Below are positions 1 through 64,000 of a stretch of 64,000 nt of DNA, piece after piece. The notes under the pieces are model-generated. The model saw nothing but the letters and a program-made list of their open reading frames with translations, searched no databases and was not told the origin of the DNA. Each line of letters opens with the position of its first letter. Position 1 is the first letter of the stretch. A program made the position numbers and the translations under genes. Source of the stretch: Chiloscyllium plagiosum (lineage: Eukaryota); NCBI RefSeq assembly GCF_004010195.1, contig NC_057724.1:65730096-65794095 (forward strand). Direction: 5' to 3'.

Positions 1-400
1 CCCTGGAGCGTCGGAGGCTGAGGGGTGACCTTATAGAGGTTTACAAAATTATGAGGGGCATAGATAGGATAAATAGACAAAGTCTTTTCCCTGGGGTCAG
101 GAAGTTCAGAACTAGACGGCATAGGTTTATGGCGAGAGGGGAAAAATATAAGAGAGACCTAAGGGGCAACTTTTTCACGCAGAGGGTAGTACATGTTTGG
201 AATGAGCTGCCAGAGGATGTGGTGGAGGCTGGTACAATTGCAACATTTAAGAGACATTTGAATGGGTATATGAATAAGAAGGATTTGGAGGGATATGGGC
301 CGAGTGCTGGCAGGTGGGACTAAATTGGCTTGGGATGTCTGGTCGGCATGGACGGGTTGGACCGAAGGGTCTGTTACCATGCTGTACATCTCTATGACTA
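1..400 (+). mobile_element. CR1/HER1-type LINE 3' end fragment
   Basis: ORF remnant ..RGNFFTQRVVHVWNELPEDVVEAGTIATFK.. (CR1 ORF2 C-terminus) and a tail ending ctctatgactatga; near-identical to 41690-42090. Confidence 0.85.
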
Positions 401-1049
401 TGATTACTTGGCTGGAGTGACCATTTTACACTTGACATTCTGGACAAGAAATTTATGGCCTATTTTCATGCACGAGGGTGTGGAGATAAGACATTAGACT
501 TCCACTGAAAATAGCTCAACAGTCAACACAGCACTTATTCCATGCAACAGTGCAATGTCAAAACTAACTTCAGTATTAGGTTTTATCTGAACTGAGCCAG
601 CAAGCTGAGGGTGACAGACATTCCACAGAGCACAACGATGATCTGATGTATAGTATTCACTTTAACTCTAAGATCACAGGGTCATCCTTTCGGATGGTGG
701 GATGTAAAGCCATGGAGGTTGACTGCCAGGTGACTAAAGCCCTGCCCGTTACAGTCCACAAGAATATAATTCTTCAAGGACAGGTAATTAAGCTGATTAC
801 ACATCTTCAATGCAGCGTTACCTCCACTCCTTTTCACAATACTTTGCCAGGATCATATAAGCACATGACCACAATCCAAATAGTGAAACCTCCTTTTCAG
901 GGAATGGGCCAGTCATCCATGTCCAGCCCCCACCTAAAAACAGCATCAGGATTTGCTTAGGAAAACTGACATGCCCTCAACCCCAATCTAATTTTCAACT
1001 CTAGGTTGGTCAATTTTCTCCACATACTTTGCTAATAGAGAAGTTCACT

Positions 1050-1760
1050 TAAAGTCATGGAGGTGTAAAGCACAGAAACAGACCTGTCAGTCCAACTCAT
1101 CCATGCCAACCAGATGTCCTAAATTAATCTAGTCCCATTTGCCAGCACGTGGCCTATAACCCTCTAAACCCTTCCTATTCACGTACCCACCCAGAGGCCT
1201 TTTAAATGTTGTCATTGTACCAGCCTCCACCACTTCCTCTGGCAGCTCATTCCATACATGAACATCCTTTGTGTGAAAATGTAATCCCTTAGGTCTCTTA
1301 AATCTTGCTCCTCTCACCCTAAACCTATGCCCTCTAGTTCTGGACACCCCCAACTCAGGGAAAAGACCTTGTCTATTTACCTAATCATGCACCTCATGAT
1401 TTTACAAACCTCTACAAGGTCACGCCTCAGTCTCAGACATTCCAGAGAAAACAGCCCCAGCCTATTCAGCCTCCCCTATAGCTCAAACCCTCCAATCCTG
1501 GCAACATCCTTGTAAATCTTTTCTGAATCCTTTCAAGTTTCACAACCTGAATTGGACATAATATTTCAAAACTGGCCTGACCAATATCCTGTACAGTCAC
1601 ACATGCCCTCCCAACTCTAATACTCAATGCTTTGACCAATAAGGGAAAGCATACTAAATACTTTCTTCATTATCCTATCTATCGGAGACTCCACTTTCAA
1701 GGTACTATGAAGCAGAACTCCAAGGTCTCTTTATTCAGCAACACTACCCAGGACCTTTGT
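1050..1760 (-). mobile_element. CR1 LINE 3' fragment
   Basis: Minus-strand remnant HVWNELPEEVVEAGTMTTFK with a CR1-type 3' tail near 1050-1130. Confidence 0.8.
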
Positions 1761-2794
1761 TATGATCTGAAAGACCATTCACCACTGCTAATGTTTGTCA
1801 CTCAGCAAACTTCATATACATTGTGCTTCTGACGCATTTGTTCTATTTCATAAATTCAATGACAAGCCTATTATAAAGCACATTATGAAATGCCTTTTGG
1901 AGTCCACACATACCATGTAAACTGCATTAACTATAGATAACTTTTACCATTTTTAAATGGTCTTTTACCAGATACAGAATACCAAAAAAATAATTTCTAC
2001 AGCTATGTTGTGCACTTTTGCAATGATATCTAATAAATTGCTTCACATTGTAAACATGCAGCAAAATCGACACATACTCCAATTTAGAATGCTTTATTAT
2101 AAAACATGACTTTACCTCTTTCAACAAAACCTTATTGAGCATCCCTAATGAAAGCCACCTTCAAGCTAAGTTAACAAGAAGAGTACCTTAGGAGATCACC
2201 TTCCTTTCCATTATTACCCATAAAGCTTCCATTTTCATTTGTCATAGTCTGGTCCAATTCATTGTTCTTAATGGATACAGATAGGGACTGGAGAAATTAA
2301 TTTAAATTTGTAAGATGACCTTCACCCACTTGTTCCGACGGACTCACATTCAGCATTTCAAAAATTAAATCTATACATGGATCTGGATTTTGACATTAAC
2401 AGCTAGAATATTTTTCCATAATTTTAACAAAATAATCTTGCAAGAAAATAGCAACACAATGAACACAAGTACAACATACCATTTTATCAATCCAACAGTT
2501 AGCATGGTTTGAAGCATAATGTTTTAAATCTCCGTAATACTTAAGTGTTTGATACTTTCCTATTTTGTGTTCCCTCTTCTCTACTACATTTACCTCATAC
2601 TTGCAGGACATGGCAATCAAATCTTCTCAAGCCTAAAAACAGCAAAATCTATTCAACTATGTATTACAGTCTCTAATACGGATATATTTCAGCTGTTCCA
2701 ATGCACCTATACTTCTTTTGTTCACAGAATTTCCATTCCCTCCCTCCAAAAGTTCATCTTCAATAAGGGGCAAACTGCATAATCAGTTCACATT

Positions 2795-2800
2795 TTTATT
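2795..2800 (-). promoter_or_regulatory. candidate NDUFA1 polyadenylation signal
   Basis: tttatt on plus = AATAAA on minus, about 110 nt after the NDUFA1 stop. Confidence 0.5.
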
Positions 2801-2907
2801 CTCCATTTTATGTTAAATATCTCAATTACATTATAACACACAGATTAAAGTTTTTAAGCAGATGTTCTCCTGTAGGCTTAAGGGTCCCGTTTGTGATGAA
2901 AAGCCCA

Positions 2908-2928
2908 TCAGTCAATGTTTTCTAATCC
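2908..2928 (-). CDS. NDUFA1: NDUFA1 exon 3 (GLENID*)
   Basis: Minus strand reads cag|GGA TTA GAA AAC ATT GAC TGA, matching the conserved MWFE C-terminus GLENID. Confidence 0.95.
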   Translation of the reverse strand, partial: GLENID

Positions 2929-3112
2929 CTGTTGGAAGGAAAAAAAACTTAAATAGGATGTAAGTTTTCCATAATTACACCAAAATATTATTTTAAATCT
3001 TCAACTTGGCATTTTTATTTTTGAAAAATGCAAATTTTTAAAAGAGTAATAAAAGAACATCCAACTACGGTTAACATAAGAGAAAGTTCAGCATTTATGT
3101 TCAAGAACTCAC

Positions 3113-3202
3113 CTTTGAGTCGTAATAGGTTTTGCAACCAGATACTCTTCTGTCTCGATCCATCAGGGTCCAATGATATGGTAAGCGTGCAGTTCTCTTT
3201 TC
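3113..3202 (-). CDS. NDUFA1: NDUFA1 exon 2 ([30 protein letters not shown])
   Basis: 90 nt, tttag acceptor and gtgagt donor, phase 0/0; conserved EKR..Y.W.LM.RDRR.SG, with Ser55 in RRVS. Confidence 0.96.
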
Positions 3203-3239
3203 CTAAACATAAAGAATATATGACAAAGGGTCAGTTAGA

Positions 3240-3590
3240 CTCGAAACGTCTGACCAGAGCCTTATACAGCTTCAGCAGAACATCACTGTTCTTGTATTCT
3301 AGCCCTCTTGAAATGAATGCATACATAGCAGTTAGAAAGGCAAATACAAGCTGAATCTGCATGTTAACTTTAAGAGAATCCTGAACTAGGACTCTTAATT
3401 CCTTTTGTTTCAGATTTCTGAGGTTTCTCCTCATAGAAAATAGTCCATGCCTCTATTTTTCCTACTAAAGTACGTAACCTCATATGTTCCCACTTTGTGT
3501 TCCATCTGCCACGTTCTTGCCCATTCTCCTGCCTTGTCCAAATACTTCTGCAGCCTCCCTGTTTCCTCAACACTACTTGTCCCTGTTGAG
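3240..3590 (-). mobile_element. CR1 LINE internal fragment
   Basis: Remnant AFISRGLEYKNSDVLLKLYKALVR, typical of CR1 ORF2. Confidence 0.75.
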
Positions 3591-4459
3591 GAAACAGGGA
3601 GGTTTCATATTTGGGTATATGACAAGGACACTCCCTAGTCCCCAGGTGAGCCTACGCATTAGTTCCGAAATGTTGACAGTGACATGCATTCAAGGTTTAT
3701 CCACTCCTTGAGAAGTTTGGGCCAATATATCCTTTTTATAAAAAAAAGTGTACAACCAATTTAAGTCTACGGTACCGCATGGATTTTGCATACTACTGAA
3801 AGGGGCTGCTTATGCAGTGAAACTTCTTGGTTGCATTGTGGTCCCAGGCTGTGAATGAAAATTCACTATAACACAAGGATGGACTGAAACACACATCATA
3901 AAAAGCTAATCGATTTGTAAGATATCACAAACAACAAATTTAAAGTGTCCCTGGATCCAAGTTAGCTGAGTATTCCTCTGTGGACAGGTTTAAATCTGTC
4001 CATTAGCTTTGGTATTCTCCCTTCCTTTCCTCCTTTGCAGCCACTGATTCTCCCTTTATTCCACATTGCACTGATGTGTTTCTCACTACTGTCAACCTCA
4101 AGCCTCCTAGATTCACAAAGCAAACTGGCTATTTTTGTCAATATGCACAACAAAATTGCCTTTTCATGCCAGCTTCATCAGCCTTGTTTAATGTCATACT
4201 CATCTTCTTGCTGTTCCTCATGGCTTTTTGTCATGAGTGGCTGCTGATCAGGAAAAAATGCCCTTTGATTGAAGGAGCAGCTCTTTTCAAAATTTCTCAG
4301 CTCTACATTTGGAGAGGGGGTAATCACATGATTCTTTATGGGATTTGACAGCTTTGGGGGCAAATATCCCATCAGCGTATTTTGAGCAATGCCTTGGAAT
4401 TACATTTACAATTAGGTACAACTGTGTCCCTAACTCTCTTTTTGCAACATTGTAAAGAG

Positions 4460-5080
4460 TCATAGAGACATATAGCATGGAAACAGACTCTTTGGTCCAA
4501 CTGTCCATCCCAACCAGATATCCTAAACTAATTTGGTCCCATTTGCTGGCACTTAGCACATATCATCCCTCCTTCCTATTCACATTCCCATCCAGATACC
4601 TTTTAAAAGCTTTAATTGTACCAGCCTCCACCACTTCCACGGGCATCTCATTCCATACACACATTCCCTCTGCATGAAAAAGTTGCCGCTTAGGTCCCTT
4701 TTAAATTTTCACCTCTCACCCTAAACCCATGCCTCTAGTTCTGGTCTCCCCCACCCGAGGGAAAAGACCTTGTCTATTTGCCCTGTCTATGCACCTCAAT
4801 TTTATAAACCTCTTTAAGGTCGCCCCTCAGCCTGTGACACACCAGGGAAAACAGCCCCAGCCTGTTCAGCCTCTCCCAATAGCTCAAATCCTCCAACCCT
4901 GGCAACATCCTTGTAAATCTCTTCTGAGCTCTTTCAAGTTTTACAACATCCTTCTAATAGAAGAGAGATCAGAATTGCACACAATATTCCAAAAGTGGTT
5001 GAACCAAATGTCCTGTACAGTCTCAATATGACATCCCAACTCCGATACTCAATGCTCTGACCGATAAAGGAAAGCATGCT
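4460..5080 (-). mobile_element. CR1 LINE 3' fragment
   Basis: Tail gagtcatagag at the left end; similar to the other CR1 3' ends in the window. Confidence 0.75.
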
Positions 5081-5681
5081 TTAAATGTTTCTCACCCTCT
5101 GGAATCTAGGAGCTAAAAATAACAATTTTAAACATTCATTATTTGTGTAAAGATTTGTAGCCAGTTGTCATAGTTGTGGGTATGTTCGCTGAGCTGGGAA
5201 GTTGATTTGGTAAAAACAATGACTGCAGATGCTGGAAACCAGATTCTGGATTAGTGGTGCTGGAAGAGCACAGCAGTTCAGGCAGCATCCAAAGAGCAGC
5301 GAAATCGACATTTTGTATTTATTATATCCGTTGCTCCCGATGCGGCCTCCTCTACATTGGGGAAACTGGGCGCCTCCTAGCAGAGCGCTTTAGGGAACAT
5401 CTCCGGGACACCCGCACCAATCAACCACACCGCCCAGTGGCCCAACATTTCAACTCCCCCTCCCACTCTGCAGAGGACATGGAGGTCCTGGGCCTCCTTC
5501 ACCGCCGCTCCCTCACCACCAGACGCCTGGAGGAAGAACGCCTCATCTTCCGCCTCGGAACACTTCAACCCCAGGGCAACAATCTGAACTTCAACAGCTA
5601 CCACATTTCCCCTTCCCCCACCTCATCCTAATTCCAAACTTCCAGCTCAGCACTGTCCCCATGACTTGTCCAGACTTGTCC

Positions 5682-6161
5682 NNNNNNNNNNNNNNNNNNN
5701 NNNNNNNNNNNNNNNNNNNNNNNNNNNNNNNNNNNNNNNNNNNNNNNNNNNNNNNNNNNNNNNNNNNNNNNNNNNNNNNNNNNNNNNNNNNNNNNNNNNN
5801 NNNNNNNNNNNNNNNNNNNNNNNNNNNNNNNNNNNNNNNNNNNNNNNNNNNNNNNNNNNNNNNNNNNNNNNNNNNNNNNNNNNNNNNNNNNNNNNNNNNN
5901 NNNNNNNNNNNNNNNNNNNNNNNNNNNNNNNNNNNNNNNNNNNNNNNNNNNNNNNNNNNNNNNNNNNNNNNNNNNNNNNNNNNNNNNNNNNNNNNNNNNN
6001 NNNNNNNNNNNNNNNNNNNNNNNNNNNNNNNNNNNNNNNNNNNNNNNNNNNNNNNNNNNNNNNNNNNNNNNNNNNNNNNNNNNNNNNNNNNNNNNNNNNN
6101 NNNNNNNNNNNNNNNNNNNNNNNNNNNNNNNNNNNNNNNNNNNNNNNNNNNNNNNNNNNNN
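5682..6161. other. assembly gap
   Basis: Run of N. Confidence 1.
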
Positions 6162-6202
6162 NCCTCTAACTTATCTCTCCACACTTCAGGCTCACTGCCT
6201 TT

Positions 6203-6238
6203 ATTCCTGATGAAGGGCTTTTGCCCGAAACGTCGATT
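6203..6238 (+). ncRNA. minimal type I hammerhead ribozyme motif (PLE terminal repeat)
   Basis: attc-CTGATGA-a-GGGC tttt GCCC-GAAAC-GTC-gatt. Confidence 0.75.
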
Positions 6239-6312
6239 TCACTGCTCCTTGGATGCTGCCTGAACTGCTGTGCTCTTCCAGCACCACTAATCCAGAATGG
6301 GAAGTTGATTTG

Positions 6313-7370
6313 CAGACATTTCATCCCGTCAGTTCTTTGGAGCCTCCTGTGAAGCGTTACTGTGCTGTTTTCTGGCATTTATTTGGTTCCATTCCTGCTG
6401 CTTCTGGTTGCCAGTTCCTGTAGTTTGTAGTAGTAGCCGGTATATTGTGTTTAGGTCTAGGTGTTTGTTGACAGAGTCCGTGGATGGGTCATAGAGTCAT
6501 GCTATGCTTCTTGACATTCTCTGGCTGTCCTCTGCTTAGCTTGTCCTGAGATTGTTGTGTTGTCTCAATTGAATTTGTGGTCCTTGTCATCTGTATGTTT
6601 GACTACTAGGGACAGCTGGTCGTGGTGCTTAGTGGCTAGTTGGTGTTCGTGGATGTGGATTGCTAGGTGTCTGCCTGTTTGTCCTCCTGTAAACTACGTT
6701 AGCCTTATACATGATGGGTATAGGGTCTTTTGTCCTGGTGAGTGGTTGTCTGTTTGTGGGCTGTCATGAATCCCAATGGTTGGAGAAAGCTGGCTGTTAG
6801 TTCAGAGACTTTTTTAATACAAAGTAGCGTGGTTAGTGTGTTGGGTCGTGACATGTCATTGTCACGTTGTTTGTCTGGTAGGTATCTGCAGATGAAGTTG
6901 CAGGGTATCCGTTCTTGGTGAAGACTCTGTACAGGTGTTCTTCTTCTTCTCTTCGCAGGTCAGGGATGCTGCAGCATGTTGTAGCCCTTTTGAACAAGTC
7001 CTAATGCATCTTTTCTTGTGTGTGTTCGGGTGGTTGCCATTGAAGTTCAGGATCTGGTCTGTGTGTGTGGCTTCTCTGTACACTTTTGTGGTGTATTCAC
7101 CATTCTGTGTTCTTTCTACCATCTTACTTAGGAACAGGAATCGATTGTTGGTTTCCTCCACCCTTGTAAATCTGATTCCTGTGAGCATGGTGTTGATAAT
7201 TCAGTGTGTTCTCTATTTCTTTTCTCTTAACAATTACAAAAGTGTCGTCCATGTGTCTGATCGAGTGCTTGGGTTGGATTTGTGAGAGGGCTGTTTTGCA
7301 TCACTGCTTCTGCCATGAGCCCTGATATGGGTGAGCCTATTGGTGTCCCATTGATCTTTAAATATTCATT
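6313..7370 (-). mobile_element. Penelope-like element, second family (RT/GIY-YIG remnant); continues at 5145-5209
   Basis: Remnant TKVYREATHTDQILNFNGNHPNTHKKRCIR, typical of the PLE RT thumb; similar to 45788-46720 and 52180-53000. Confidence 0.8.
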
Positions 7371-7455
7371 TTCGAGATGTCAGGGGTGCTGTCAAGGAAA
7401 GCATCTTGTGCCTATCCCTAAATGCCCTTGAGAATGTGGTGTTGAGTCATTTAGT

Positions 7456-8695
7456 CCATAAGACATAGGAGTGGAAGTAAGGCCATTCGGCCCATCAAGT
7501 CCACTCCGCCTTTCAATCATGGCTGATGGGCACTTCAACTCCACTTACCCGCATTCTCCCCGTAGCCTTTAATTCCTTGTGACATCAAGAATTTATCAAT
7601 CTCTACCTTGAAGACATTTAGCGTCCCGGCCTCCACTGCACTCNNNNNNNNNNNNNNNNNNNNNNNNNNNNNNNNNNNNNNNNNNNNNNNNNNNNNNNNN
7701 NNNNNNNNNNNNNNNNNNNNNNNNNNNNNNNNNNGGTGCTTTTATATTCCAACTCTCTTGAGATAATTGACAACATTGCATTCGCTTTCTTAATCACGGA
7801 CTCTACCTGCATGTTTACCTTTAGAGAATCCTCGACTATCACTCACAGATCGCTTTGTACTTTGGCTTTATGAATTTTCTCACCGTTTAGAAAGTAGTGC
7901 ATGCTTGTATTCTTTTTTCCAAAGTGCAAGACCTCGCATTTGCTCACATTGAATTCCATCAGCCATTTCCTGGACCACTCTCCCAAACTGTCTAGATCCT
8001 TCTGCAGCCTCCCCACTTCCTCAGTACTACCTGCCTGTCCACCTAACTTTGTATCATCGGCAAACTTCGCTAGAATTCCCCCAGTCCCTTTATCCAGATC
8101 ATTAATATATAACGTGAACAGCTGCGGCCCCAACACTGAATCCTGCGGGACACTGCTTGTCACTGGTGGCCATTCCGAAAAAGAACCTTTTATCCCAACT
8201 CTCTGTCTTCTGTCAGACAGCCAATCCTCAATCCATACCAGTAGCTCACGTCGAACACCATGGGCCCTCACCTTGCTCAGCAGCCTCCCGTGTGGCACCT
8301 TATCAAAGGCCTTTTGGAAATCTAGATAGACCACATCCACTAGGTTTCCCTGGTCTAACCTACTTGTCACCTCTTCAAAGAATTCCAACAGGTTTGTCAG
8401 GCATTACCTCCCCTTAGTAAATCCATGTTGACTTGTTCTAATCCGACCCTGCTCTTCCAAGAATTTAGAAACCTCATCCTTAATGATGGATTCTAGAATT
8501 TTACCAACCACCAAGGTTAGGCTAATTGGCCTATAATTTTCCATCTTTTCTCTTGATCCTTTCTTGAAAGGGGGTTATAACGGCAATCTTCCAATCATCC
8601 GGGACTTTCCCTGACTCCAGTGACTTTTGAAAGATCTCAGCCAACGCCTCCGCTATTTCCTCAGCCACCTCCCTCAGAACTCTAGGATGTAGGAT
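7456..8695 (-). mobile_element. CR1 LINE RT fragment (relatively young)
   Basis: ORF 7843-8388 VYLDFQKAFDKVPH..GPQLFTLYINDL..KFADDTKL (RT domain); 3' tail at 7456; gap at 7644-7734. Confidence 0.9.
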
Positions 8696-9599
8696 ATCAA
8701 ATCTATATCCACCAAGGAGACGAGGAGAAATGACGCAGAGCACCTTGTGGATGAAAGGCATTGCAGCTACTAAGCAAAAGTAGTGAATGGAATGTTTTTA
8801 ATGTGTTTCCAATCAAGTGTACTGCATTGTCCTGAGCTTCTTGCATGTTATTGGAGCTGCACTCATCCAGACAAATGAGGAATAGTTCATCACACTCCTG
8901 ACTTTTATCTTGTACATGATTCTCTTCAACTGATGCCCAGACAGAGGTATTTCTAACAGTGTCACTGAGATACACAGCAAAAACAGGACTCTTGGATTAT
9001 TCACCACATGTACTTAGGCAACTGTGCCAGTTATATCTGAGGGATAATAGTGACGAGGGAGTGCTGCACTGTCTCCAGTGTCAACTTTAAGGTGGGATAG
9101 AAAAGCGAGGAAAGTTTCTTTCCCCCTCTCAGGTACACAGGATACAGATTCTGGAAGAATAGGAATGAGTGGGATGTGTGTGCATGTTGTGAGTTTCCCC
9201 CTCCCCCCCAAAAGCTCCCTTAGTAACACTTCTTCAAAAGCCTTGGTACTTAAAATGAGTTATACCAATTCAAGTTGTTGTTGGTCAACCAACACGATGA
9301 CCTAAAAATACGTAGGTGCGAAGAGAAAGGACATGAGACTATAAGATATAGGATCAGGAGTAGGCCATCCAGCCCATCCATCCAGTCTTCTAGTGCAAAG
9401 AGTTAACCTCAACTGCATGTTGTAGACTGTCACATTCCAAAGTCCAGGACCATGCGGTGAGGGATGCACTAAAGCTTGGGGCAGCTGCCACAAAGGCACA
9501 GTGGGGAAAGACCACCATTTGAGGTTTTTCTGCCCAGGTACAATGGGGGTCCATTCAGTTATCATATCCTCTCAGTGCCCCTGCGTACATAAATATTGT

Positions 9600-10140
9600 C
9601 AGCCCATGGGTTTCCTCCAGGTGCTCCGGTTTCCTCACACAATCTAAAGACGTGCAGGTTAGGTGAACTGTCCACGCTAAATTGCCCATAGTGTTCAAGG
9701 ATGTGTAGGTTAGGGGCATTAGTCAGGGATAAACATAGAGTAATAGGATTATAGGGTAATAGGAGGAGAAAGTGAGGTCTGCAGATGCTGGAGATCAGAG
9801 CTGAAAATGTGTTGCTGGAAAAGCGCAGCAGGTCAGGCAGCATCCAGTTCCCTGTTCCCTGGATGCTGCCTGACCTGCTGCACTTTTCCAGCAAACATTT
9901 TCAGCTCTTATAGGGTAATAGGGTGGGTTACTATTCAGAGGGTCGGTGTGGACTTGTTGGGCCAAATAGCCCGTTTCCACACTTCAGGTCCTGTTCCCTG
10001 GATGCTGTCTGACCTGCTGCGCTTTTCCAGCAAACATTTTCTGCTCTTATAGGGTAATAGGGTGGGTTACTATTCAGAGGGTCGGTGTGGACTTGTTGGG
10101 CCAAATAGCCCGTTTCCACACTTCAGGGATTCTATGATTC
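9600..10140 (+). mobile_element. HE1-type SINE 3' part with nested PLE palindrome and a 139-bp tandem duplication
   Basis: gtgctccggtttcctc..gtgcaggttagg HE1 body; unit cctgttccctggatg..acacttcagg at 9851-9988 and 9990-10127. Confidence 0.75.
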
Positions 10141-10477
10141 ATAACAAAGAAATGCTTTGGGGCTTTTTTTTTGCAATTGCAGGGAATGCCAAATTCCAAT
10201 GCTTGTGTGTTATTCGTGAGCAAAGACTATAAACAAATGCTTCAGTAACTATATAAAGCTTTTTTTAAGGAATAAAGCATATTCACGGCTGATCCGACAT
10301 TCCTCAAGTACAATTTCCTGCATTTTCCCGTAACTATGCAAGATCAAGAATCTATCTCAGCCTTAAATGTACCCAAGGTCTCGGACCCCACTGGCACCGA
10401 GCTCCAAAGGCTCACAGGCCCTCAGTGAAAAAGGGCGCTAAACACAGCCGACAATAAGTAACAGCTCCACTGCTTAC

Positions 10478-10579
10478 CTTGCCGCCGTTCGTCCACCTGT
10501 GAATGTAGATGGTGGCGAGCCCTGGCACCGTCAGGCAGCCGGCCATGATGGCAAGCCCGGGCAGGATCTCGTACCACAT
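10478..10579 (-). CDS. NDUFA1: NDUFA1 exon 1 ([34 protein letters not shown]), NADH:ubiquinone oxidoreductase MWFE subunit
   Basis: MW[FY]EILPG N-terminus, 102-nt coding exon, AAG|gtaagc donor; the three exons join to 70 aa. Confidence 0.97.
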
Positions 10580-10898
10580 CGCCGGCCTCCTAGGGCTACC
10601 CTCACAGCGACCTTCGCAGGGCGCATGCGCAGACCATCTCTTTCCTCCTCCTCCTCTCGCGAGAACTGTCCCGCCGCTGGAGTGGGGCCGCCCGCTCATC
10701 AAACCGCCGCGGTGATTGGCTCGCGATGACCCCGCCTCCCGTCCACCGCCCCCACCTCTCCCGCGCCAACCAATCAGAAGAGAGATGGGAGCTTGAGTGA
10801 CGTGACAGGGAGCAAAAGGCCAGCGGGCTCAGCTGGAGAGGGCCTGTTGGTGCTGGAGGCCTGTTTATCTGCGAAGCTGAAGTCCGTTTTCTTAAGAC
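10580..10898. promoter_or_regulatory. bidirectional CpG-island promoter shared by NDUFA1 and UPF3B
   Basis: GCGCATGCGC 10621-10630 (NRF1-type); TCTCGCGAGA 10655-10664; ATTGG 10715-10719 and CCAAT 10770-10774; GC boxes about 10730-10753; TGACGT 10798-10803; divergent ATGs. Confidence 0.88.
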
Positions 10899-11009
10899 AT
10901 GAAGGAAGACAAGGAGAATACCAAACCCAGGGAGAAGAAGGTGGAGGTCAAATATGAGGAAAGGGCAGAGAAACCCGAAAAGAAGGAGAAGAAGGAGGTC
11001 TTGACCAAG
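10899..11009 (+). CDS. UPF3B: UPF3B exon 1 (MKEDKENTKPREKK..EVLTK)
   Basis: MKE.KE..P.EK start as in UPF3B; AAG|gtttgt donor, phase 0. Confidence 0.9.
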
Positions 11010-11985
11010 GTTTGTGAAGCAACAGGCCTCAGCCCAGGATCCAGTTCAGGAGGCAATGTCTCCACTAGATAAAACAAAGAACTGCAGTCCTCATCTGATG
11101 AAGGATCACTGGACTCCAAAGATTAACTGTTTCTTTCTCCACAGATGCTGCCAGACCTGCTGGGTTTCTCCAGAAATTTCTGGTTTTGTCTCCACATAAA
11201 TGGCTTCCTTCAAAATCCATGTTCAACATAAATTAAAATTGAAGCTGTCAGTGTGATTGCAAAGCTCCAAGGCAGTTAGGCTATTTTTGGTTTCTCACTA
11301 TCCGTTTTCCCGTGTACATATTGTTAATGATGTTTATTCCACTGTTTCCTGTGAGGAGCACACTTACTTGTGACAGCCTGTATTATGACAATTGGAGAGA
11401 ATCGAATATTGTATGGATTTGAATTTGTGGCTGAGTCATCCTGGATCTTGTGTATTCTCTCAATTACTGGTCAGCTCTCCAACTGCTTCAGATTTGTCTT
11501 TAAACAGAAAATGCTGTGAGTACTCTGGAAGTTAAGCTGCATCTATGGAGAAAAACAGATTTAATGTTTTAGGTCAATGACAACACAATGCTTTCTGTGT
11601 TGATTTTCTATCAGATATGTCTTCCTCAGTTTTACTAATTGTATTTGCTGCTTAAACTGAGTTTTTTTTAAAAAAATGTTTGTAATATTTAAATGATCCT
11701 GATCCTAAGGTAGCCTCTTTATTCATGAACATTTTGTCATTAGATGTTTCTTCAATAATACTTTATGGCTTGTATTCTCACTACAACAGGGTCATCACAT
11801 TTGTTGTAAAACTGCAGTAATTGCAGTTTGCTCTTGTTTTTGTAATTTGAATGTTACTAGATTAAGTAGCTCACTGTATACCTAATCTGAGTGATCTGTT
11901 TTGAAATTTAAGAATACTCTGAGATTAACATTGTATATTTTTTGAAGAGGTAGCTGATATGTATTAAATTACCTTTATCCAATAG

Positions 11986-12092
11986 GTGGTGATCCGTCGT
12001 TTGCCTCCAACTCTGACAAAAGAGCAGTTAGAAGAGCAACTTGCCCCTTTGCCTGAACATGATTACTTCGAATTTTTCTCTACCAATTCAAG
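11986..12092 (+). CDS. UPF3B: UPF3B exon 2 (VVIRRLPPTLTKEQLEEQLAPLPEHDYFEFF), RRM-like domain
   Basis: tag acceptor, gtaagt donor, 107 nt; hallmark KVVIRRLPP motif. Confidence 0.97.
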
Positions 12093-13639
12093 GTAAGTAG
12101 TTACTGTGACAAAATTATATCAAACTTCTTTTAAATCATAAGGGCCACATTATTAAATTGCCTTAAAAGTCAGAGGCTGCTGTTTATTTTCTATTTAATT
12201 CTTATTTATGATGAGAGTCTAGACTACTTCTAATATTAATGTTGTGGTACTATATTAATGGTGTTGTTAGTTAATGAAATCTTAGAACTGAAAAACGCAA
12301 GTTTAATTTGCACATGTGTATTAAAACGATTTTGCAGTCACATAGATTGTAAGTCTGCCAGACCATGGAATCATTTTAGACATGTGATCAATAAAGCTGT
12401 CAACAAAACTCCGTTCAGAATCCGGTTGTCTGCGACATGTGCAAAGCCTTCGGGTGCTGTCATCTAGAACCTGTACTTGGCACTGTGTATGTAGTCAGTT
12501 GGGCTTTGCAGTGCACTATATTAGGGTCATGTGATAAAGTGTTGTCTCATAACATTAACGTTTAAATATGGTCCTGAGGGACATGGCTGAGCATAGACAT
12601 GATTCTCTCCTGGCAGACTGTGTACGGTTTGCACACCAGCTGCACTTGGGCAATAAAATAGAAGCAAACCATTGTGGTTGTTAGCAATTTTTGAAACTAA
12701 AGCAGAAATTGCTGAAAATACTAAGATATAGCAACACAGAGAGAAACTAAGTTAACATATCAGGTCGAGGAATTTTCTTCAGAACTGAAATTTCTCTGCT
12801 TACAGATGCTGCAGTATATTCTGCATTTCCCATTTTTATTTCCGTATTGGTGCTTTTGTGTGCACTTCTCTCTACTGCTACTGGTCTAACTTCCATATAA
12901 CGATGTCAGAGCCATTGTAAATAACCAAAAATACACACACAATCTGATTAATTTGATTTATTTTCAGAGTACAACTTTGCCCAAAGACAGGTGTAGCACA
13001 ATGCTAAGCTTCAATTAATGTCTCAAACCAGATGTTGAACCTGTTTCAAACTGGGAGTGACATTGTTTAACTCTTGCAGTGGGCAGTGCTGGTGCTCTGA
13101 AATTAACTGCAAAACCTCGACCACAAGCAGCTTGATTTTTGGGTACTATTTCAGAGGATATAATGTTTATTAAATGAGAGAATGGACTCAAGTGGATTTT
13201 TTTGTAAATGTTTCTTGAGTCATTTTTGCTAATCTTTTGGGGAAATTCCATCTGTAGTGGGTTTTTTTTGTTTGTTTGTAAACGACTGCATCAGCAATTC
13301 CAAAATGAGTTTAAACCTAAAATTATTGTTCAATTTTTGTCTGTAATGAGGGGACTGGTTGATTTTGTTCAGAAATTGAATGTGTATCTAATAGAAGGGG
13401 GTAGACCGGGTAGAGCCAGGGTGAAGAGATGTAGAAATTCAAAGGACAAAATTGGAGGCAACAGAACATTCTAGCAATGTGGATATGGACAAGTAAAATT
13501 AGACCAGAAGAAACAAAGAGTTTACAACAGTAATTGTACGTTAACAAGTAAGTGCAATGCGAGGAAAGTAGTAGAAAAAATGAGAATGAAGCCTCCTTAT
13601 CTAGAAACCCAACTGTCGGTGTGGACTTGTTGGGCCAAA

Positions 13640-15810
13640 AGGCCTGTTTCCACACTGTAGAGAATCTAATGCAATAAGCTAGATGATCTAATGGGTACAA
13701 ATAAAGATAAAAAGATTGGATCCACCAACATTACAGGAACTCGACCATATGGTGACAAAGTTTGGGGAAAAACATATTCCAGTGTATACAGTATTTTAAC
13801 GGCCAACATAATGGCAAAGTAGAAGTGTTGCCCAGATAGTAAACTATGGCATAAGGATATTGAGAAATAATGGTGAAGTAGAACAGAGTGCATGGAGATT
13901 TGGAAGTGCAAGATTAAAAAAAAAAATTGTTGGAGAGTTGTTTTAAGGCCACCTAACTGTAGTAAATTGTTAGATTGGGCATTAAACAAGAATTGATTGG
14001 AGTATGTAGCAAAGACAGTGGAATAATTGTGGAGTGCTTTAATCATTGCATAGTCTAGACTAAATCAAACTGAAGAAGGGCTCATGCTCGAAACGTCGAT
14101 TCTCCTGCTCCTTGGATGCTGCCTCACCTGCTGTGCTTTTCCAGCAACACATTTTCAGCGCTGATCTCCAGCATCTGCAGTCCTCACTTTCTCCTAAATC
14201 AAATTGTCAGGCTGGTCTACAAAATGCGTTTGTAGAATGTTGTTTATGTGACAGTTTCCTGAAACAATACATTGTGGAAACAGCTAGAGATAATTATTTT
14301 AGATCTAGTATTGTATATTGAGGCAAGGTTAATGAGTGATCACACAAGAAAGGTTCTATTAGGAATTAATTATCACAATATAGTTGAATTCCATGTTAAG
14401 ATTGAAATGACATACTCAGTCACAAACAAGAATCTTAATCTTAAACAAGGCCATTTCCATGGATTTGAGGAGAGAAAGCTGGGTAAGGTTGACTGGGTCA
14501 GTAGACAATAAGATGTAGTGATGGATAAGTGTGGGCAACATTTAAAGAAATTCAAAAATATTAAACAAAAATGCATTCAATTGAAAAGCACACACCAATA
14601 AAATGATCCAAATTATTGAGGAAGTTAAGGATAGTATTAAATTTTTATTTTTAGTAAAGAGGTTTATGAAGCTGCTAAAAGTAGCAGGAGATTAAACCAG
14701 CAAAGGCCTATGTTGAAAACCATACCAACAAAATGTTGATCTAACAGGGAAGAAGATGAAATGCGAGCTAATTAGCCAGGGATATAAAACTGAGTAAAAG
14801 TTTTCACATGTATATTTTTTAAAAAAGAGTAACCAAAGTAGACATTGGTTCCTTAGAAGTAGAGATAGAAGAAATTTATTATGGAGAGTGAGGAAATGGC
14901 AGAAACATTGAACAGATACTTTGTATATTTTCACAAGATCTGTGAAAATAGAGGGTACAAGTGCTGCTATGGGTGAGGAGATTAAAATCTGAAATCCCCA
15001 AGATCAACGATGACCTATCTCATCATGTCAATGAGAGAGCTACAGAGATGGTAGATGCAATGGCCAAACTTTTACAAAACTTCTGGAACTGCCTCAGAAA
15101 ATTGGAAATTAGCAAATGTGACACTGCTATTCAGGAGAGGAAGCATGCAATATCAGGGCAATTAGCCTAATATCATTATCAGGATATTGCTGGATACTAG
15201 AGTAACAAAGTTTTAACAATGCACTTCAAAAATCATAGTGTGATCAAAGTCAACATGGCCTTACAAATAGGAAATTGTATTTGATAAATTAAAGTTTTCT
15301 GTGGGTGTACCTTGTAAAATAAATAAGTAGTTTGGTTTCTTTTTTTTTTGAAGGAAGATATGTTTGCATTGGAGAGAGCAAAGTGAAGGTTCGTTGAATT
15401 AGTCCGTGGGATGAGAGGGTTGAATTATGATAAACTGAGTAAATAGGCCTATAGTTTCTGAGGTTTAGGAGATTGAGAAGTTATCACATTGAAACATAGA
15501 TTCTGAGGGAGCTAGACAAGGTGGACATTAAAATTGTTTCTGTTGACCAGGGAACCAGAATAAGGAGCATAGTTTTGCGATAAGGAGTTAATCACATATG
15601 ATTCAGATGAGGAGAAATAACTTCACTTAAAAGATTGTGAATCTTTTTTTGAAGTCTTCATTCCAGAGAATTGGGGATGTTCCTTTGTTGACTAATATTT
15701 AAGGCTTGGATGGACTGATTTTTATGGTCTTTCAGTGAATTTAGGGAAATGGCCAAGGATGTGGAGTTGAAGCCAAAGATCAGTTGTAATTCTACTGAAT
15801 GGTGGAGGAG
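13640..15810 (+). mobile_element. old degraded CR1-type LINE in UPF3B intron 2
   Basis: Degenerate CR1-like stretches such as gaaatggcagaaacattgaacagatacttt and a CR1-like 3' end near 15700-15800. Confidence 0.55.
14070..14193 (+). mobile_element. PLE terminal-repeat monomer starting at the hammerhead core, 10-bp TSD
   Basis: CTGAAGA a GGGC tcat GCTC GAAAC GTC; TSD ctaaatcaaa at 14060-14069 and 14194-14203. Confidence 0.75.
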
Positions 15811-15953
15811 GCACAACAGGATACGCTTTGCGTAAAATATGATCAGGACCTAATGATAGAAATTTTCTGTTTGTATATGTTGCTGCCACTATATTCTCAC
15901 TATATAGCCTTTCTCAATTTAATTCTCGCCTAAAACCTCTCCTGTTTCCACAG

Positions 15954-16060
15954 TTTGTTTCCTCATGTCTTTTCAAGAGCATACATCAACTTTAAAAATC
16001 AGGACGACATTGTCCTCTTCAGGGATCAATTTGATGGCTATGTTTTCATTGATAGCAAAG
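15954..16060 (+). CDS. UPF3B: UPF3B exon 3 (LFPHVFSRAYINFKNQDDIVLFRDQFDGYVFIDSK)
   Basis: cag acceptor, gtatgg donor, 107 nt; RAYINF and FDGYVF motifs. Confidence 0.97.
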
Positions 16061-17365
16061 GTATGGTAGTTTTAACTCTGCACATTGGTGAATGTACTGA
16101 CACTGTCTTGTTTGATTTCCACGTTTAATATCTGTTAAGTCCCTTGCCTTCAAACATGCATTTCAAAAATGCATTGTAAGGAATCATGTGTATTTGTCTA
16201 TCTGATATATACTAGTGTACTGGAAATGTGGAAAGAATCTAAATTAAAATTGTTCACAGAAATTTCACGTTCAGCCCAGAAGCATTATTTGATAAACAAA
16301 CTTGTCTTATTTAAATCAAATAAAATAGACAGAGCAGAAACAGTAATGATTGATTACCTTTTTAATACTTGCTGAAAGGAGTATTTGAGATTTTCCCTTT
16401 TGTATGATCTACTAAAAAGCACTGCTGTGATTAGATTTAATGTGCTTTGAAAGCAAACTGTTACAATGGAGGGTTTATTTTTTGCTTTAGAGAATCATTT
16501 TGCCTTTTTTTTTAAAAATTATTTCATTTATGAATAACCGTAAGGAAATATCAAAAACATTTTTTCATTATGTATGCTGATCAGCCCAACTTTAAAAGTT
16601 TTTACTTTTGTTAGTAGATGTAAAATGCAGAGAATGGAATTACAACTAAATAAACGCCAATCCTGACAGACTCCAAGTTGAATTAATTTTTAGAAGGAGT
16701 GATTCTTAATACTCCAAAGGATATTTTTCTGTTTGCAGTCCTTAAGTACATATATACCATATTTGAAAGGAACTTGGTGCCTGTGGTACAAATATTAGTG
16801 AGTACTATTTAATTCTGTAAAAATAGTACCAAGCAGGTACACCAGTTTTTCCACTTTCATCTGTTTATCAGTTAAAATGGCTGCACTGCTTGCAGGGATT
16901 GAAGTATTTATTTTTATTCTTTGATTTTCTGGGCTATTTCTTCATCCTCACTAGTTCCTTTGAGAGGTCGCAATCACATAGTTTGCTTTGGACTTGGCGG
17001 CTTTGCTTACCACCACATCACTGAATAATGAGTCTAGCAGCTCAGGAGACAATCACCGTCTGCTTGGGAAGCAACATCTTGCAGATTCTGACCATCCTAC
17101 GTGTAGGGATGACTACTTTCTGATTTGAATTTTCCTGCGTCATTTCTGGGCTTATGAAAGTGGATTTTCGGCAGCACCTCTGTGTATTTTGAACATTGGC
17201 CTGTTTAATGGATCTAAATGAAAATCTAACATTTTTAGCTGTTTGTTGAATAACTTAAGACAACAGTAGATGTGTCTTCAGCAAAATGTGTCTTTAATTC
17301 ATACTTAAATAAAGGGGTTTTTAAATGATTGTGTCTACTATGCTTCCCATCCTTGCACTCAATAG

Positions 17366-17464
17366 GGCAGGAGTACCCTGCGATTGTAGAATTTGCACCC
17401 TTTCAGAAAATTCCAAAAAAGAAGAGCAAGAAAAAAGATGCAAAAGTGGGAACTGTTGAAGATG
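17366..17464 (+). CDS. UPF3B: UPF3B exon 4 (QEYPAIVEFAPFQKIPKKKSKKKDAKVGTVED)
   Basis: tag acceptor, gtatgg donor, 99 nt; VEFAPFQK motif. Confidence 0.97.
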
Positions 17465-18619
17465 GTATGGATCCTATACATTTTAGTGATGGTATGGAGT
17501 ACTTTTTTTTTAAACAATGTAAACATTTTGTACACTGTTTTGTTCTATTCCATTTGTTTCTGCTTTCATGTTCATCTAGATGGGAAGGATGCAAGCTGTT
17601 CTAATTATCACAGAGAAGTTAATTGCCAGTTGCTGGAATTCTGGTGTCTATCATTATTGCACTGAGCCTTTAAAGTTACTGTACTGAAAGTTGTTAAAGT
17701 TTATTATTGGTTACTACAGTTGTACCAGTTACTGCTTGGGGGACAAATGACATGTTCTCAATGATCAACATTTTCTTTCAATATACTGTGGCTCAGTGAC
17801 AGTGCCTTCTCTTCTGAAAGGCATGAGTTTATAATGAGAATTGCAAACCTAATCACCTGCATTGGGGAGATGTTAGAAATTGCAGCAAACTCATCCTGTT
17901 TCCAGGTGGAAGGAAAAGTTGCCATAGTCGTACCACACAATACAGCTGCTCTCTCGTTATAGAAAAATGACTGATGGTGATTTGAGCTCAGGATCACCAT
18001 GCCTCAGGTGAAGGATTGGCAGAGGTGGAGTGCATCTAGTAGTTTTGAACACCAAAGCATTGATAATCCAGAGATGAAGGCCAATTATTTGTGCTCTAAC
18101 TATTGGGCCAGATTGACATCAACTAAATCCAATGAACCAGAGATTGCTGCACAATTCTGTCCAAGTAAATAAATTGGAAATATTTGAATATGGTTTTATT
18201 AAAATTCTCCATTTCTTTTCAGAATGTTACTTTGGATTGTTTTAGTGTTGTTTTAAAATGACAACTAAACTAATGTTGAGGTTGAATGGTGCAGACTCTT
18301 GAGGTGCAAGTTCAATCATTGTTATTATCTTACTGCTTTGGGTGGGTGTAGAAAGGCGTGAGTTGCTATTCCATGGAAATATGAAACTGGAATGGAGTTT
18401 CTGAACCATACTAGAGTTCAGTCATCAGAACAATAGATGTTTATGCCACAAGTTTCTGGAAAAGTGAATGGCAGGTTTATGTTTATTTCCTTAGCGCCAG
18501 GAATGTAGCAGAGTAATTGAATGTAAACACCTTGCCTTGTGTTTTCTTTTTGAGTCTTGTTTATGTTTGTTTTGGAATTGGTTGAGTTTTATTTAACTGT
18601 TTATATGTTCTTTTATCAG

Positions 18620-18733
18620 ATCCTGAATATAAAAAGTTCTTGGAGAGTTATAATAATGCAGATGATGAGAGAAATTCAAACAATCCTGAAACACTTTTGG
18701 AGGAAATTGAAGCTAAAACTAAAGAGTTAGCAG
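18620..18733 (+). CDS. UPF3B: UPF3B exon 5 (DPEYKKFLESY..PETLLEEIEAKTKELA)
   Basis: cag acceptor, gtaagt donor, 114 nt, phase 1/1. Confidence 0.96.
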
Positions 18734-19505
18734 GTAAGTTGATCTGTTTTATTAAGTCAAATTGCTTTCCAAGGTAATGTCTGTTCGGCAAAAATGACAA
18801 TATCAGAATTTGATCCAGAAAATTGAGTTCACTTTCTGATTGTATGCTATTTAATCTTAATGTAGCAACCTCTTACCATAACTAGCTAACCATTTTGTAC
18901 TAAACACGATCATCCCTATCATGATCAATGGGTTATTTCTTTACTTGATTCAGTGTTGACTTGTGGTTGGTGATGTGTCCTTACATTGGATCACATCATT
19001 CTAACTTACTTCATAAGAGTGAGGTAAGAGACAGAAATGCATTTGTTGTTATCACCACATGCATAATCAGACCTTTACCTTGGATTATTTGCATGTAAGC
19101 CCTTTTTAAGATGCATTTTCCATTTTTTTTTTTTGCTTGTATTTGTTTTTCCTTTCTTGTGCCCTATTCCTTTATTACTGCACATGTTCATGGCACTAAT
19201 AAAATTCTAAATCAGATCAAGAATTATATGGTACACATGGTATGAGACAAGTATTTGCCTGGTTATGAATTCAAATCTTCATATGAATTGAATTCCATGC
19301 ATTTTTGGGTTTAATTTATAACTGAAAAGATTATGTTAAAATAGCTAGTTGTTCAACACAACTGGATCATAAATACCCTTCAGTGAAGGAAGTTGTTTAC
19401 ATCCACCCAATCTTAAATTAGTCCATATTAAATAGTTGATTCTTAATACCCACTGAAACATCCTAAATCACTAAAGGCAACTCTGGTTAGATAACAAATG
19501 CATTA

Positions 19506-19704
19506 GAGCTGAAAATGTGTTGCTGGAGAAGCGCAGCAGGTCAGGCAGCATCCAGGGAACAGGAGAATCGACGTTTCGGGCATAAGCCCTTCTTCCTGAA
19601 ACGTCGATTCTCCTGTTCCCTGGATGCTGCCTGACCTGCTGCGCTTCTCCAGCAACACATTTTCAGCTCTGATCTCCAGCATCTGCAGACCTCACTTTCT
19701 CCCC
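19506..19704. mobile_element. palindromic PLE terminal-repeat insert with 14-bp TSD
   Basis: Arms gagctgaaaatgtgttgctggagaagcgcagc.. / ..gctgcgcttctccagcaacacattttcagctc; TSD taacaaatgcatta at 19492-19505 and 19705-19718. Confidence 0.85.
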
Positions 19705-19799
19705 TAACAAATGCATTACCCCTAAGAAATTAAGCACACCAATAGACTGACCATATTTTGTACATATAGGCTTCCAAGTCACAATGGTGTGACTTCCAG

Positions 19800-21330
19800 G
19801 GGAACCAGCAGAGTGGTGGTGTTTCCATGTGTCGTCTTGATTTTTCTAGGTGCTAGAGGTCATTGTTTTGGAAAGTGCTGTCAAAGGAGCCTGTGAATTG
19901 TTATAGTATTGCATTTTGTAGATTGTAAAGGTCTTGCCAATATCTGGTGGTAGTGGAGGGTGCAAATGTTGAAGCTCGTAGATGCATTGTATTGGATGGT
20001 ATCAAACATCTTAAGTGTTGTTGAAGCTCATTTGACTGCTCCCCATTTGCCTGGATATCCTGTTCTTAAATTGTGCCTTGTAGATGGCCATCAGGCTTTG
20101 AGGAAATGAGAGGTGAATTGTTCACAGCAGGGTTTCTGGTTTCTAAACTGTTATTGTAACCATAAAACTGTTGTGGCTTTCCCGTTCCGTTTCTTGTCAG
20201 TGCTAACTCCCTTACATTATTGAATGTCAAGGAGAGATGGTTAAAGTCTCTCCTAGACATACTGCATGGAAACACACCATGTTTGCTGGTCAGCATAGAC
20301 ATCAAACTACACTAATTCCATTTATCTGGACTTGGTCCACAATCTATTACACCCTGGCATTTTAACTACTAATTCAGGTGCGTTTTGAAAGTTGCCCACT
20401 CTGGTATATACCTGCCACACTCTAGGTTGAAAAAATAACTATTTCGCCTATCTTTCTTAAACCACTTGCTCCTCCCTTTAAATGTATGCCCTCTGTTCTT
20501 AGACACAGCTGTCATAGGCAAGGGATATTCATGATCTACTCTCTACCTCTCATAATTCTGTATATCTCGATCAGGTACTCCATTGGCCTCCTCAGCTCCA
20601 AGGAAAACATTGCAATCTATCCAGTCCGTCCTGATAACTTTGAGACTTTTGACCCCAGACAACATCGTGATTAATCTTCTGCCCACACTCTCTAGTGCAG
20701 TCACGTCTTTCCTACAGTGTGGGACCAGGACTGCACGCAGTATTCCATCTTTGGCCTAGCCCAATGTTTTGTTGAGGTGGTTATTACCTGACACTTTGAA
20801 ATGTAAATGTTACTTGCGCCTTGACTTCTCATGCCTGAATGTTACCCAGGTCTTGTTGCATTTGGATATGCGCATGCCTCAGTATCTGAGGAGTTACAAA
20901 TTATGCAATCATTAGTGAACTTCCCCAATTCTGACCTTCTGATGGATGGAAAGCCATTGAACCAGCTGAATTTGATAGGGCTTAGGATGATACCCTGAGG
21001 GAGACCTACAGAGATGCCCTGGAGATGAAATGATTGACTTCCTCCTTTTATGCCAAGTATAAAACCAGCCAGTGGAGAATCCAACACGCACAAGCACAGA
21101 TCACTGTTTTGTTAGGGTTCCTCGCTACCAATACTACTTTGATTCTTGCCTGCTGCCTCTGGAGGTCAGCTTTAGTCCGTGCTTGGAACAGATGTAATGA
21201 GGTTAGAAGTTGTGACCCTAGAAAAACTCAAACTGATTAGGTTATTGCTAATCAAATATCACGTACTGGTGTTGTTATAACCCCTTTCATAACTTTGACA
21301 ATCTAGAGTAGTGATAATTGGCCAAGTTAG
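19800..21330 (-). mobile_element. old degraded non-LTR retroelement fragments
   Basis: Degenerate RT-like sequence (e.g. gcttaggatgataccctgagggagacc = GLPQGIILSP on minus); a CR1-like piece is nested at about 20290-20780. Confidence 0.5.
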
Positions 21331-21414
21331 ATTTATAGTACTTTTTGTAGGCAAGACACATCTAGGCATTTTTTTTCCACATTGTCAAGCAAAAAATCAA
21401 ACTTCAAAGTTTGG

Positions 21415-21643
21415 GCGAAGATTTGTAGCTCGGGTGCTCGTTGTTGTGGTTCTGTTCGCTGAGCTGGAAGTTTTTGTTGCAAACGTTTCGTCCCCTGGCT
21501 AGGCGACATCATCACCACTATAAACACCGGAGGAAACATCAAAGAAGTGCTTCGCAGGAGGCTCCCAAGCACTGATGATGTCGCCTAGCCAAGGGACGAA
21601 ACGTTTGCAACAAAAACTTCCAGCTCGGCGAACAGAACCACAA
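21415..21643. mobile_element. palindromic insert of the second PLE family
   Basis: Arms about 21442-21514 and 21573-21643 are reverse complements; shares gatttgtagctc..gagctgg with the PLE ends at 5150 and 45790. Confidence 0.8.
21569..21608 (+). ncRNA. minimal hammerhead ribozyme motif, family 2
   Basis: GCA-CTGATGA-t-GTC..GAC-GAAAC-GTT-TGC: stem I GCA/TGC, stem II GTC(g)CC/GGGAC. Confidence 0.75.
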
Positions 21644-22048
21644 TAAACTAAACTGACTGAAGACTAATATATATGATCCTGGGAGCCTCGGGATGAGGCT
21701 AAAATGGATCTACCACTCTGCACTTCAGAAGATAGTTGCACGTTTGTCAGTTTTGTCTTAGGCGCTGGTGTGCTGAGCCCCCCCCATTGCCATTCATGAC
21801 TGGATGTGGCAATGCCACAGAGCTTGGGTCTGATCTGTTGGTTGTAGGAATACCTTACCCTATCTAATGCATGTTGCTGCTGCTATTTGGCACATGAGTA
21901 ATCCTATGTAGCTTCACCATGTAACTGACGTTTTAGATGTGCCTTGTACTGCATCTGGTATGCCCTCCTGAACTTTTCATTTAATCAAGTTTGATCTCCT
22001 GGTTTTATGGTAAACCGGGCACAATATGCCAGTAATGAGGTTGTATGT

Positions 22049-22240
22049 TATAAGACATAGGAGCAGAAGTAAGGCCATTCGGCCTATCGAGTCCACTCCG
22101 CCATTCAATCATGGCTGATCGGCATTTCAACTCCACTTACCCGCATTCTCCCCGTAGCCCTTAATTCCTTGTGACATCAAGAATTTATCAATTTCTGCCT
22201 TGAAGACATTTAGCGTCCCAGCCTCCACTGCACTCTGTGG
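22049..22240 (-). mobile_element. short CR1 3' end (young)
   Basis: Nearly identical to 7456-7643. Confidence 0.8.
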
Positions 22241-22563
22241 CGGATTTATGGTGGAATACAATTCTGCTGCTGATGGCTCATATTGACCCATTGCCCAGTT
22301 TTGATCTGTTCAAAATCTTATCACGTTCAGAATGATGCAAGATAATCTGAATGTGAAGACAACTTTGTCTCCACAAAGTGTGTGCAGTTTTACTCCTGCT
22401 GCTGTCATGGACATATAAGTGTGCCACAGGCATATTGATGAGGTCAAGTAGGTCTTTGCTTTTTTAGTTGGTTCCGTCACTATGTGCAACTGAGCTCTCT
22501 GCTGGACATTGGAGTTCACTGCAGCCCATTCTGTGGCCTTGCCACATTCTTTACATTATTCTC

Positions 22564-22781
22564 GATTAGTGGTGCTGGAAGAACACAGCAGTTCAGGCAG
22601 CATCCGAGGAGCAGTAAAATTGACTTTTCGGGCAAAAGCCCTTCATCTGGAATACTGATGAAGGGCTTTTGCCCGAAACGTCGATTTTACTGCTCCTCGG
22701 ATGCTGCCTGAACTGCTGTGTTCTTCCAGCACCACTAATCCAGAATCTGATTTCCAGCATCTGCAGTCATTGTTTTTACCT
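22564..22781. mobile_element. palindromic PLE terminal-repeat insert with intact plus-strand hammerhead core (22655-22682)
   Basis: CTGATGA a GGGC tttt GCCC GAAAC GTC; inverted arms; imperfect flanking repeat acattcttta[c/g]atta at 22544-22558 and 22782-22796. Confidence 0.8.
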
Positions 22782-23186
22782 ACATTCTTTAGATTAGCCC
22801 ATTTTTGCTCTAATACTTGCAATGTATGATTCATTTGTCCCCAGTGCTGCATCATTATAATGTACGTATGGCACAGAAAAAAGCCATGTGGTCCAACCAG
22901 TCGTTGCCACTACACAGCACTCACAGCTTCCATCCTTTCTTATTTCACTTTATCAGCTTAACCCTTCATTCCCTTCTCTGTCATTTAGCTTACATGCTTC
23001 CTCTTTTATGACTGTCCCTGTTACACGTTGATACCATCCCTTGGAAAGGAGGTTTCTTCTAAATTCTGCATTGCATTTGTTTTATATACTTCTTTTCCCA
23101 GTGTTACATTATCAGTTTGTAGAGACTCAATCAAAGCTTTTTGCGTATGTGCAAATTGATGAAATGGGTTTTTTTTCCATTACCAG

Positions 23187-23230
23187 CTAAGAAAACCACA
23201 CCCCTTTTGGACTACGTGAAAAATAAACAG
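23187..23230 (+). CDS. UPF3B: UPF3B exon 6 (AKKTTPLLDYVKNKQ)
   Basis: 44 nt, cag acceptor, gtaatt donor; TTPLL motif. Confidence 0.96.
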
Positions 23231-23349
23231 GTAATTTTTTTTGTTTTTGTCTTTTTATTTTACAAAGCTAATATACAGGGAGGCAATTTTGTTTATTCAA
23301 ATGGTTATTCATTGTCTGACTACTTTAAATTATTTTTCTTCTACAACAG

Positions 23350-23541
23350 AGAATAAGAGAGGAGAAAAGAGAAGAAAGGAGACGAAGAGAGTTGGAAAAA
23401 AGGCGACTCCGTGAAGAAGAAAAGAGAAAGTGGAGAGAGGACGAAAGACGGAAAAGGAGAGAAGCAGAGAAGCAAAAGAAGATGTTAGAAAAAGGATTTG
23501 AAAAAGACAAGGACAGATCGAAGGATGAGCCAAAGATAAAA
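23350..23541 (+). CDS. UPF3B: UPF3B exon 7 (RIREEKREERRRRELEKRR..DEPKIK)
   Basis: 192 nt, cag acceptor, weak gtactc donor; charged coiled-coil ending in EPKIK. Confidence 0.9.
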
Positions 23542-23629
23542 GTACTCGACATAATGTTAAATATTCTAGCAAACTGTTTCAATTTAAATTATTATATGCT
23601 TGACAGCAAACATCATTCTGTATTTGTAG

Positions 23630-23787
23630 CTTCTGAAGAAGGCAGATAAAGGGGATGACTCCTCCAGTCTAGAAAAGCCAAGGGAGAAAGTGAAGAAACT
23701 GGAGAGAGAGAGAGCTAAAGAGGACAGACCATTCACTGGACAGGGTAAACGCCTGGAGAGCACCATCAAAGAAGATAAAGGAAAGAA
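23630..23787 (+). CDS. UPF3B: UPF3B exon 8 (LLKKADKGDD..KEDKGK)
   Basis: tag acceptor, gtgagt donor, 158 nt; LLKK start continues KIK-LLKK. Confidence 0.9.
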
Positions 23788-24669
23788 GTGAGTGAGATTA
23801 AATTTAAACCGCATATATCCTTTGGTCTTATGTGGTTGAGCCATTCTCTTATGGAGTCAGACTTTGATACTAAATTGGTGTTGTGGTTTGCATCCACCCT
23901 TCAATTGAGGAGGAACTTGACAGTGGTGCAAATTCTAAGGAAGTGTGAATGCTTACTGTCATGAGCCTAGCATTTGAACTGGTTTCTTCCTATAAGTTGG
24001 TGTCTTGTCAATCCTGGCTAAGCATCTCTTGATATTTTTCTTTGAGTAAACCTTGAGTCATTTGCTAGATGATCTTCTGATGAAGTTCTTTTTCTAAGCA
24101 ATCTCCCAAGTATTAGCTTAGATAAACCCATTTCTGTGTCCAGCATCAATTCCTGGAAAGGTGGCAGTGGGAAATGCCCCAGTACATGCATTTGTGAACT
24201 GTTCGTTTGGGTTGGGGTGAGTAGCAGGTCTGTACATATTTTCTTCCTCCTCTTTTTGTGCGTAAACAGTATTTGACTGCTAGAACTTATAGAAACAGAT
24301 TTCTATCTTGCCACTCTGCCTGGCTATTATACTGCATTTCAGAGTGGTGTGTGAAACTTTAAACGATGGTTCAAGGAACAGTCTATGGTGATAATTGAGA
24401 AAAGAGCAAACCTTTTTATTACTATTGCAAACCTTTATCTAGATCAACAGGGTATGATTTTCAACTAGATTTTGAACTGTGAATAAATAAGCAAGTATAT
24501 GGGATGCAACTTATTGGACTCCAGAATATCCCAAAGCACTTAACCTCAAAAGTACCTGATTGGCGGTAAAGTTGTAATGTAAGAAGTTAGTCGTCAATTG
24601 GCACACGGGAAAGTCTGTTAATGAATGTTGATGTAAATTGTTTCACCTATGTTGATTCCGGAATAAATA

Positions 24670-24880
24670 TTTGCCAGGACACCAGACCAAACTCCCCAAC
24701 TCTTATTCTCAAAAACTTGATCTTTTGCATCTATCCAAGAGTGCAAATTGTGTGTCAATTTGAGTCTGAATGATGGCAGCTTTGACAGTGCAGCTCTCCC
24801 TCAGTGTTGTACTGAAGTCTGATTTTTGGAATGGGACTTTAATCCACAGCCTTTGATTTGGAGATGCGTGTGTTATCCCT
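24670..24880 (-). mobile_element. ancient Deu-domain-like SINE (SacSINE1/AmnSINE-like) remnant
   Basis: gacagtgcagctctccctcagtg resembles the conserved DeuSINE segment; the reverse form gagggagtgctgcactgtc occurs at about 9055-9073. Recognised from memory only. Confidence 0.5.
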
Positions 24881-25124
24881 TTTTTTCCAAGATGATATTG
24901 CATTTTCAAGTTGCTTGAAATGAGCGATGTTGACTAGTAATCCAAATTGCCGAATGTTAAAAGGAACAGATGGGAATTAGCCTGTGCAACATTTAGTACA
25001 CATTCATCTAGCTTGTTAGAATACCGGCTATTGCCTTTTGCATCTGTTTGCTTTAATAAATATTAATAAATTAATTTAACTACTTAACTTGTAATGTACG
25101 ATACTTAGTTTATGGAGTCAGAGT

Positions 25125-25274
25125 TGAAAAGCATGGCACTGGAAAAGCACAGCTGTCAGACAACATCCGAGAAACAGGAAAGTCAATGTTTCAGGCATAA
25201 GCCCTTCATCCTGACCTGCTGTGCTTTTCCAGCACCACACTTTTTGACTCTGATCTGCAGTCATCACTTTCTCC
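25125..25274. mobile_element. degenerate palindromic PLE insert with 14-bp TSD
   Basis: TSD tatggagtcagagt at 25111-25124 and 25275-25288. Confidence 0.7.
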
Positions 25275-25279
25275 TATGG

Positions 25280-26340
25280 AGTCAGAGTAATACCACACAG
25301 AAACAGACCATTTGGTCCAATTTGTACACATCGACCAGACATCCCAATCTGCCTAATACCAGCATCTGGCTCAACTCCCTCGAAACTTTTCCTATTCATA
25401 TACCCATCCAGATGCTTTTTAAATGTTGTAATTGTACCTGCCTCCCCCATTTCTTTTTGGCACAAGCCACCCTCAGTGTGAAAAAAATTACCTCTCTGGC
25501 CCTTTTTAAATCTTTCCCTTCTCACTTTAAATCTATGCCCTCTAGTTTTGGACTCTCCCACCCTAGGAAATAAACCTTGGCTTTTCTCCCTATCCATGCT
25601 GCTCGTGGTTTTAAATTTCTGAGCGTTGACCTTGCAGCCTCTATGCTTGATGGGGGAAAATGTTCTCGCCTATTCAGCCTCTCCCTATAACTCAAAACCT
25701 CCAATACTGGCAACATCATTGTAAATCTTCTCTGCACCCTCTGAAGTTTAGCAACGTCCTTCCTTGATCATGGAATAGAATACATCATAAAACTCCTACA
25801 GTGTGGAAACAGGCCATTCGGCCCAACATGTCTACACCAACCCTCAGAGTATCCCACCCAGACCCATTCCCTTACCCTATTGCTTAAAAATGTGTTGCTG
25901 GAAAAGTGCAGCAGGTCAGGCAGCATCAAAGGAACAGGAGAATCGACGTTTCGGGCATAAGCCCTTCTTCAGGAACCCTATTGCTCTACATTTACCTCTG
26001 ACTAATGCACCTAACCTACACATCCCTGAACACTATGGCAATTTAGCATGGCCAATTCACCTGACCCGCACATCTTTAGACTGTGGGAGGAAACCAGAGC
26101 ACCTGGAGGAAAACCATGCAGACACTGGGAGAATGTGTAAACTCCATAAAGACAGTCAGCTGAGATTGGAATCGAACCTTGGTCCCTTGTGCTGTGAGGC
26201 AGCAGTGCTAACCACTGAGCCACCGTGCTGCCCAAATGGAAGGACAAGCAGAATTGTACGCAGTATTCTAAAAGTAGCCTCACCAATGTTCTGTACAGCT
26301 GCAATAAGACATCTCAACTCTGATATTCCATGTTCTGACC
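25280..26340 (-). mobile_element. CR1 3' fragment interrupted by an HE1-type SINE (about 25780-26235), itself carrying a PLE monomer (25885-25974, TSD accctattgct)
   Basis: CR1 ORF remnants on both sides; SINE head gggcagcacggtggctcagtggttagcactgctgcc on minus. Confidence 0.8.
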
Positions 26341-26741
26341 AAGTTGTGAAATTGAAGTCAGTAAATCTGTTAATTTATTAGTTGGCATTAGGAAGAAATG
26401 AATGGGAGTCTGCCAGATTGTGACAACAATCCAACTAATTTCCTAATATCTTTCACATAGAAAACATACTGATCTAGTCTGCCAATATAGGTCGCCTGTA
26501 TCATGGGACTTGTTTGACAAGAGTCCATGACTTGGTTATTGCTGAAAATCGACACATTTCTGTCAGTGGTTTTTTTCCCATGCCAGCCACTCTCTTCACA
26601 TGCGGTATTTTATTTTTTATTCACTCATGGTGTAAAATGTTCCCTTTACATTTGATTTTGTTGTGAACGACCTGATGAGTGAGTACTAGATGAAAGTCTT
26701 CAAAATATATTATTTTCAGCAACACTTATTTGATTCTTCTA

Positions 26742-26975
26742 TGATTTGGAGATGCCGGTGTTGGACTGGGGTGTACAAAGTTTAAAAATCACTCAACACC
26801 AGGTTATAGTCCAACAGGTTTAATTGGAAGCACACTAGCTTTCGGAGCGACGCTCCTTCATCAGGTGATTGTCACCTGATGTCACAATCACCTGATGAAG
26901 GAGCGTCGCTCCAAAAGCTAGTGTTCTTCCAATTAAACCTGTTGGACTATAACCTGGTGTTGTGTGATTTCTAAC
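26742..26975. mobile_element. palindromic insert of a third PLE family, 13-bp TSD
   Basis: Arms aaatcactcaacaccaggttatagtccaacagg.. / ..cctgttggactataacctggtgttgtgtgattt; TSD tttgattcttcta at 26729-26741 and 26976-26988. Confidence 0.85.
26833..26867 (-). ncRNA. minimal hammerhead ribozyme motif, family 3
   Basis: Minus: CAC-CTGATGA-a-GGAGC gtc GCTCC-GAAAG-CTA-GTG; the plus-strand twin near 26890 has GAAA mutated to AAAA. Confidence 0.75.
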
Positions 26976-27139
26976 TTTGATTCTTCTAGCATTACAGAAA
27001 GCTAGTCATTTTTAAAACCTTGATTTAAGGTGCACCATATAGGAATAGGTAGTGGTCACTAAGTGCATGTTTGGCAGCGTCCTTTTTATTAAAACAAATC
27101 ATTTTTAAACTCGGTCATTTAAAACATTTTTTTGTTTAG

Positions 27140-27452
27140 GCATGACCGGGTTGAAGATGACAGTGGAAGAGATTACCGGGATAAAGAGGATAGGGAGCGT
27201 GAGAGAAGGCTAAAGGACAAAGAACGTCGGAAACGGCAGGAGGAAGAACGATGGAAGTCAAGGGAGCGATGTGAGGCAGACAAATCTTTCAGAAAAAAGG
27301 ATGAAGAGATTAAGAAGGAAAATGATCAAACAAATGAGAAGACCAGGAAGAAGGAAAGCTCAGAAGCTGCATCAAGTTATGACCGGTTGGAGAGAGGAAA
27401 AGAGGAGAAGAAGGAGGATGGCACAGCAAAGAAGGAACGAATTCGAAATAAG
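27140..27452 (+). CDS. UPF3B: UPF3B exon 9 (HDRVEDDSGRDYRD..KKERIRNK)
   Basis: 313 nt, tag acceptor, gtacaa donor; ends in RIRNK, the first half of the EJC-binding motif. Confidence 0.93.
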
Positions 27453-27984
27453 GTACAAGGATGTTTAATTGAGTCTTACAATCGAACAGAGAATGTTAGT
27501 GAAGCCAATGCTACCTTCTACTGCTCTTTAAAACATGCACGTGTGTGGAATAAAATACTCAACCACCAGTTTTTCTTTGGTAGTGCAGCTCAACCTATTA
27601 AAGCCATTTCATAATATCTTAACACACATTTTTGTTTATTTGCTTATTTGTGTTGTTCTCTATGTACCTTTTTTATCTATTTATTCAAAAAAATGAGAAA
27701 TACCTTCAAAGATATGTCATTCTCCCTCTGAATTTATTCAGCGTAGTTGTCCCATTTTCAACAATTGAAGATTGACATATTGACAGCATTACTCTGAAAT
27801 AAACATAAATTGTGCGCTTTGCTTTTAAAATTTTATTGCATTATCCCTGATGTCTTTAAAGAAAATGCATTTTTTTTCTTGTGGAAATGTGATAATATCT
27901 AATCCACCTTTCAGAAGTGTATTTTCAGGTATCGGATATTGAGTTGTTGAGTTTGAAAGTTAACTTTTTTTTTAATGTTTACAG

Positions 27985-28152
27985 GACCGACCAACAATGC
28001 AGCTGTACCAGCCAGGAGCACGGAGTCGTAGCCGGTTAATGACCAGTACAAAGTCTAATGACAGCAGCATAAAGCCACCAGAAGCAAGTGAGGAGAAAAA
28101 GGAGGAATTTGAGGCTTCCAGGAATATTGCAGAAAAGGAGAGTGAAGAATGA
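27985..28152 (+). CDS. UPF3B: UPF3B last coding exon (DRPTMQLYQPGARSR..KESEE*); regulator of nonsense transcripts 3B, total CDS 1413 nt = 470 aa
   Basis: cag acceptor; RIRNKDRP.MQLYQPGARSR is the UPF3B-type EJC-binding motif; TGA at 28150-28152; all exon phases are consistent. Confidence 0.95.
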   Translation, partial: DRPTMQLYQPGARSRSRLMTSTKSNDSSIKPPEASEEKKEEFEASRNIAEKESEE

Positions 28153-29706
28153 AAAGGCTGCTGCTAATTCAAGGGTTGAGCAGTCGCAGCACACTAACCA
28201 AGTGTGGGGAAGTCCAAAAGTGTGCTTATTGGAGAGGAGTTCAGAGAACGAGGCTGGTGTGGATTTCTTGTCAGATAAAATGTTTGAAACTGGTAATTTC
28301 CCTATTTTAAGAATGGAGGTCTTGTTTTGCCATCGTGATTGTGACCAGGCACTAAAGTGCAAGAATATTGTGATTGAAGGTTAACTGGGATGTAAATTAG
28401 ACATTGCGCTTGCTAGACAGGTGCAAATGACTCTGAAAATATACTCGTCAACAGCTTTGATATGATATTAATGAAACACCCCATCATTTGCTTCAGTAGG
28501 CAGATGGCAAATAAAGGAAATGCTCTGTCGCTACAGCAGAATTATACTAGCAAATGCTAGTAACTTACTTAGGTCGTAAGTTTAAAATATGTTTGGTGCA
28601 CCATTTACTGATTATAGCATGGGAGACCAAATTCTTAGTGGCCTTATCAACCTTTTCCACTTGCAGAATGAATGAAAAGACCTAGTGGGAATGTGGAGGA
28701 AATGGACAAAGTAGCATTGTTTTTCACATTTGTCATACTTGCTGCATTTTACAGTTAGTCTTGTCCAAGTTTCAGTCGCAATTTGTATTGAAAGCGCTGT
28801 GTGGAAGTGATGTAATTTCTCTGTTCCACTCTTCTACCCTTTAGAAGTTTCATTATTAGGTTACTGATATTTGTGGGAAAAGCTTGGAGAATTCCTAACT
28901 TTGTTCACTTCTTGTGCCAATCTAGTTTGTTTTCTTCAGATCATCCAGCTATTTATAAAATACACACTAACTTACTGGAAAATAGTTGGAAATTATTCTT
29001 CACCAAAAATTTTGTTTTCAACATATCTTTCATTCATGGCACTATTCATTACCTTTGAAAATATGGCAGAGTCATTGGCTGGCCATCCAGCAGAGGGTGC
29101 TGATAACACAGAAACCTGGAGTTTTTAAATATTGATGTTTAGCCTTCTGGAAACCTGTTTGGATGGATAGGCATGTGCACTTTTTATTAAATAAAGGTAC
29201 TGAAATTGTGGTCCAGTTTGGAGTAGAAAATTAATTTTGAGGGCAGGGTGGGTTGCGGTGCAGTGATTTTCTTGGGGAAAGAGAGAAAGGAAATTGGTTC
29301 AGTAGCCAGTTTTATTTTGAAGATTTTACTTGTGAAGAGTGAACTAGCTTTGGATCATGCACGGTTAAAATAAGCAGGCACATATTAAGCCTGTTTCTTG
29401 ATTCCTGATTTGTTACATTGCTGGATTTTTATGCTTTTTTTTTACAACATCTGGACATTGCACATATGTTCAGGGTCCGAGAACGTATAAGAATCAAAAA
29501 CAAATTAAACTAAGAACAGTGAGCACTGTTGGCTTTACTTTTGTGCAGCATCAAAAAGATTACTAAGTTAGTGGTACATTCCAATTGTATAATTGTTGAA
29601 ACAATTCTTTCAGTAGGAAGTTTTGCTATTTTGATCCTCAGAGCTCTGCTTTTGCTTTATTTCCATGCATTGTTTATGTTTTCAACAGTGTTGAACACTT
29701 GCAATC

Positions 29707-29712
29707 AATAAA
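29707..29712 (+). promoter_or_regulatory. candidate distal UPF3B polyadenylation signal (proximal candidates at 28510 and 29190)
   Basis: AATAAA followed by a GT/T-rich tract (gtgtgtgcagttctgtttt). Confidence 0.55.
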
Positions 29713-30099
29713 TACCAATAGCAAAGTGTGTGCAGTTCTGTTTTATCCAGAAGTTTAAGTTTTTTGGCATTATACTTTATTAATGGGTGTTTCTAGATAT
29801 CAGAAGCTTCCAGGATTAAAAATGCCTTTCAGCTTATTAATGATCAGCTGTGCAAGATCATTACATTAACTATTTCTTCATTAGCTTTCAAGTATGTGCC
29901 CAATTCCTTTTTACGTTTCCTGTGGAATCTAAATCCATAATTCAGATCTTAACTTTCTGGGGCGGGGGGAGGGTTCCTAATTCTTCCTCCCACCCCACAA
30001 GAATGTTTAGCAACTCGAAGTCATAGATTTAATCATTTTGCCAGGGGAAACAACTTCTCTTTGTCTGCTCTGTATAACACTTTGCAAGCCAATTGTGTT

Positions 30100-31532
30100 G
30101 AAAATGTGTTGCTGGAACAGCGCAGCAGGTCAGGCAGCATCCAGGGAACAGGAGAATCGACGTTTCGGGCATAAGCCCTTCTTCAGGAATGAGGAAAATG
30201 TGTCCAGCAGGCTAAGATAAAAGGTAGGGAGGAGGGACTTGGGGGAGGGTCGTTCGAAATGCAATAGGTGGAAAGAGGTCAAGGTGAGGGTGATAGGTCA
30301 GACTGGGGTGGGGGCGGAGAGGTCAGGAAGACTGTGCTGAGTTCGAGGGATTAGACTGAGACAAGGTGGGGGGAGGGGAAATGAGGAAACTGGTGAAATC
30401 CGAGTTCATCCCTTGTGGTTGGGAGGGTTCCTAGGCGGAAGATGAGGCGCTCTTCCTCCAACCGTCGTGTTGTTGTGGTCTGGCGATGGAGGAGTCCATG
30501 GACCTGCATATCCTTGGTGGAGTGGGAGGGGGAGTTGAAGTGTTGAGCCACAGGGTGGTTGGGTTGGTTGGTCCGGGTGTCCCAGAGGTGTTCTCTGAAA
30601 CGTTCCGCAAGTAACCGGCCTGTCTCCCCAATACAGAGGAGGCCACATCGGGTGCAGCGAATGCAATAGATGATGTGTGTGGAGGTGCAGGTGAATTTGT
30701 GGCGGATATGGAAGTTTCCTTTGGGGCCTTGGAGGGAAGTGAGGGGGGGGGTGTGGGCGCAAGTCTTGCACCTCCTGCGGTTGCAGGGGAAGGTGCCGGG
30801 AGTGGAGGTTGGGTTGGTGGGGGGTGTGGATCTGACGAGGGAGTCATGGAGGGAGTGGTCTTTACGGAACGCTGATAAGGGAGGGGAGGGAAATATATCC
30901 TTGGTGGTAGGGTCCATTTGGAGGTGGCGGAAATGACGGCGGATGATACGCTGTACATGGAGATTAGTGGGGTGGTAGGTGAGGACCAGTGGGGTTCTGT
31001 CCTGGTGGTGGTTGGAGGGGCGGGGCTCAAGGGTGGAGGAGCGGCAAGTGGAAGAGATGCGGTGGAGGGCGTCGACCACGTCGGGGGGGAAATTGCGGTC
31101 CTTGAAGAAGGAGGCCATCTGGGTTGTACGTTTTTGGAACTGGTCCTCCTGGGAGCAGATGCGGCGGAGATGAAGGAATTCGGAGAATGGGATGGCGTTT
31201 TTACAGGGGGCATGGTGGGAGGAGGTGTAGTCCAGGTAGCTGTGGGAGTCGGTCGGTTTGTAGTAGATGTCCGTGTTGATTCGGTCGCCTGAGATAGACA
31301 TAGAACGGTCGAGGAAGGGGAGGGAGGAATCTGAGACTGTCCAGGTGAATTTGAGGTCGGGGTGGAAGGTGTTGGTGAAGTGGATGAACTGTTCAACCTC
31401 CTTGTGGGAGCACGAGGCGACGCCGATACAGTCCTGGACTACACCTCCTCCCAACCTGCCCCCTGTAAAAACACCATCCCATTCTCCCAATTCCTTCGAC
31501 TCCGCCCGGGGAAGCGAAAATCATGGAGGAGG
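30100..31532 (-). mobile_element. 5'-truncated Penelope-like element (RT thumb + GIY-YIG, open frame), 13-bp TSD
   Basis: ORF 30351-31490 with LPFLD..TDIYYKPTDSHSYLDYTSSH, C.RRRCKTC, IIYCIRCTRCGLLCIGETGR; TSD agccaattgtgtt at 30087-30099 and 31533-31545; sense hammerhead in the 3' end at 30155-30190. Confidence 0.92.
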
Positions 31533-31969
31533 AGCCAATTGTGTTCCCATCCATAATGGATGTTTTTTGTCTGACTGAACCTGATAGCAGTTTGGCTTTC
31601 AAAGCTGATGGCAGTGAACGCAACATCAATTTCTTGTATAACACACCACTGCAGAACATAGAAAGCTGGTTCTTTAATAAACAAAAGGACCACCTGCTGG
31701 TACCATCGCACCAAGTAAAGAATGCCATTAAATTCTGTTTCTGCATCTCCTTTGCTGGACTCAAAGTCTGGTTGCAAGCACAGAAACTCCTGCTCTCATG
31801 GACAAACTAAAGGTAAGTGCAAGATCTCTGCTGCAACTGTATATTTGTGAATCAAGTAAGTTTACCTATTAAAAGGTAATCTGGGGGAGATCCAAGATGG
31901 CGGTAGTCTGAGTGGTCTGCTGTGCTGTGCTGGGCTCTGTGCCGTACCCCTGGGCAAGGTGGACCTTTA

Positions 31970-32202
31970 GTTGAAACTTTATTGCTGGAACAGCACAGCA
32001 GGTCAGGCAGCATCCAGGGAACAGGAGATTCGACGTTTCGGGCACAGGCCCTTCTTCAGGAATGAGCCTTCTTCATTCCTGAAGAAGGGCCTGTGCCCGA
32101 AACGTCGAATCTCCTGTTCCCTGGATGCTGCCTGACCTGCTGTGCTGTTCCAGCAATAAAGTTTCAACTTTGACCTCCAGCATCTGCAGACCTCACTTTC
32201 TC
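31970..32202. mobile_element. perfect palindromic PLE insert with two back-to-back hammerheads (32028-32063 minus, 32075-32110 plus), 15-bp TSD
   Basis: About 96-bp exact inverted arms; ATTC-CTGAAGA-a-GGGC ctgt GCCC-GAAAC-GTC-GAAT; TSD caaggtggaccttta at 31955-31969 and 32203-32217. Confidence 0.9.
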
Positions 32203-34474
32203 CAAGGTGGACCTTTACTCCTGCCCATCTCCCCCCCCCCCCCCCCCCCTTATCAACCACCACCAGGAGAAAAAAGTATTCATTTAAACGTGCTATTTGG
32301 AGCTGCTGAAATCGTCTGGGACAGCTTTAAGGCCAGGATGAAGTCCAGTAAAGGAAGGGGGCCTAAAGGAGCACAGCAGACTGGGCACTCCCCTACTGCA
32401 TCGAGGGTGCCTGCAGCCAGTGTTCAGACTCCTGGGGCGGCCCCTTGGGATCCAGCAGGACAGCAGCACTTACTGCCGGAGTTTGCCAAACTCTTGAGAG
32501 TGGATTCAAGCAGCAGTTGAGCTACTCTCTGCCGTGCTAAAGAAGCATGAACAGGAAATCCAACTGCTGGAATGAAGACTGGAGGCAGTGGAGGAGAGGA
32601 CCGCGGCATCAGAGACTGTAGCGGAGATCTCGGGAGGAAGAATCCAAACACTGGAAGATCAGGTTCGGGTCCTTCAGGATCAAGTCGACTACCTGAAAAA
32701 TTAAAAAAAGGAAAAACTTACAGATTGGGGGTCTCCCGAAACACGAGGAAGGCAAGGACCTTGTCAGCGTTCTGCAGGGGTAGCTTCCGAAGTTCCTGGC
32801 ATTGGAGTCAGTCGGGCCTGGTAAGCATGGAGCGGGTCCACTGGATTGCAATGCGCAGGTCGGACTGGACCTGTGTTCCAGTGCGGTCCTTGTACAACTC
32901 CTGTATTATAACTTTGACTCCACGGAAAAGGCGAGGGACTCTGAAATCTTTGAAGTGAAGGACCAGAGTCGGGGTGGGAGGAGAGGGGTTATATTACCGC
33001 CCCCACCCCCCTTCCTACTTCCCTATTCCCTTTGGTTGTGGTTATTGGTTTTGTATGTACAGTTGTAAAATTATTTTATATATCAGTCGGTTGGGTATTA
33101 TCTAGGGTTCCTTTTATATATATATATATTGCTGTCTTCTTGAATTTGTATTGGGGTGGCTATATCTGTGGCTAAGATAAGTGGGTTGGGGGATGGGTAT
33201 CCATAGTTAACTTTCAGAATGTAAATGACAGGTTTGTTTGTGAATTGCCTGGGGCTCGGGCACGATGTCAGCTAAAGGGAGTTAAGATGATAGTAAAGAT
33301 TGGGAGAGGTGTCCCCTATGGGCAAGGGGGAAGATCTCGAGCGAATTGGGGGTTATTTGGGTGTCTCTTTCAGTTAAATTGTGTTTTTTTTTAGTTGTTT
33401 TTATAGGAATAGTTTTTAGATCTCAGAGTTAATATCTTTGTAACACGTCACACCTCGATAAGCTCCCTTCTCCTGGGAAACCACAGGTTGCCCTGGATGA
33501 CAGTGGCTAGTGATTTGTTCAGGTGGTGCACCTGGAATATAAAAGGGAGCCATTCTCCTATTAAAAGAAAGAAGGTCTTATCAAGCCTCCGGAAAGAAAG
33601 GGTGGACATTGCCCTCCTCCAAGAGACTCATCTAACTGATAAGGAACATCTGAAACTGCAGCAGGGGGCTTACGACAGGGTATTTTTCTCATCCTTCAGC
33701 TCTAAGAGTAGAGGTGTGGCTATACTGATAAGAAGGAACTTACCTTTCCAGGTAACTGAGCAGATTAAGGAGGAATATAGATGGTTTATATTCTTAAAGC
33801 CCTAATACATGAAGAAGAATATGGTGTTTTGAATGTGTACTGTCCCCCAGCGCACCCTCTTTAATTCAGCCATTGCATCAATTAGAAAATTAAGATTATA
33901 GGAGGGGATTTTAATGGCCTAATAGATCCAGAGATTGACAGGGTGCCAATAGGGCTGGCAGATATGCCCGTGCAGTCTAAGCAGTTGGTGGATATGTGAA
34001 ATGAGTTGGGACTAGTGGATGTGTGGAGGTACCTCCACCCTAATGGAAGAGACTTCATGTTCTATTCCAACCCACAGAAGTGCCATATGCAAATTGACAT
34101 GCGTTTATGCCAGCTGACGGTCTGGACAGAACATTGGCGTGCAAAATTGGGGATACAGCTGTTTCGGATCAAGCACCAGCATATTTAAGTGTTAAAATCA
34201 AGGGTAGTGGAATGGATGTATGTCACTGGTGCATGGATCCATTTTTGTTAGGGGATAGCAAATTTGTTGAATATATTATGAGAGTTCAGGGCCTTTTGGG
34301 ATACTAGTTCAGGTATGGCTAGTAATCTGGCAATGCTTTGGGAGGCCACTATGGCATATTTACGAAATTGGTCTGTGTGAAGCATGTTCCTCAGGGTCCT
34401 TCCCTTTCATTAAAATGAGGGAGATATTAGCCTCCCTAAGAGAAGTTGGCAGACAATCCTGTGTGTAAGAATAG

Positions 34475-34719
34475 CGCTGAAAATGTGTTGCTGGAGAAGC
34501 GCAGCAGGTCAGGCAGCATCCAGGGAACAGGAGAATCGACGTTTCGGGCATACGCCCTTCTTCAGGAAGCCCTTCACCAAAAACTTTCATGTACTTACCC
34601 CCACACTCCGGATTCCTCAACTGATTTCTGAAGAAGGGCTTATGCCCGAAACGTCGATTCTCCTGTTCCCTGGATGCTGTCTGACCTGCGCTTCTCCAGC
34701 ATCTGCAGACCTCACTTTC
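34475..34719. mobile_element. palindromic PLE insert with unique spacer, 17-18 bp TSD
   Basis: TSD tcctgtgtgtaagaatag at 34457-34474 and 34720-34737; hammerhead cores on both arms. Confidence 0.85.
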
Positions 34720-37700
34720 TCCTGTGTGTAAGAATAGTTGTACATCCCCAGAAGCGACTCTGCCAACATGTTTACAAATTCCTTATAGAATGCAGTTGGG
34801 AATCCATCTGATCATTTCAGATTCGATGACTAGAAAGAAGCAGAGGGAGGAGCAGCAACGGATGCTGGAGTCCCGGCTGAAGGTAGATGAGAAAACATTA
34901 TAATAGGCCGTGATTGGTTTAAGCTTCAGTGGGTCACAGCTCTCCGGGCTGCTCTCGACTCAATGCACACACAAGGGGCTTTAAAAAAAAAAGGTCTCCT
35001 TTGCCAAACAAAGACTGGTTGAATTCGGAGATAAGCCTGGTAGATATCTGGCTTGTTTGACTAGGAGAAAAAAAGCTCTCTAATCTGTTATGTTAGGGAG
35101 AAGGCTGGTACGATTACCCGCGAATTGAAGATGATCAGTGTTAGGTTTAGGGAATACTTTGCAGACCTATATTGGTTAGAGGGGGGCGAACACGGTACAA
35201 TGGGAATGCAGTCCTTTTTTGAAAATCTGGACCTCCCCAATATAAGTACGGAGCAGGCTTCCTTTTTGAATGCGCCTTTAACGGTACAGGAAGCAAAAAG
35301 ATATCTCCAGGGTGACAAAGCACCGGGGCCAGATGGATTCCCAACTGCATTCTATAAGGAATTCGTAAACATGTTAGTGGAGCCACTTCCGGGGATGTAC
35401 AAATATTCTTACACACAGGATTGTCTGCTGACTTCTCTCAGGGAGGCTAATATCTCCCTCATTTTAAAGAAAAGGAAGGACCCTGAGGAATATGCTTCAT
35501 ACAAACCAATTTCGCTGCTGAATGTAGATTTTAAAATTTTATCCAAGATGCTGACTGAGGTTGTAGAAGGTCCTGCCCCATATTATAAAAGAAAACCAGA
35601 CAGGTTTTGTTAAGGGTCGTAGCTCCTCCAACAATATTAGGAGAGTACTGAACACAGTACAGGTATGCCGGCAAAGATTGATTCCGGGTTTGGTGGTCTC
35701 CCTTGACGCAGAAAAGATGTTTGATCGGATAGAATGGCTGTATTTATTTGAGGTTCTAGAACGTTTTGGTTTGGGGGGATCCTTTGCCAGATGGGTAGCA
35801 GTACTGTATAATGATCCTCAGGCGGCAATCATTTCAAATGGTATTAAGTCAAATAACTTTAATATTGGAAGAGGTAGTCGACAGGGGTGTCGTTTGTCAC
35901 TGCTGTTATTTACCTTGGCGATTGAACCGTTAGCCAAAGCTATCAGGAGGGATCCTAAAACAGTTGCGACAAAGGTGGGAATGGGAGAGCATAAGATTAC
36001 CCTATATGTTGACGACGTCCTTTCATAATTGGCCAATCCGGATAAGTCTGTTCCTCGATTGATCCAAACAATTAATTCATATGGTGCTTTCTCGGCTACA
36101 GAATTAATTTTACAAAATCGGAAGCCATGCTGGTAGGGGGATTAGTGGAGGTGCTTAATCTGAAGGATGGAATGCAATTCCCGTTTAGATGGTCACCAAA
36201 AGGTTGTTTTATGTTTGGGAATTTTTATTACCGTTTCCTTCCACCAGCTGTATAATATTGGTCTAAATATTGGTCTAATACTTTGTCATTTACCCCATTG
36301 GTGGGAGCCCAAGGATTTAAACCTGGGACAATGGGCTCAGGCTTTAAGGCATAGGAGAATAAGGGAATCTTCTGTATGGGAGACTTACTCAAGAGGCAGG
36401 TCCTGATGTCATTTAGTCAGTTAAGTCAGAAGTATAAATTGTCTAATAGGGACCTTTTCTGATATTTCCAGATAAGGGACTATGATCCAGGAGCGTGGTC
36501 TTCCTCTGTATAATGTTAGAAATTAGACATGGAGAAAAGAATACTCCAATGTATGGGTGCTCTTTCACTCAGTATTTTATATCATTTACATAAGGTCGTG
36601 CACTGGGGGTCATGGAAGGACTCTGTAGGCCATGGAATCGAGAGTTAGGAGAGGATATTTCACCGGAAGTATGAGAAGACATCTGGGGGAATGTAAGGAA
36701 AGTCTCAGTATGTAACAGCGCAGGCCATGCAATTGAAGATCTTACTCGGGGCTCATACGGTGCAGATAGGCTAGCTAAGTTCAAGAGAGGAGTATCATCA
36801 GTGTGTCCCAGATGTAAAATTAGTATAGGCACTCTTACACACTGCTACTGGTCCTGTTATAAGATCCAAAGATACTGGAATTCTATAGTAAGGGAGCTAA
36901 ACGTCGTCCTGGGGATTGAAATTATTGAGGATCTGGTATTTCTTTTGGGGTTGCCCTCTCTGGGAGAACACGGGAAGAGATTGTGTGTAATATTCTTATC
37001 CATTGTGCAAGGAAAAACATTCTAGAGAATTGGATGTCAGAAAAACCACCAGGTCTTATGGGGTGGTGCAGGCTGGTGATGCAGCATCTTCCCCAAGACT
37101 ACCTCACAAATATGGTGCACCACAAAACTGAGCAGTTTTACAAGACATGGTGGCCCTTTTTAACTTATATTGATGCTGACTTATCAGCAATATTAATTAG
37201 GGCCATGGTATAGCTGTGGGAATCAGTATGGGGGTGCCTGTGGGTCCCTGGGAGGAGGAGACTGGAGGTAAAAGAATATAAGTACTGTAGATGGTGCTCC
37301 TGGGGATGGGAGCCTCAGTGGAGGTGTGACGAGTGAGATAGAATAAAGTAGTGAGATATTATTTAAGTTATTTGAAATTAGTTTAAGTTAGTATTTATTT
37401 AATATGTTTGTAGTTTAGTTTAAATTAAGTAGATATGTTTGTTCTGATAGAATAGTCGGTCGTTTCTTTAACAATGGTACTGTGTTATGGCCTTTTTGTA
37501 CTGCCTTTTCTGTTTTGATGGTATTTTTTGTGTATAAATGTTTGTAAAAGATTTTTAAAAGGTTTTCAGTAAAAATACTTATTTTTTAAAAAAAAGCTAA
37601 TCTATCTGCCGGTCAAGGCACTGTTCAAACTGGGAGAAGAGCAGTGCTAGTTCTGCCTGATGGAAGTTGAACAGTAGCTTTAATTAGCTCAACAAAAGTG

Positions 37701-37840
37701 TAAAGGATAACTTCACTCTAGTTTGTGAGCCAAAATATAAATAGGTTTCCTTTATCTTTCCAATATACATCTCCAAAGCAGATTCCTATGTTGCAGAGGT
37801 CAACAACATGTTGATTGCAAAGAGCTGACTTTTTGCCAAT

Positions 37841-38141
37841 GGGCGACACGGTGGCACAGTGGTTAGCACTGCTGCCTCACAATGCCAGAGACCCGGGTTC
37901 AATCCCGCCTCAGGCGACTGACTGTGTGGAGTTTGCACGTTCTCCCCCTGTCTGCGTGGGTTTCCTCCGGGTGCTCCGGTTTCCTCCCACAATCCAAAGA
38001 TGTGCAGGTCATGTGAATTGGCCATGCTAAATTGCCCGTAGTGTTAGGTAAGGGGTAAATGTAGGGGGATATGGGTGGGTTGCGCTTCGGCGGGGCGATG
38101 TGGACTTGAAGGGCCTGTTTCCACACTGTAAGTAATCTAAT
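37841..38141 (+). mobile_element. full-length tRNA-derived HE1-type SINE
   Basis: A box TGGCACAGTGG, B box GGTTCAATCC, LINE-like tail gggcctgtttccacactgtaagtaatctaat. Confidence 0.85.
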
Positions 38142-40234
38142 TATTAAAGTTAGAAAATCATAAATAGATTATAGAATTAGTGATATCAATATCCTGCCAG
38201 GTACTAGCTAACTAGTTTTCCAGAACTAGCCAGCGATGAAAGGAGGGTGGCACGAGAAGCGAGACAAGAAGAAGCAGCCAAATGGGCAAAGGAAGAGTGG
38301 AAATACTAATGACACCAGCGGCTAAAGAGGCTGCCAAGGGAACCAGGAATCCGGAGACTCTCAAGGTAATTCTGATTGACCCAAAGAATAGATGCTGACT
38401 CATCCAATGGACGGGAAGCCAATTCTCTATCAATTTAAATTTTATATTTTTGTAATTCAACTGTAATTACCTTTATCAATTTCTATAGTTTTCTTAATTT
38501 TTTCTGTAAGTTGTAATATTTTTCATCCTTTTGAAAGGTTGGTGACCTCTGCTTTGGACTTATTTGTTAAAAGGAAAGTATAAATGGAAAGGCGTGTACA
38601 ATGAGGAATGTGTAAGACATTGTAATGGATCTGGGAAGGAAAGTATTCCCACAAGGCAGACAGAATAAGAAGTAAATTGACTATTCCTCTGCTTAAACCA
38701 CCTTTTTAAATGTTTGTCATAGCTGATGTCAAAATACATCTCCTTGAATGTATCAGTCTGAGAGGAAAAAAGAATCATGTCTTACGATTGTCAAGAGAAT
38801 GCCAGCAGAGCTTTCAAATCTTTAGTAAATGCTTCAATGTCACTTTCTGATATCGATCATTAAATAATGGGAGCCATGAGCAATTAAACAGTAAACTCCC
38901 TAATGGCATCTGCAATCCCAATAGTACAATCTTTTGTTCTCATTCGTATGCAATAGTCACCATTGCTAGTGCAAATACTGCTTGGGGACAAGGTTTAATT
39001 TAATCACTAATTAACCTTTTCATTAGATAATAGACAGTTGAATCTAAACAGGTCAAGGAGCGGGCCATGGAGGGGGTCATCTCTAGTGACTGCCTGCCCC
39101 TCTTCTGTTAACTTCAAGCTTGGGTTTTATTGGAGAGGGAGCATGTAACGTCCACCAATGCTCTTTGCCATTAGGAAGAGATGGCTATGTGGGGGATGGA
39201 GTGCTTTTAGTTTAGTTCCTGCCTTCACTCCCTACCTACCCCTTCCCCCTTCACTTTTTTCAAGTATGCATTGCCCTTATTAGACTTTGCTTGTTAATGT
39301 TTCACGAGCCTCATGGGTGCTTTCCTGTTAATGGAAAAATATATAATAAAGCTTTAGCACAAATAAAAGCCAGTTAAGCTGTGGAATTAGTAAACTGCTG
39401 GTGTTTGTTGGCCTTTTTCCCAATGTGCATGATTACTAAAAGAAGAGCAGAAGGGTACAAAGATGTGTTGAAAATTGTTTAATATATTTATGTTAGACAT
39501 GAGTTGAATTTGTAGTGTACTACAATGGCTTCTGATCCACTGATAACCTTTTTTTAATCTTCATGTTCAAACCTTCCACGGCAGTTTCACCCACAGTTCT
39601 GCACCCAAACTCAATTTCTGTCACATCTTTCATCCCTACAATTCTTTGATATCTGCATTCATACACCTTTTGGCTTTTTGTGCATTTGTATCCTTACGTC
39701 CCATCTCTGGTGGCTTTTCCTTCAATGGACTTAAAACTAAGTTCCTGTGAAGTACCTTGAAATTTTTATTACATAAATGTGCTACGTTGTTATATTGGGA
39801 AGTGGACTGAGCCAAGGGTGGTAGCCCAGAAAGCACCAATGGAAAAGCATAGAATTGACAGAATCACATTTTATTTAATTTTTTTTTTAAACATGTGGTT
39901 GTTTTAGAATGTGACTATCTATGGCTCCATAGCTGTCAAATCTCTGTCCAAATCCTTTCCTTTTTCTTATGTCACTGCATTGCTATCATACCTCTCTTTT
40001 TTAAGCAATAGACCCTAACCGCTGCAATTTCTTTCTTTACAAACTTTCTTGCTTTCAAGATGATTCTTAAAATGTCTTTTACCAAGTTTTGTTTTATTCA
40101 CCTGGCCTCGTGCATAGCCTAGTATTGTGCTGTTTGATTACTCCTGTGAAGTGCCTTTCAGATGTCATCCTACTGGTGACAAACAGACCGAAAGGTTATG
40201 TAGAAATCCTGTTCTCGTATCATTTCATTCTTTA

Positions 40235-42090
40235 CTTTGTTGAACATCAAACAATCACACAAAGAAATTGAGGGTTTGGTTAAGAAAAAGGAAGTATATG
40301 TAAGGTATAGACAGGATAGATCGAGTGAATCCTAAGAAGAGTATAAAGGTAGGAGGAGTATACTGAAGAGGGAAATCAGGGAGGCAGAAAAGGGACATGA
40401 GAGAGTTTTGGCAAATAGAATTAAGGAGAATCCAAAGGGTTTTTACAAACCCATTAAGGACAAAAGGGTAACTAGGGAGAGAATAGGGCCCCTCAAAGAT
40501 CAGCAAGGCGGCCTTTGTATGTAGCTGCAGAAAATGGGGGAGATACTAAATGAATATTTTGCATCAGTATTCGCTGTGGAAAAGGATATGGAAGATATCT
40601 GTAGGGAAATAGATGGTGACATCTTGCAAAATGTCCATATTAAAGAAGAGGAAGTGCTGGATGTCTTGAAATGCATAAAGGTGGATAAATCCCCATGACC
40701 TGATCAGGTGTATCCTAGAACTCTATGGGAAGCTAGAGAAATGTTTGCTGGGCCTCTTGCTGAGATATTTGTATCATCGATAGTCACAGGTGAGGTGCCG
40801 GAAGACTGGAGGTTGGCAAACGTGGTGCCACTGTTTAAGAAGGGCGGTAAAGACANNNNNNNNNNNNNNNNNNNNNNNNNNNNNNNNNNNNNNNNNNNNN
40901 NNNNNNNNNNNNNNNNNNNNNNNNNNNNNNNNNNNNNNNNNNNNNNNNNNNNNNNNNNNNNNNNNNNNNNNNNNNNNNNNNNNNNNNNNNNNNNNNNNNN
41001 NNNNNNNNNNNNNNNNNNNNNNNNNNNNNNNNNNNNNNNNNNNNNNNNNNNNNNNNNNNNNNNNNNNNNNNNNNNNNNNNNNNNNNNNNNNNNNNNNNNN
41101 NNNNNNNNNNNNNNNNNNNNNNNNNNNNNNNNNNNNNNNNNNNNNNNNNNNNNNNNNNNNNNNNNNNNNNNNNNNNNNNNNNNNNNNNNNNNNNNNNNNN
41201 NNNNNNNNNNNNNNNNNNNNNNNNNNNNNNNNNNNNNNNNNNNNNNNNNNNNNNNNNNNNNNNNNNNNNNNNNNNNNNNNNNNNNNNNNNNNNNNNNNNN
41301 NNNNNNNNNNNNNNNNNNNNNNNNNNNNNNNNNNNNNNNNNNNNNNNNNNNNNNNNNNNNNNNNNNNNNNNNNNNNNNNNNNNNNNNNNNNNNNNNNNNN
41401 NNNNNNNNCCTTGAAAGTGGAGTCGCAGGTAGATAGGATAGTGAAGAAGGTGTTTGGTATGCTTTCCTTTATTGGTCAGAGTATTGAGTACAGGAGTTGG
41501 GAGGTCATGTTGTGGCTATATAGGATATTGGTTAGGCCACTGTTGGAATATTGTGTGAAATTCTGGTCTCCTTCCAATCGGAAAGATGTTGTGAAACTTG
41601 TAATTCTTTTCTGAAACCCTTTCAAGGATGTTGCCAGGGTTGGAGGATTTGAGCTATCGGGAGAGGCTGAACAGGTTGAGGCTGTTTTCCCTGGAGCGTC
41701 GGAGGTTGAGGGATGACCATATAAAGGTTTACAAAATCATGAAGGGCATGGATAGGACAAACAGAGAAAGTCTTTTCCCTGGGGTGGGGGAGTCCAGAAC
41801 TAGACGGCATAGGTTTAGGGTGAGAGTGGAAAGATATAAAAGAGACCTAAGGGGAAATTTTTTCACGCAGAGGGTGGTACATGTATGGAATGAGCTGCCA
41901 GAGGATGTGGTGGAGGCTGGTACAATTGCAACATTTAAGAGGCTTTTGGATGGGTATACGAATAGGAAGGGTTTGGAGGGATATGGGCCGGGTGCTGGCA
42001 GGTGGGACGAGATTGGGTTGGGATAGCTGATCGCCATGGATGGGTTGGACTGAAGGGTCTGTTTCCATGCTTTACATCTCTGACTCTATG
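40235..42090 (+). mobile_element. CR1/HER1-type LINE, 3' ~1.9 kb (gap 40856-41408)
   Basis: YPRTLWEARE..GEVPEDWRLANVVPLFKKG; LVRPLLEYCVKFWSP; C-terminus and tail. Confidence 0.9.
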
Positions 42091-42091
42091 G

Positions 42092-44075
42092 CCAGGTTAT
42101 GGTCCAATAGGTTTATTTGGAAGCATTAGCTTTCGAAGCACTGCTCTTTCATCAGGTGGTTGTGGAGTATAAGATCATGAGACATAGAATTTATTGCAAA
42201 GGTTTGCAGTGTGATGCAACTGAAATGATATATTGAAAAAGACCTGGATTGTTTGTTCAGTCTCTCATTTTTTTAGAATGATAATGTTGGTTTCATTCTT
42301 TCATATGTAAATCCCAGAACTATTTTTAAAGTTACATTCTGGAGAACTTTATCTGAGATGACATGGCACCTATTGTTAATGTATTGAAGGTGTGAGATTA
42401 AAGTCTGTCTGTCTGTGCCCCAGTGTTCAGACTGATTCTATTTCTAATAAAGAGATTTACAGAATCTTACTTGGATTCATGCACCTTTTGAGCAAAATAA
42501 AATGTAATTCTGCAAGTACAAAGTTACTGCACAAATTTGTATCTGTGTGCATGTGTATGTGTGTGAGTGTAAAGGGTTATAAGTCTGTGATAGGGAGTGT
42601 GTATATGTAAGCGTATGCGAGAGAGCTTGTGTATGAGAGTTCTGTGTGAGTGTATTGGTCTGTAGGAGTGTGTGTGTGTGTGTGTGTGTGTGTATAATGC
42701 AGTGGGGTCACCTCTAGTGTGACATTAACCCAAGGTCTCAGATGAACGGGATACAATGCTCAACTTATCGACTGCTAGTTCCGATGTGCCACCGCTAGAA
42801 ACTGTAATGAGCTGCAAACAACAGGTATCCTTCGTTGTCCAGTACTTCCCAGGAGCCAAAAAACTACGTCATGTTCTTTGCAACCTGCAACACATTATCA
42901 GTGAGGATGAGTACCTAACTAAGACCTTCCCACATCTCCACTTCTCACCTTTTAAACAGCCATCAAACCTCATATGATCATTGTCTGCAGCAAACTGCCT
43001 GGCTTTCCGGACACCATACAACCCTGTCACAGCAGCCACTGCAAAGCGTGTCACTGTTGACACGGATACCACCATTACATGTGGAAACACCACCCACCAT
43101 ATACGTGGCAGGTAATCATGTGACACGGCCAACATTGTCTATCTCTTGCATTGCAGGCAAGGATGCCCTGAGGCATGATACATTGGTGAAGCCGAGCAGA
43201 GGCTACACCAACAGATAAGTTGACACTGCGCAACAATCACCAGCCAGGAGTGTTCCCTCCCAGTCAGGGAACACTTCAGCAGTCTGGGACATTCAGCCTC
43301 GGATCTTCGGGTGACCATCCTCCAAGGTGAACTTCAGGACAAGCAACACCACAGAATGGCCGAGTAGAGGCTGATAGCTAACTTTGGTATCCATGAGGAT
43401 GGCCTCAACTGGGACCTGAGGTTCATGTCACACTACAAGTGACCCACTGCACTATATACAGACAGACAGACAGACAGACATAGATGCACAGAAACCCACA
43501 CAAACAAACACACATGCATATATATTCTCTTTCTCATATGCTGACACTACACCCCTCCACACACAAACGTACCCTCTAATAGACTTTTATTCCTTTACAC
43601 TTTCACACATATACATGTACACACACACACACACCCACCCTGTGCACACACACACATAGGTTTGCAGGGTGAATTTGTACTTGCAGAATTATGTTATATT
43701 TTGCTCAAAAACTGCATGAGTCCATGTAAGATTCTGTAAATCCATTTTTTAGAAATCCGTCTGAACGTTGGGGCACAGACAGAATTTAACCTCACACCTT
43801 CAATGCATTATCTGAGGCGACGTGGGACTTATTGTTAAAGTTCACTTGAGAATGTAACTTTAAAAAATTAGTTCTGGGATTTACATACGGAAGAACTGAA
43901 ACACACATGGTCATTCTAAAAGATAACAGACTTAACAAACAATCCAGGTATTTTTCAATATATCATTTCAGTTGCATCACACTGTAAACTTTTGCTATGA
44001 ATTCTATGTCTTACGATCTTATACTGCACAACCACCTGATGAAGGAGCAGTGCTCCGAAAGGTAGTAGTTCCACC
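42092..44075 (+). mobile_element. third-family Penelope-like element: GIY-YIG remnant (about 42760-43440) between about 650-bp inverted arms
   Basis: Degenerate ..YLLHCRQGCPEA*YIGE.. core; 42117-42745 is the diverged reverse complement of about 43405-44075, including (GT)n/(CA)n tracts and a hammerhead-like motif at each outer end. Confidence 0.82.
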
Positions 44076-44597
44076 GGCACCTCTGAGTCATTCTTCTCTT
44101 TGGCTTTTCATTTAGATAGCGAGCCCACATTTCCTCTGGTGGAGAGCAGTTGATCTTTGGGCTTCCTGAGTCTTTTGTTTAAATATGTCCAAAAACTTGC
44201 TGATTTTTCTTTTCTACGTGTGGCTGTTCTTGCATTGTGTTTTCCACTTTAAATGCCACTGCCTTTTTAAAAGTTTAATTTGTTTGCAATTTCTCCTTCA
44301 ATGTAACCATTCCAGGCTTGTATGTGTGTGAATACTTATTCAAAAAAGCTTAGACAAATACTTAAATCAGTATTTCCACAAAACTTATCTGGTCAAAGTT
44401 GCTCTAATTCTTAAGCCATTTAGAAGTGACAGACTTAAAGATGAAGACATGTCCCATTGTTAATACTGTTTCACTTTGCCAATCTATTTGCTTTGCAAGT
44501 CTGCCTTTAATATACCCCCAACAGTTATCTCACTTCAGCTGCATTCTTTAGGACTAATTCAATGATACAGTGCGTGCTGGAAGCTCACTCTCATTGT

Positions 44598-44690
44598 TCA
44601 AAGTTAAAAATCACACAACACCAGGTTATAGTCCAATAGGTTTAATTGGAAGCACTAGCTTTCGGAGCGCCACTCCTTCATCAGGTGGTT
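44598..44690 (-). mobile_element. family-3 PLE terminal monomer with intact hammerhead motif (44653-44687)
   Basis: Minus: CAC-CTGATGA-a-GGAG tggcg CTCC-GAAAG-CTA-GTG. Confidence 0.75.
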
Positions 44691-45787
44691 TTTCATCAGA
44701 TCATTGTTCAGTTGGCCTGAGTGCAGGGATTGCAAGATTCCAAGATCAGTAAAAGGGGAAAGGTTTTTAAGTTTTTTGGAAGCCTCACAAAAAAATGAGT
44801 TCTAATGTTATACAATCTGGTGCAAATTGATCCTCTACCAAATTCTACAATCTGTTCCACCTGCCTATTCCTTCAGTACTACTTGCCAATGAAAACCAGG
44901 TGCTCTCCCCTAGGTCCATGTTTCACATTCCACATGCGTACTGGTTGCACGAGGTTACACTTTTTTTTAAGGTACTTTTCTGGTTGCAATTCAGCCCCAT
45001 GCTCCAAATCTTTGGCCACTCAGTGTTAGTGGGGGGAAAAGGGGTGGTAGGAGCATAACCCTGTAGTCATTAACAGGTTAAGGGAGTGGGCCATGGCAGG
45101 GATTATTAGACTAACTGTCTGCCTCTCCCCCATGGTCAGGTTCATAATGAATGACCTGGAGAGGGAGCACATGGTGTCCACTGTATACTTGGGACCCTCT
45201 GTGTCTGATGGGCTGAGGAGTGCACCATCATCAACTGAAATAATATTTTGATTTAAATTTGTTTCCTCAGGAATTCAGTTTTTATTACAATGCCTTGTTA
45301 AGGACTAGTTTAAGTTAATTAGTTATTTAGTTATTCAATCACAAGTATGAACAAGTCACGACTGGGATTTTCTGTTTTAGCCTTTTGGAATTTTAGGTTT
45401 GAAGCATGTATTTGAGTTTTTACCTAGTTTTTAATGGTTGATTTATTCAGCATTTTTGGATAGTTGGTTCCTGTATTAGTTACTGCTGTTGGACACCTGT
45501 TTTATTGCATGACTAGAATGTTGTTGCATAATCCTCTCAATCTACGCAGCTGGGATTTCAGTATAGCAAGCTAATTTTCAGCATTGTGATTGCTTCTGAC
45601 ATTGTGGTGGGAATTCTAGACGTGAGAGGTTTTTTAAAAAAAAAGGAAGCAAGAAAGCCAGCTGTGGTTGAGACGAATCTCAAATAGTAATTCTTTTCGT
45701 CAAAACTAGGAAAACGTTACACCGCAGAAAGAGGCTATTCAGCCCTTTGTGTCTACACTATTATTCACTCTTGATAGAGATGAGCTA

Positions 45788-46720
45788 GGATTTGTAGCTC
45801 GGGTACCGGTTGTTGTAGTTGTAAGTATGTTCGCAGAGCTGGGAAGTTAATCTGCAGAATGGTGAATGTACCACAAAAGTGTACAGGAAAGCCACACACA
45901 CCGACCAGGTCCTGAACTACAACAGCAACTCCGCCACCCAAACACACACCAGAGAAGCTGCATTAGGACCCTGTTCAAAAGAGCTACAACACACTGCAGC
46001 ACTCCAGACCTACGAAGGGAAGAAAAAGAACACCCCTATAGAATATTTGCCTGCAACTTCATCTGCAGATGCCTAATAGACAAACAACGCAATGAGGGCA
46101 TGCCATAACCTAACTCACGATCCACGCTACCTTACATAAAAATGTCCCTGAACTGACAGGCAGACTTCTCCGACCACTGGGATTCATGACAGCCCATAAA
46201 CCGACAGCCACGCTCAGACAACAACTCACCAAAGCAAAAGACCCTATACCAATCATCTGCAAGGCAAACCTAATTTATAGGATTCCTAGCAAAGATTGCA
46301 GCAAACACTATATAGGGGAAATAGGCAGACAACTAGCAATCCGCATCCACTAACACCAACTGGCCACTAAACGCCACAAGCAGCTGTCCCTCGTAGCCAC
46401 ACACACACATGACAAGGACCACAAATTCGACTGGGACAACACAATGATCATTGGACTCACCAAACAGAGGACAGCCAGAGAATTTCTAGAAGCATAGCAT
46501 TCATCCATGGACTCCATCAACAAACACATAGACCTAAACCCAATATACCCGCCACTACAATGAACGAGTGGAAGCAGCAAAAACAGAACTAAATAAATTC
46601 CAGAAGACACAGTACAGCAATGCTTCACAAGAGGCTCCAAAGCACTGAAGATGTTACCCAGACAGGGGAGGAAACGTCTGCAAATCAAATTCCCAGCTCG
46701 ACAAACATACCCACAAGCAC
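45788..46720 (+). mobile_element. second-family Penelope-like 3' fragment with short inverted ends
   Basis: YRKATHTDQVLNYNS, ..CSKHYIGEIGRQLAIRIH; left end gatttgtagctcggg..gctgggaagtt mirrors right end aattcccagctcg..acaagc; degenerate hammerhead near 46642-46682. Confidence 0.8.
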
Positions 46721-47879
46721 AATAGATGACCTTCCAAAACAAGGTAATTTCTTATTTCTCCTTAGTTCGCTTTAAAGAGATGTTGGTGGACCTCTCAGTT
46801 TGACTGCTACAGTCGATGTGGTGAAGGTATTCCCACAGTTGTGTTGGGAAGTATGTGCTTCTAATTTTGACCCAGCAATAATGATGGAACAATGCTGTCA
46901 ATCCAAATGAGATGGTCAGTATGGCATGGCATACACTCCTGCCCTCTTCATTGATTCCCCTGGCTTGATGTCAATGGCAGAGTGGGAGATATGCAGGGTC
47001 ATTGCTACTAATGGCCCACCAATCCTCATGGATGCCAGTTTTGAGTTGCTAGAACTGTTTGAAGTCTATCCCATTTAGCATAGTGATAATGTCACACAAT
47101 GTAATGGAGGATTTTAGCAATATGAAAACTGACTTTGTCTGCACAAGGACTGTGGGGTGGCCACTCTTAATGATACTGTCATAGATAGATGCAAGTGCAA
47201 GCTTGGTGATGATGAGGTCAAGTATGTTTTTTCCTCCTTGGTTTGCTCACTACCTGCCTCAGACCGGGTCTAGCAACAAAGGCCTTTAGAACTCAACCAG
47301 TGTTCTGCACCCTTGCTACCCTCCGTGCTTCCTCCAACTGTTGTTCAAAAAGGAGGTACATCGGTTCATTAGCTGAGGGAAGATGGAACATGGTATTCAG
47401 CCTATGGTTTCTTTGCCATTGAGAGGGAATGTCATTGCGACACACATACCAGAGTGGTAGGAGCCAAATTCCATTTTTAAAAAGGTTGTGATTGATACCA
47501 CTGATGCAAGTAGATGGGCATCCAATAACAAACCCTAATTCAGAGCGGTTCTTCGTTAGCATCAAGCTGATATTACAGCTGCACTGTAAACAAGTTATTG
47601 AAAACTCTGTTTAGATTTACTGCTTTTCTTTTACAACAACTATAAATTTGTGAACAATTTTGTACTTAATAGTGACCAGCAGCAACATATATTGTGCAGA
47701 ATGGCTGAATATTAATTTAGTAATGGTCAGTGTTATCTATCTTTTCATATTACAATTTTCTCCCTTGCTATCCTAAAGCTCTGAATTCTTGTGGTTCCAA
47801 TTTTCATTATGTTTTTACTCTTCTTTTGAACACTCATCCCAAAAGAGCAGGTGGAAGTAGAGTTCATTGAATTTGTCAT

Positions 47880-49890
47880 TGTGGGGAGGGAGAGTAACCA
47901 CTATTGCATCACTTCGAGATCAAGGAGGTCATCTTTGTGTTGAACCCCAGGAGATGGGAGAGATGCTACATGAATATTTTGTGTTAGTTTTTACTGTTGT
48001 CACGAAGCTAGTTCCTTTTTTTTCTAAAAGTTGTTCCTTAGCTCAAGGAGACTCTGTCCTTGATTTCTTTCAGTGCGATAATAAACCATGCTGGGCTCCG
48101 ATCAGACTGGTTTGGAACAGAGATGAAAAGGATTTTGAGAGGCCTTTTGTTTATATATAAACAGATGAGACTTCAGGCCAAAGTGGTCATGTTTTAGAAG
48201 TGACCTGTATAATGAAAGGGGAGTGGTCAGCTCTCTAGCTGAGCTGGGCAGTTTAGTTCAGTCTTGAACTGGTGAGGAGTTCAACAGGAAGCTGTGTGGA
48301 AATTCTCTGTCTCTCTTTCTGTGTTCCATTTATACTGTTTTTTTTAAAGGGAGTTTGCTTACTGGGACTGTTGTGTATATTCAGAACAGCATAATTAAGT
48401 CTAGTTTGGATAGACTGAGCTCTGTAGGGGCTCTTTATTCTGTTCATTGTGTTTTGTTGTGTAATTTTGTGAATAAATTTTTTTCTGTTTTAAAATCTAG
48501 TAGTCAACCTAGCTAACTTAATCCAGGTATGATTCGGAGATGCCGGTGTTGGACTGGGGTGTACAAAGTTAAAAATCACACAACACCAGGTTATAGTACA
48601 ACAGGTTTAATTGGAAGCACACTCCAATTAAACCTGTTGGACTATAACCTGGTGTTGTGTGATTTTTAACTTAATCCAGGTAATTTTCAATCTACACTTA
48701 CCTAAACAAATTGCAAAGTTACGGTCTGGGTTGCTTGCTTAAGAATGTTTTGAGTGGTTTGGCCTAGTCACTGTGGAGAAAGAAATGGAGTCCAGAGAAT
48801 ACAGAGGAATGAATTTTGATGTTTCAAAAACAGTTCACATTACTGAAATGGAAGTTCTGGAGGTCTTAGAATATAAAGACGGATAAGTCTCCGGGACCTG
48901 ATCTAATGTATCAGACAATGTTTTGGGAAGTAAGGGTGGAAATTGTGAGACTCCTTGCAGAAATGTTTGCATCATCTATAACTATGGGTGAGGTGCTTGA
49001 CATAATAATTTGGATGAAAGTATAGAAGGTATGGTTAGTAAGTTTGCAGACAACACCAAAATTGATGGCACAGTAAATGGTAAAAAAAAGTTTTCTCAGA
49101 TTTCAAAGGGACCTTGATCAAATTGGTCAATGGGCTGAAAAATGGCAGATGGAGTTCAACCTGGATAAATGTGAGGTATTGCATTTTTGTAAAACAAATG
49201 AGGGTAGAACTTGTATAATTAACGGTAGGGCCTTGGGTAGTGTTATGGAACAAGAAACATTGAGGTTTAGGTCCATTTTATGTGACACAAACTTCAACAG
49301 GTTGATTAATAAGGCGTTTAGCATGTTTGCTTTCATTGCTCAGTCCTTTGAGTAAAGGAGTTAGGAAGTCATTTTGAAATCGTACAGGACATTGAGGCCT
49401 TTTCTGGAATATAGTGTCCAGTTCTGGTCATCCAGTCATAGGAAGGATATTATTTAAACTGGAGAGAGTTCAGAAGAGATTTACCAGGATGTTGCTGCAT
49501 ATGGAAGCTAGAATTATAAAGAAAGGCTGAATGGGCAGGGACTGGAGCGTAGGAGGTTGACAGGTGACCTCATAGAAGTTTATAAAATAATGAGAGGGAT
49601 AGAGTTGATAGTCATTGTCTTTTGCCCAAGATGGGATGTTTCAAGACTAAGGGGTACATTTTACGGTAAGATTTTAAAAAAAGACAAGAGTTACACAGAA
49701 GGTGGATCATGTGTGGAATGAACTACCTGAGGAAGTGGTGGATGTGGGTACAATTACAGCGTTTAAAATATATTTGGTTAAATATTTGCATATGTAAGGT
49801 TTGGAGGGATAGGCCAGTGGGCTAGTTTAGTTTTGGATTAAGTTTGGCATGGATTGGTTGAACTGAAGGGTCTATTTGCATGACTCTATG
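47880..49890 (+). mobile_element. older CR1 LINE interrupted by a solo LTR
   Basis: LRDQGGHLCVEPQEMGEML before the insert; FQRDLDQIGQWAEKWQMEFNLDKCEVLH after it; tail tgactctatg. Confidence 0.82.
47998..48770. mobile_element. probable solo LTR (TG..CA, 4-bp TSD ctgt) with nested family-3 PLE palindrome (about 48530-48667)
   Basis: ctgt|TGTCAC...TAGTCA|ctgt; internal AATAAA at 48472; removing it restores the CR1; the nested insert is flanked by aacttaatccaggta at 48515-48529 and 48668-48682. Confidence 0.7.
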
Positions 49891-50939
49891 ATCTTATTGA
49901 ATGAAATCAAGCTAATGGCCTAATACTACTCCTAACTTGTATATGTTCTGAGGAAGGATCATTCAACCTGAAACGTTAACTCTGATTTCTCTCCAGAGAT
50001 GCTTCCAGAGATTTCTGTTTATGCTGCTGTTGATGGTAGCTGTGTTGTACATGTTAATGTTCTGTACTGGCATTAGGATTTTCCACTCTTGGGTTATTTA
50101 CAGGTAATTCAAAGCTTCCTGGATTGAACCTGCAGAAAAAGTCTTCCAACACAATTGCTGAAGAGTAAGAATCCTGACTGATTTTCCCCTATTACTACCT
50201 TGGCTGAGATCTTCTAACTCAGCTACAGACTGGAGTTGAGTCTGCTGTGTTCAAATCTGCTGAATAAATTGACTCGAATAGTCATGATAAGCTAAATTAT
50301 TTTCTTATCGTCCTATTAGTTCATTTCTAAAGGCATTTTTACATTACAAAAGGAGAGAGTAAGTTGACTTGGAGTACCCAATCTTTCATTTGATATGGAA
50401 TAAATGTAAGTGATGTTAAAGTCTGCAAGACTGTACATCAGTGAGGTGTAATGAACCAGTAGTATCACCAGAACAGTACTTTCGTACAGTCCGCAATGTC
50501 ATAGTTCAGCATAATCCCGACTCTACCATTACCACCAAACAAGAGTTCAACCCTGGTTGAATGGAAAGTGCAGGAGGGAATGCCAGGAGCAGCACAAGGC
50601 ACATCTTAAAGTAAGGTGTCAACCTGGTGAAGCTACAAAATATGACTTTTTGCATGTGAGACAGTGGAAGCAGCAAGTGTGAGAGCTAAGTGATCCCACA
50701 ACCAATGGATCAGATCTTAGCTCTGCAACTCTGCTAAATTTAACTGTGAATGGTAGTGGAGAAGTAAACAATTCACTGCAGGAGGAGTCTTCACAAATAT
50801 GCCCATCCTCAATGAAGGACAAGTCCAGCTCATCCGTACAAAGAGGACACTGAAGCATTCTCAACAATCTTCAACGAGAACTGTCAAATGTTTAATCTAT
50901 TTCAACCTCCAGGGGTCCCCAGCATCACAGATGCCAGTT

Positions 50940-51665
50940 TCCATAAGACCGTAAGATATAGGAGCAGAAATTAGGCCATTCAACCCATTAATTCTGCTCT
51001 GCCATTCAATCATGGCTGATGAGTATCAAGGGTAATGGGCAGAAAGCAGGATAATAGGGTCGAGAAACTCAAGAACCTATCTATCTTTATCTTAAATATA
51101 GTCAAAGACCTGGCCTCCACAGCCTTCAGTGGCGATGAATTCCGTAGATTCATCACACTCTGGCTGAAGACATTTCTTTGTCTTTGTTCCAAAAGGTCTT
51201 CCCTTTACTCTAAGGCTGTGCCCTTGGGTCCTCATCTCTCCTACCAATGGAAACATCTTCCCAACATGAACTCCATCCAGGCCATTCAGTATTCTGTATG
51301 TTTCAATTAGATCCCCCCCCCATCCTTCTAAACTTCATTGAATATCGACCCTGAGTCCTCAAATGTACCTTATACGTTAAGCTGTTCATTCCTGAGACCA
51401 TTCTTATGACCCTCCTCTGAACATGCTCCAGGGCCAGTACATCCTTCCTGAAACATGCGACCCAAAACGATGCATAATACTCCAAATGTGGCCTGACTAG
51501 AGCCTTATGGAGACTCAGAAGTGCATCCCTGCCTTTTATATTCATGTCCTCTTGAAATAAATGCCATAATTGAATTTGCCTTCCTAACTACTGACTCAAC
51601 CTGCAAGTTTACCTTGAGAGAATCCTGGACTAGAACTCCAAATTCTCTTTGCAATTCAGACTTTG
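50940..51665 (-). mobile_element. CR1 3' fragment nested in an older plus-strand LINE remnant (about 50480-51890)
   Basis: ALVRPHLEYYASFW on minus; the flanks join as ..cagcatcacagatgccag / gccaatttaattcactc.. with LAKLFQY-like coding. Confidence 0.75.
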
Positions 51666-52179
51666 CACTTGTGAGCCAATTTAATTCACTCTAGGTGATA
51701 TCAAGAAATGATTGGAGACACTGGACACTGTAAAGGGTATGAGTCCTGACAGCATTCTGGAAATAACACGAAGAATTCTTCTCCAGAAATTGCCACACTG
51801 CTAGCCAAACTGTTCCAGTACTACTACAACATTGGCATCTACTCGACAAAATGGGAAACTGCCTAGGTATATCCTGTACACAAAAAGAAGTTTGTTCTGA
51901 TGCCACAATATTTAATGCATTTTCCTCAATTACTGTCACTGCAGATTTTATTAGCCTAAACATTCCATTGTCATTTGATCTACAGATTTGTCTTGCTGAC
52001 ATTGAGGTTGGAATATATTTAGGTCTGAGCTGTTTGGTTAAAATTAAGGATGACTAAATCTGGGGAGTTCCAAAATTACAAACAGTGTACAGAAAAATTA
52101 CTTAATTGGCTGTACATGTTCTTTTGGTGCCATGTCAATGCAGTATTTCCCCCCAGAGAAATGATATTCAAGGCTCACG

Positions 52180-53003
52180 TAAAGATTTGTAGCTCAAGTA
52201 TCATAGTTGTAGGTATGTACGTTGATTTTTCAGACATTTTGTCCCCTGTCTAGGTGACATATTGAGTGTTTTGGAGCCTTCTGTGAAGCACTGCTGTACT
52301 GTGCCTTCTAGAATTTATTTGGTTCTGTTCCTGCTGCTTCCACTTGCTCTTTCCAGCTGTTCATTGTCGTGGCTGGTATATTTGGTCTGGGTTTATGTGT
52401 TTGTCAATGGAGTCTGTGGATGAGTGCTATGCTTTGAGGAATTCTCTGGCCTCTGCTGGTTTGTCCTGTAATCATTGTATTGTTCCAGTTGTACGTGTGT
52501 GTGTGTGTTGTAGGAGGGACAGGTGGTCGTGGCATTTAGTGGTGAGTTGGTGTTCACGGATGTGGATTTCTAGTTGTCTACCTGGTTGCCCTATACTGTA
52601 TAGTGTTTCTTGCAGTCTTTGTGTGGAATCCTGTAAATTGTGTTCACCTTGCACATGATGGGTGTAGGGATCTTTTGTCCTGGTGAGTTGTTGCCTAAGA
52701 GTGGCTGTTGGTTTATGGGGTGTCATGAATCCCAGTGGTTGGAGAAGTCTTGCTGTCAGTTCCGTTACACTGTTTTATGTAAGGTAGCATGACTAGAGAG
52801 TTAGGTCGTGGCATGTCCTTGTTTGTCTGTGAGACATCTATAGGTGAAGTTGCAGGGATATCTGTTCTTGGCGAATAGTCTGTAGAGGTGTTCTTCTTCC
52901 CTTCTTAGGTCAAGAGTGCTGCAGTGTGTTGTAGCCCTTTTGAACAGAGTCCTAATGCAGCTTCTCTTGTGTGTGTTTGGGTGGTTGCTGTTGTAGTTCA
53001 GTC
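52180..53003 (-). mobile_element. second-family Penelope-like 3' fragment
   Basis: HKPTATLRQQLTRTKDP..IGQPGRQLEIHIREHQL. Confidence 0.8.
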
Positions 53004-53049
53004 CTGTTTGATGTTTGGAAGGAAGTGGAAGTGAATTATGTGGGGTTGG

Positions 53050-53615
53050 GGAACCCTGAGCTTCCAGTTGCCTGCCACTTTAACACACCACTGTGCTCCC
53101 TGGCTAACATCGCTGTCTCAGGCTTGCTGTAATGCTCCAGTGAAGCTCAGTGCAAGCTGGAAGAACAACACTTCATTTACTGCTTGGGAACCCAGACTCA
53201 ATATAGAGTTCAATAATTTTAGGGTATGAACTCTCCCGAGTCCTAGCCCCCAACCCCACATTCCAGGCCTTATTATCACATCATCTATCATTACGCACTA
53301 CCAGTCACCACTAACAGTTAGCCACTAACAGTCTCCATTAACTGCTATTCACCATTCTAGCCAGATTGTTATCGACCCCTTTGTCTGTCCAACTGTTCTT
53401 TTCTCTTTGGGCTCTATCTCCACCTATCATTTACTTCCTACCCCTTCCCCTCACCCGATCTTCTGCAAAAGAATTGACATTTTCCTAGCTAGCATCGGTT
53501 CTGAGGAAGGGTCACTAGACCCGAAACATTAACTCTGATGCTGCCAGACCTGCTGAGCTTTTCCAGTAATTTCTGTTATTGTTTCTGATTTACAGCATCT
53601 GCAGTATTTTTGGTT
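53050..53615 (+). mobile_element. PLE 3' end, fourth family, with hammerhead-like motif at 53498-53533
   Basis: KLEEQHFIYCLG remnant; GTT-CTGAGGA-a-GGGTC acta GACCC-GAAAC-ATT-AAC. Confidence 0.7.
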
Positions 53616-54749
53616 CCTCCAATTCTGGCCTATTAGGTCGCCTTAATTTTAATCACTATGTCATTAATAACTGTTCCTTCGGTTGCTTTAGCCCCAAAGC
53701 CTTAGAATTATTTCCCTAACTCTCTCTCTTACTTATCTCCATCGTAACTCTTTACAACGCTCCTTAAAAACCCCTCTCTTTTTAAGCAAGTTTTAGACAC
53801 TTGCCATAAGATCACCTTCCATAGCACTGTGCCTGTCTTGCAATGCTCATGTGAAGTACTGAGAGAATCGCTTTTATTACAGTCATGACAATATACAAAT
53901 ATAATGTTATTTTTCTGGTCTCCAGTGTAATATTATAAGTAACAGTTCTCAGTTCATACTAACATTCTTGCTATAGCAGAATCTAATCTAATTAACACTA
54001 CACATAATATATATTCATAAGTAGTGCTCTAGTTTCACCTCAACAATTTCTAATACATAGAAAGTTTTAATATTCTGTTAATAGAAGAACTTCCAACAAA
54101 ATGTTCTATTACAGAATTTTATCTTTAAAATGTTTAAGATTGTTACCATAGCAATGCAAGAGAGTGGAAGCTATAGCATCATGGTATCAATGGTCTTCCC
54201 ACTGTGATTCTTAAACCAAATTCAGATTTTCCTTAAAAAAACACATCGATTAATTCCCTATTCCTCAAAAAGACTAGGCGGTATTTTTTGAAGTGAAAGC
54301 ATGAATATCAGTTACTTATAGGATATGTAGGCAAGTGGGACTAGTTTAGCTTGGGAAACATGGTCGGCATGGACAAGTTGAACTGAAGGGTCTGTTTCCG
54401 TGCTCTATGACTCTGTTAAGTATTTCAGCTTAAGCATTCAAAACTATCTGGTTAGAGAAGGAGAAGTAACCCTTACAATTGTTATTTCATATGTGGCTAA
54501 TTTCTTATTTAGGGATATAATGCAATTAATAATATTGTCAAGTTGTAACTAATAACTGGTGATCTGGAAAATGTATTTCCCTCTGCAATTGAATGTTACT
54601 GTATGTCCTTAATCACTTTGCTGGTGATCATGTATCCCATTCTCCATACAGATATTTCTTTCTTCCCCACCAACCTCTGTCACCCTCTTTCCATTCCCTT
54701 CTCCAACCATCCCTCTCATTTTTTTCCCCTCTCAATTTTCCAGTTCCGA

Positions 54750-55280
54750 TTGCCCAGTTATAGGCACAATATTATTAACCTGGAGAGGGTTCAGAAAAAT
54801 TTTAACCAGGATGTTGCTAGATATGGAAGGTTTGACTTATAAAGAGAAAGGTTGGATAGGCTGGGACTTTTTTCACTGGAGGGTAGGAAGTTGAGAGGCA
54901 ATCTCATAGATGCTTATAAAATAATGAGGGGTATAGATAGAGTTAAATGATAGTTGTCTTTTCCCTAGGATTTCAAGTTGAGGGGGTACCTTTTTAAAGT
55001 GGGATGAGAAACATTTTTTAAAAAGACATGGGGGCAATTTATTTTTTTTTTTACAGAGGGTGGTTTGCATGTGGAATGAACTTCCTGTGGAAGTGGTGGA
55101 TGTGGGTACAATTACAACATTTCAAAGGCATTTGGATATGTACATGAATAGGAAAGGTTTGGAGGGATATTGGCCAGGATCAAGGCAGGTGGGACTATTT
55201 TAGTTTGGGATTAGGTGGTTTGGCAGGGACCAGTTGGGCCAAAGGGTCTATCTCCATGCTAATGACTCTATGACTATGCA
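54750..55280 (+). mobile_element. CR1 3' fragment
   Basis: tggaatgaacttcctg..gtgggtacaattaca and tail gactctatgactatg. Confidence 0.78.
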
Positions 55281-56605
55281 TGGTAGATATATTCCCAGAC
55301 TGAAAAAAGAACACTGCATATATTAGTTATCTACACAGAAATCAATAAATTACATATTGATGCCTTGACAGTTTTTCTTGTAATGAATAAAACCAGCAAT
55401 CAAAACACTCATCCAGAACAATTGTGAAAACTAAAGACTGTTACAATGAGAGGTGTCATTCTAGCTTATTTATTTAGAAATAAATCCATCAAACTCCATA
55501 TTCTCAATTTATTTTACCCCTTTAAATATTTTAAAGCAAAAACTACTTATAATCTAAAATAGAATTAAGTATTTCTTCAGTTATAATGCATGTGTAATTG
55601 AAGCTATTTTACTTGGGCAATGTATTTAATTGTGTTGTAGTCAAATTGGTAATTGAATTTAGGTCAGATCAGTTTAACAAGATATTACTTCAGTGCCAAG
55701 TTGAAAAGGCTTCTCGTCCTTCCCAAATATTGTGAAACCATGAGGAAGTTAAGTTGCCCAAATTGAAGTTTAGATGAACATAAGTGTTAAATGTTAGCAA
55801 AGAATCAATCAGCAGTACGGTTAGTTCCAACCTATAAACGTTTTGCTTATATTTGCCTTAGAGGAATGAAAAGGACCTGCATTCACAAGCGCAAATCCAG
55901 CAACCCAATTATCACGGCCAGTGATTCAAAATCAATAGCATAACACGGGTGGAAATTTTTAAATTACAGACTGGGACAGTAACCCCGTGAAGCAGTGACA
56001 CCCCTAGCATGTACTATCAACACAGATTTGACGTTAGTTAAGTAATTTCCCGTTACACTGTCACTAAAATTTGCAGTGTACATTTAAAGTCAGCGTGCAA
56101 TTGCAAATTGGATTTGGATTGTGTAAATTTCATAGCAATTTGTGGTTGCAACCACCAAATAAAAATCTAGTTCACTCTCTAACCTGGTTTACAAAATTCC
56201 CTGCTGGCCTAAAACCGCTTAACCACTCAAGTCTTCAGAAAGCTGATCCCTTTCCCCACCTAACCGCCCCCCGCTCCCAACTGATTTAACAGATGAACAG
56301 CAGTTCCACTACTTGAGAGAGTTACGTATTGACCTGCAAACACCTGAGAACAATTAGCAAAGCTATTCAACATTACTGTATTTCTGGAACTTGAAATACA
56401 ACTAACAGTTCACATCAGTTGCTATAATGTAAATTTGTTACTCTAACTATTGAAATAATTACTCCGTTAGATCACTATGAATGCTAACAGTGGTAAATCC
56501 ACTACTTAAGGAAATCTGGATTTCTTCACAGCAACAACGTACCCAATAAAAAAGACCTGGAATACACTGTATAAATTGCCCAATTAGAGTGAGAAATGCT
56601 GGACA

Positions 56606-56745
56606 ATTCATTCCTGATGAAAGGCTTTTGCCCGAAATGTCGATTTTCCTGCTCCTGGGATGCTGCCTGACCTGCTGTGTTTTTCCAGCACCACTCTAAT
56701 CTAGACTCTGATTTCCAGCGTCTGCTGTCCTCACTTTTGCCTACT
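56606..56745 (+). mobile_element. PLE terminal monomer with slightly mutated hammerhead
   Basis: attc-CTGATGA-aaggc tttt gccc-GAAAT-GTC. Confidence 0.7.
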
Positions 56746-56779
56746 ATGCTTCTGATGTCTGGTTAAATTTTCAGGCACA

Positions 56780-57100
56780 GGATCATAGAATCCCTACAGT
56801 GCGGTGAGGCCATTCAGCCCATCGAGCCTGCACCGATCCTCCGAAGTGCATTCCCACCCGCCCCCACCTCCACCCCCGTAACCCCTCATTTCCCAGAGCT
56901 AATCCATCCAGTCTGCCCACCATGGGCAATTTAGCACGGCCAATCCACCCAACCTGTACATCTTTGGACTGGAGGAGGAAACCGGCGCAGGCACGGGGAG
57001 AATGTGCAAACTCCACAGAGTGAGCCCATGGCTGGAATCGATTGTGGGTCCCTGGCGCTATGAAGGCAGTGTTAACCACTGAGCCACAGTACAGCCCCTG
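56780..57100 (-). mobile_element. HE1-type SINE
   Basis: Minus head ggggctgtactgtggctcagtggttaacactgcc; body similar to 37841-38141. Confidence 0.78.
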
Positions 57101-58146
57101 ACTAATCACATTTTTTTCCCTGACTAAAACTACTTGTGACAAACACATCAATGAGCCAGTCTATAGATAGAAAAATATAGATACTGTGAATGTACAAGTT
57201 TTAAAAAATTCTAGAAGTACACAGCAGGTCCTTCAGTGGCTGAAACGAGCAAGTTAACTTTCCAGGTGTTCACCACATCAGGACTAAAATAGGGTTAAAC
57301 AGTAGGACAAGTACTACAGAGTTGTTAATCAGTTGGAGAAAAAAAAAGCCGATATTTGCTCAATCGAGAATACAGTCAAGAGATGTACAGCTCGGAAACA
57401 GATCTTTCGGTCCAACTCGTCCATACCGACCGGTTCCATTTGCCAGCACCTGGCCCATTATCCATCTAGCCCCTTCCTATCCAAAATGATATTACAGTAA
57501 TTTAGGGAAAAGGCTCAAAACAGCCTGTAGCCAGCCAATGGGGTGAAAGCACAGGAAAGATGCACCCAAAGGAGTGGGAAAGAGGATGGAAATTGAAAAT
57601 GCAGGAAATGCATATGGAAATAAGAGATTTGGAATTGGAAACATGCCGTCATGCATCAGTCACATGAAGAGCACTCATGCACAGCCCTTTTACTGAATTC
57701 TGTTGTTTTTAAGGAAGAGACTACAACTAACAGGCGAAACTATGTTCCCTCCTCCTCAGTCACTGGAATATATAACTTGTAAGGAAAATAGAGGGGATGT
57801 TTATGATCTGAATTGTATGAAGTCAAAATTCACAGCAAAAAGCTGTTGGATATGCAGAGGAGAATATGTTCACGGACATTTAAATATAGTTCACATTTAA
57901 TTTGCATCCAGACACCACAGTTTTCTCAGATGTTGAAAACAAGTAACAACCTGCACTGAAAAGTTAATTTTAAAGCATTTATTGAAGTACAGTCAAATTT
58001 TATTCTCGGAAAAAAAATCACTGTCTTATATTCGTGTTTTCAGTACCTGGCAACTTTTATTGCCTATTATTAATGCTGATTTTCATACCAAACGTTAATT
58101 CACAGAAGCAACAAAAATGACTCAAAACAGTATTTCCACAGTAATA

Positions 58147-58294
58147 CCACAGCTCGACAAAGCTTTGACAAAGGGTCAGTTAGACGCGAAACGTCAGCTC
58201 TTTTCTCTCCTTAACAGATGCTGCCAGACCTGCTGGGATTTTCCAGCATTTTCTCTTTCGGTTTCACATTCCAGCATCCGCAGTAATTTGCTTT
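58147..58294 (+). mobile_element. fourth-family PLE terminal monomer, 14-bp TSD
   Basis: TSD tttccacagtaata at 58133-58146 and 58295-58308; tgacaaagggtcagttagac[g/t]cgaaacgtc also at 3221-3250. Confidence 0.7.
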
Positions 58295-59342
58295 TTTCCA
58301 CAGTAATAACCGGTCTCAAGGTTAAAACTATAATCTAAATCTTCACATCACCTGAGCGTTAAACAAATCATGTTCTGACAATTGTACTGACAATGCACGT
58401 TTATGGTACACTGGTTAAGGCAGGATCATCTTACAATCTGATCCATCAACTCTGTTTCTGATGACAACATACCGACCAAAATACAAACAGTATCACAGTT
58501 CGATCTCATGATTTCCTTTAAAACTACATCAAAAATCAGTATCAGAAATATGAAGTGTTACTTAAATTACAGTTACATTTCGGCAGGATGAGGGAGAGTT
58601 TGAAATGAACACTTTGCCCAAGTTCACCCGCATTTGTCAAAACACGTTCGGGCATTCTCTCCTCAATACACTCACTCAAGTAAAAAAAAAATTCCCACAA
58701 AGGAACTCGATTACAATTATAAAATGAAAACGTACCGAATATTAGGAGGTCATGTTATGAAATTGTCTTCGAGTTTAAGAACAAAGTACTTTTAAAAAAA
58801 TAAAATAAAAAGTGCTGAAAAGCTTAACAGGTCGGGTAGCAACGGCGTGGAAAGTTCTATATGGCTTTAAGGAATTGGTATTTGTCATGTTGATTCTGTG
58901 ACAGCAGTTCCTTAGCGTTAACTTCTTCTCCCCGCCTGACCCGCTGAATTTCTCCAGCATTTTTTAAACTCAGATTTCCAGCATCCGCAATGTTTCGTCT
59001 TTACTTTTGGAAAACCGTACGCAGGCGACCAAGGCCAGTTGATCACACAGCGAAAAAAAAACAGAAATTGTTGGACAAACTCAGCAGATCTGGCAGCATC
59101 TGCGAGAGAGAAACAAAAACAATTCAGGTTTTCAGTCCGGTGACCCTTCTTCAGAACTGAAAGATACTGCCTGCAGCTCTATGTAGTATTGATCGGAGGG
59201 AGGGGGGAGGAATCTGGTGATGAGATCTAAGTTCGAGTCCCCCTGACTCTACCTGACGAATTGCTGATGAAGGGCTCCTGCTCCTCGGATGCTGCCTGAC
59301 CTGCTGCGCTTTTCCAGCACCACTCTAACCTAGACTCTGATT

Positions 59343-60386
59343 CTACCTGGAGTCAGCCTTTTCTGGTTTCTCTCGCTGCCACGAAGATAGTTTCAGGAGT
59401 CGGTGCACTGAGGGAATCAGGGAGAATTCGCGATTCTTGGTCGGACTGTCGTGTTGTCTGTGCGGGGCCGGGGCCGGGGCCGGGGCTTGCTGGGGAGGTT
59501 GCGGCTCCTCCTGCTCCTGAGCGCCGGCCAGCTGCCGGAGTTGCGCGGGGGTCTCGCCGGCCAGGTACTGCCAGGCTTTGCGGCCGCGGTAGTCTCGGAC
59601 GTCGACGTCCGCGTCGTAGGCGCCCACCAGCAGCTTGATGACCATGGGGTGGCCCTGCATCGCGGCGAGGTGCAGGGCGGTGTAGCCTCCGCCCGCCGCC
59701 CGGGCGTTCAGGTCCAGGCTCCAGCCGCGGCTCTGCGCCAGGCGCGCCAGCTTCATCAAGCCGTGGTGGTCGCCCCGCTTGGCCAGCCAGTGGGCGGCGG
59801 TCAGGCCGCTCACAAACTCCCTGCGGTTCAGCAAGGCGGGCTCCTGCAGCAGCAGCGCCTCCATCACCTCCCAGTCCCCGGCCGCCAGCGCCAGCGCCCA
59901 CTCATGTTCCCGGGACTCCAGCGCCTCTCCTGGGGAGCCCGAGGAGGATAGGGACGCCCCCTCCTCCTGCTCGCTCCTCCCGCCGCTGTGGGCGCTCCAC
60001 ATGCCGCCGAAGCCGTCCCAGCCATTGCGGAGCATCAGTTCCCTCAGGCCCTTCCTCCTGGCTCCCGCTTCCGACCCGGTTGCGCCGCCCTTGCGCCCGA
60101 AGCTCTCCCGTTTCCTGAGCGAGCCCCGGCCGCCCGCCGCCTCCGCTCGCCTCCTGAGCGGGAAGGTCTCCGCCGGTTTTACGCCGGCCGAGCCCCCGGC
60201 ACTTTCCGCCGTCTTCAAGAAGCGGCCCAGCAGGCGGGACAGGCGGTTCACATCCTCCAGGACCACGCTGTAGCTCAGCCCCTCGCGGCTCCCGCTGCAA
60301 GCCGAGGTGGGGCTCGGCTTAAACTGTGTCGGGCTGGCCTCCCCCAGGAACCGGCTCTGGCTCAACTCGCCGAGCTTCTCAAACAT
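59343..60386 (-). CDS. SOWAHD: sosondowah ankyrin repeat domain protein, SOWAHD-like, single exon, about 347 aa
   Basis: First ATG of the open frame is at 60386 (MFEKLG..); LESREHEWAL, TAAHWLAKRG, GYTALHLAAMQGHPMVIKLLVGAYDADVDVRDYRGRKAWQYL are SOWAH ankyrin motifs; CpG-rich and intronless. The D paralogue call rests on synteny and orientation relative to UPF3B/NDUFA1; the start is uncertain. Confidence 0.88.
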   Translation of the reverse strand: MFEKLGELSQSRFLGEASPTQFKPSPTSACSGSREGLSYSVVLEDVNRLSRLLGRFLKTAESAGGSAGVKPAETFPLRRRAEAAGGRGSLRKRESFGRKGGATGSEAGARRKGLRELMLRNGWDGFGGMWSAHSGGRSEQEEGASLSSSGSPGEALESREHEWALALAAGDWEVMEALLLQEPALLNRREFVSGLTAAHWLAKRGDHHGLMKLARLAQSRGWSLDLNARAAGGGYTALHLAAMQGHPMVIKLLVGAYDADVDVRDYRGRKAWQYLAGETPAQLRQLAGAQEQEEPQPPQQAPAPAPAPHRQHDSPTKNREFSLIPSVHRLLKLSSWQREKPEKADSR

Positions 60387-61159
60387 GCCGAGCTGCTCTC
60401 TCACTGCCCGCACTGGTCCAAAGCTCACACTCTGAGATGAAGTAATATAGAAAGCTGCTGTCCTCAGTGCCCTATACGTACTCCACGCCCCCGTGGAACT
60501 TCCTTGGAGGCATACATAAAATGTATACAACCAATAGGGCACCAAATCGTCCGATGCTCCGAATGTCTCCAAGCCAACCTGACAACACCTACCTCTCTTT
60601 AACTCAGGGAATTTTTCTCCTATCTACACACCACCTGCTGCTGACTGGACTTCCGATCTTTCCCGATTCCCAATAAGTAACGTTAAAGTCATCTGCTGCG
60701 TCGACTCTTAAAGTGAAACTCAGTCACGAGTTTTAAAAAAAAAATCTGCCTAAAACAGAATTGAAATTTCACATTTTAAAAATAAACACACGTGCAGTCC
60801 TCATAACGGGAAGTAACTTCGAAATAAAACTTCACTGCACCAAATAGAAGTACGGTCAGACTTTTGAAACAGATTTGAATTATAATTTTAATATAAATAT
60901 GTTTAGAAGGTTCGCTAAGAGATATGGAACAAATAAAGGTCTGATTACACTATTTATTAATCGAACAGGGAGAAGAATCCGGTTCGAAATTAAGTAATTA
61001 TAGAATCAAACGTACCTCTTCAGATACGCACATCCGTTGTTCTACAGACTTGCTGCAAGTTTATTTGTTATTGATCATATGCAGATGTTCAGACTTCACA
61101 AGATAGAAAGAACGTTGCAACGAGTAAGGCAGAGAATTAAAAAGGAAATAAAACGAACG

Positions 61160-64000
61160 AGTCATAGAGCGTGGGAAACGGACACCAGCCCAATTCGTTC
61201 ATGCCGACCAGCAATCCTAAATTGATCTTGTCCCAATTGCCAGCATTTGGCCCATATCCCTCTCATCTCCTCCTATTCATGTACCCATCCAGGTGCCTTT
61301 CATGTGTTATTATTGCACCAGCCTCCACCAATTCCTCTGGCAGCTCATTCCATACACTCACCATCCTCTGAGTGAAAATGTTGCCTCTTAGGTCCTTTTT
61401 CAATTTTTCCAGTCTCACCTTAAACCTATACAGTCTAGTTTTGGAGTCCCCCACCCTGGAAAAAAAAACCTTGGCTTCACCCTATCCATGCTCTTTTTAT
61501 AACGCTCTACAAATTCACCCCTCAACCAGGGAAAATAGTCCTAATCTATTCAACCTTTCCCCATTGTTCAAACCCTCCAATCTCAGTAACATTCTTGAAA
61601 ATCTTTTCTGCACCCTTTCAAGTTTAACAACACATTTGCTACAGCAGGGAGACCAGAATTGAATGCAGTATTCCAAAAGTGGCCTCATCAATGTCCTGTA
61701 CAGCTGCAATATGACCTCCCAATTCCTATACTCCATGAACTGACCAAGAAAGCAAGCATAGTAAACATCTTCTTCACTATCCTGTCTACCTGCAACTCCA
61801 CCTTCAAGGAACTATGAACCTGCACCTTAAGATTTGTTTGCTCAGCAACATTCCCCAGGACCCTTCCGGTAAGTGTATAAATTCCACCCTGATTAACCTT
61901 ACCAAAATACAACATCTCACACTTACTTAAATTCAACTCAATCTGCCACTCCTTGACCCAATCTGATCAAGGTCCCATTGTACTCTGAGACAGCCATCTT
62001 CATCGATCACTAGACCACCAATTTTGGTGTCACTCATTGAGTCATAGAGTCAAAGATGTACAGCATGGAAACAGACTCTTTGTCCATGCAGATCAGATAT
62101 CCTTAAATAATCTAGCTAGTCCTATTTGCCAGTATTTGGCCCATATCCTCTAGGTCGAGAGTGTAGTGCTGGAAAAGCACAGCAGTTCAGGCAGCATCTG
62201 AGGAGTAGGAGAATCGATATTTCGGCATAAGCCCTTCATCAGGAATGAGCTCATTCCTGATGAAGGGCTTTTGCCCAAAACGTCAATTCTCCTGCTCCTC
62301 GGATGCTGCCTGACCTGCTGTGCTTTTCCAGCACTATACTCTCGACTCTGATCTCCAGAATCTGTAGTCCTCACTTTCTACCCATATCCCTCTAAACCTT
62401 TCCTATTCATCTACCCATTCAGATGCCTTTCAGCTGTTATTATAGTACCAGCCTCCACCACTCCCTCTGGCAGTTAATTCCATATACGCACCATCTTCTG
62501 CATGAAAAAGTTGCCCCTTATGTCCCTTTTAAATCTTTCCCCTCTCACCTTAAATCTATGCCTTCTAATTTTGGACTCCCCTTCTCTGGGGAAAAAACCT
62601 ATTCACCCTATCCATGCCCCTCATTATTTTATAGTCCTCTATAAAGTCACCATTCAGCTTCTGATACTCCAGGGAAAATAGCCCCAGCCTGTTCAGCCTC
62701 TCAAACCCTCCAATCCTAGCAATATTGTTGTAAATCTTTCCTGAACCATTTCAACTTTTAAAACATCTTTCTTATAGCAGGGAGACCAGAACTGAATGTA
62801 GTATTGAAAATGTGTCCTAACTAATGTCCTGCACAGCCAGAATATGACCTCCCAACTCCTGTACTCAATACATTGACCAATAAAGTCATAAGCATGGTGC
62901 TGGAAAAGCACAGCAGGTCAGGCAGCATCCGAACAGCAGGAAAATCAACATATTGGGCAAATGTCCTTCATCAGGAATCCATTGGCCCATCTGATCAAGA
63001 TCCCATTGTAATGTGAGGTAACTTTCTTCACTGTCCACTACACCTCCAATTTAGGTGTCATCAGCAAACTTACTAACTATAATTTAGGTAAATGTGTTGT
63101 GCTGCATTTTGGAAAAGCGAATCAGAGCAGGACTTTTACACTTAATGGTAAGGTCATGAGGAGTGTTGCTGAACAAAGAGATCTTGGAGTGCAGGTTTAT
63201 AGCTCCTTGAAAGTGGAGTCGCAGGTAGCTAGGATAGTGAAGAAGGCATTTGATATGCTTTCCTTTATTGGTCAGAATATTGAGTACAGGAGTTGGGAGG
63301 TTAAGTTGTGACTGTACAGGACATTGGTTAGGACACTGTTGGAATATTGCATGCAATTCTGGTCTCCTTCCTATCAGAAAGATATTGTGAACCTTGAAAG
63401 GATTCAGAAAAGATTTAGAAGGATGTTGCCAGGGTTGGAGGATTTGAGCTATAGGGAGCAGTTGAATAGGCTAGGGCTGTTTTCCCTGGAGCNNNNNNNN
63501 NNNNNNNNNGGGAATCTAGAACTAGAAGGCATAGGTTTAGGGTGAGAGGGGAAAAATACAAAAGAGACCTATGGGGCAATCTTTTTCAGGCAGAGGATGG
63601 TGCATGTATGGAATGAGCTGCCAGAGGAAGTGGTGGAGGTTAGTATAATTGCAACATTTAAAAGGCAACTGGATGAGTATACGAATATGAATATATATGA
63701 TACGAACCAGGTGCTGGCAGGTGGGACTAGATTGGGTTGGGATATCTGGTCAGCACAGATGAGTTGGACCGAAGGGTCTGTTTCTGTGCTGTACATCTTT
63801 ATGACTCTATGACTCTATAAACTCTATCTCCACTCCTCAGCCCATTGGCCCATATGATCAAGATCCTGTTGCACTCTGAGGTAACCTTATTTACTGTCCA
63901 CTATACCTCCAATTTTGATGTCATCTGCAAACTTACTAACTATCCCCTCTATGTTCACATCCAAATCTTTTATATAAATGATGAAATGCAGTGGACCCAG
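61160..64000. mobile_element. cluster of four CR1 fragments (61160-62035 minus, 62040-63083 minus, 63085-63820 plus, 63825-64000 minus) with nested PLE inserts (about 62153-62380, 62885-62978)
   Basis: Repeated CR1 motifs LEYCIQFWSP and WNELPEE; palindrome flanked by cccatatcc(c)tcta; gap at 63493-63509. Confidence 0.85.

Follow-up and report, generated by a model that had tools for sequence, protein, structure and literature searches.

Minimal hammerheads of three Penelope-like element lineages in the shark Chiloscyllium plagiosum share a design that was most likely inherited

The window, a stretch of 64,000 nt of Chiloscyllium plagiosum (contig NC_057724.1, positions 65,730,096 to 65,794,095 of the forward strand; coordinates below are those of the window), contains three exons of a UPF3-family host gene on the forward strand (15934..18774; PF03467, E 4.8e-12, 2.5e-10, and 2.6e-4) and pieces of Penelope-like elements (PLEs) with hammerhead motifs. 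Further likely UPF3 exons, read by eye near 23350-23490, 23640-23790, 27140-27453, and 27986, would place the hammerheads of the segment 21415..26988 in UPF3 introns. This segment begins with an inverted end piece of the putatively Poseidon-type family 2 (21415..21514, reverse strand) with an optional tail of ~35 nt (compared with loci L005 and L008-L010); this copy begins at U4 and is without C3 and the 5' strand of stem I. The forward family 2 end piece (21515..21646) stops at the first, tail-less 3' boundary and carries TATAAA at 21519-21524 and a minimal hammerhead at 21569..21608, with a predicted cut after 21605. Within this hammerhead, A9, the extra U, and G10.1 form an AUG (21578-21580), which opens a frame of ~36 codons that is similar across Poseidon-type subfamilies. 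A family 1 inverted pair (22556..22788; forward core at 22655, stem I broken) and a reverse-strand family 1 stub (25879..25976; core at 25972) follow, and then a tailed family 3 stub on the reverse strand (26741..26872), whose intact hammerhead has the palindrome AGCT and an A at N17, with its forward inverted partner (26884..26979), where the catalytic G12 is changed to A at 26913. For both hammerheads inside this segment, the inverted partner is broken.

Coding remnants lie further along. The reverse-strand ORF at 30423..31460 is the 5'-truncated 3' part of a family 1, Neptune-type PLE ORF, comprising the RT thumb, a CX4CX2C linker, and a GIY-YIG-like end (weak match, E 0.068); a family 1 hammerhead (30155..30190, reverse strand) lies 233 nt downstream of it. 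A long forward family 3 copy (42811..44067) includes a decayed Neptune-type linker and endonuclease (match 43098-43388) and a hammerhead at 44036 with a broken palindrome, AGGT, and another family 3 hammerhead is found at 44653..44687 on the reverse strand. On the forward strand, a decayed Poseidon-type endonuclease end (46045..46681) has a hammerhead at 46645 with C11.1 changed to G, and a family 4 copy (53049..53533) joins a decayed endonuclease end (53049-53192) to a hammerhead. Also on the forward strand, a hammerhead with a U3–A8 core (58161..58199), absent from the original prediction, belongs to a family-4-related subfamily and has stem I AGCT/AGCT and a G–G mismatch in stem II.

These motifs are minimal type I hammerheads of PLEs: They have the core CUGANGA ... 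GAAA ... UH and stems I and II, with no stable stem III. The hammerheads predicted for family 2 (21569-21608, forward; stem I GCA/TGC, stem II GTC..GAC, GAAAC-GTT), family 3 (26833-26867, reverse), and family 4 (53498-53533, forward) were recovered exactly, and the family 1 form, GGGC/GCCC with GAAAC-GTC, occurs at 6207, 22655, 32079, and 34628 on the forward strand and at 25972, 30186, 32059, and 34565 on the reverse strand. Fifteen sites in the window join the core to a palindromic 4-mer and a stem II of 3 bp or more; the chance mean is 0.083 (maximum 1) in 60 order-3 Markov windows. With a stem I of at least 2 bp added, the numbers are 12 and 0. In an Rfam scan with E allowed up to 10, no hammerhead family was matched, which has no bearing on minimal forms, and the inverted pairs gave only hairpin-type miRNA matches under gathering scores.

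The finer features of the prediction needed some correction. Stem II of family 3, given as GGAGC/GCTCC, is so at 26833-26867, but reads GGAGT/GCTCC at 44653-44687, with G–U for G–C. The single extra base after CUGANGA is indeed common to families 1-4: It was assigned directly between positions 9 and 10.1 in 25 of 32 matches, and a further 5 fit once CpG decay of C11.1 is allowed, while G10.1–C11.1 is present in all eight subfamily representatives. The self-complementary 4-mer had been described for families 1-3, where it stands, but family 4 is palindromic as well; its rows include ACGT, ACAT, and ATGT, the window copy at 49948 has ACGT, and the ACAT of the copy at 53498-53533 is a CpG-decay form of ACGT. 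Across 21 subfamily majority lines the 4-mer is ACGT, AGCT, or a CpG-decay form of ACGT, with the sole exception of one single-copy line with a deletion; positions 15.1-16.1 are palindromic in 98/100 among the matches listed, the pattern having allowed CC, GG, CG, and GC. The pair constraint is loose in places, because the commonest family 1 forms have a T–T mismatch at the third pair of stem I and the youngest family 2 form has a G–G mismatch in stem II.

A PLE ORF was found upstream of the hammerhead for families 1-4 and for the U3–A8 subfamily, in families 1-4 with the hammerhead at the same relative position; for family 3, 16 of 27 ORF-bearing strands (23 loci) have a family 3 hammerhead within 1.1 kb downstream. 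Among 20 longer homologues RVT_1 was annotated in 18 and GIY-YIG in 3, and family 2 locus L030 has an RVT_1 match of E 5.4e-10. No full-length intact element was found among the retrieved loci; the hallmarks of EN+ PLEs are present, namely 5' truncation, an inverted 5' copy, and an optional tail of 30-40 bp. The zinc linker reads CNRRRCKTC in family 1 and CHSRCCKMC in family 3, with invariant cysteines, and that of family 4 (CX2-5CxxC) was assigned by homology. Neptune-clade EN+ PLEs, in the parts of Craig et al. (2021; PMC8557442) covered, likewise have an RT, CX2-5CxxC linker, and GIY-YIG end, 5' truncation, inverted 5' copies, a 30-40 bp tail, and a hammerhead near the 3' end. The linker suggests that families 1, 3, and 4 are of Neptune/Nematis type; the trees contained no named reference elements. 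Family 2 is probably Poseidon-type, a name given for its likeness to the Anolis carolinensis element PAc and for its motifs.

Families 1 and 4 are one lineage. Their ORFs are 47.7% identical over 266 aa, their flanks align with a score of 53 (shuffle maximum 24; 0/500), they form a clade with support of 100/99, and their cores share one cluster (169 of 298 cores). They also have GGG/CCC in common, so that neither the claim of unrelated families converging nor that of completely different stem sequences can be upheld for this pair. Family 3 represents a second Neptune-type lineage. The tree leaves out L096, L093, L136, L073, L251, L182, L232, L058, L223, L271, and six database proteins, whose linkage was doubtful, whose length was short, or which cost too much run time; P0001, P0017, and P0019 appear in neither tree because they are too short. 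An ORF piece from L095/L096 was rejected as family 3, being a family-1-like piece between family 3 arms, and true family 3 ORFs were used in its place.

Covariation among the eight subfamily representatives is extensive: 94.3% of cells are paired, two-sided change occurs in 5 of 11 pairs, and the score of 0.412 was reached in none of 500 shuffles, slid registers giving at most 0.131. It should be noted that the shuffle result is inflated because the eight rows, hand-picked as the least decayed, are mutually related. The inference from covariation to a selected RNA structure nonetheless stood up, through two-sided changes among homologous subfamilies and through the 3-8 core pair. Here, a swap from C3–G8 to U3–A8 marks a subfamily of 2,100 exact copies genome-wide (control 0), which came from a flank-only search and is nested in the family 4 clade (support 94/86). 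A8 is present in 99/100 of its copies among the matches listed, and U3 in 14 of 19 copies chosen without regard to it, C3 being found in none. Positions N7 and N17 vary, and N17 is never G in subfamily majorities. A second, independent U3–A8 origin in family 3 was considered and rejected: A8 there is CpG decay of C7–G8, and U3 (4/36 A8 against 3/63 G8 copies, hand-counted; Fisher p 0.25) is unlinked to it.

A shared design whose stems covary had been published before, and it does not show convergence. In the parts covered, Cervera and de la Peña (2014; PMC4209133) list the core, extra nucleotide, palindrome, and family-level covariation, and the metazoan PLE minimal hammerheads described there agree with the shark motifs in their type I core, lack of a true stem III, palindromic 15.2-16.2, extra nucleotide between 9 and 10.1, G10.1–C11.1 pair, many covarying families per genome, and mostly solo truncated copies with close inverted pairs. 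Stem II measures 4-5 bp in shark families 1, 3, and 4, against 7-8 bp in Schistosoma. The same portions contain the only literature on U3–A8 that we found, the Schistosoma mansoni Cercyon motif with the same compensated swap (~1,300 matches, against 2,100 here). Unlike that of Cercyon, the shark swap lies in a vertebrate Neptune-type subfamily surrounded by C3–G8 relatives; the C at its position 7 suggests that G8 first decayed as a CpG and that C3U followed. Neither these parts nor two of the three supplement files mention sharks, and no shark hammerhead report was found in the openly readable literature covered; a shark count may have been published.

Genome-wide, 166,330 intact-core matches were found (control 263), a density of ~47 per Mb, and a pattern search returned 9,961 family 3 copies. 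The parts of PMC4209133 covered give ~9,000 for Xenopus tropicalis and 4,000 for the coelacanth, with different descriptors. As far as covered, the papers on non-LTR retrozymes (PMC7229834; bioRxiv 10.64898/2026.07.22.740005) describe type I hammerheads related to those of PLE pLTRs, with ~120,000 canonical motifs (~4 per Mb) in axolotl; retrozyme units are arrayed in tandem, head to tail, and the motifs of the coral and axolotl examples are canonical, whereas the shark stubs, solo or inverted, are scattered, carry minimal motifs, and are linked to PLE ORFs. Head-to-tail tandem units were not found among the window copies, which are solo or inverted; one short direct duplication occurs in L099.

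The stubs have a sharp 5' boundary. In two sets, 72/180 and 12/30 start within the 11 nt up to C3, and only 12 and 3, respectively, in the preceding 49 nt; ~40% of Neptune-type copies thus begin at stem I, not at the cut site. Starts within 3 nt of the predicted cut (8/180 and 1/30) include mapping artefacts, and no cleavage footprint above mapping noise was seen among the stubs. The same edge is visible in RNA, where 139 reads have loose ends at 30189-30190. At the predicted cut, RNA ends did not pile up in one single-cell poly(A) run, a library type that is a poor test. A TATA-like box lies 29-32 nt upstream of stem I (the family 1 match is weak), and its spacing suggests that the pLTR promoter starts RNA at stem I. 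Inverted joints cluster at stem I, and L096, with its family-1-like ORF piece between two family 3 arms, looks like a template switch. The 5' joints were also examined for a cap-derived extra G, a signal confounded by inverted partners.

We consider it likely that these are inherited pLTR minimal hammerheads of three PLE lineages, kept by selection on master elements and copied as stubs. Some 166,000 intact-core and many more decayed stubs would have been copied from master elements whose transcription starts at stem I via the TATA-like box, which would explain why stem I has only 3-4 bp. As in the anole element, where this has been shown, reverse transcription would start ~70-130 nt more internally, and complete copying of the uncut RNA 5' end from there would leave a stub. 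Vestigial-stem-III hammerheads had been taken to cleave efficiently as dimers, which is contradicted by published assays: For PLE minimal hammerheads, the parts of PMC4209133 covered report no monomer and low dimer or trimer cleavage, and the anole hammerhead did not cut unless the PLE protein was present (Frangieh et al. 2024; PMC11167929). By analogy with these relatives, a single motif probably cannot close stem III; two copies would pair via the palindromic 4-mer, probably with help of the PLE protein, and cut slowly. Cleavage may then process tandem or read-through element RNA while being dispensable for each insertion, and such weak, partner-dependent activity would explain host tolerance of many intronic copies. 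Family 2 resembles the anole element PAc in its ORF start at stem II, with the AUG and frame present, in a cut-to-A distance of 28 nt (26 in PAc), in two 3' ends ~35 nt apart, and in an uncut RNA template (PMC11167929). Unlike PAc, families 1, 3, and 4 are Neptune-type and lack the A9-U-G start codon because their extra base is A. The overlap of the family 2 motif with a start codon and frame is a second source of constraint.

Doubtful, though worth stating, is a reading in which element RNA starts exactly at stem I and the ribozyme forms the capped 5' end, the palindrome pairing two RNAs in a dimeric RT complex, much like a retroviral dimer-initiation site, and driving the template switches by which inverted and tandem pLTRs arise. 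If so, ~10^5-10^6 stubs would be a population-scale record of the template-switch step, and the U3–A8 subfamily a natural rescue experiment indicating that catalysis is still required. It is likewise improbable that selection keeps the fold chiefly as a signal for pairing or recognition (an RNA–RNA dimer via the palindrome, protein binding, or template switching by the RT at the 5' end of the RNA), with cleavage incidental. The derivation of stubs from uncut RNA, the joints at stem I, and L096 fit such a signal, as do the anole catalytic mutants that left insertion unchanged, the anole RNA-seq without reads ending at the cut, and the predicted protein dimer (PMC11167929). However, the anole motif cuts when protein is present, the 3-8 pair survived a change of both its bases while N7 and N17 vary and N17 avoids G, the pattern expected of a catalytic core, and the 4-bp palindrome pairs weakly (-1.7 to -2.5 kcal/mol). 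In cofolds of isolated motifs the lowest-energy form was a stem II arm swap, not the active dimer, a result that speaks neither for nor against dimer action.

True convergence, with lineages 1+4, 3, and 2 each gaining the motif independently, is very unlikely. Flanks across the three lineages score 12-14, inside the shuffle range, the family 3 ORF is 26-27% identical to that of family 1, and the family 2 ORF had no significant BLASTP match in the pieces compared. Hammerheads arise repeatedly under in vitro selection. Independent gain or frequent loss is also allowed for Chlamys elements in the parts of PMC8557442 covered. Against this, position, orientation, extra base, and the G10.1–C11.1 pair agree across lineages, descent is directly shown for families 1 and 4, and hammerheads were reported for every PLE whose pLTRs had been examined by 2014, as well as for Poseidon and Neptune elements of fish (PMC4209133, parts covered). 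A non-shark relative, L310, found via the protein nearest to family 3, has the same design with the palindrome AUAU; a clear hammerhead was present in only one of eight metagenome relatives, two of which had <150 nt of 3' flank. Inheritance is simpler than convergence because of the same position behind PLE ORFs in all four families and the design of L310, and the shared design most likely comes from a common PLE ancestor.

CpG decay strips individual copies of core bases: Among 79 copies, G12 was lost in 16, C15.2 in 20, and G16.2 in 18, and the loss is fastest at CpG. Most copies are decaying leftovers, and selection acts on active master elements, not on genomic copies. That the host selects individual copies as working ribozymes, such as regulators of UPF3 pre-mRNA, is highly implausible. 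The intact family 2 copy at 21569 does sit in a likely UPF3 intron, on its sense strand, and element sequences occur in poly(A) RNA; yet this copy owes its intactness to its youth (~98% identity to many others), cores decay, and inverted partners, antisense and broken, are unusable as dimer partners.

The role of PLE hammerheads is of interest since published cleavage is weak or protein-dependent and dispensable for insertion in vitro. This genome offers graded natural variants (compensated stems, the G–C to G–U step in stem II, the nested U3–A8 swap) and a very large copy set, which together provide test pairs for whether selection keeps catalysis or pairing. An apparent AUAU-palindrome master family was rejected: Its six identical rows are a broken family-4-like stub riding inside another young repeat of ~1.3 kb, and double CpG decay can account for the remaining AUAU rows. 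In this genome the swap between the palindromes ACGU and AGCU happened once.

The hammerhead motifs of the four families of Penelope-like elements (PLEs) belong to three lineages, all of them PLEs, with the hammerhead at the same place in each. Every motif cited for families 1–4 in the original prediction was found at its window coordinates, and a descriptor search that required the core, a palindromic 4-mer and a stem II of 3 bp or longer returned 15 window sites, whereas 60 windows generated by a Markov model averaged 0.083. In the family 3 motif at 44653, stem II contains a G-U pair. The palindrome in place of stem III, described for families 1–3, is also present in family 4 (ACGU), the 4-mer of its window copy being a CpG-decay form. 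Two additional copies (58161–58199, + strand; 3220–3250, + strand, truncated at both ends) represent a family-4-related subfamily with U3-A8 replacing the core pair C3-G8. A CTGATGA...GAAA match at 26669–26699 (+ strand) with GAC/GTC flanks has an unpaired stem II and no repeat homology was seen; it is probably a chance match.

The likely introns of a UPF3-family gene (15934–28036, + strand) hold several short truncated PLE end-repeat copies with hammerheads (stubs), in both orientations. Three of its exons were found at 15.9–18.8 kb (73 of 143 candidate stretches scanned), and because exon-like stretches, read by eye, extend to ~28 kb, the hammerheads of the 21415–26988 stretch likely sit within its introns. 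Both inverted partners inside that stretch are broken. Inverted stub pairs forming long hairpins (9796–10055, 19504–19700, 31966–32201, 34472–34750, and 48575–48663) are a possible source of dsRNA within host transcripts; these hairpins also give spurious miRNA-family matches.

The families had been described as unrelated, which does not apply to families 1 and 4: both belong to a DNA cluster that holds 169 of 298 cores, and their 3' flanks can be aligned with a score of 53, against at most 24 in shuffles. ORF identity between the two is 47.7% across 266 aa, and the tree joins them in a clade with 100/99 support (23 rows, midpoint root, without named references). The family 1 ORF (31460–30423, − strand), with the hammerhead 233 nt after it, has its nearest named protein in Chiloscyllium punctatum (77% identity over 58% of the query) and carries a CX4CX2C linker, a type that marks Neptune/Nematis elements according to Craig et al. 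(PMC8557442). The family 4 hammerhead lies downstream of a family-1-related ORF (retrieved loci L044 and L057, and window 53049). In family 3, it lies downstream of an ORF that is more distantly related and shares the linker type (window 43098), the motif following in 16 of 27 ORF-bearing strands (23 loci); this ORF is 26–27% identical to that of family 1 and groups with a database protein (support 99/99). Family 2 hammerheads lie downstream of a reverse transcriptase (RVT_1, E 5.4e-10) and endonuclease of a type unlike the other families; BLASTP of the compared ORF pieces gave no significant match, and the flanks of the three lineages (1+4, 3, and 2) showed no alignment between them. Here an AUG is made up of A9, an extra U and G10.1; it opens a frame of ~36 codons, alike across subfamilies, an arrangement matching that at the hammerhead of the anole Poseidon element (PMC11167929). 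As is typical of PLEs, families 2 and 3 have inverted 5' copies and an optional tail of ~35 nt; family 1 has the same inverted pairs, with two 3' lengths. Decayed Poseidon-type reverse transcriptase and endonuclease fragments occur at 6377–7364 and 52256–52675 (− strand).

Convergence, as originally proposed, would mean independent hammerhead gain in deep PLE lineages and is the less simple account: the three lineages share the place of the motif, and a metagenome PLE relative has the same design (L310:1931–1972; minimal hammerhead, 7-bp stem II, a third palindrome, AUAU), located 154 nt downstream of the ORF match. This design was found in one of eight metagenome loci, retrieved with the protein nearest family 3. 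Hammerheads are also reported across PLE clades in PMC4209133 and PMC8557442. Inheritance by the shark PLE lineages is thus the simpler account. At another locus (L096:470–1160; G000:C1:2452465–2455499), a family-1-like Neptune ORF piece, with 71% DNA identity to the window's family 1 ORF, lies between inverted and forward family 3 arms; the arrangement resembles the product of template switching from one PLE lineage to another.

Covariation holds among homologous subfamilies, but the comparison of unalignable families on which it had been based is weak evidence. Across eight homologous subfamilies of the family 1/4 lineage, two-sided changes occur at 5 of 11 pairs: the 3-8 pair, one pair of stem II, and three of stem I. 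Pairing is kept in 94.3% of cells, and the score is 0.412 in the true register against at most 0.131 in slid registers; none of 500 shuffles reaches it. The rows were chosen as least decayed and are related to one another, so these figures should not be read as probabilities. Covariation of stem I is also seen within the Poseidon-type lineage (GCA/TGC vs TCA/TGA) and within family 3 (CAC/GTG vs TAC/GTA). Pairing is not strict: the most abundant family 1 forms have T-T in stem I, and young family 2 has G-G in stem II. At the second pair of stem II, subfamilies A5, A6, and A7 include G-C (family 4), G-U (U3-A8), and probably A-U (the poorly sampled A6), a series that follows a textbook compensatory path.

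In the active hammerhead fold, position 3 is paired with position 8. To avoid circularity, a 756-kb evenly spaced genome sample was searched by 3' flank only, and this revealed the subfamily with U3 and A8 replacing C3 and G8. It has 2,100 exact copies genome-wide (control 0), and in a separate search roughly four in five of the first 100 matches listed have the U3-A8 form; unselected copies have U3 in 14/19 and C3 in 0/19. The subfamily, to which an ORF of its own is linked, branches within the family 4 clade. The C at its position 7 suggests an initial loss of G8 through CpG decay, with compensation coming later; a family 3 subfamily shows the same G8 decay uncompensated (A8 in 36 of the first 100 rows listed). 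The C3G/G8C rescue in the anole element supports 3-8 pairing (PMC11167929), and the U3-A8 swap is already published for Schistosoma (PMC4209133).

Among 79 core-spanning family-1-type copies (of 134 found by flank), three CpG sites are altered most often: G12, the catalytic G, in 16 copies, C15.2 in 20, and G16.2 in 18. The remaining core positions are altered in 0–6; the core is kept in 52 and core plus palindrome in 37. Individual copies lose core and palindrome bases at CpG sites, and therefore selection acted on the active source elements, not on genomic copies.

Mapping of 5' ends covered 222 copies (180 family 1/4, 30 family 3, and 12 family 2). Starts fall in the 11-nt stretch ending at C3 in 72/180 and 12/30 copies of the family 1/4 lineage and family 3, in the preceding 49 nt in 12 and 3, and near the predicted cut in 8 and 1, respectively; family 2 showed no peak up to C3 (1/12 mapped copies). 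RNA reads have the same edge. Long copies of families 3, 4, and the U3-A8 subfamily carry TATAAA-like boxes 29–32 nt ahead of it, read by the spacing rule for TATA box to start site, and family 1 has a weak TATA-like box. We infer from these sequence features that the edge is the transcription start in Neptune-type elements; this is not general to PLEs, since Drosophila Penelope has an internal, TATA-less promoter. Family 2 reads of one poly(A) run are strand-biased ~6 to 1 and cross the predicted cut with no end pile there, which has no bearing on cleavage and shows that uncut RNA exists.

Most likely, these hammerheads are inherited, weak ribozymes, predicted to be partner- or protein-dependent, which would sit at the 5' end of PLE RNA and be copied uncut into genomic stubs. 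Efficient dimer cleavage, as had been assumed, is contradicted for minimal PLE hammerheads (PMC11167929; PMC4209133); of the Xenopus hammerhead dimers, 1/9 cut. The design, including each originally predicted feature, is already described in PMC4209133; this genome contributes the number of copies, the clue to the start site, and an example of U3-A8 in a vertebrate, for which a plausible origin can be proposed.

In the 3.56-Gb assembly, the pattern CTGANGANGN{8,20}CGAAASSTH, of which stem pairing is not a part, has 166,330 matches, compared with 263 for the reversed control, and 98 of the first 100 matches listed carry the palindrome. The flank-only search gave 229 copies in ~819 kb, or roughly a million genome-wide if the sample is typical. 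Published counts, obtained with differing descriptors, are ~9,000 in Xenopus tropicalis and ~4,000 in coelacanth (PMC4209133), and ~120,000 canonical motifs in the far larger axolotl genome (non-LTR retrozyme literature, PMC7229834 and bioRxiv 10.64898/2026.07.22.740005). At six places (L329–L334, G000:C1), a young repeat of ~1.0–1.3 kb, its copies 99% identical to one another, has two passengers: a family-4-like hammerhead stub that is broken and a fragment of decayed endonuclease.

Follow-up and report, generated by a model that had tools for sequence, protein, structure and literature searches.

What gives rise to a short, ORF-less palindromic insert with a hammerhead ribozyme in each arm? 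The question is raised by the insert at 31955–32217 in a stretch of 64,000 nucleotides of Chiloscyllium plagiosum DNA (NC_057724.1:65730096–65794095; the window), which is rich in repeats. A sequence-only reading had placed it among seven palindromic loci with back-to-back ribozymes and had offered two origins: truncation and foldback during integration of Penelope-like elements (PLEs), or a self-propagating, non-autonomous element that could cleave from either strand. We conclude that the palindromes are very likely dead by-products of PLE insertions. They are a new instance of a PLE insertion type that has already been described, and their regular ends provide a mechanistic clue.

The focal palindrome and its source element

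The focal insert (locus 31969) occupies 233 bp between two TSD copies (31955–31969 and 32203–32217) that are identical at 15 of 15 positions. Its arms (31970–32065 and 32073–32168) are exact reverse complements of 96 nt each, with a 7-nt centre between them and a 34-nt tail on one side, all as originally described. The predicted hairpin fold has an energy of −217.8 kcal/mol (z = −29 compared with 200 shuffles). The insert is located in the 5′ portion of an apparent decayed L1-type LINE with an APE domain at 33413.

31955–31969 (+): left TSD, 15 bp; 15/15 match, null score of at least 10 in 1/1,000
31970–32066 (−): tailless pLTR arm, sense on minus; outer end +62 from C17, inner end −34, extra G at −35
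32028–32063 (−): minimal type I hammerhead of the tailless arm; C3 at 32059, predicted cleavage after 32032
32066–32072 (no strand): junction at the centre; its 7-nt filler is a partial repeat of the neighbouring arm
32073–32168 (+): tailed pLTR arm, sense on plus; inner end at −33
32075–32110 (+): minimal type I hammerhead of the tailed arm; C3 at 32079, predicted cleavage after 32106
32169–32202 (+): PLE tail, 34 nt, on this arm only; outer end at +96
32203–32217 (+): right TSD, pairs with the left TSD at 15/15
30100–31532 (−): 5′-truncated PLE, putatively Neptune/Nematis type (copy 30097); RT C-terminus, CX4CxxC linker, GIY-YIG, 3′ UTR, tailless pLTR; TSD 13 bp

The focal arm is the 3′ terminal repeat of both PLE fragments in the window and is 92.7% identical to that of copy 30097. 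These 'ORFs' are 5′-truncated fragments, and the RT core is missing from both. The segment 30354–31520 matches RT+GIY-YIG proteins at 37–44% identity (11 of 13 matches with E ≤ 2e-60), and the two ORFs cover residues ~430–900 and ~700–900 of such proteins, which are 800–1000 aa long. Pfam GIY-YIG was matched with E = 9e-6 at 5206–5628, and only with E = 0.067 in copy 30097. Both ORF-bearing copies carry a minimal type I hammerhead in the 3′ pLTR, with C3 at 30186 (−) and 6207 (+). A PLE origin and minimal type I hammerheads, both proposed at first reading, are supported.

Translation of 30351–31520 contains a CX4CxxC linker together with the motif IIYC..C..C...CIG. This linker marks Neptune and Nematis (PMC8557442), and the ORF-bearing source family here is, judging by the linker motif, an endonuclease-positive (EN+) PLE of Neptune/Nematis type. 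Other features of EN+ PLEs are also present: an optional one-ended tail of 30–40 nt (for the definition of the PLE tail, see PMC8557442 and PMC11167929), an inverted 5′-truncated copy and a TSD of variable length. Near the truncated 5′ end of copy 30097, an internal inverted duplicate (31433–31506) of 31163–31236 (92% identical) takes the place of an inverted pLTR.

Inverted loci and their ribozymes

The six other palindromic loci were all confirmed, their boundaries shifting by no more than about 5 nt from the first report, and TSDs of 9–18 bp flank all seven. We identified four further inverted loci, at 5210–6297, 21411–21646, 26742–26975 and 48530–48666 (two of family B, one of family C), and TSDs were found at 10 of the resulting 11. 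The TSD test covered 17 hand-bounded loci, and 3 of 1,000 random position pairs score at least 9; the search found none at 21441, 56608 or 62898. Families B and C are pLTR families unrelated to each other and to the family of the focal arm.

5210–6297: long-arm version (locus 5206); tailed arm short and inverted, tailless arm ~1 kb and containing GIY-YIG; TSD 15 bp; assembly gap 5682–6162
9764–9907: inverted pair (locus 9765), left arm tailed; lacks a hammerhead core; 15-bp TSD
11066–11186: family D, tailless arm after an inverted candidate fragment made of tail alone (~22 nt); 9-bp TSD
19506–19704: inverted pair with a truncated core in each arm; 14-bp TSD
21411–21646: inverted pair, family C (locus 21441); tailless arm 58 nt longer; TSD not found
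22559–22781: inverted pair, subfamily A2 (locus 22564); one intact core; TSD 15 bp, 1 mismatch
25125–25274: old inverted pair in which neither core is intact; 14-bp TSD
26742–26975: inverted pair, family B (locus 26782); TSD 13 bp; absent from the sequence-only reading
34475–34719: inverted pair with two intact cores and a 56-nt filler; 18-bp TSD; empty-site twin 35370–35445
48530–48666: inverted pair, family B (locus 48566); no core; sole locus with a longer tailed arm; TSD 16 bp
62153–62380: inverted pair, loopless centre; decayed cores; TSD 9 bp

Two loci have empty-site twins in the window, each twin with a single copy of the TSD. The segments 34363–34810 and 35330–35514 are inverted duplicates of part of an L1-type ORF2, one hosting the 34475 insert and the other being the empty site. 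The PLE at 5210–6297 is nested in a pLTR of family E (5150–5209 and 6298–6560), for which a copy near 46670–46740 shows the empty site. We also observed a local duplicate of the right half of the 9764 locus with its flank (9989–10100), and a probable old, long head-to-head pair of family B at 42092–44073 with remnants of GIY-YIG-like ORFs (42765–43427; about 27% identity to PLE proteins). Host genes are represented by an intronless ankyrin-repeat ORF (Pfam Ank) at 59343–60623 (−), which we take to be SOWAH-like, and presumably by an NDUFA1-like exon at about 10470–10570 (−).

A self-propagating element, similar to a retrozyme or a MITE, would be transcribed, cleave itself and be reinserted by PLE proteins. 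The local density of the palindromes (11 inverted loci in 64 kb), the separate TSDs at ten of them and the very young focal copy, which is still 7% off its nearest relative, speak for such an element, as do the similar centres of loci 31969 and 62153 and the derivation of animal retrozymes from pLTRs (10.64898/2026.07.22.740005). Comparison of the centre junctions within the window speaks against it: all 11 differ, none is exactly shared, and they are drawn from at least three unrelated pLTR families. Even the nearest pair, 31969 and 62153, is a 5-nt insertion apart and has arms from different subfamilies. The nearest relative of an arm is either its partner or a long copy from the same subfamily (92.7% identity between 31969 and 30097; 96.7% between 22564R and 5206R), in an arm tree that is poorly resolved, with 2 of 15 branches well supported. 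Several centres contain templated or foreign filler. The 7-nt filler of the focal copy is probably a scar of end-joining or template slip; the 56-nt filler at 34569–34624 has no source match in the window beyond 12 nt, contains an 8-nt echo of the arm, and could represent captured RNA or DNA, or an upstream exon.

The ribozymes themselves bear on the same question. Both focal arms have an intact CUGANGA...GAAA...UC core with 4/4 pairs in stem I and in stem II, which confirms the full core first reported in each arm. A minimal-hammerhead descriptor found 15 matches in the window, compared with a mean of 0.03 (maximum 1) over 100 shuffles. The 15.2–16.2 pair covaries among these matches (CG in 11, GC in 3 and UG in 1), and helix I, which the descriptor does not demand, pairs in 12, 14, 9 and 8 of the 15 at positions 1–4, using several pair types. 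At position 3, a U–U mismatch is present in 6 of the 15 matches (family A hammerheads, 6203–62978); the focal copy has A–U on both arms. In PAc (a Poseidon element of Anolis carolinensis), the ORF begins within the hammerhead; no such start could be confirmed here, and no frame is conserved across subfamilies.

Back-to-back ribozymes, described earlier as a general feature, are a minority condition: two intact cores occur at only two of the seven loci (31969 and 34475). Loci 22564 and 62153 each have one mutated core, and the remaining core at 62153 pairs at 2/4 positions of stem II. At 9765, 19506 and 25125 both arms are truncated within or beyond the core, so these three loci never had a full one.

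Each strand carries one sense core, and the arms are arranged head-to-head, so the complement is always transcribed before the sense core. Folding models put the cost of the hammerhead fold at 65.4 kcal/mol (plus strand) or 58.4 kcal/mol (minus strand) within the palindrome, compared with 7.1 kcal/mol in a single arm, and predict a stem II pairing probability of 0.0 on both palindrome strands; on these predicted probabilities we rejected cis cleavage inside the palindrome. Cleavage from either strand, as had been suggested, is not supported: it would require the core to escape a perfect complement that it always follows. For minimal hammerheads, a second sense copy is said in PMC4209133 to be required, with weak activity even so. 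Cofolding gave energies of −87 for sense with antisense and −19.5 for sense with sense, and the canonical dimeric hammerhead was not recovered from the sense–sense cofold; dimer activity thus lacks computational support. We infer that the hammerheads are passengers of the pLTR that would be sequestered in the hairpin on both strands.

Further points count against propagation. Because the arms are inverted, not tandem, a unit-length circle cannot be excised; retrozymes consist of head-to-tail units, each with a complete hammerhead, whereas all 11 pairs here are head-to-head with one sense core per strand, and the palindromes are therefore not retrozymes. The cleavage site is the start of only 1 of 26 arm 5′ ends, and one locus (5210–6297) has a 1-kb arm. 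Insertion in PAc requires RNA that extends past the RT start sites on their downstream side, and by analogy the inserts would lack such RNA. Taken with the distinct centres, the absence of a full core at three loci and the predicted sequestration of the core, this makes a self-propagating ribozyme element highly improbable.

Regular ends and the origin of the inverted arms

Every inverted locus combines one tailed and one tailless arm (11/11), an outcome with a probability of about 5e-4 (0.5^11) if the ends chose independently; this count leaves out the candidate at 11066 as well as 42092–44073, both ends of which are broken. Single-arm copies occur in tailed and tailless form. The outer ends of tailless arms fall at +60 to +64 from C17 in 8/8 palindrome arms measured, and at +59, +60 and +66 in three single-arm copies. 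Tailed outer ends fall at +96 to +99 in 6/6 palindrome arms, two arms with internal deletions having been left out, and at +96 in a single-arm copy. In PAc, the tail lies between two RT start sites, and the two fixed outer ends seen here correspond to them (PMC11167929).

The inner ends are also regular. Among 26 arm 5′ ends bounded by a junction or a TSD, 17 fall within −8 to +2 of C3, an 11-nt zone just upstream of the ribozyme, compared with 2.4 expected under a uniform null over ±60 (p = 3e-10 after correction for bin choice; per locus 11/15, p = 4e-7). The ends were read by hand against this crude null, leaving out long arms, the unbounded monomers 56608 and 62898 and the family B copy 44690. 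The pile-up could reflect the RNA 5′ end or an RT pause. That just 1 in 26 ends lies at the cleavage site led us to reject cleaved RNA as the template and agrees with the use of uncleaved RNA. At the inner ends of 31969, 62153 and 26782, a G replaces the C of long copies, which hints at a copied cap but is suggestive only. In family A, the pile-up coincides with an initiator-like heptamer; in family C, a TATA-like box lies about 55 nt before C3 in the region upstream of the hammerhead (21515–21572).

Arm lengths within a locus are often unequal. The tailless arm extends further 5′ at six loci (5206, 9765, 19506, 21441, 22564 and 25125), the tailed arm at one (48566), and four are ties; this 6:1 asymmetry is not significant alone, and a generous count of 7:1 gives p = 0.07. 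Since 5210–6297 has the layout of the short palindromes with an arm of ~1 kb, the latter appear as the short end of a continuum of lengths.

We think it probable that both ends of the target DNA prime reverse transcription at two fixed PLE start sites and that the heads of the two cDNAs are end-joined, giving products that are dead on arrival. Insertion would begin with a staggered cut by the GIY-YIG nuclease, to which the TSDs point. Both 3′ DNA ends would then prime RT on uncleaved element RNA, at the tailless (about +62) and the tailed (about +97) sites; priming on both strands and at two start sites has been reported for anole Poseidon (PAc) in vitro (PMC11167929). The cDNAs may stop early or continue to a favoured end point a little 5′ of the hammerhead, which could be where the RNA itself begins. 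The tailed cDNA starts further downstream and has to displace the other, and would usually have the shorter reach. Joining of the cDNA heads, as the centre scars suggest, would leave a head-to-head palindrome with one tail.

Priming from both ends would explain the fixed outer ends, the mixed pairing of tails and the longer tailless arms together, and is also supported by the continuum of arm lengths up to ~1 kb at 5210–6297. In the available text of PMC11167929, PAc cleaves and extends both strands and starts RT at the two sites bounding the tail, hammerhead cleavage is dispensable, and RNA downstream of the start sites is needed. The same source reports no bulk difference between strands in the choice of start site, which counts against priming from both ends, as do the similar centres of 31969 and 62153, the weak arm tree and the missing TSD at 21441. 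The order of events proposed here is drawn from 11 loci of this one window.

Head-to-head pLTR palindromes have been explained in print by self-priming of RT on an antisense template (PMC3846280), which likewise predicts one longer arm. We consider it unlikely that the palindromes are dead PLE by-products of self-priming or foldback, whether on an antisense template, as in Arkhipova et al., or by snap-back of the cDNA. Near-identity of arms within a locus (100% at 31969) would fit such an origin, as would the finding that 10 of 16 palindrome arms of family A/A2 match their own partner best, and the loopless centre of 62153 and templated fillers at 26782 and 31969 show that some local slip or snap-back synthesis took place. 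But foldback of a tailed-first cDNA is geometrically impossible at 6/11 loci, and a tailless-first cDNA cannot add a tail. All six junctions tested have a snap-back complementarity of 0–1 nt, and at 5206 no complementarity can be seen; absent microhomology is weak evidence against self-priming, since PLE RT does not depend on homology to prime. Tailed-first foldback was nonetheless ruled out on arm geometry together with the missing complementarity. The reversed asymmetry at 48566 also argues against self-priming. So does the family D insertion at 11057–11195, whose candidate inverted piece consists of tail only, has no complement in the other arm and, if real, cannot derive from foldback; 80 of 4,905 random 27-mers score equally (p about 0.016).

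The earlier idea of truncation plus foldback is therefore retained in part. Repeated de novo formation at integration is supported by the 11 different centres and by the grouping of arms with long copies from the same subfamily. Foldback in its plain form lacks support, since a tailed cDNA that copies itself cannot make a tailless arm reaching further 5′, as seen at 6 of the 7 asymmetric loci.

Formation after insertion, by deletion or recombination that removed the ORF from longer inverted PLE copies, is very unlikely. Long inverted copies exist (5210–6297 and probably 42092–44073), and microhomology-mediated deletions and solo pLTRs have been reported for PLEs (PMC3846280). However, the 100% identity of the focal arms and their perfect TSD leave little time for such events, inner ends are concentrated in the same 11 nt as those of single-arm, TSD-bounded copies, and the centres hold insertions, not microhomology.

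Priming from both ends can be extended to a more specific proposal, which we put forward tentatively. The palindromes may be footprints of PLE integration in which one RNP, probably a dimer, primes both ends of the break on one RNA at two fixed sites, with the cDNAs running off a defined, possibly capped RNA 5′ end 6–8 nt upstream of the hammerhead core. One RNP acting in this way would give each inverted product exactly one tail. If this is true, solo and palindromic pLTRs would be 'strong-stop-like' products of initiation at the 5′-proximal pLTR, or of a short, dedicated, non-autonomous pLTR RNA, and antisense self-priming would be replaced as the origin of PLE inverted repeats.

Relation to described insertions

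Structures of this kind are already described in PMC8557442, PMC3846280 and PMC4209133. Inverted 5′-truncated copies with a one-sided tail of 30–40 bp are called typical of PLEs (PMC8557442, PMC3846280, PMC8969392). The inverted-pLTR insertions of EN+ PLEs (Penelope/Poseidon, Neptune, Nematis and Naiad; legend to Fig. 2 of PMC8557442, and PMC3846280) share with the loci studied here an inverted copy head-to-head with a direct one, a tail at one end, a variable TSD and a palindromic junction. The available descriptions deal with copies that bear ORFs and ascribe the junction to self-priming; here, in contrast, both arms are usually cut down to the pLTR and there is no ORF.

Schistosoma has dual minimal hammerheads on opposite strands, 100–700 bp apart, that are 'probably related to truncated PLEs' (PMC4209133). 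Common to both systems are a minimal type I core, a bulged base before helix II, a palindromic 15.2–16.2 pair, the lack of loop 3, cores on opposite strands and the absence of an ORF. The cores here are only about 20 nt apart, and TSDs, tails and junctions do not feature in the available description of the Schistosoma pairs. PAc (PMC11167929) resembles the present case in its two RT start sites separated by the tail, in the cutting and extension of both strands and in a pLTR hammerhead with an uncleaved RNA template. It differs in that the source element here belongs to a different PLE clade, as the CX4CxxC linker suggests, and the available PAc text describes neither inverted products nor a coupling of start site to DNA end. 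Metazoan non-LTR retrozymes (PMC7229834; 10.64898/2026.07.22.740005) are likewise ORF-less, short and related to pLTRs, with a type I hammerhead and longer TSDs. Their units are head-to-tail with a hammerhead each and give circular RNA, whereas the palindromes are head-to-head with one sense core per strand.

PMC8557442 and PMC11167929 regard the origin of the tandem and inverted structures of PLEs, and of their one-sided tail, as an unsolved problem. Our literature search found no paper that describes pLTR palindromes without an ORF in sharks, an obligate pairing of tailed with tailless arms or a model of dual priming, a weak negative given thin coverage of subscription papers, including the primary structural ones on Penelope. 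Two patterns were not found in print: the mixed pairing of arms at every palindrome, and the concentration of 17 of 26 arm 5′ ends immediately before the ribozyme. We also considered human UCON13 as a hairpin-shaped Penelope relic and rejected it, as the available text of PMC5753468 lists UCON13 as Penelope without mention of a hairpin or palindrome.

The element itself is ordinary, consisting of truncated, inverted PLE ends, and its value is mechanistic. LINE-1 twin priming offers a parallel, in that cDNA is primed by both target ends, a 5′ inversion arises within the TSD and the centre is end-joined. In LINE-1, however, the second primer lands at a variable upstream site and the segments do not overlap, whereas here the two sites keep fixed positions about 35 nt from each other and both copies cover the same sequence. 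Because the copies are short, bounded by TSDs and closely spaced, with 11 in 64 kb, scoring tail pairing, asymmetry, 5′ ends and the extra G across the genome could separate dual from self-priming without bench work.

An Rfam scan of the window gave 19 matches at E ≤ 1, none of them to a hammerhead family. All 19 are to miRNA or lncRNA families with scores under the gathering thresholds, and the miRNA matches are hairpin artefacts. As palindromes of this kind score as miRNA precursors and resemble MITEs, they are likely to be mis-annotated.
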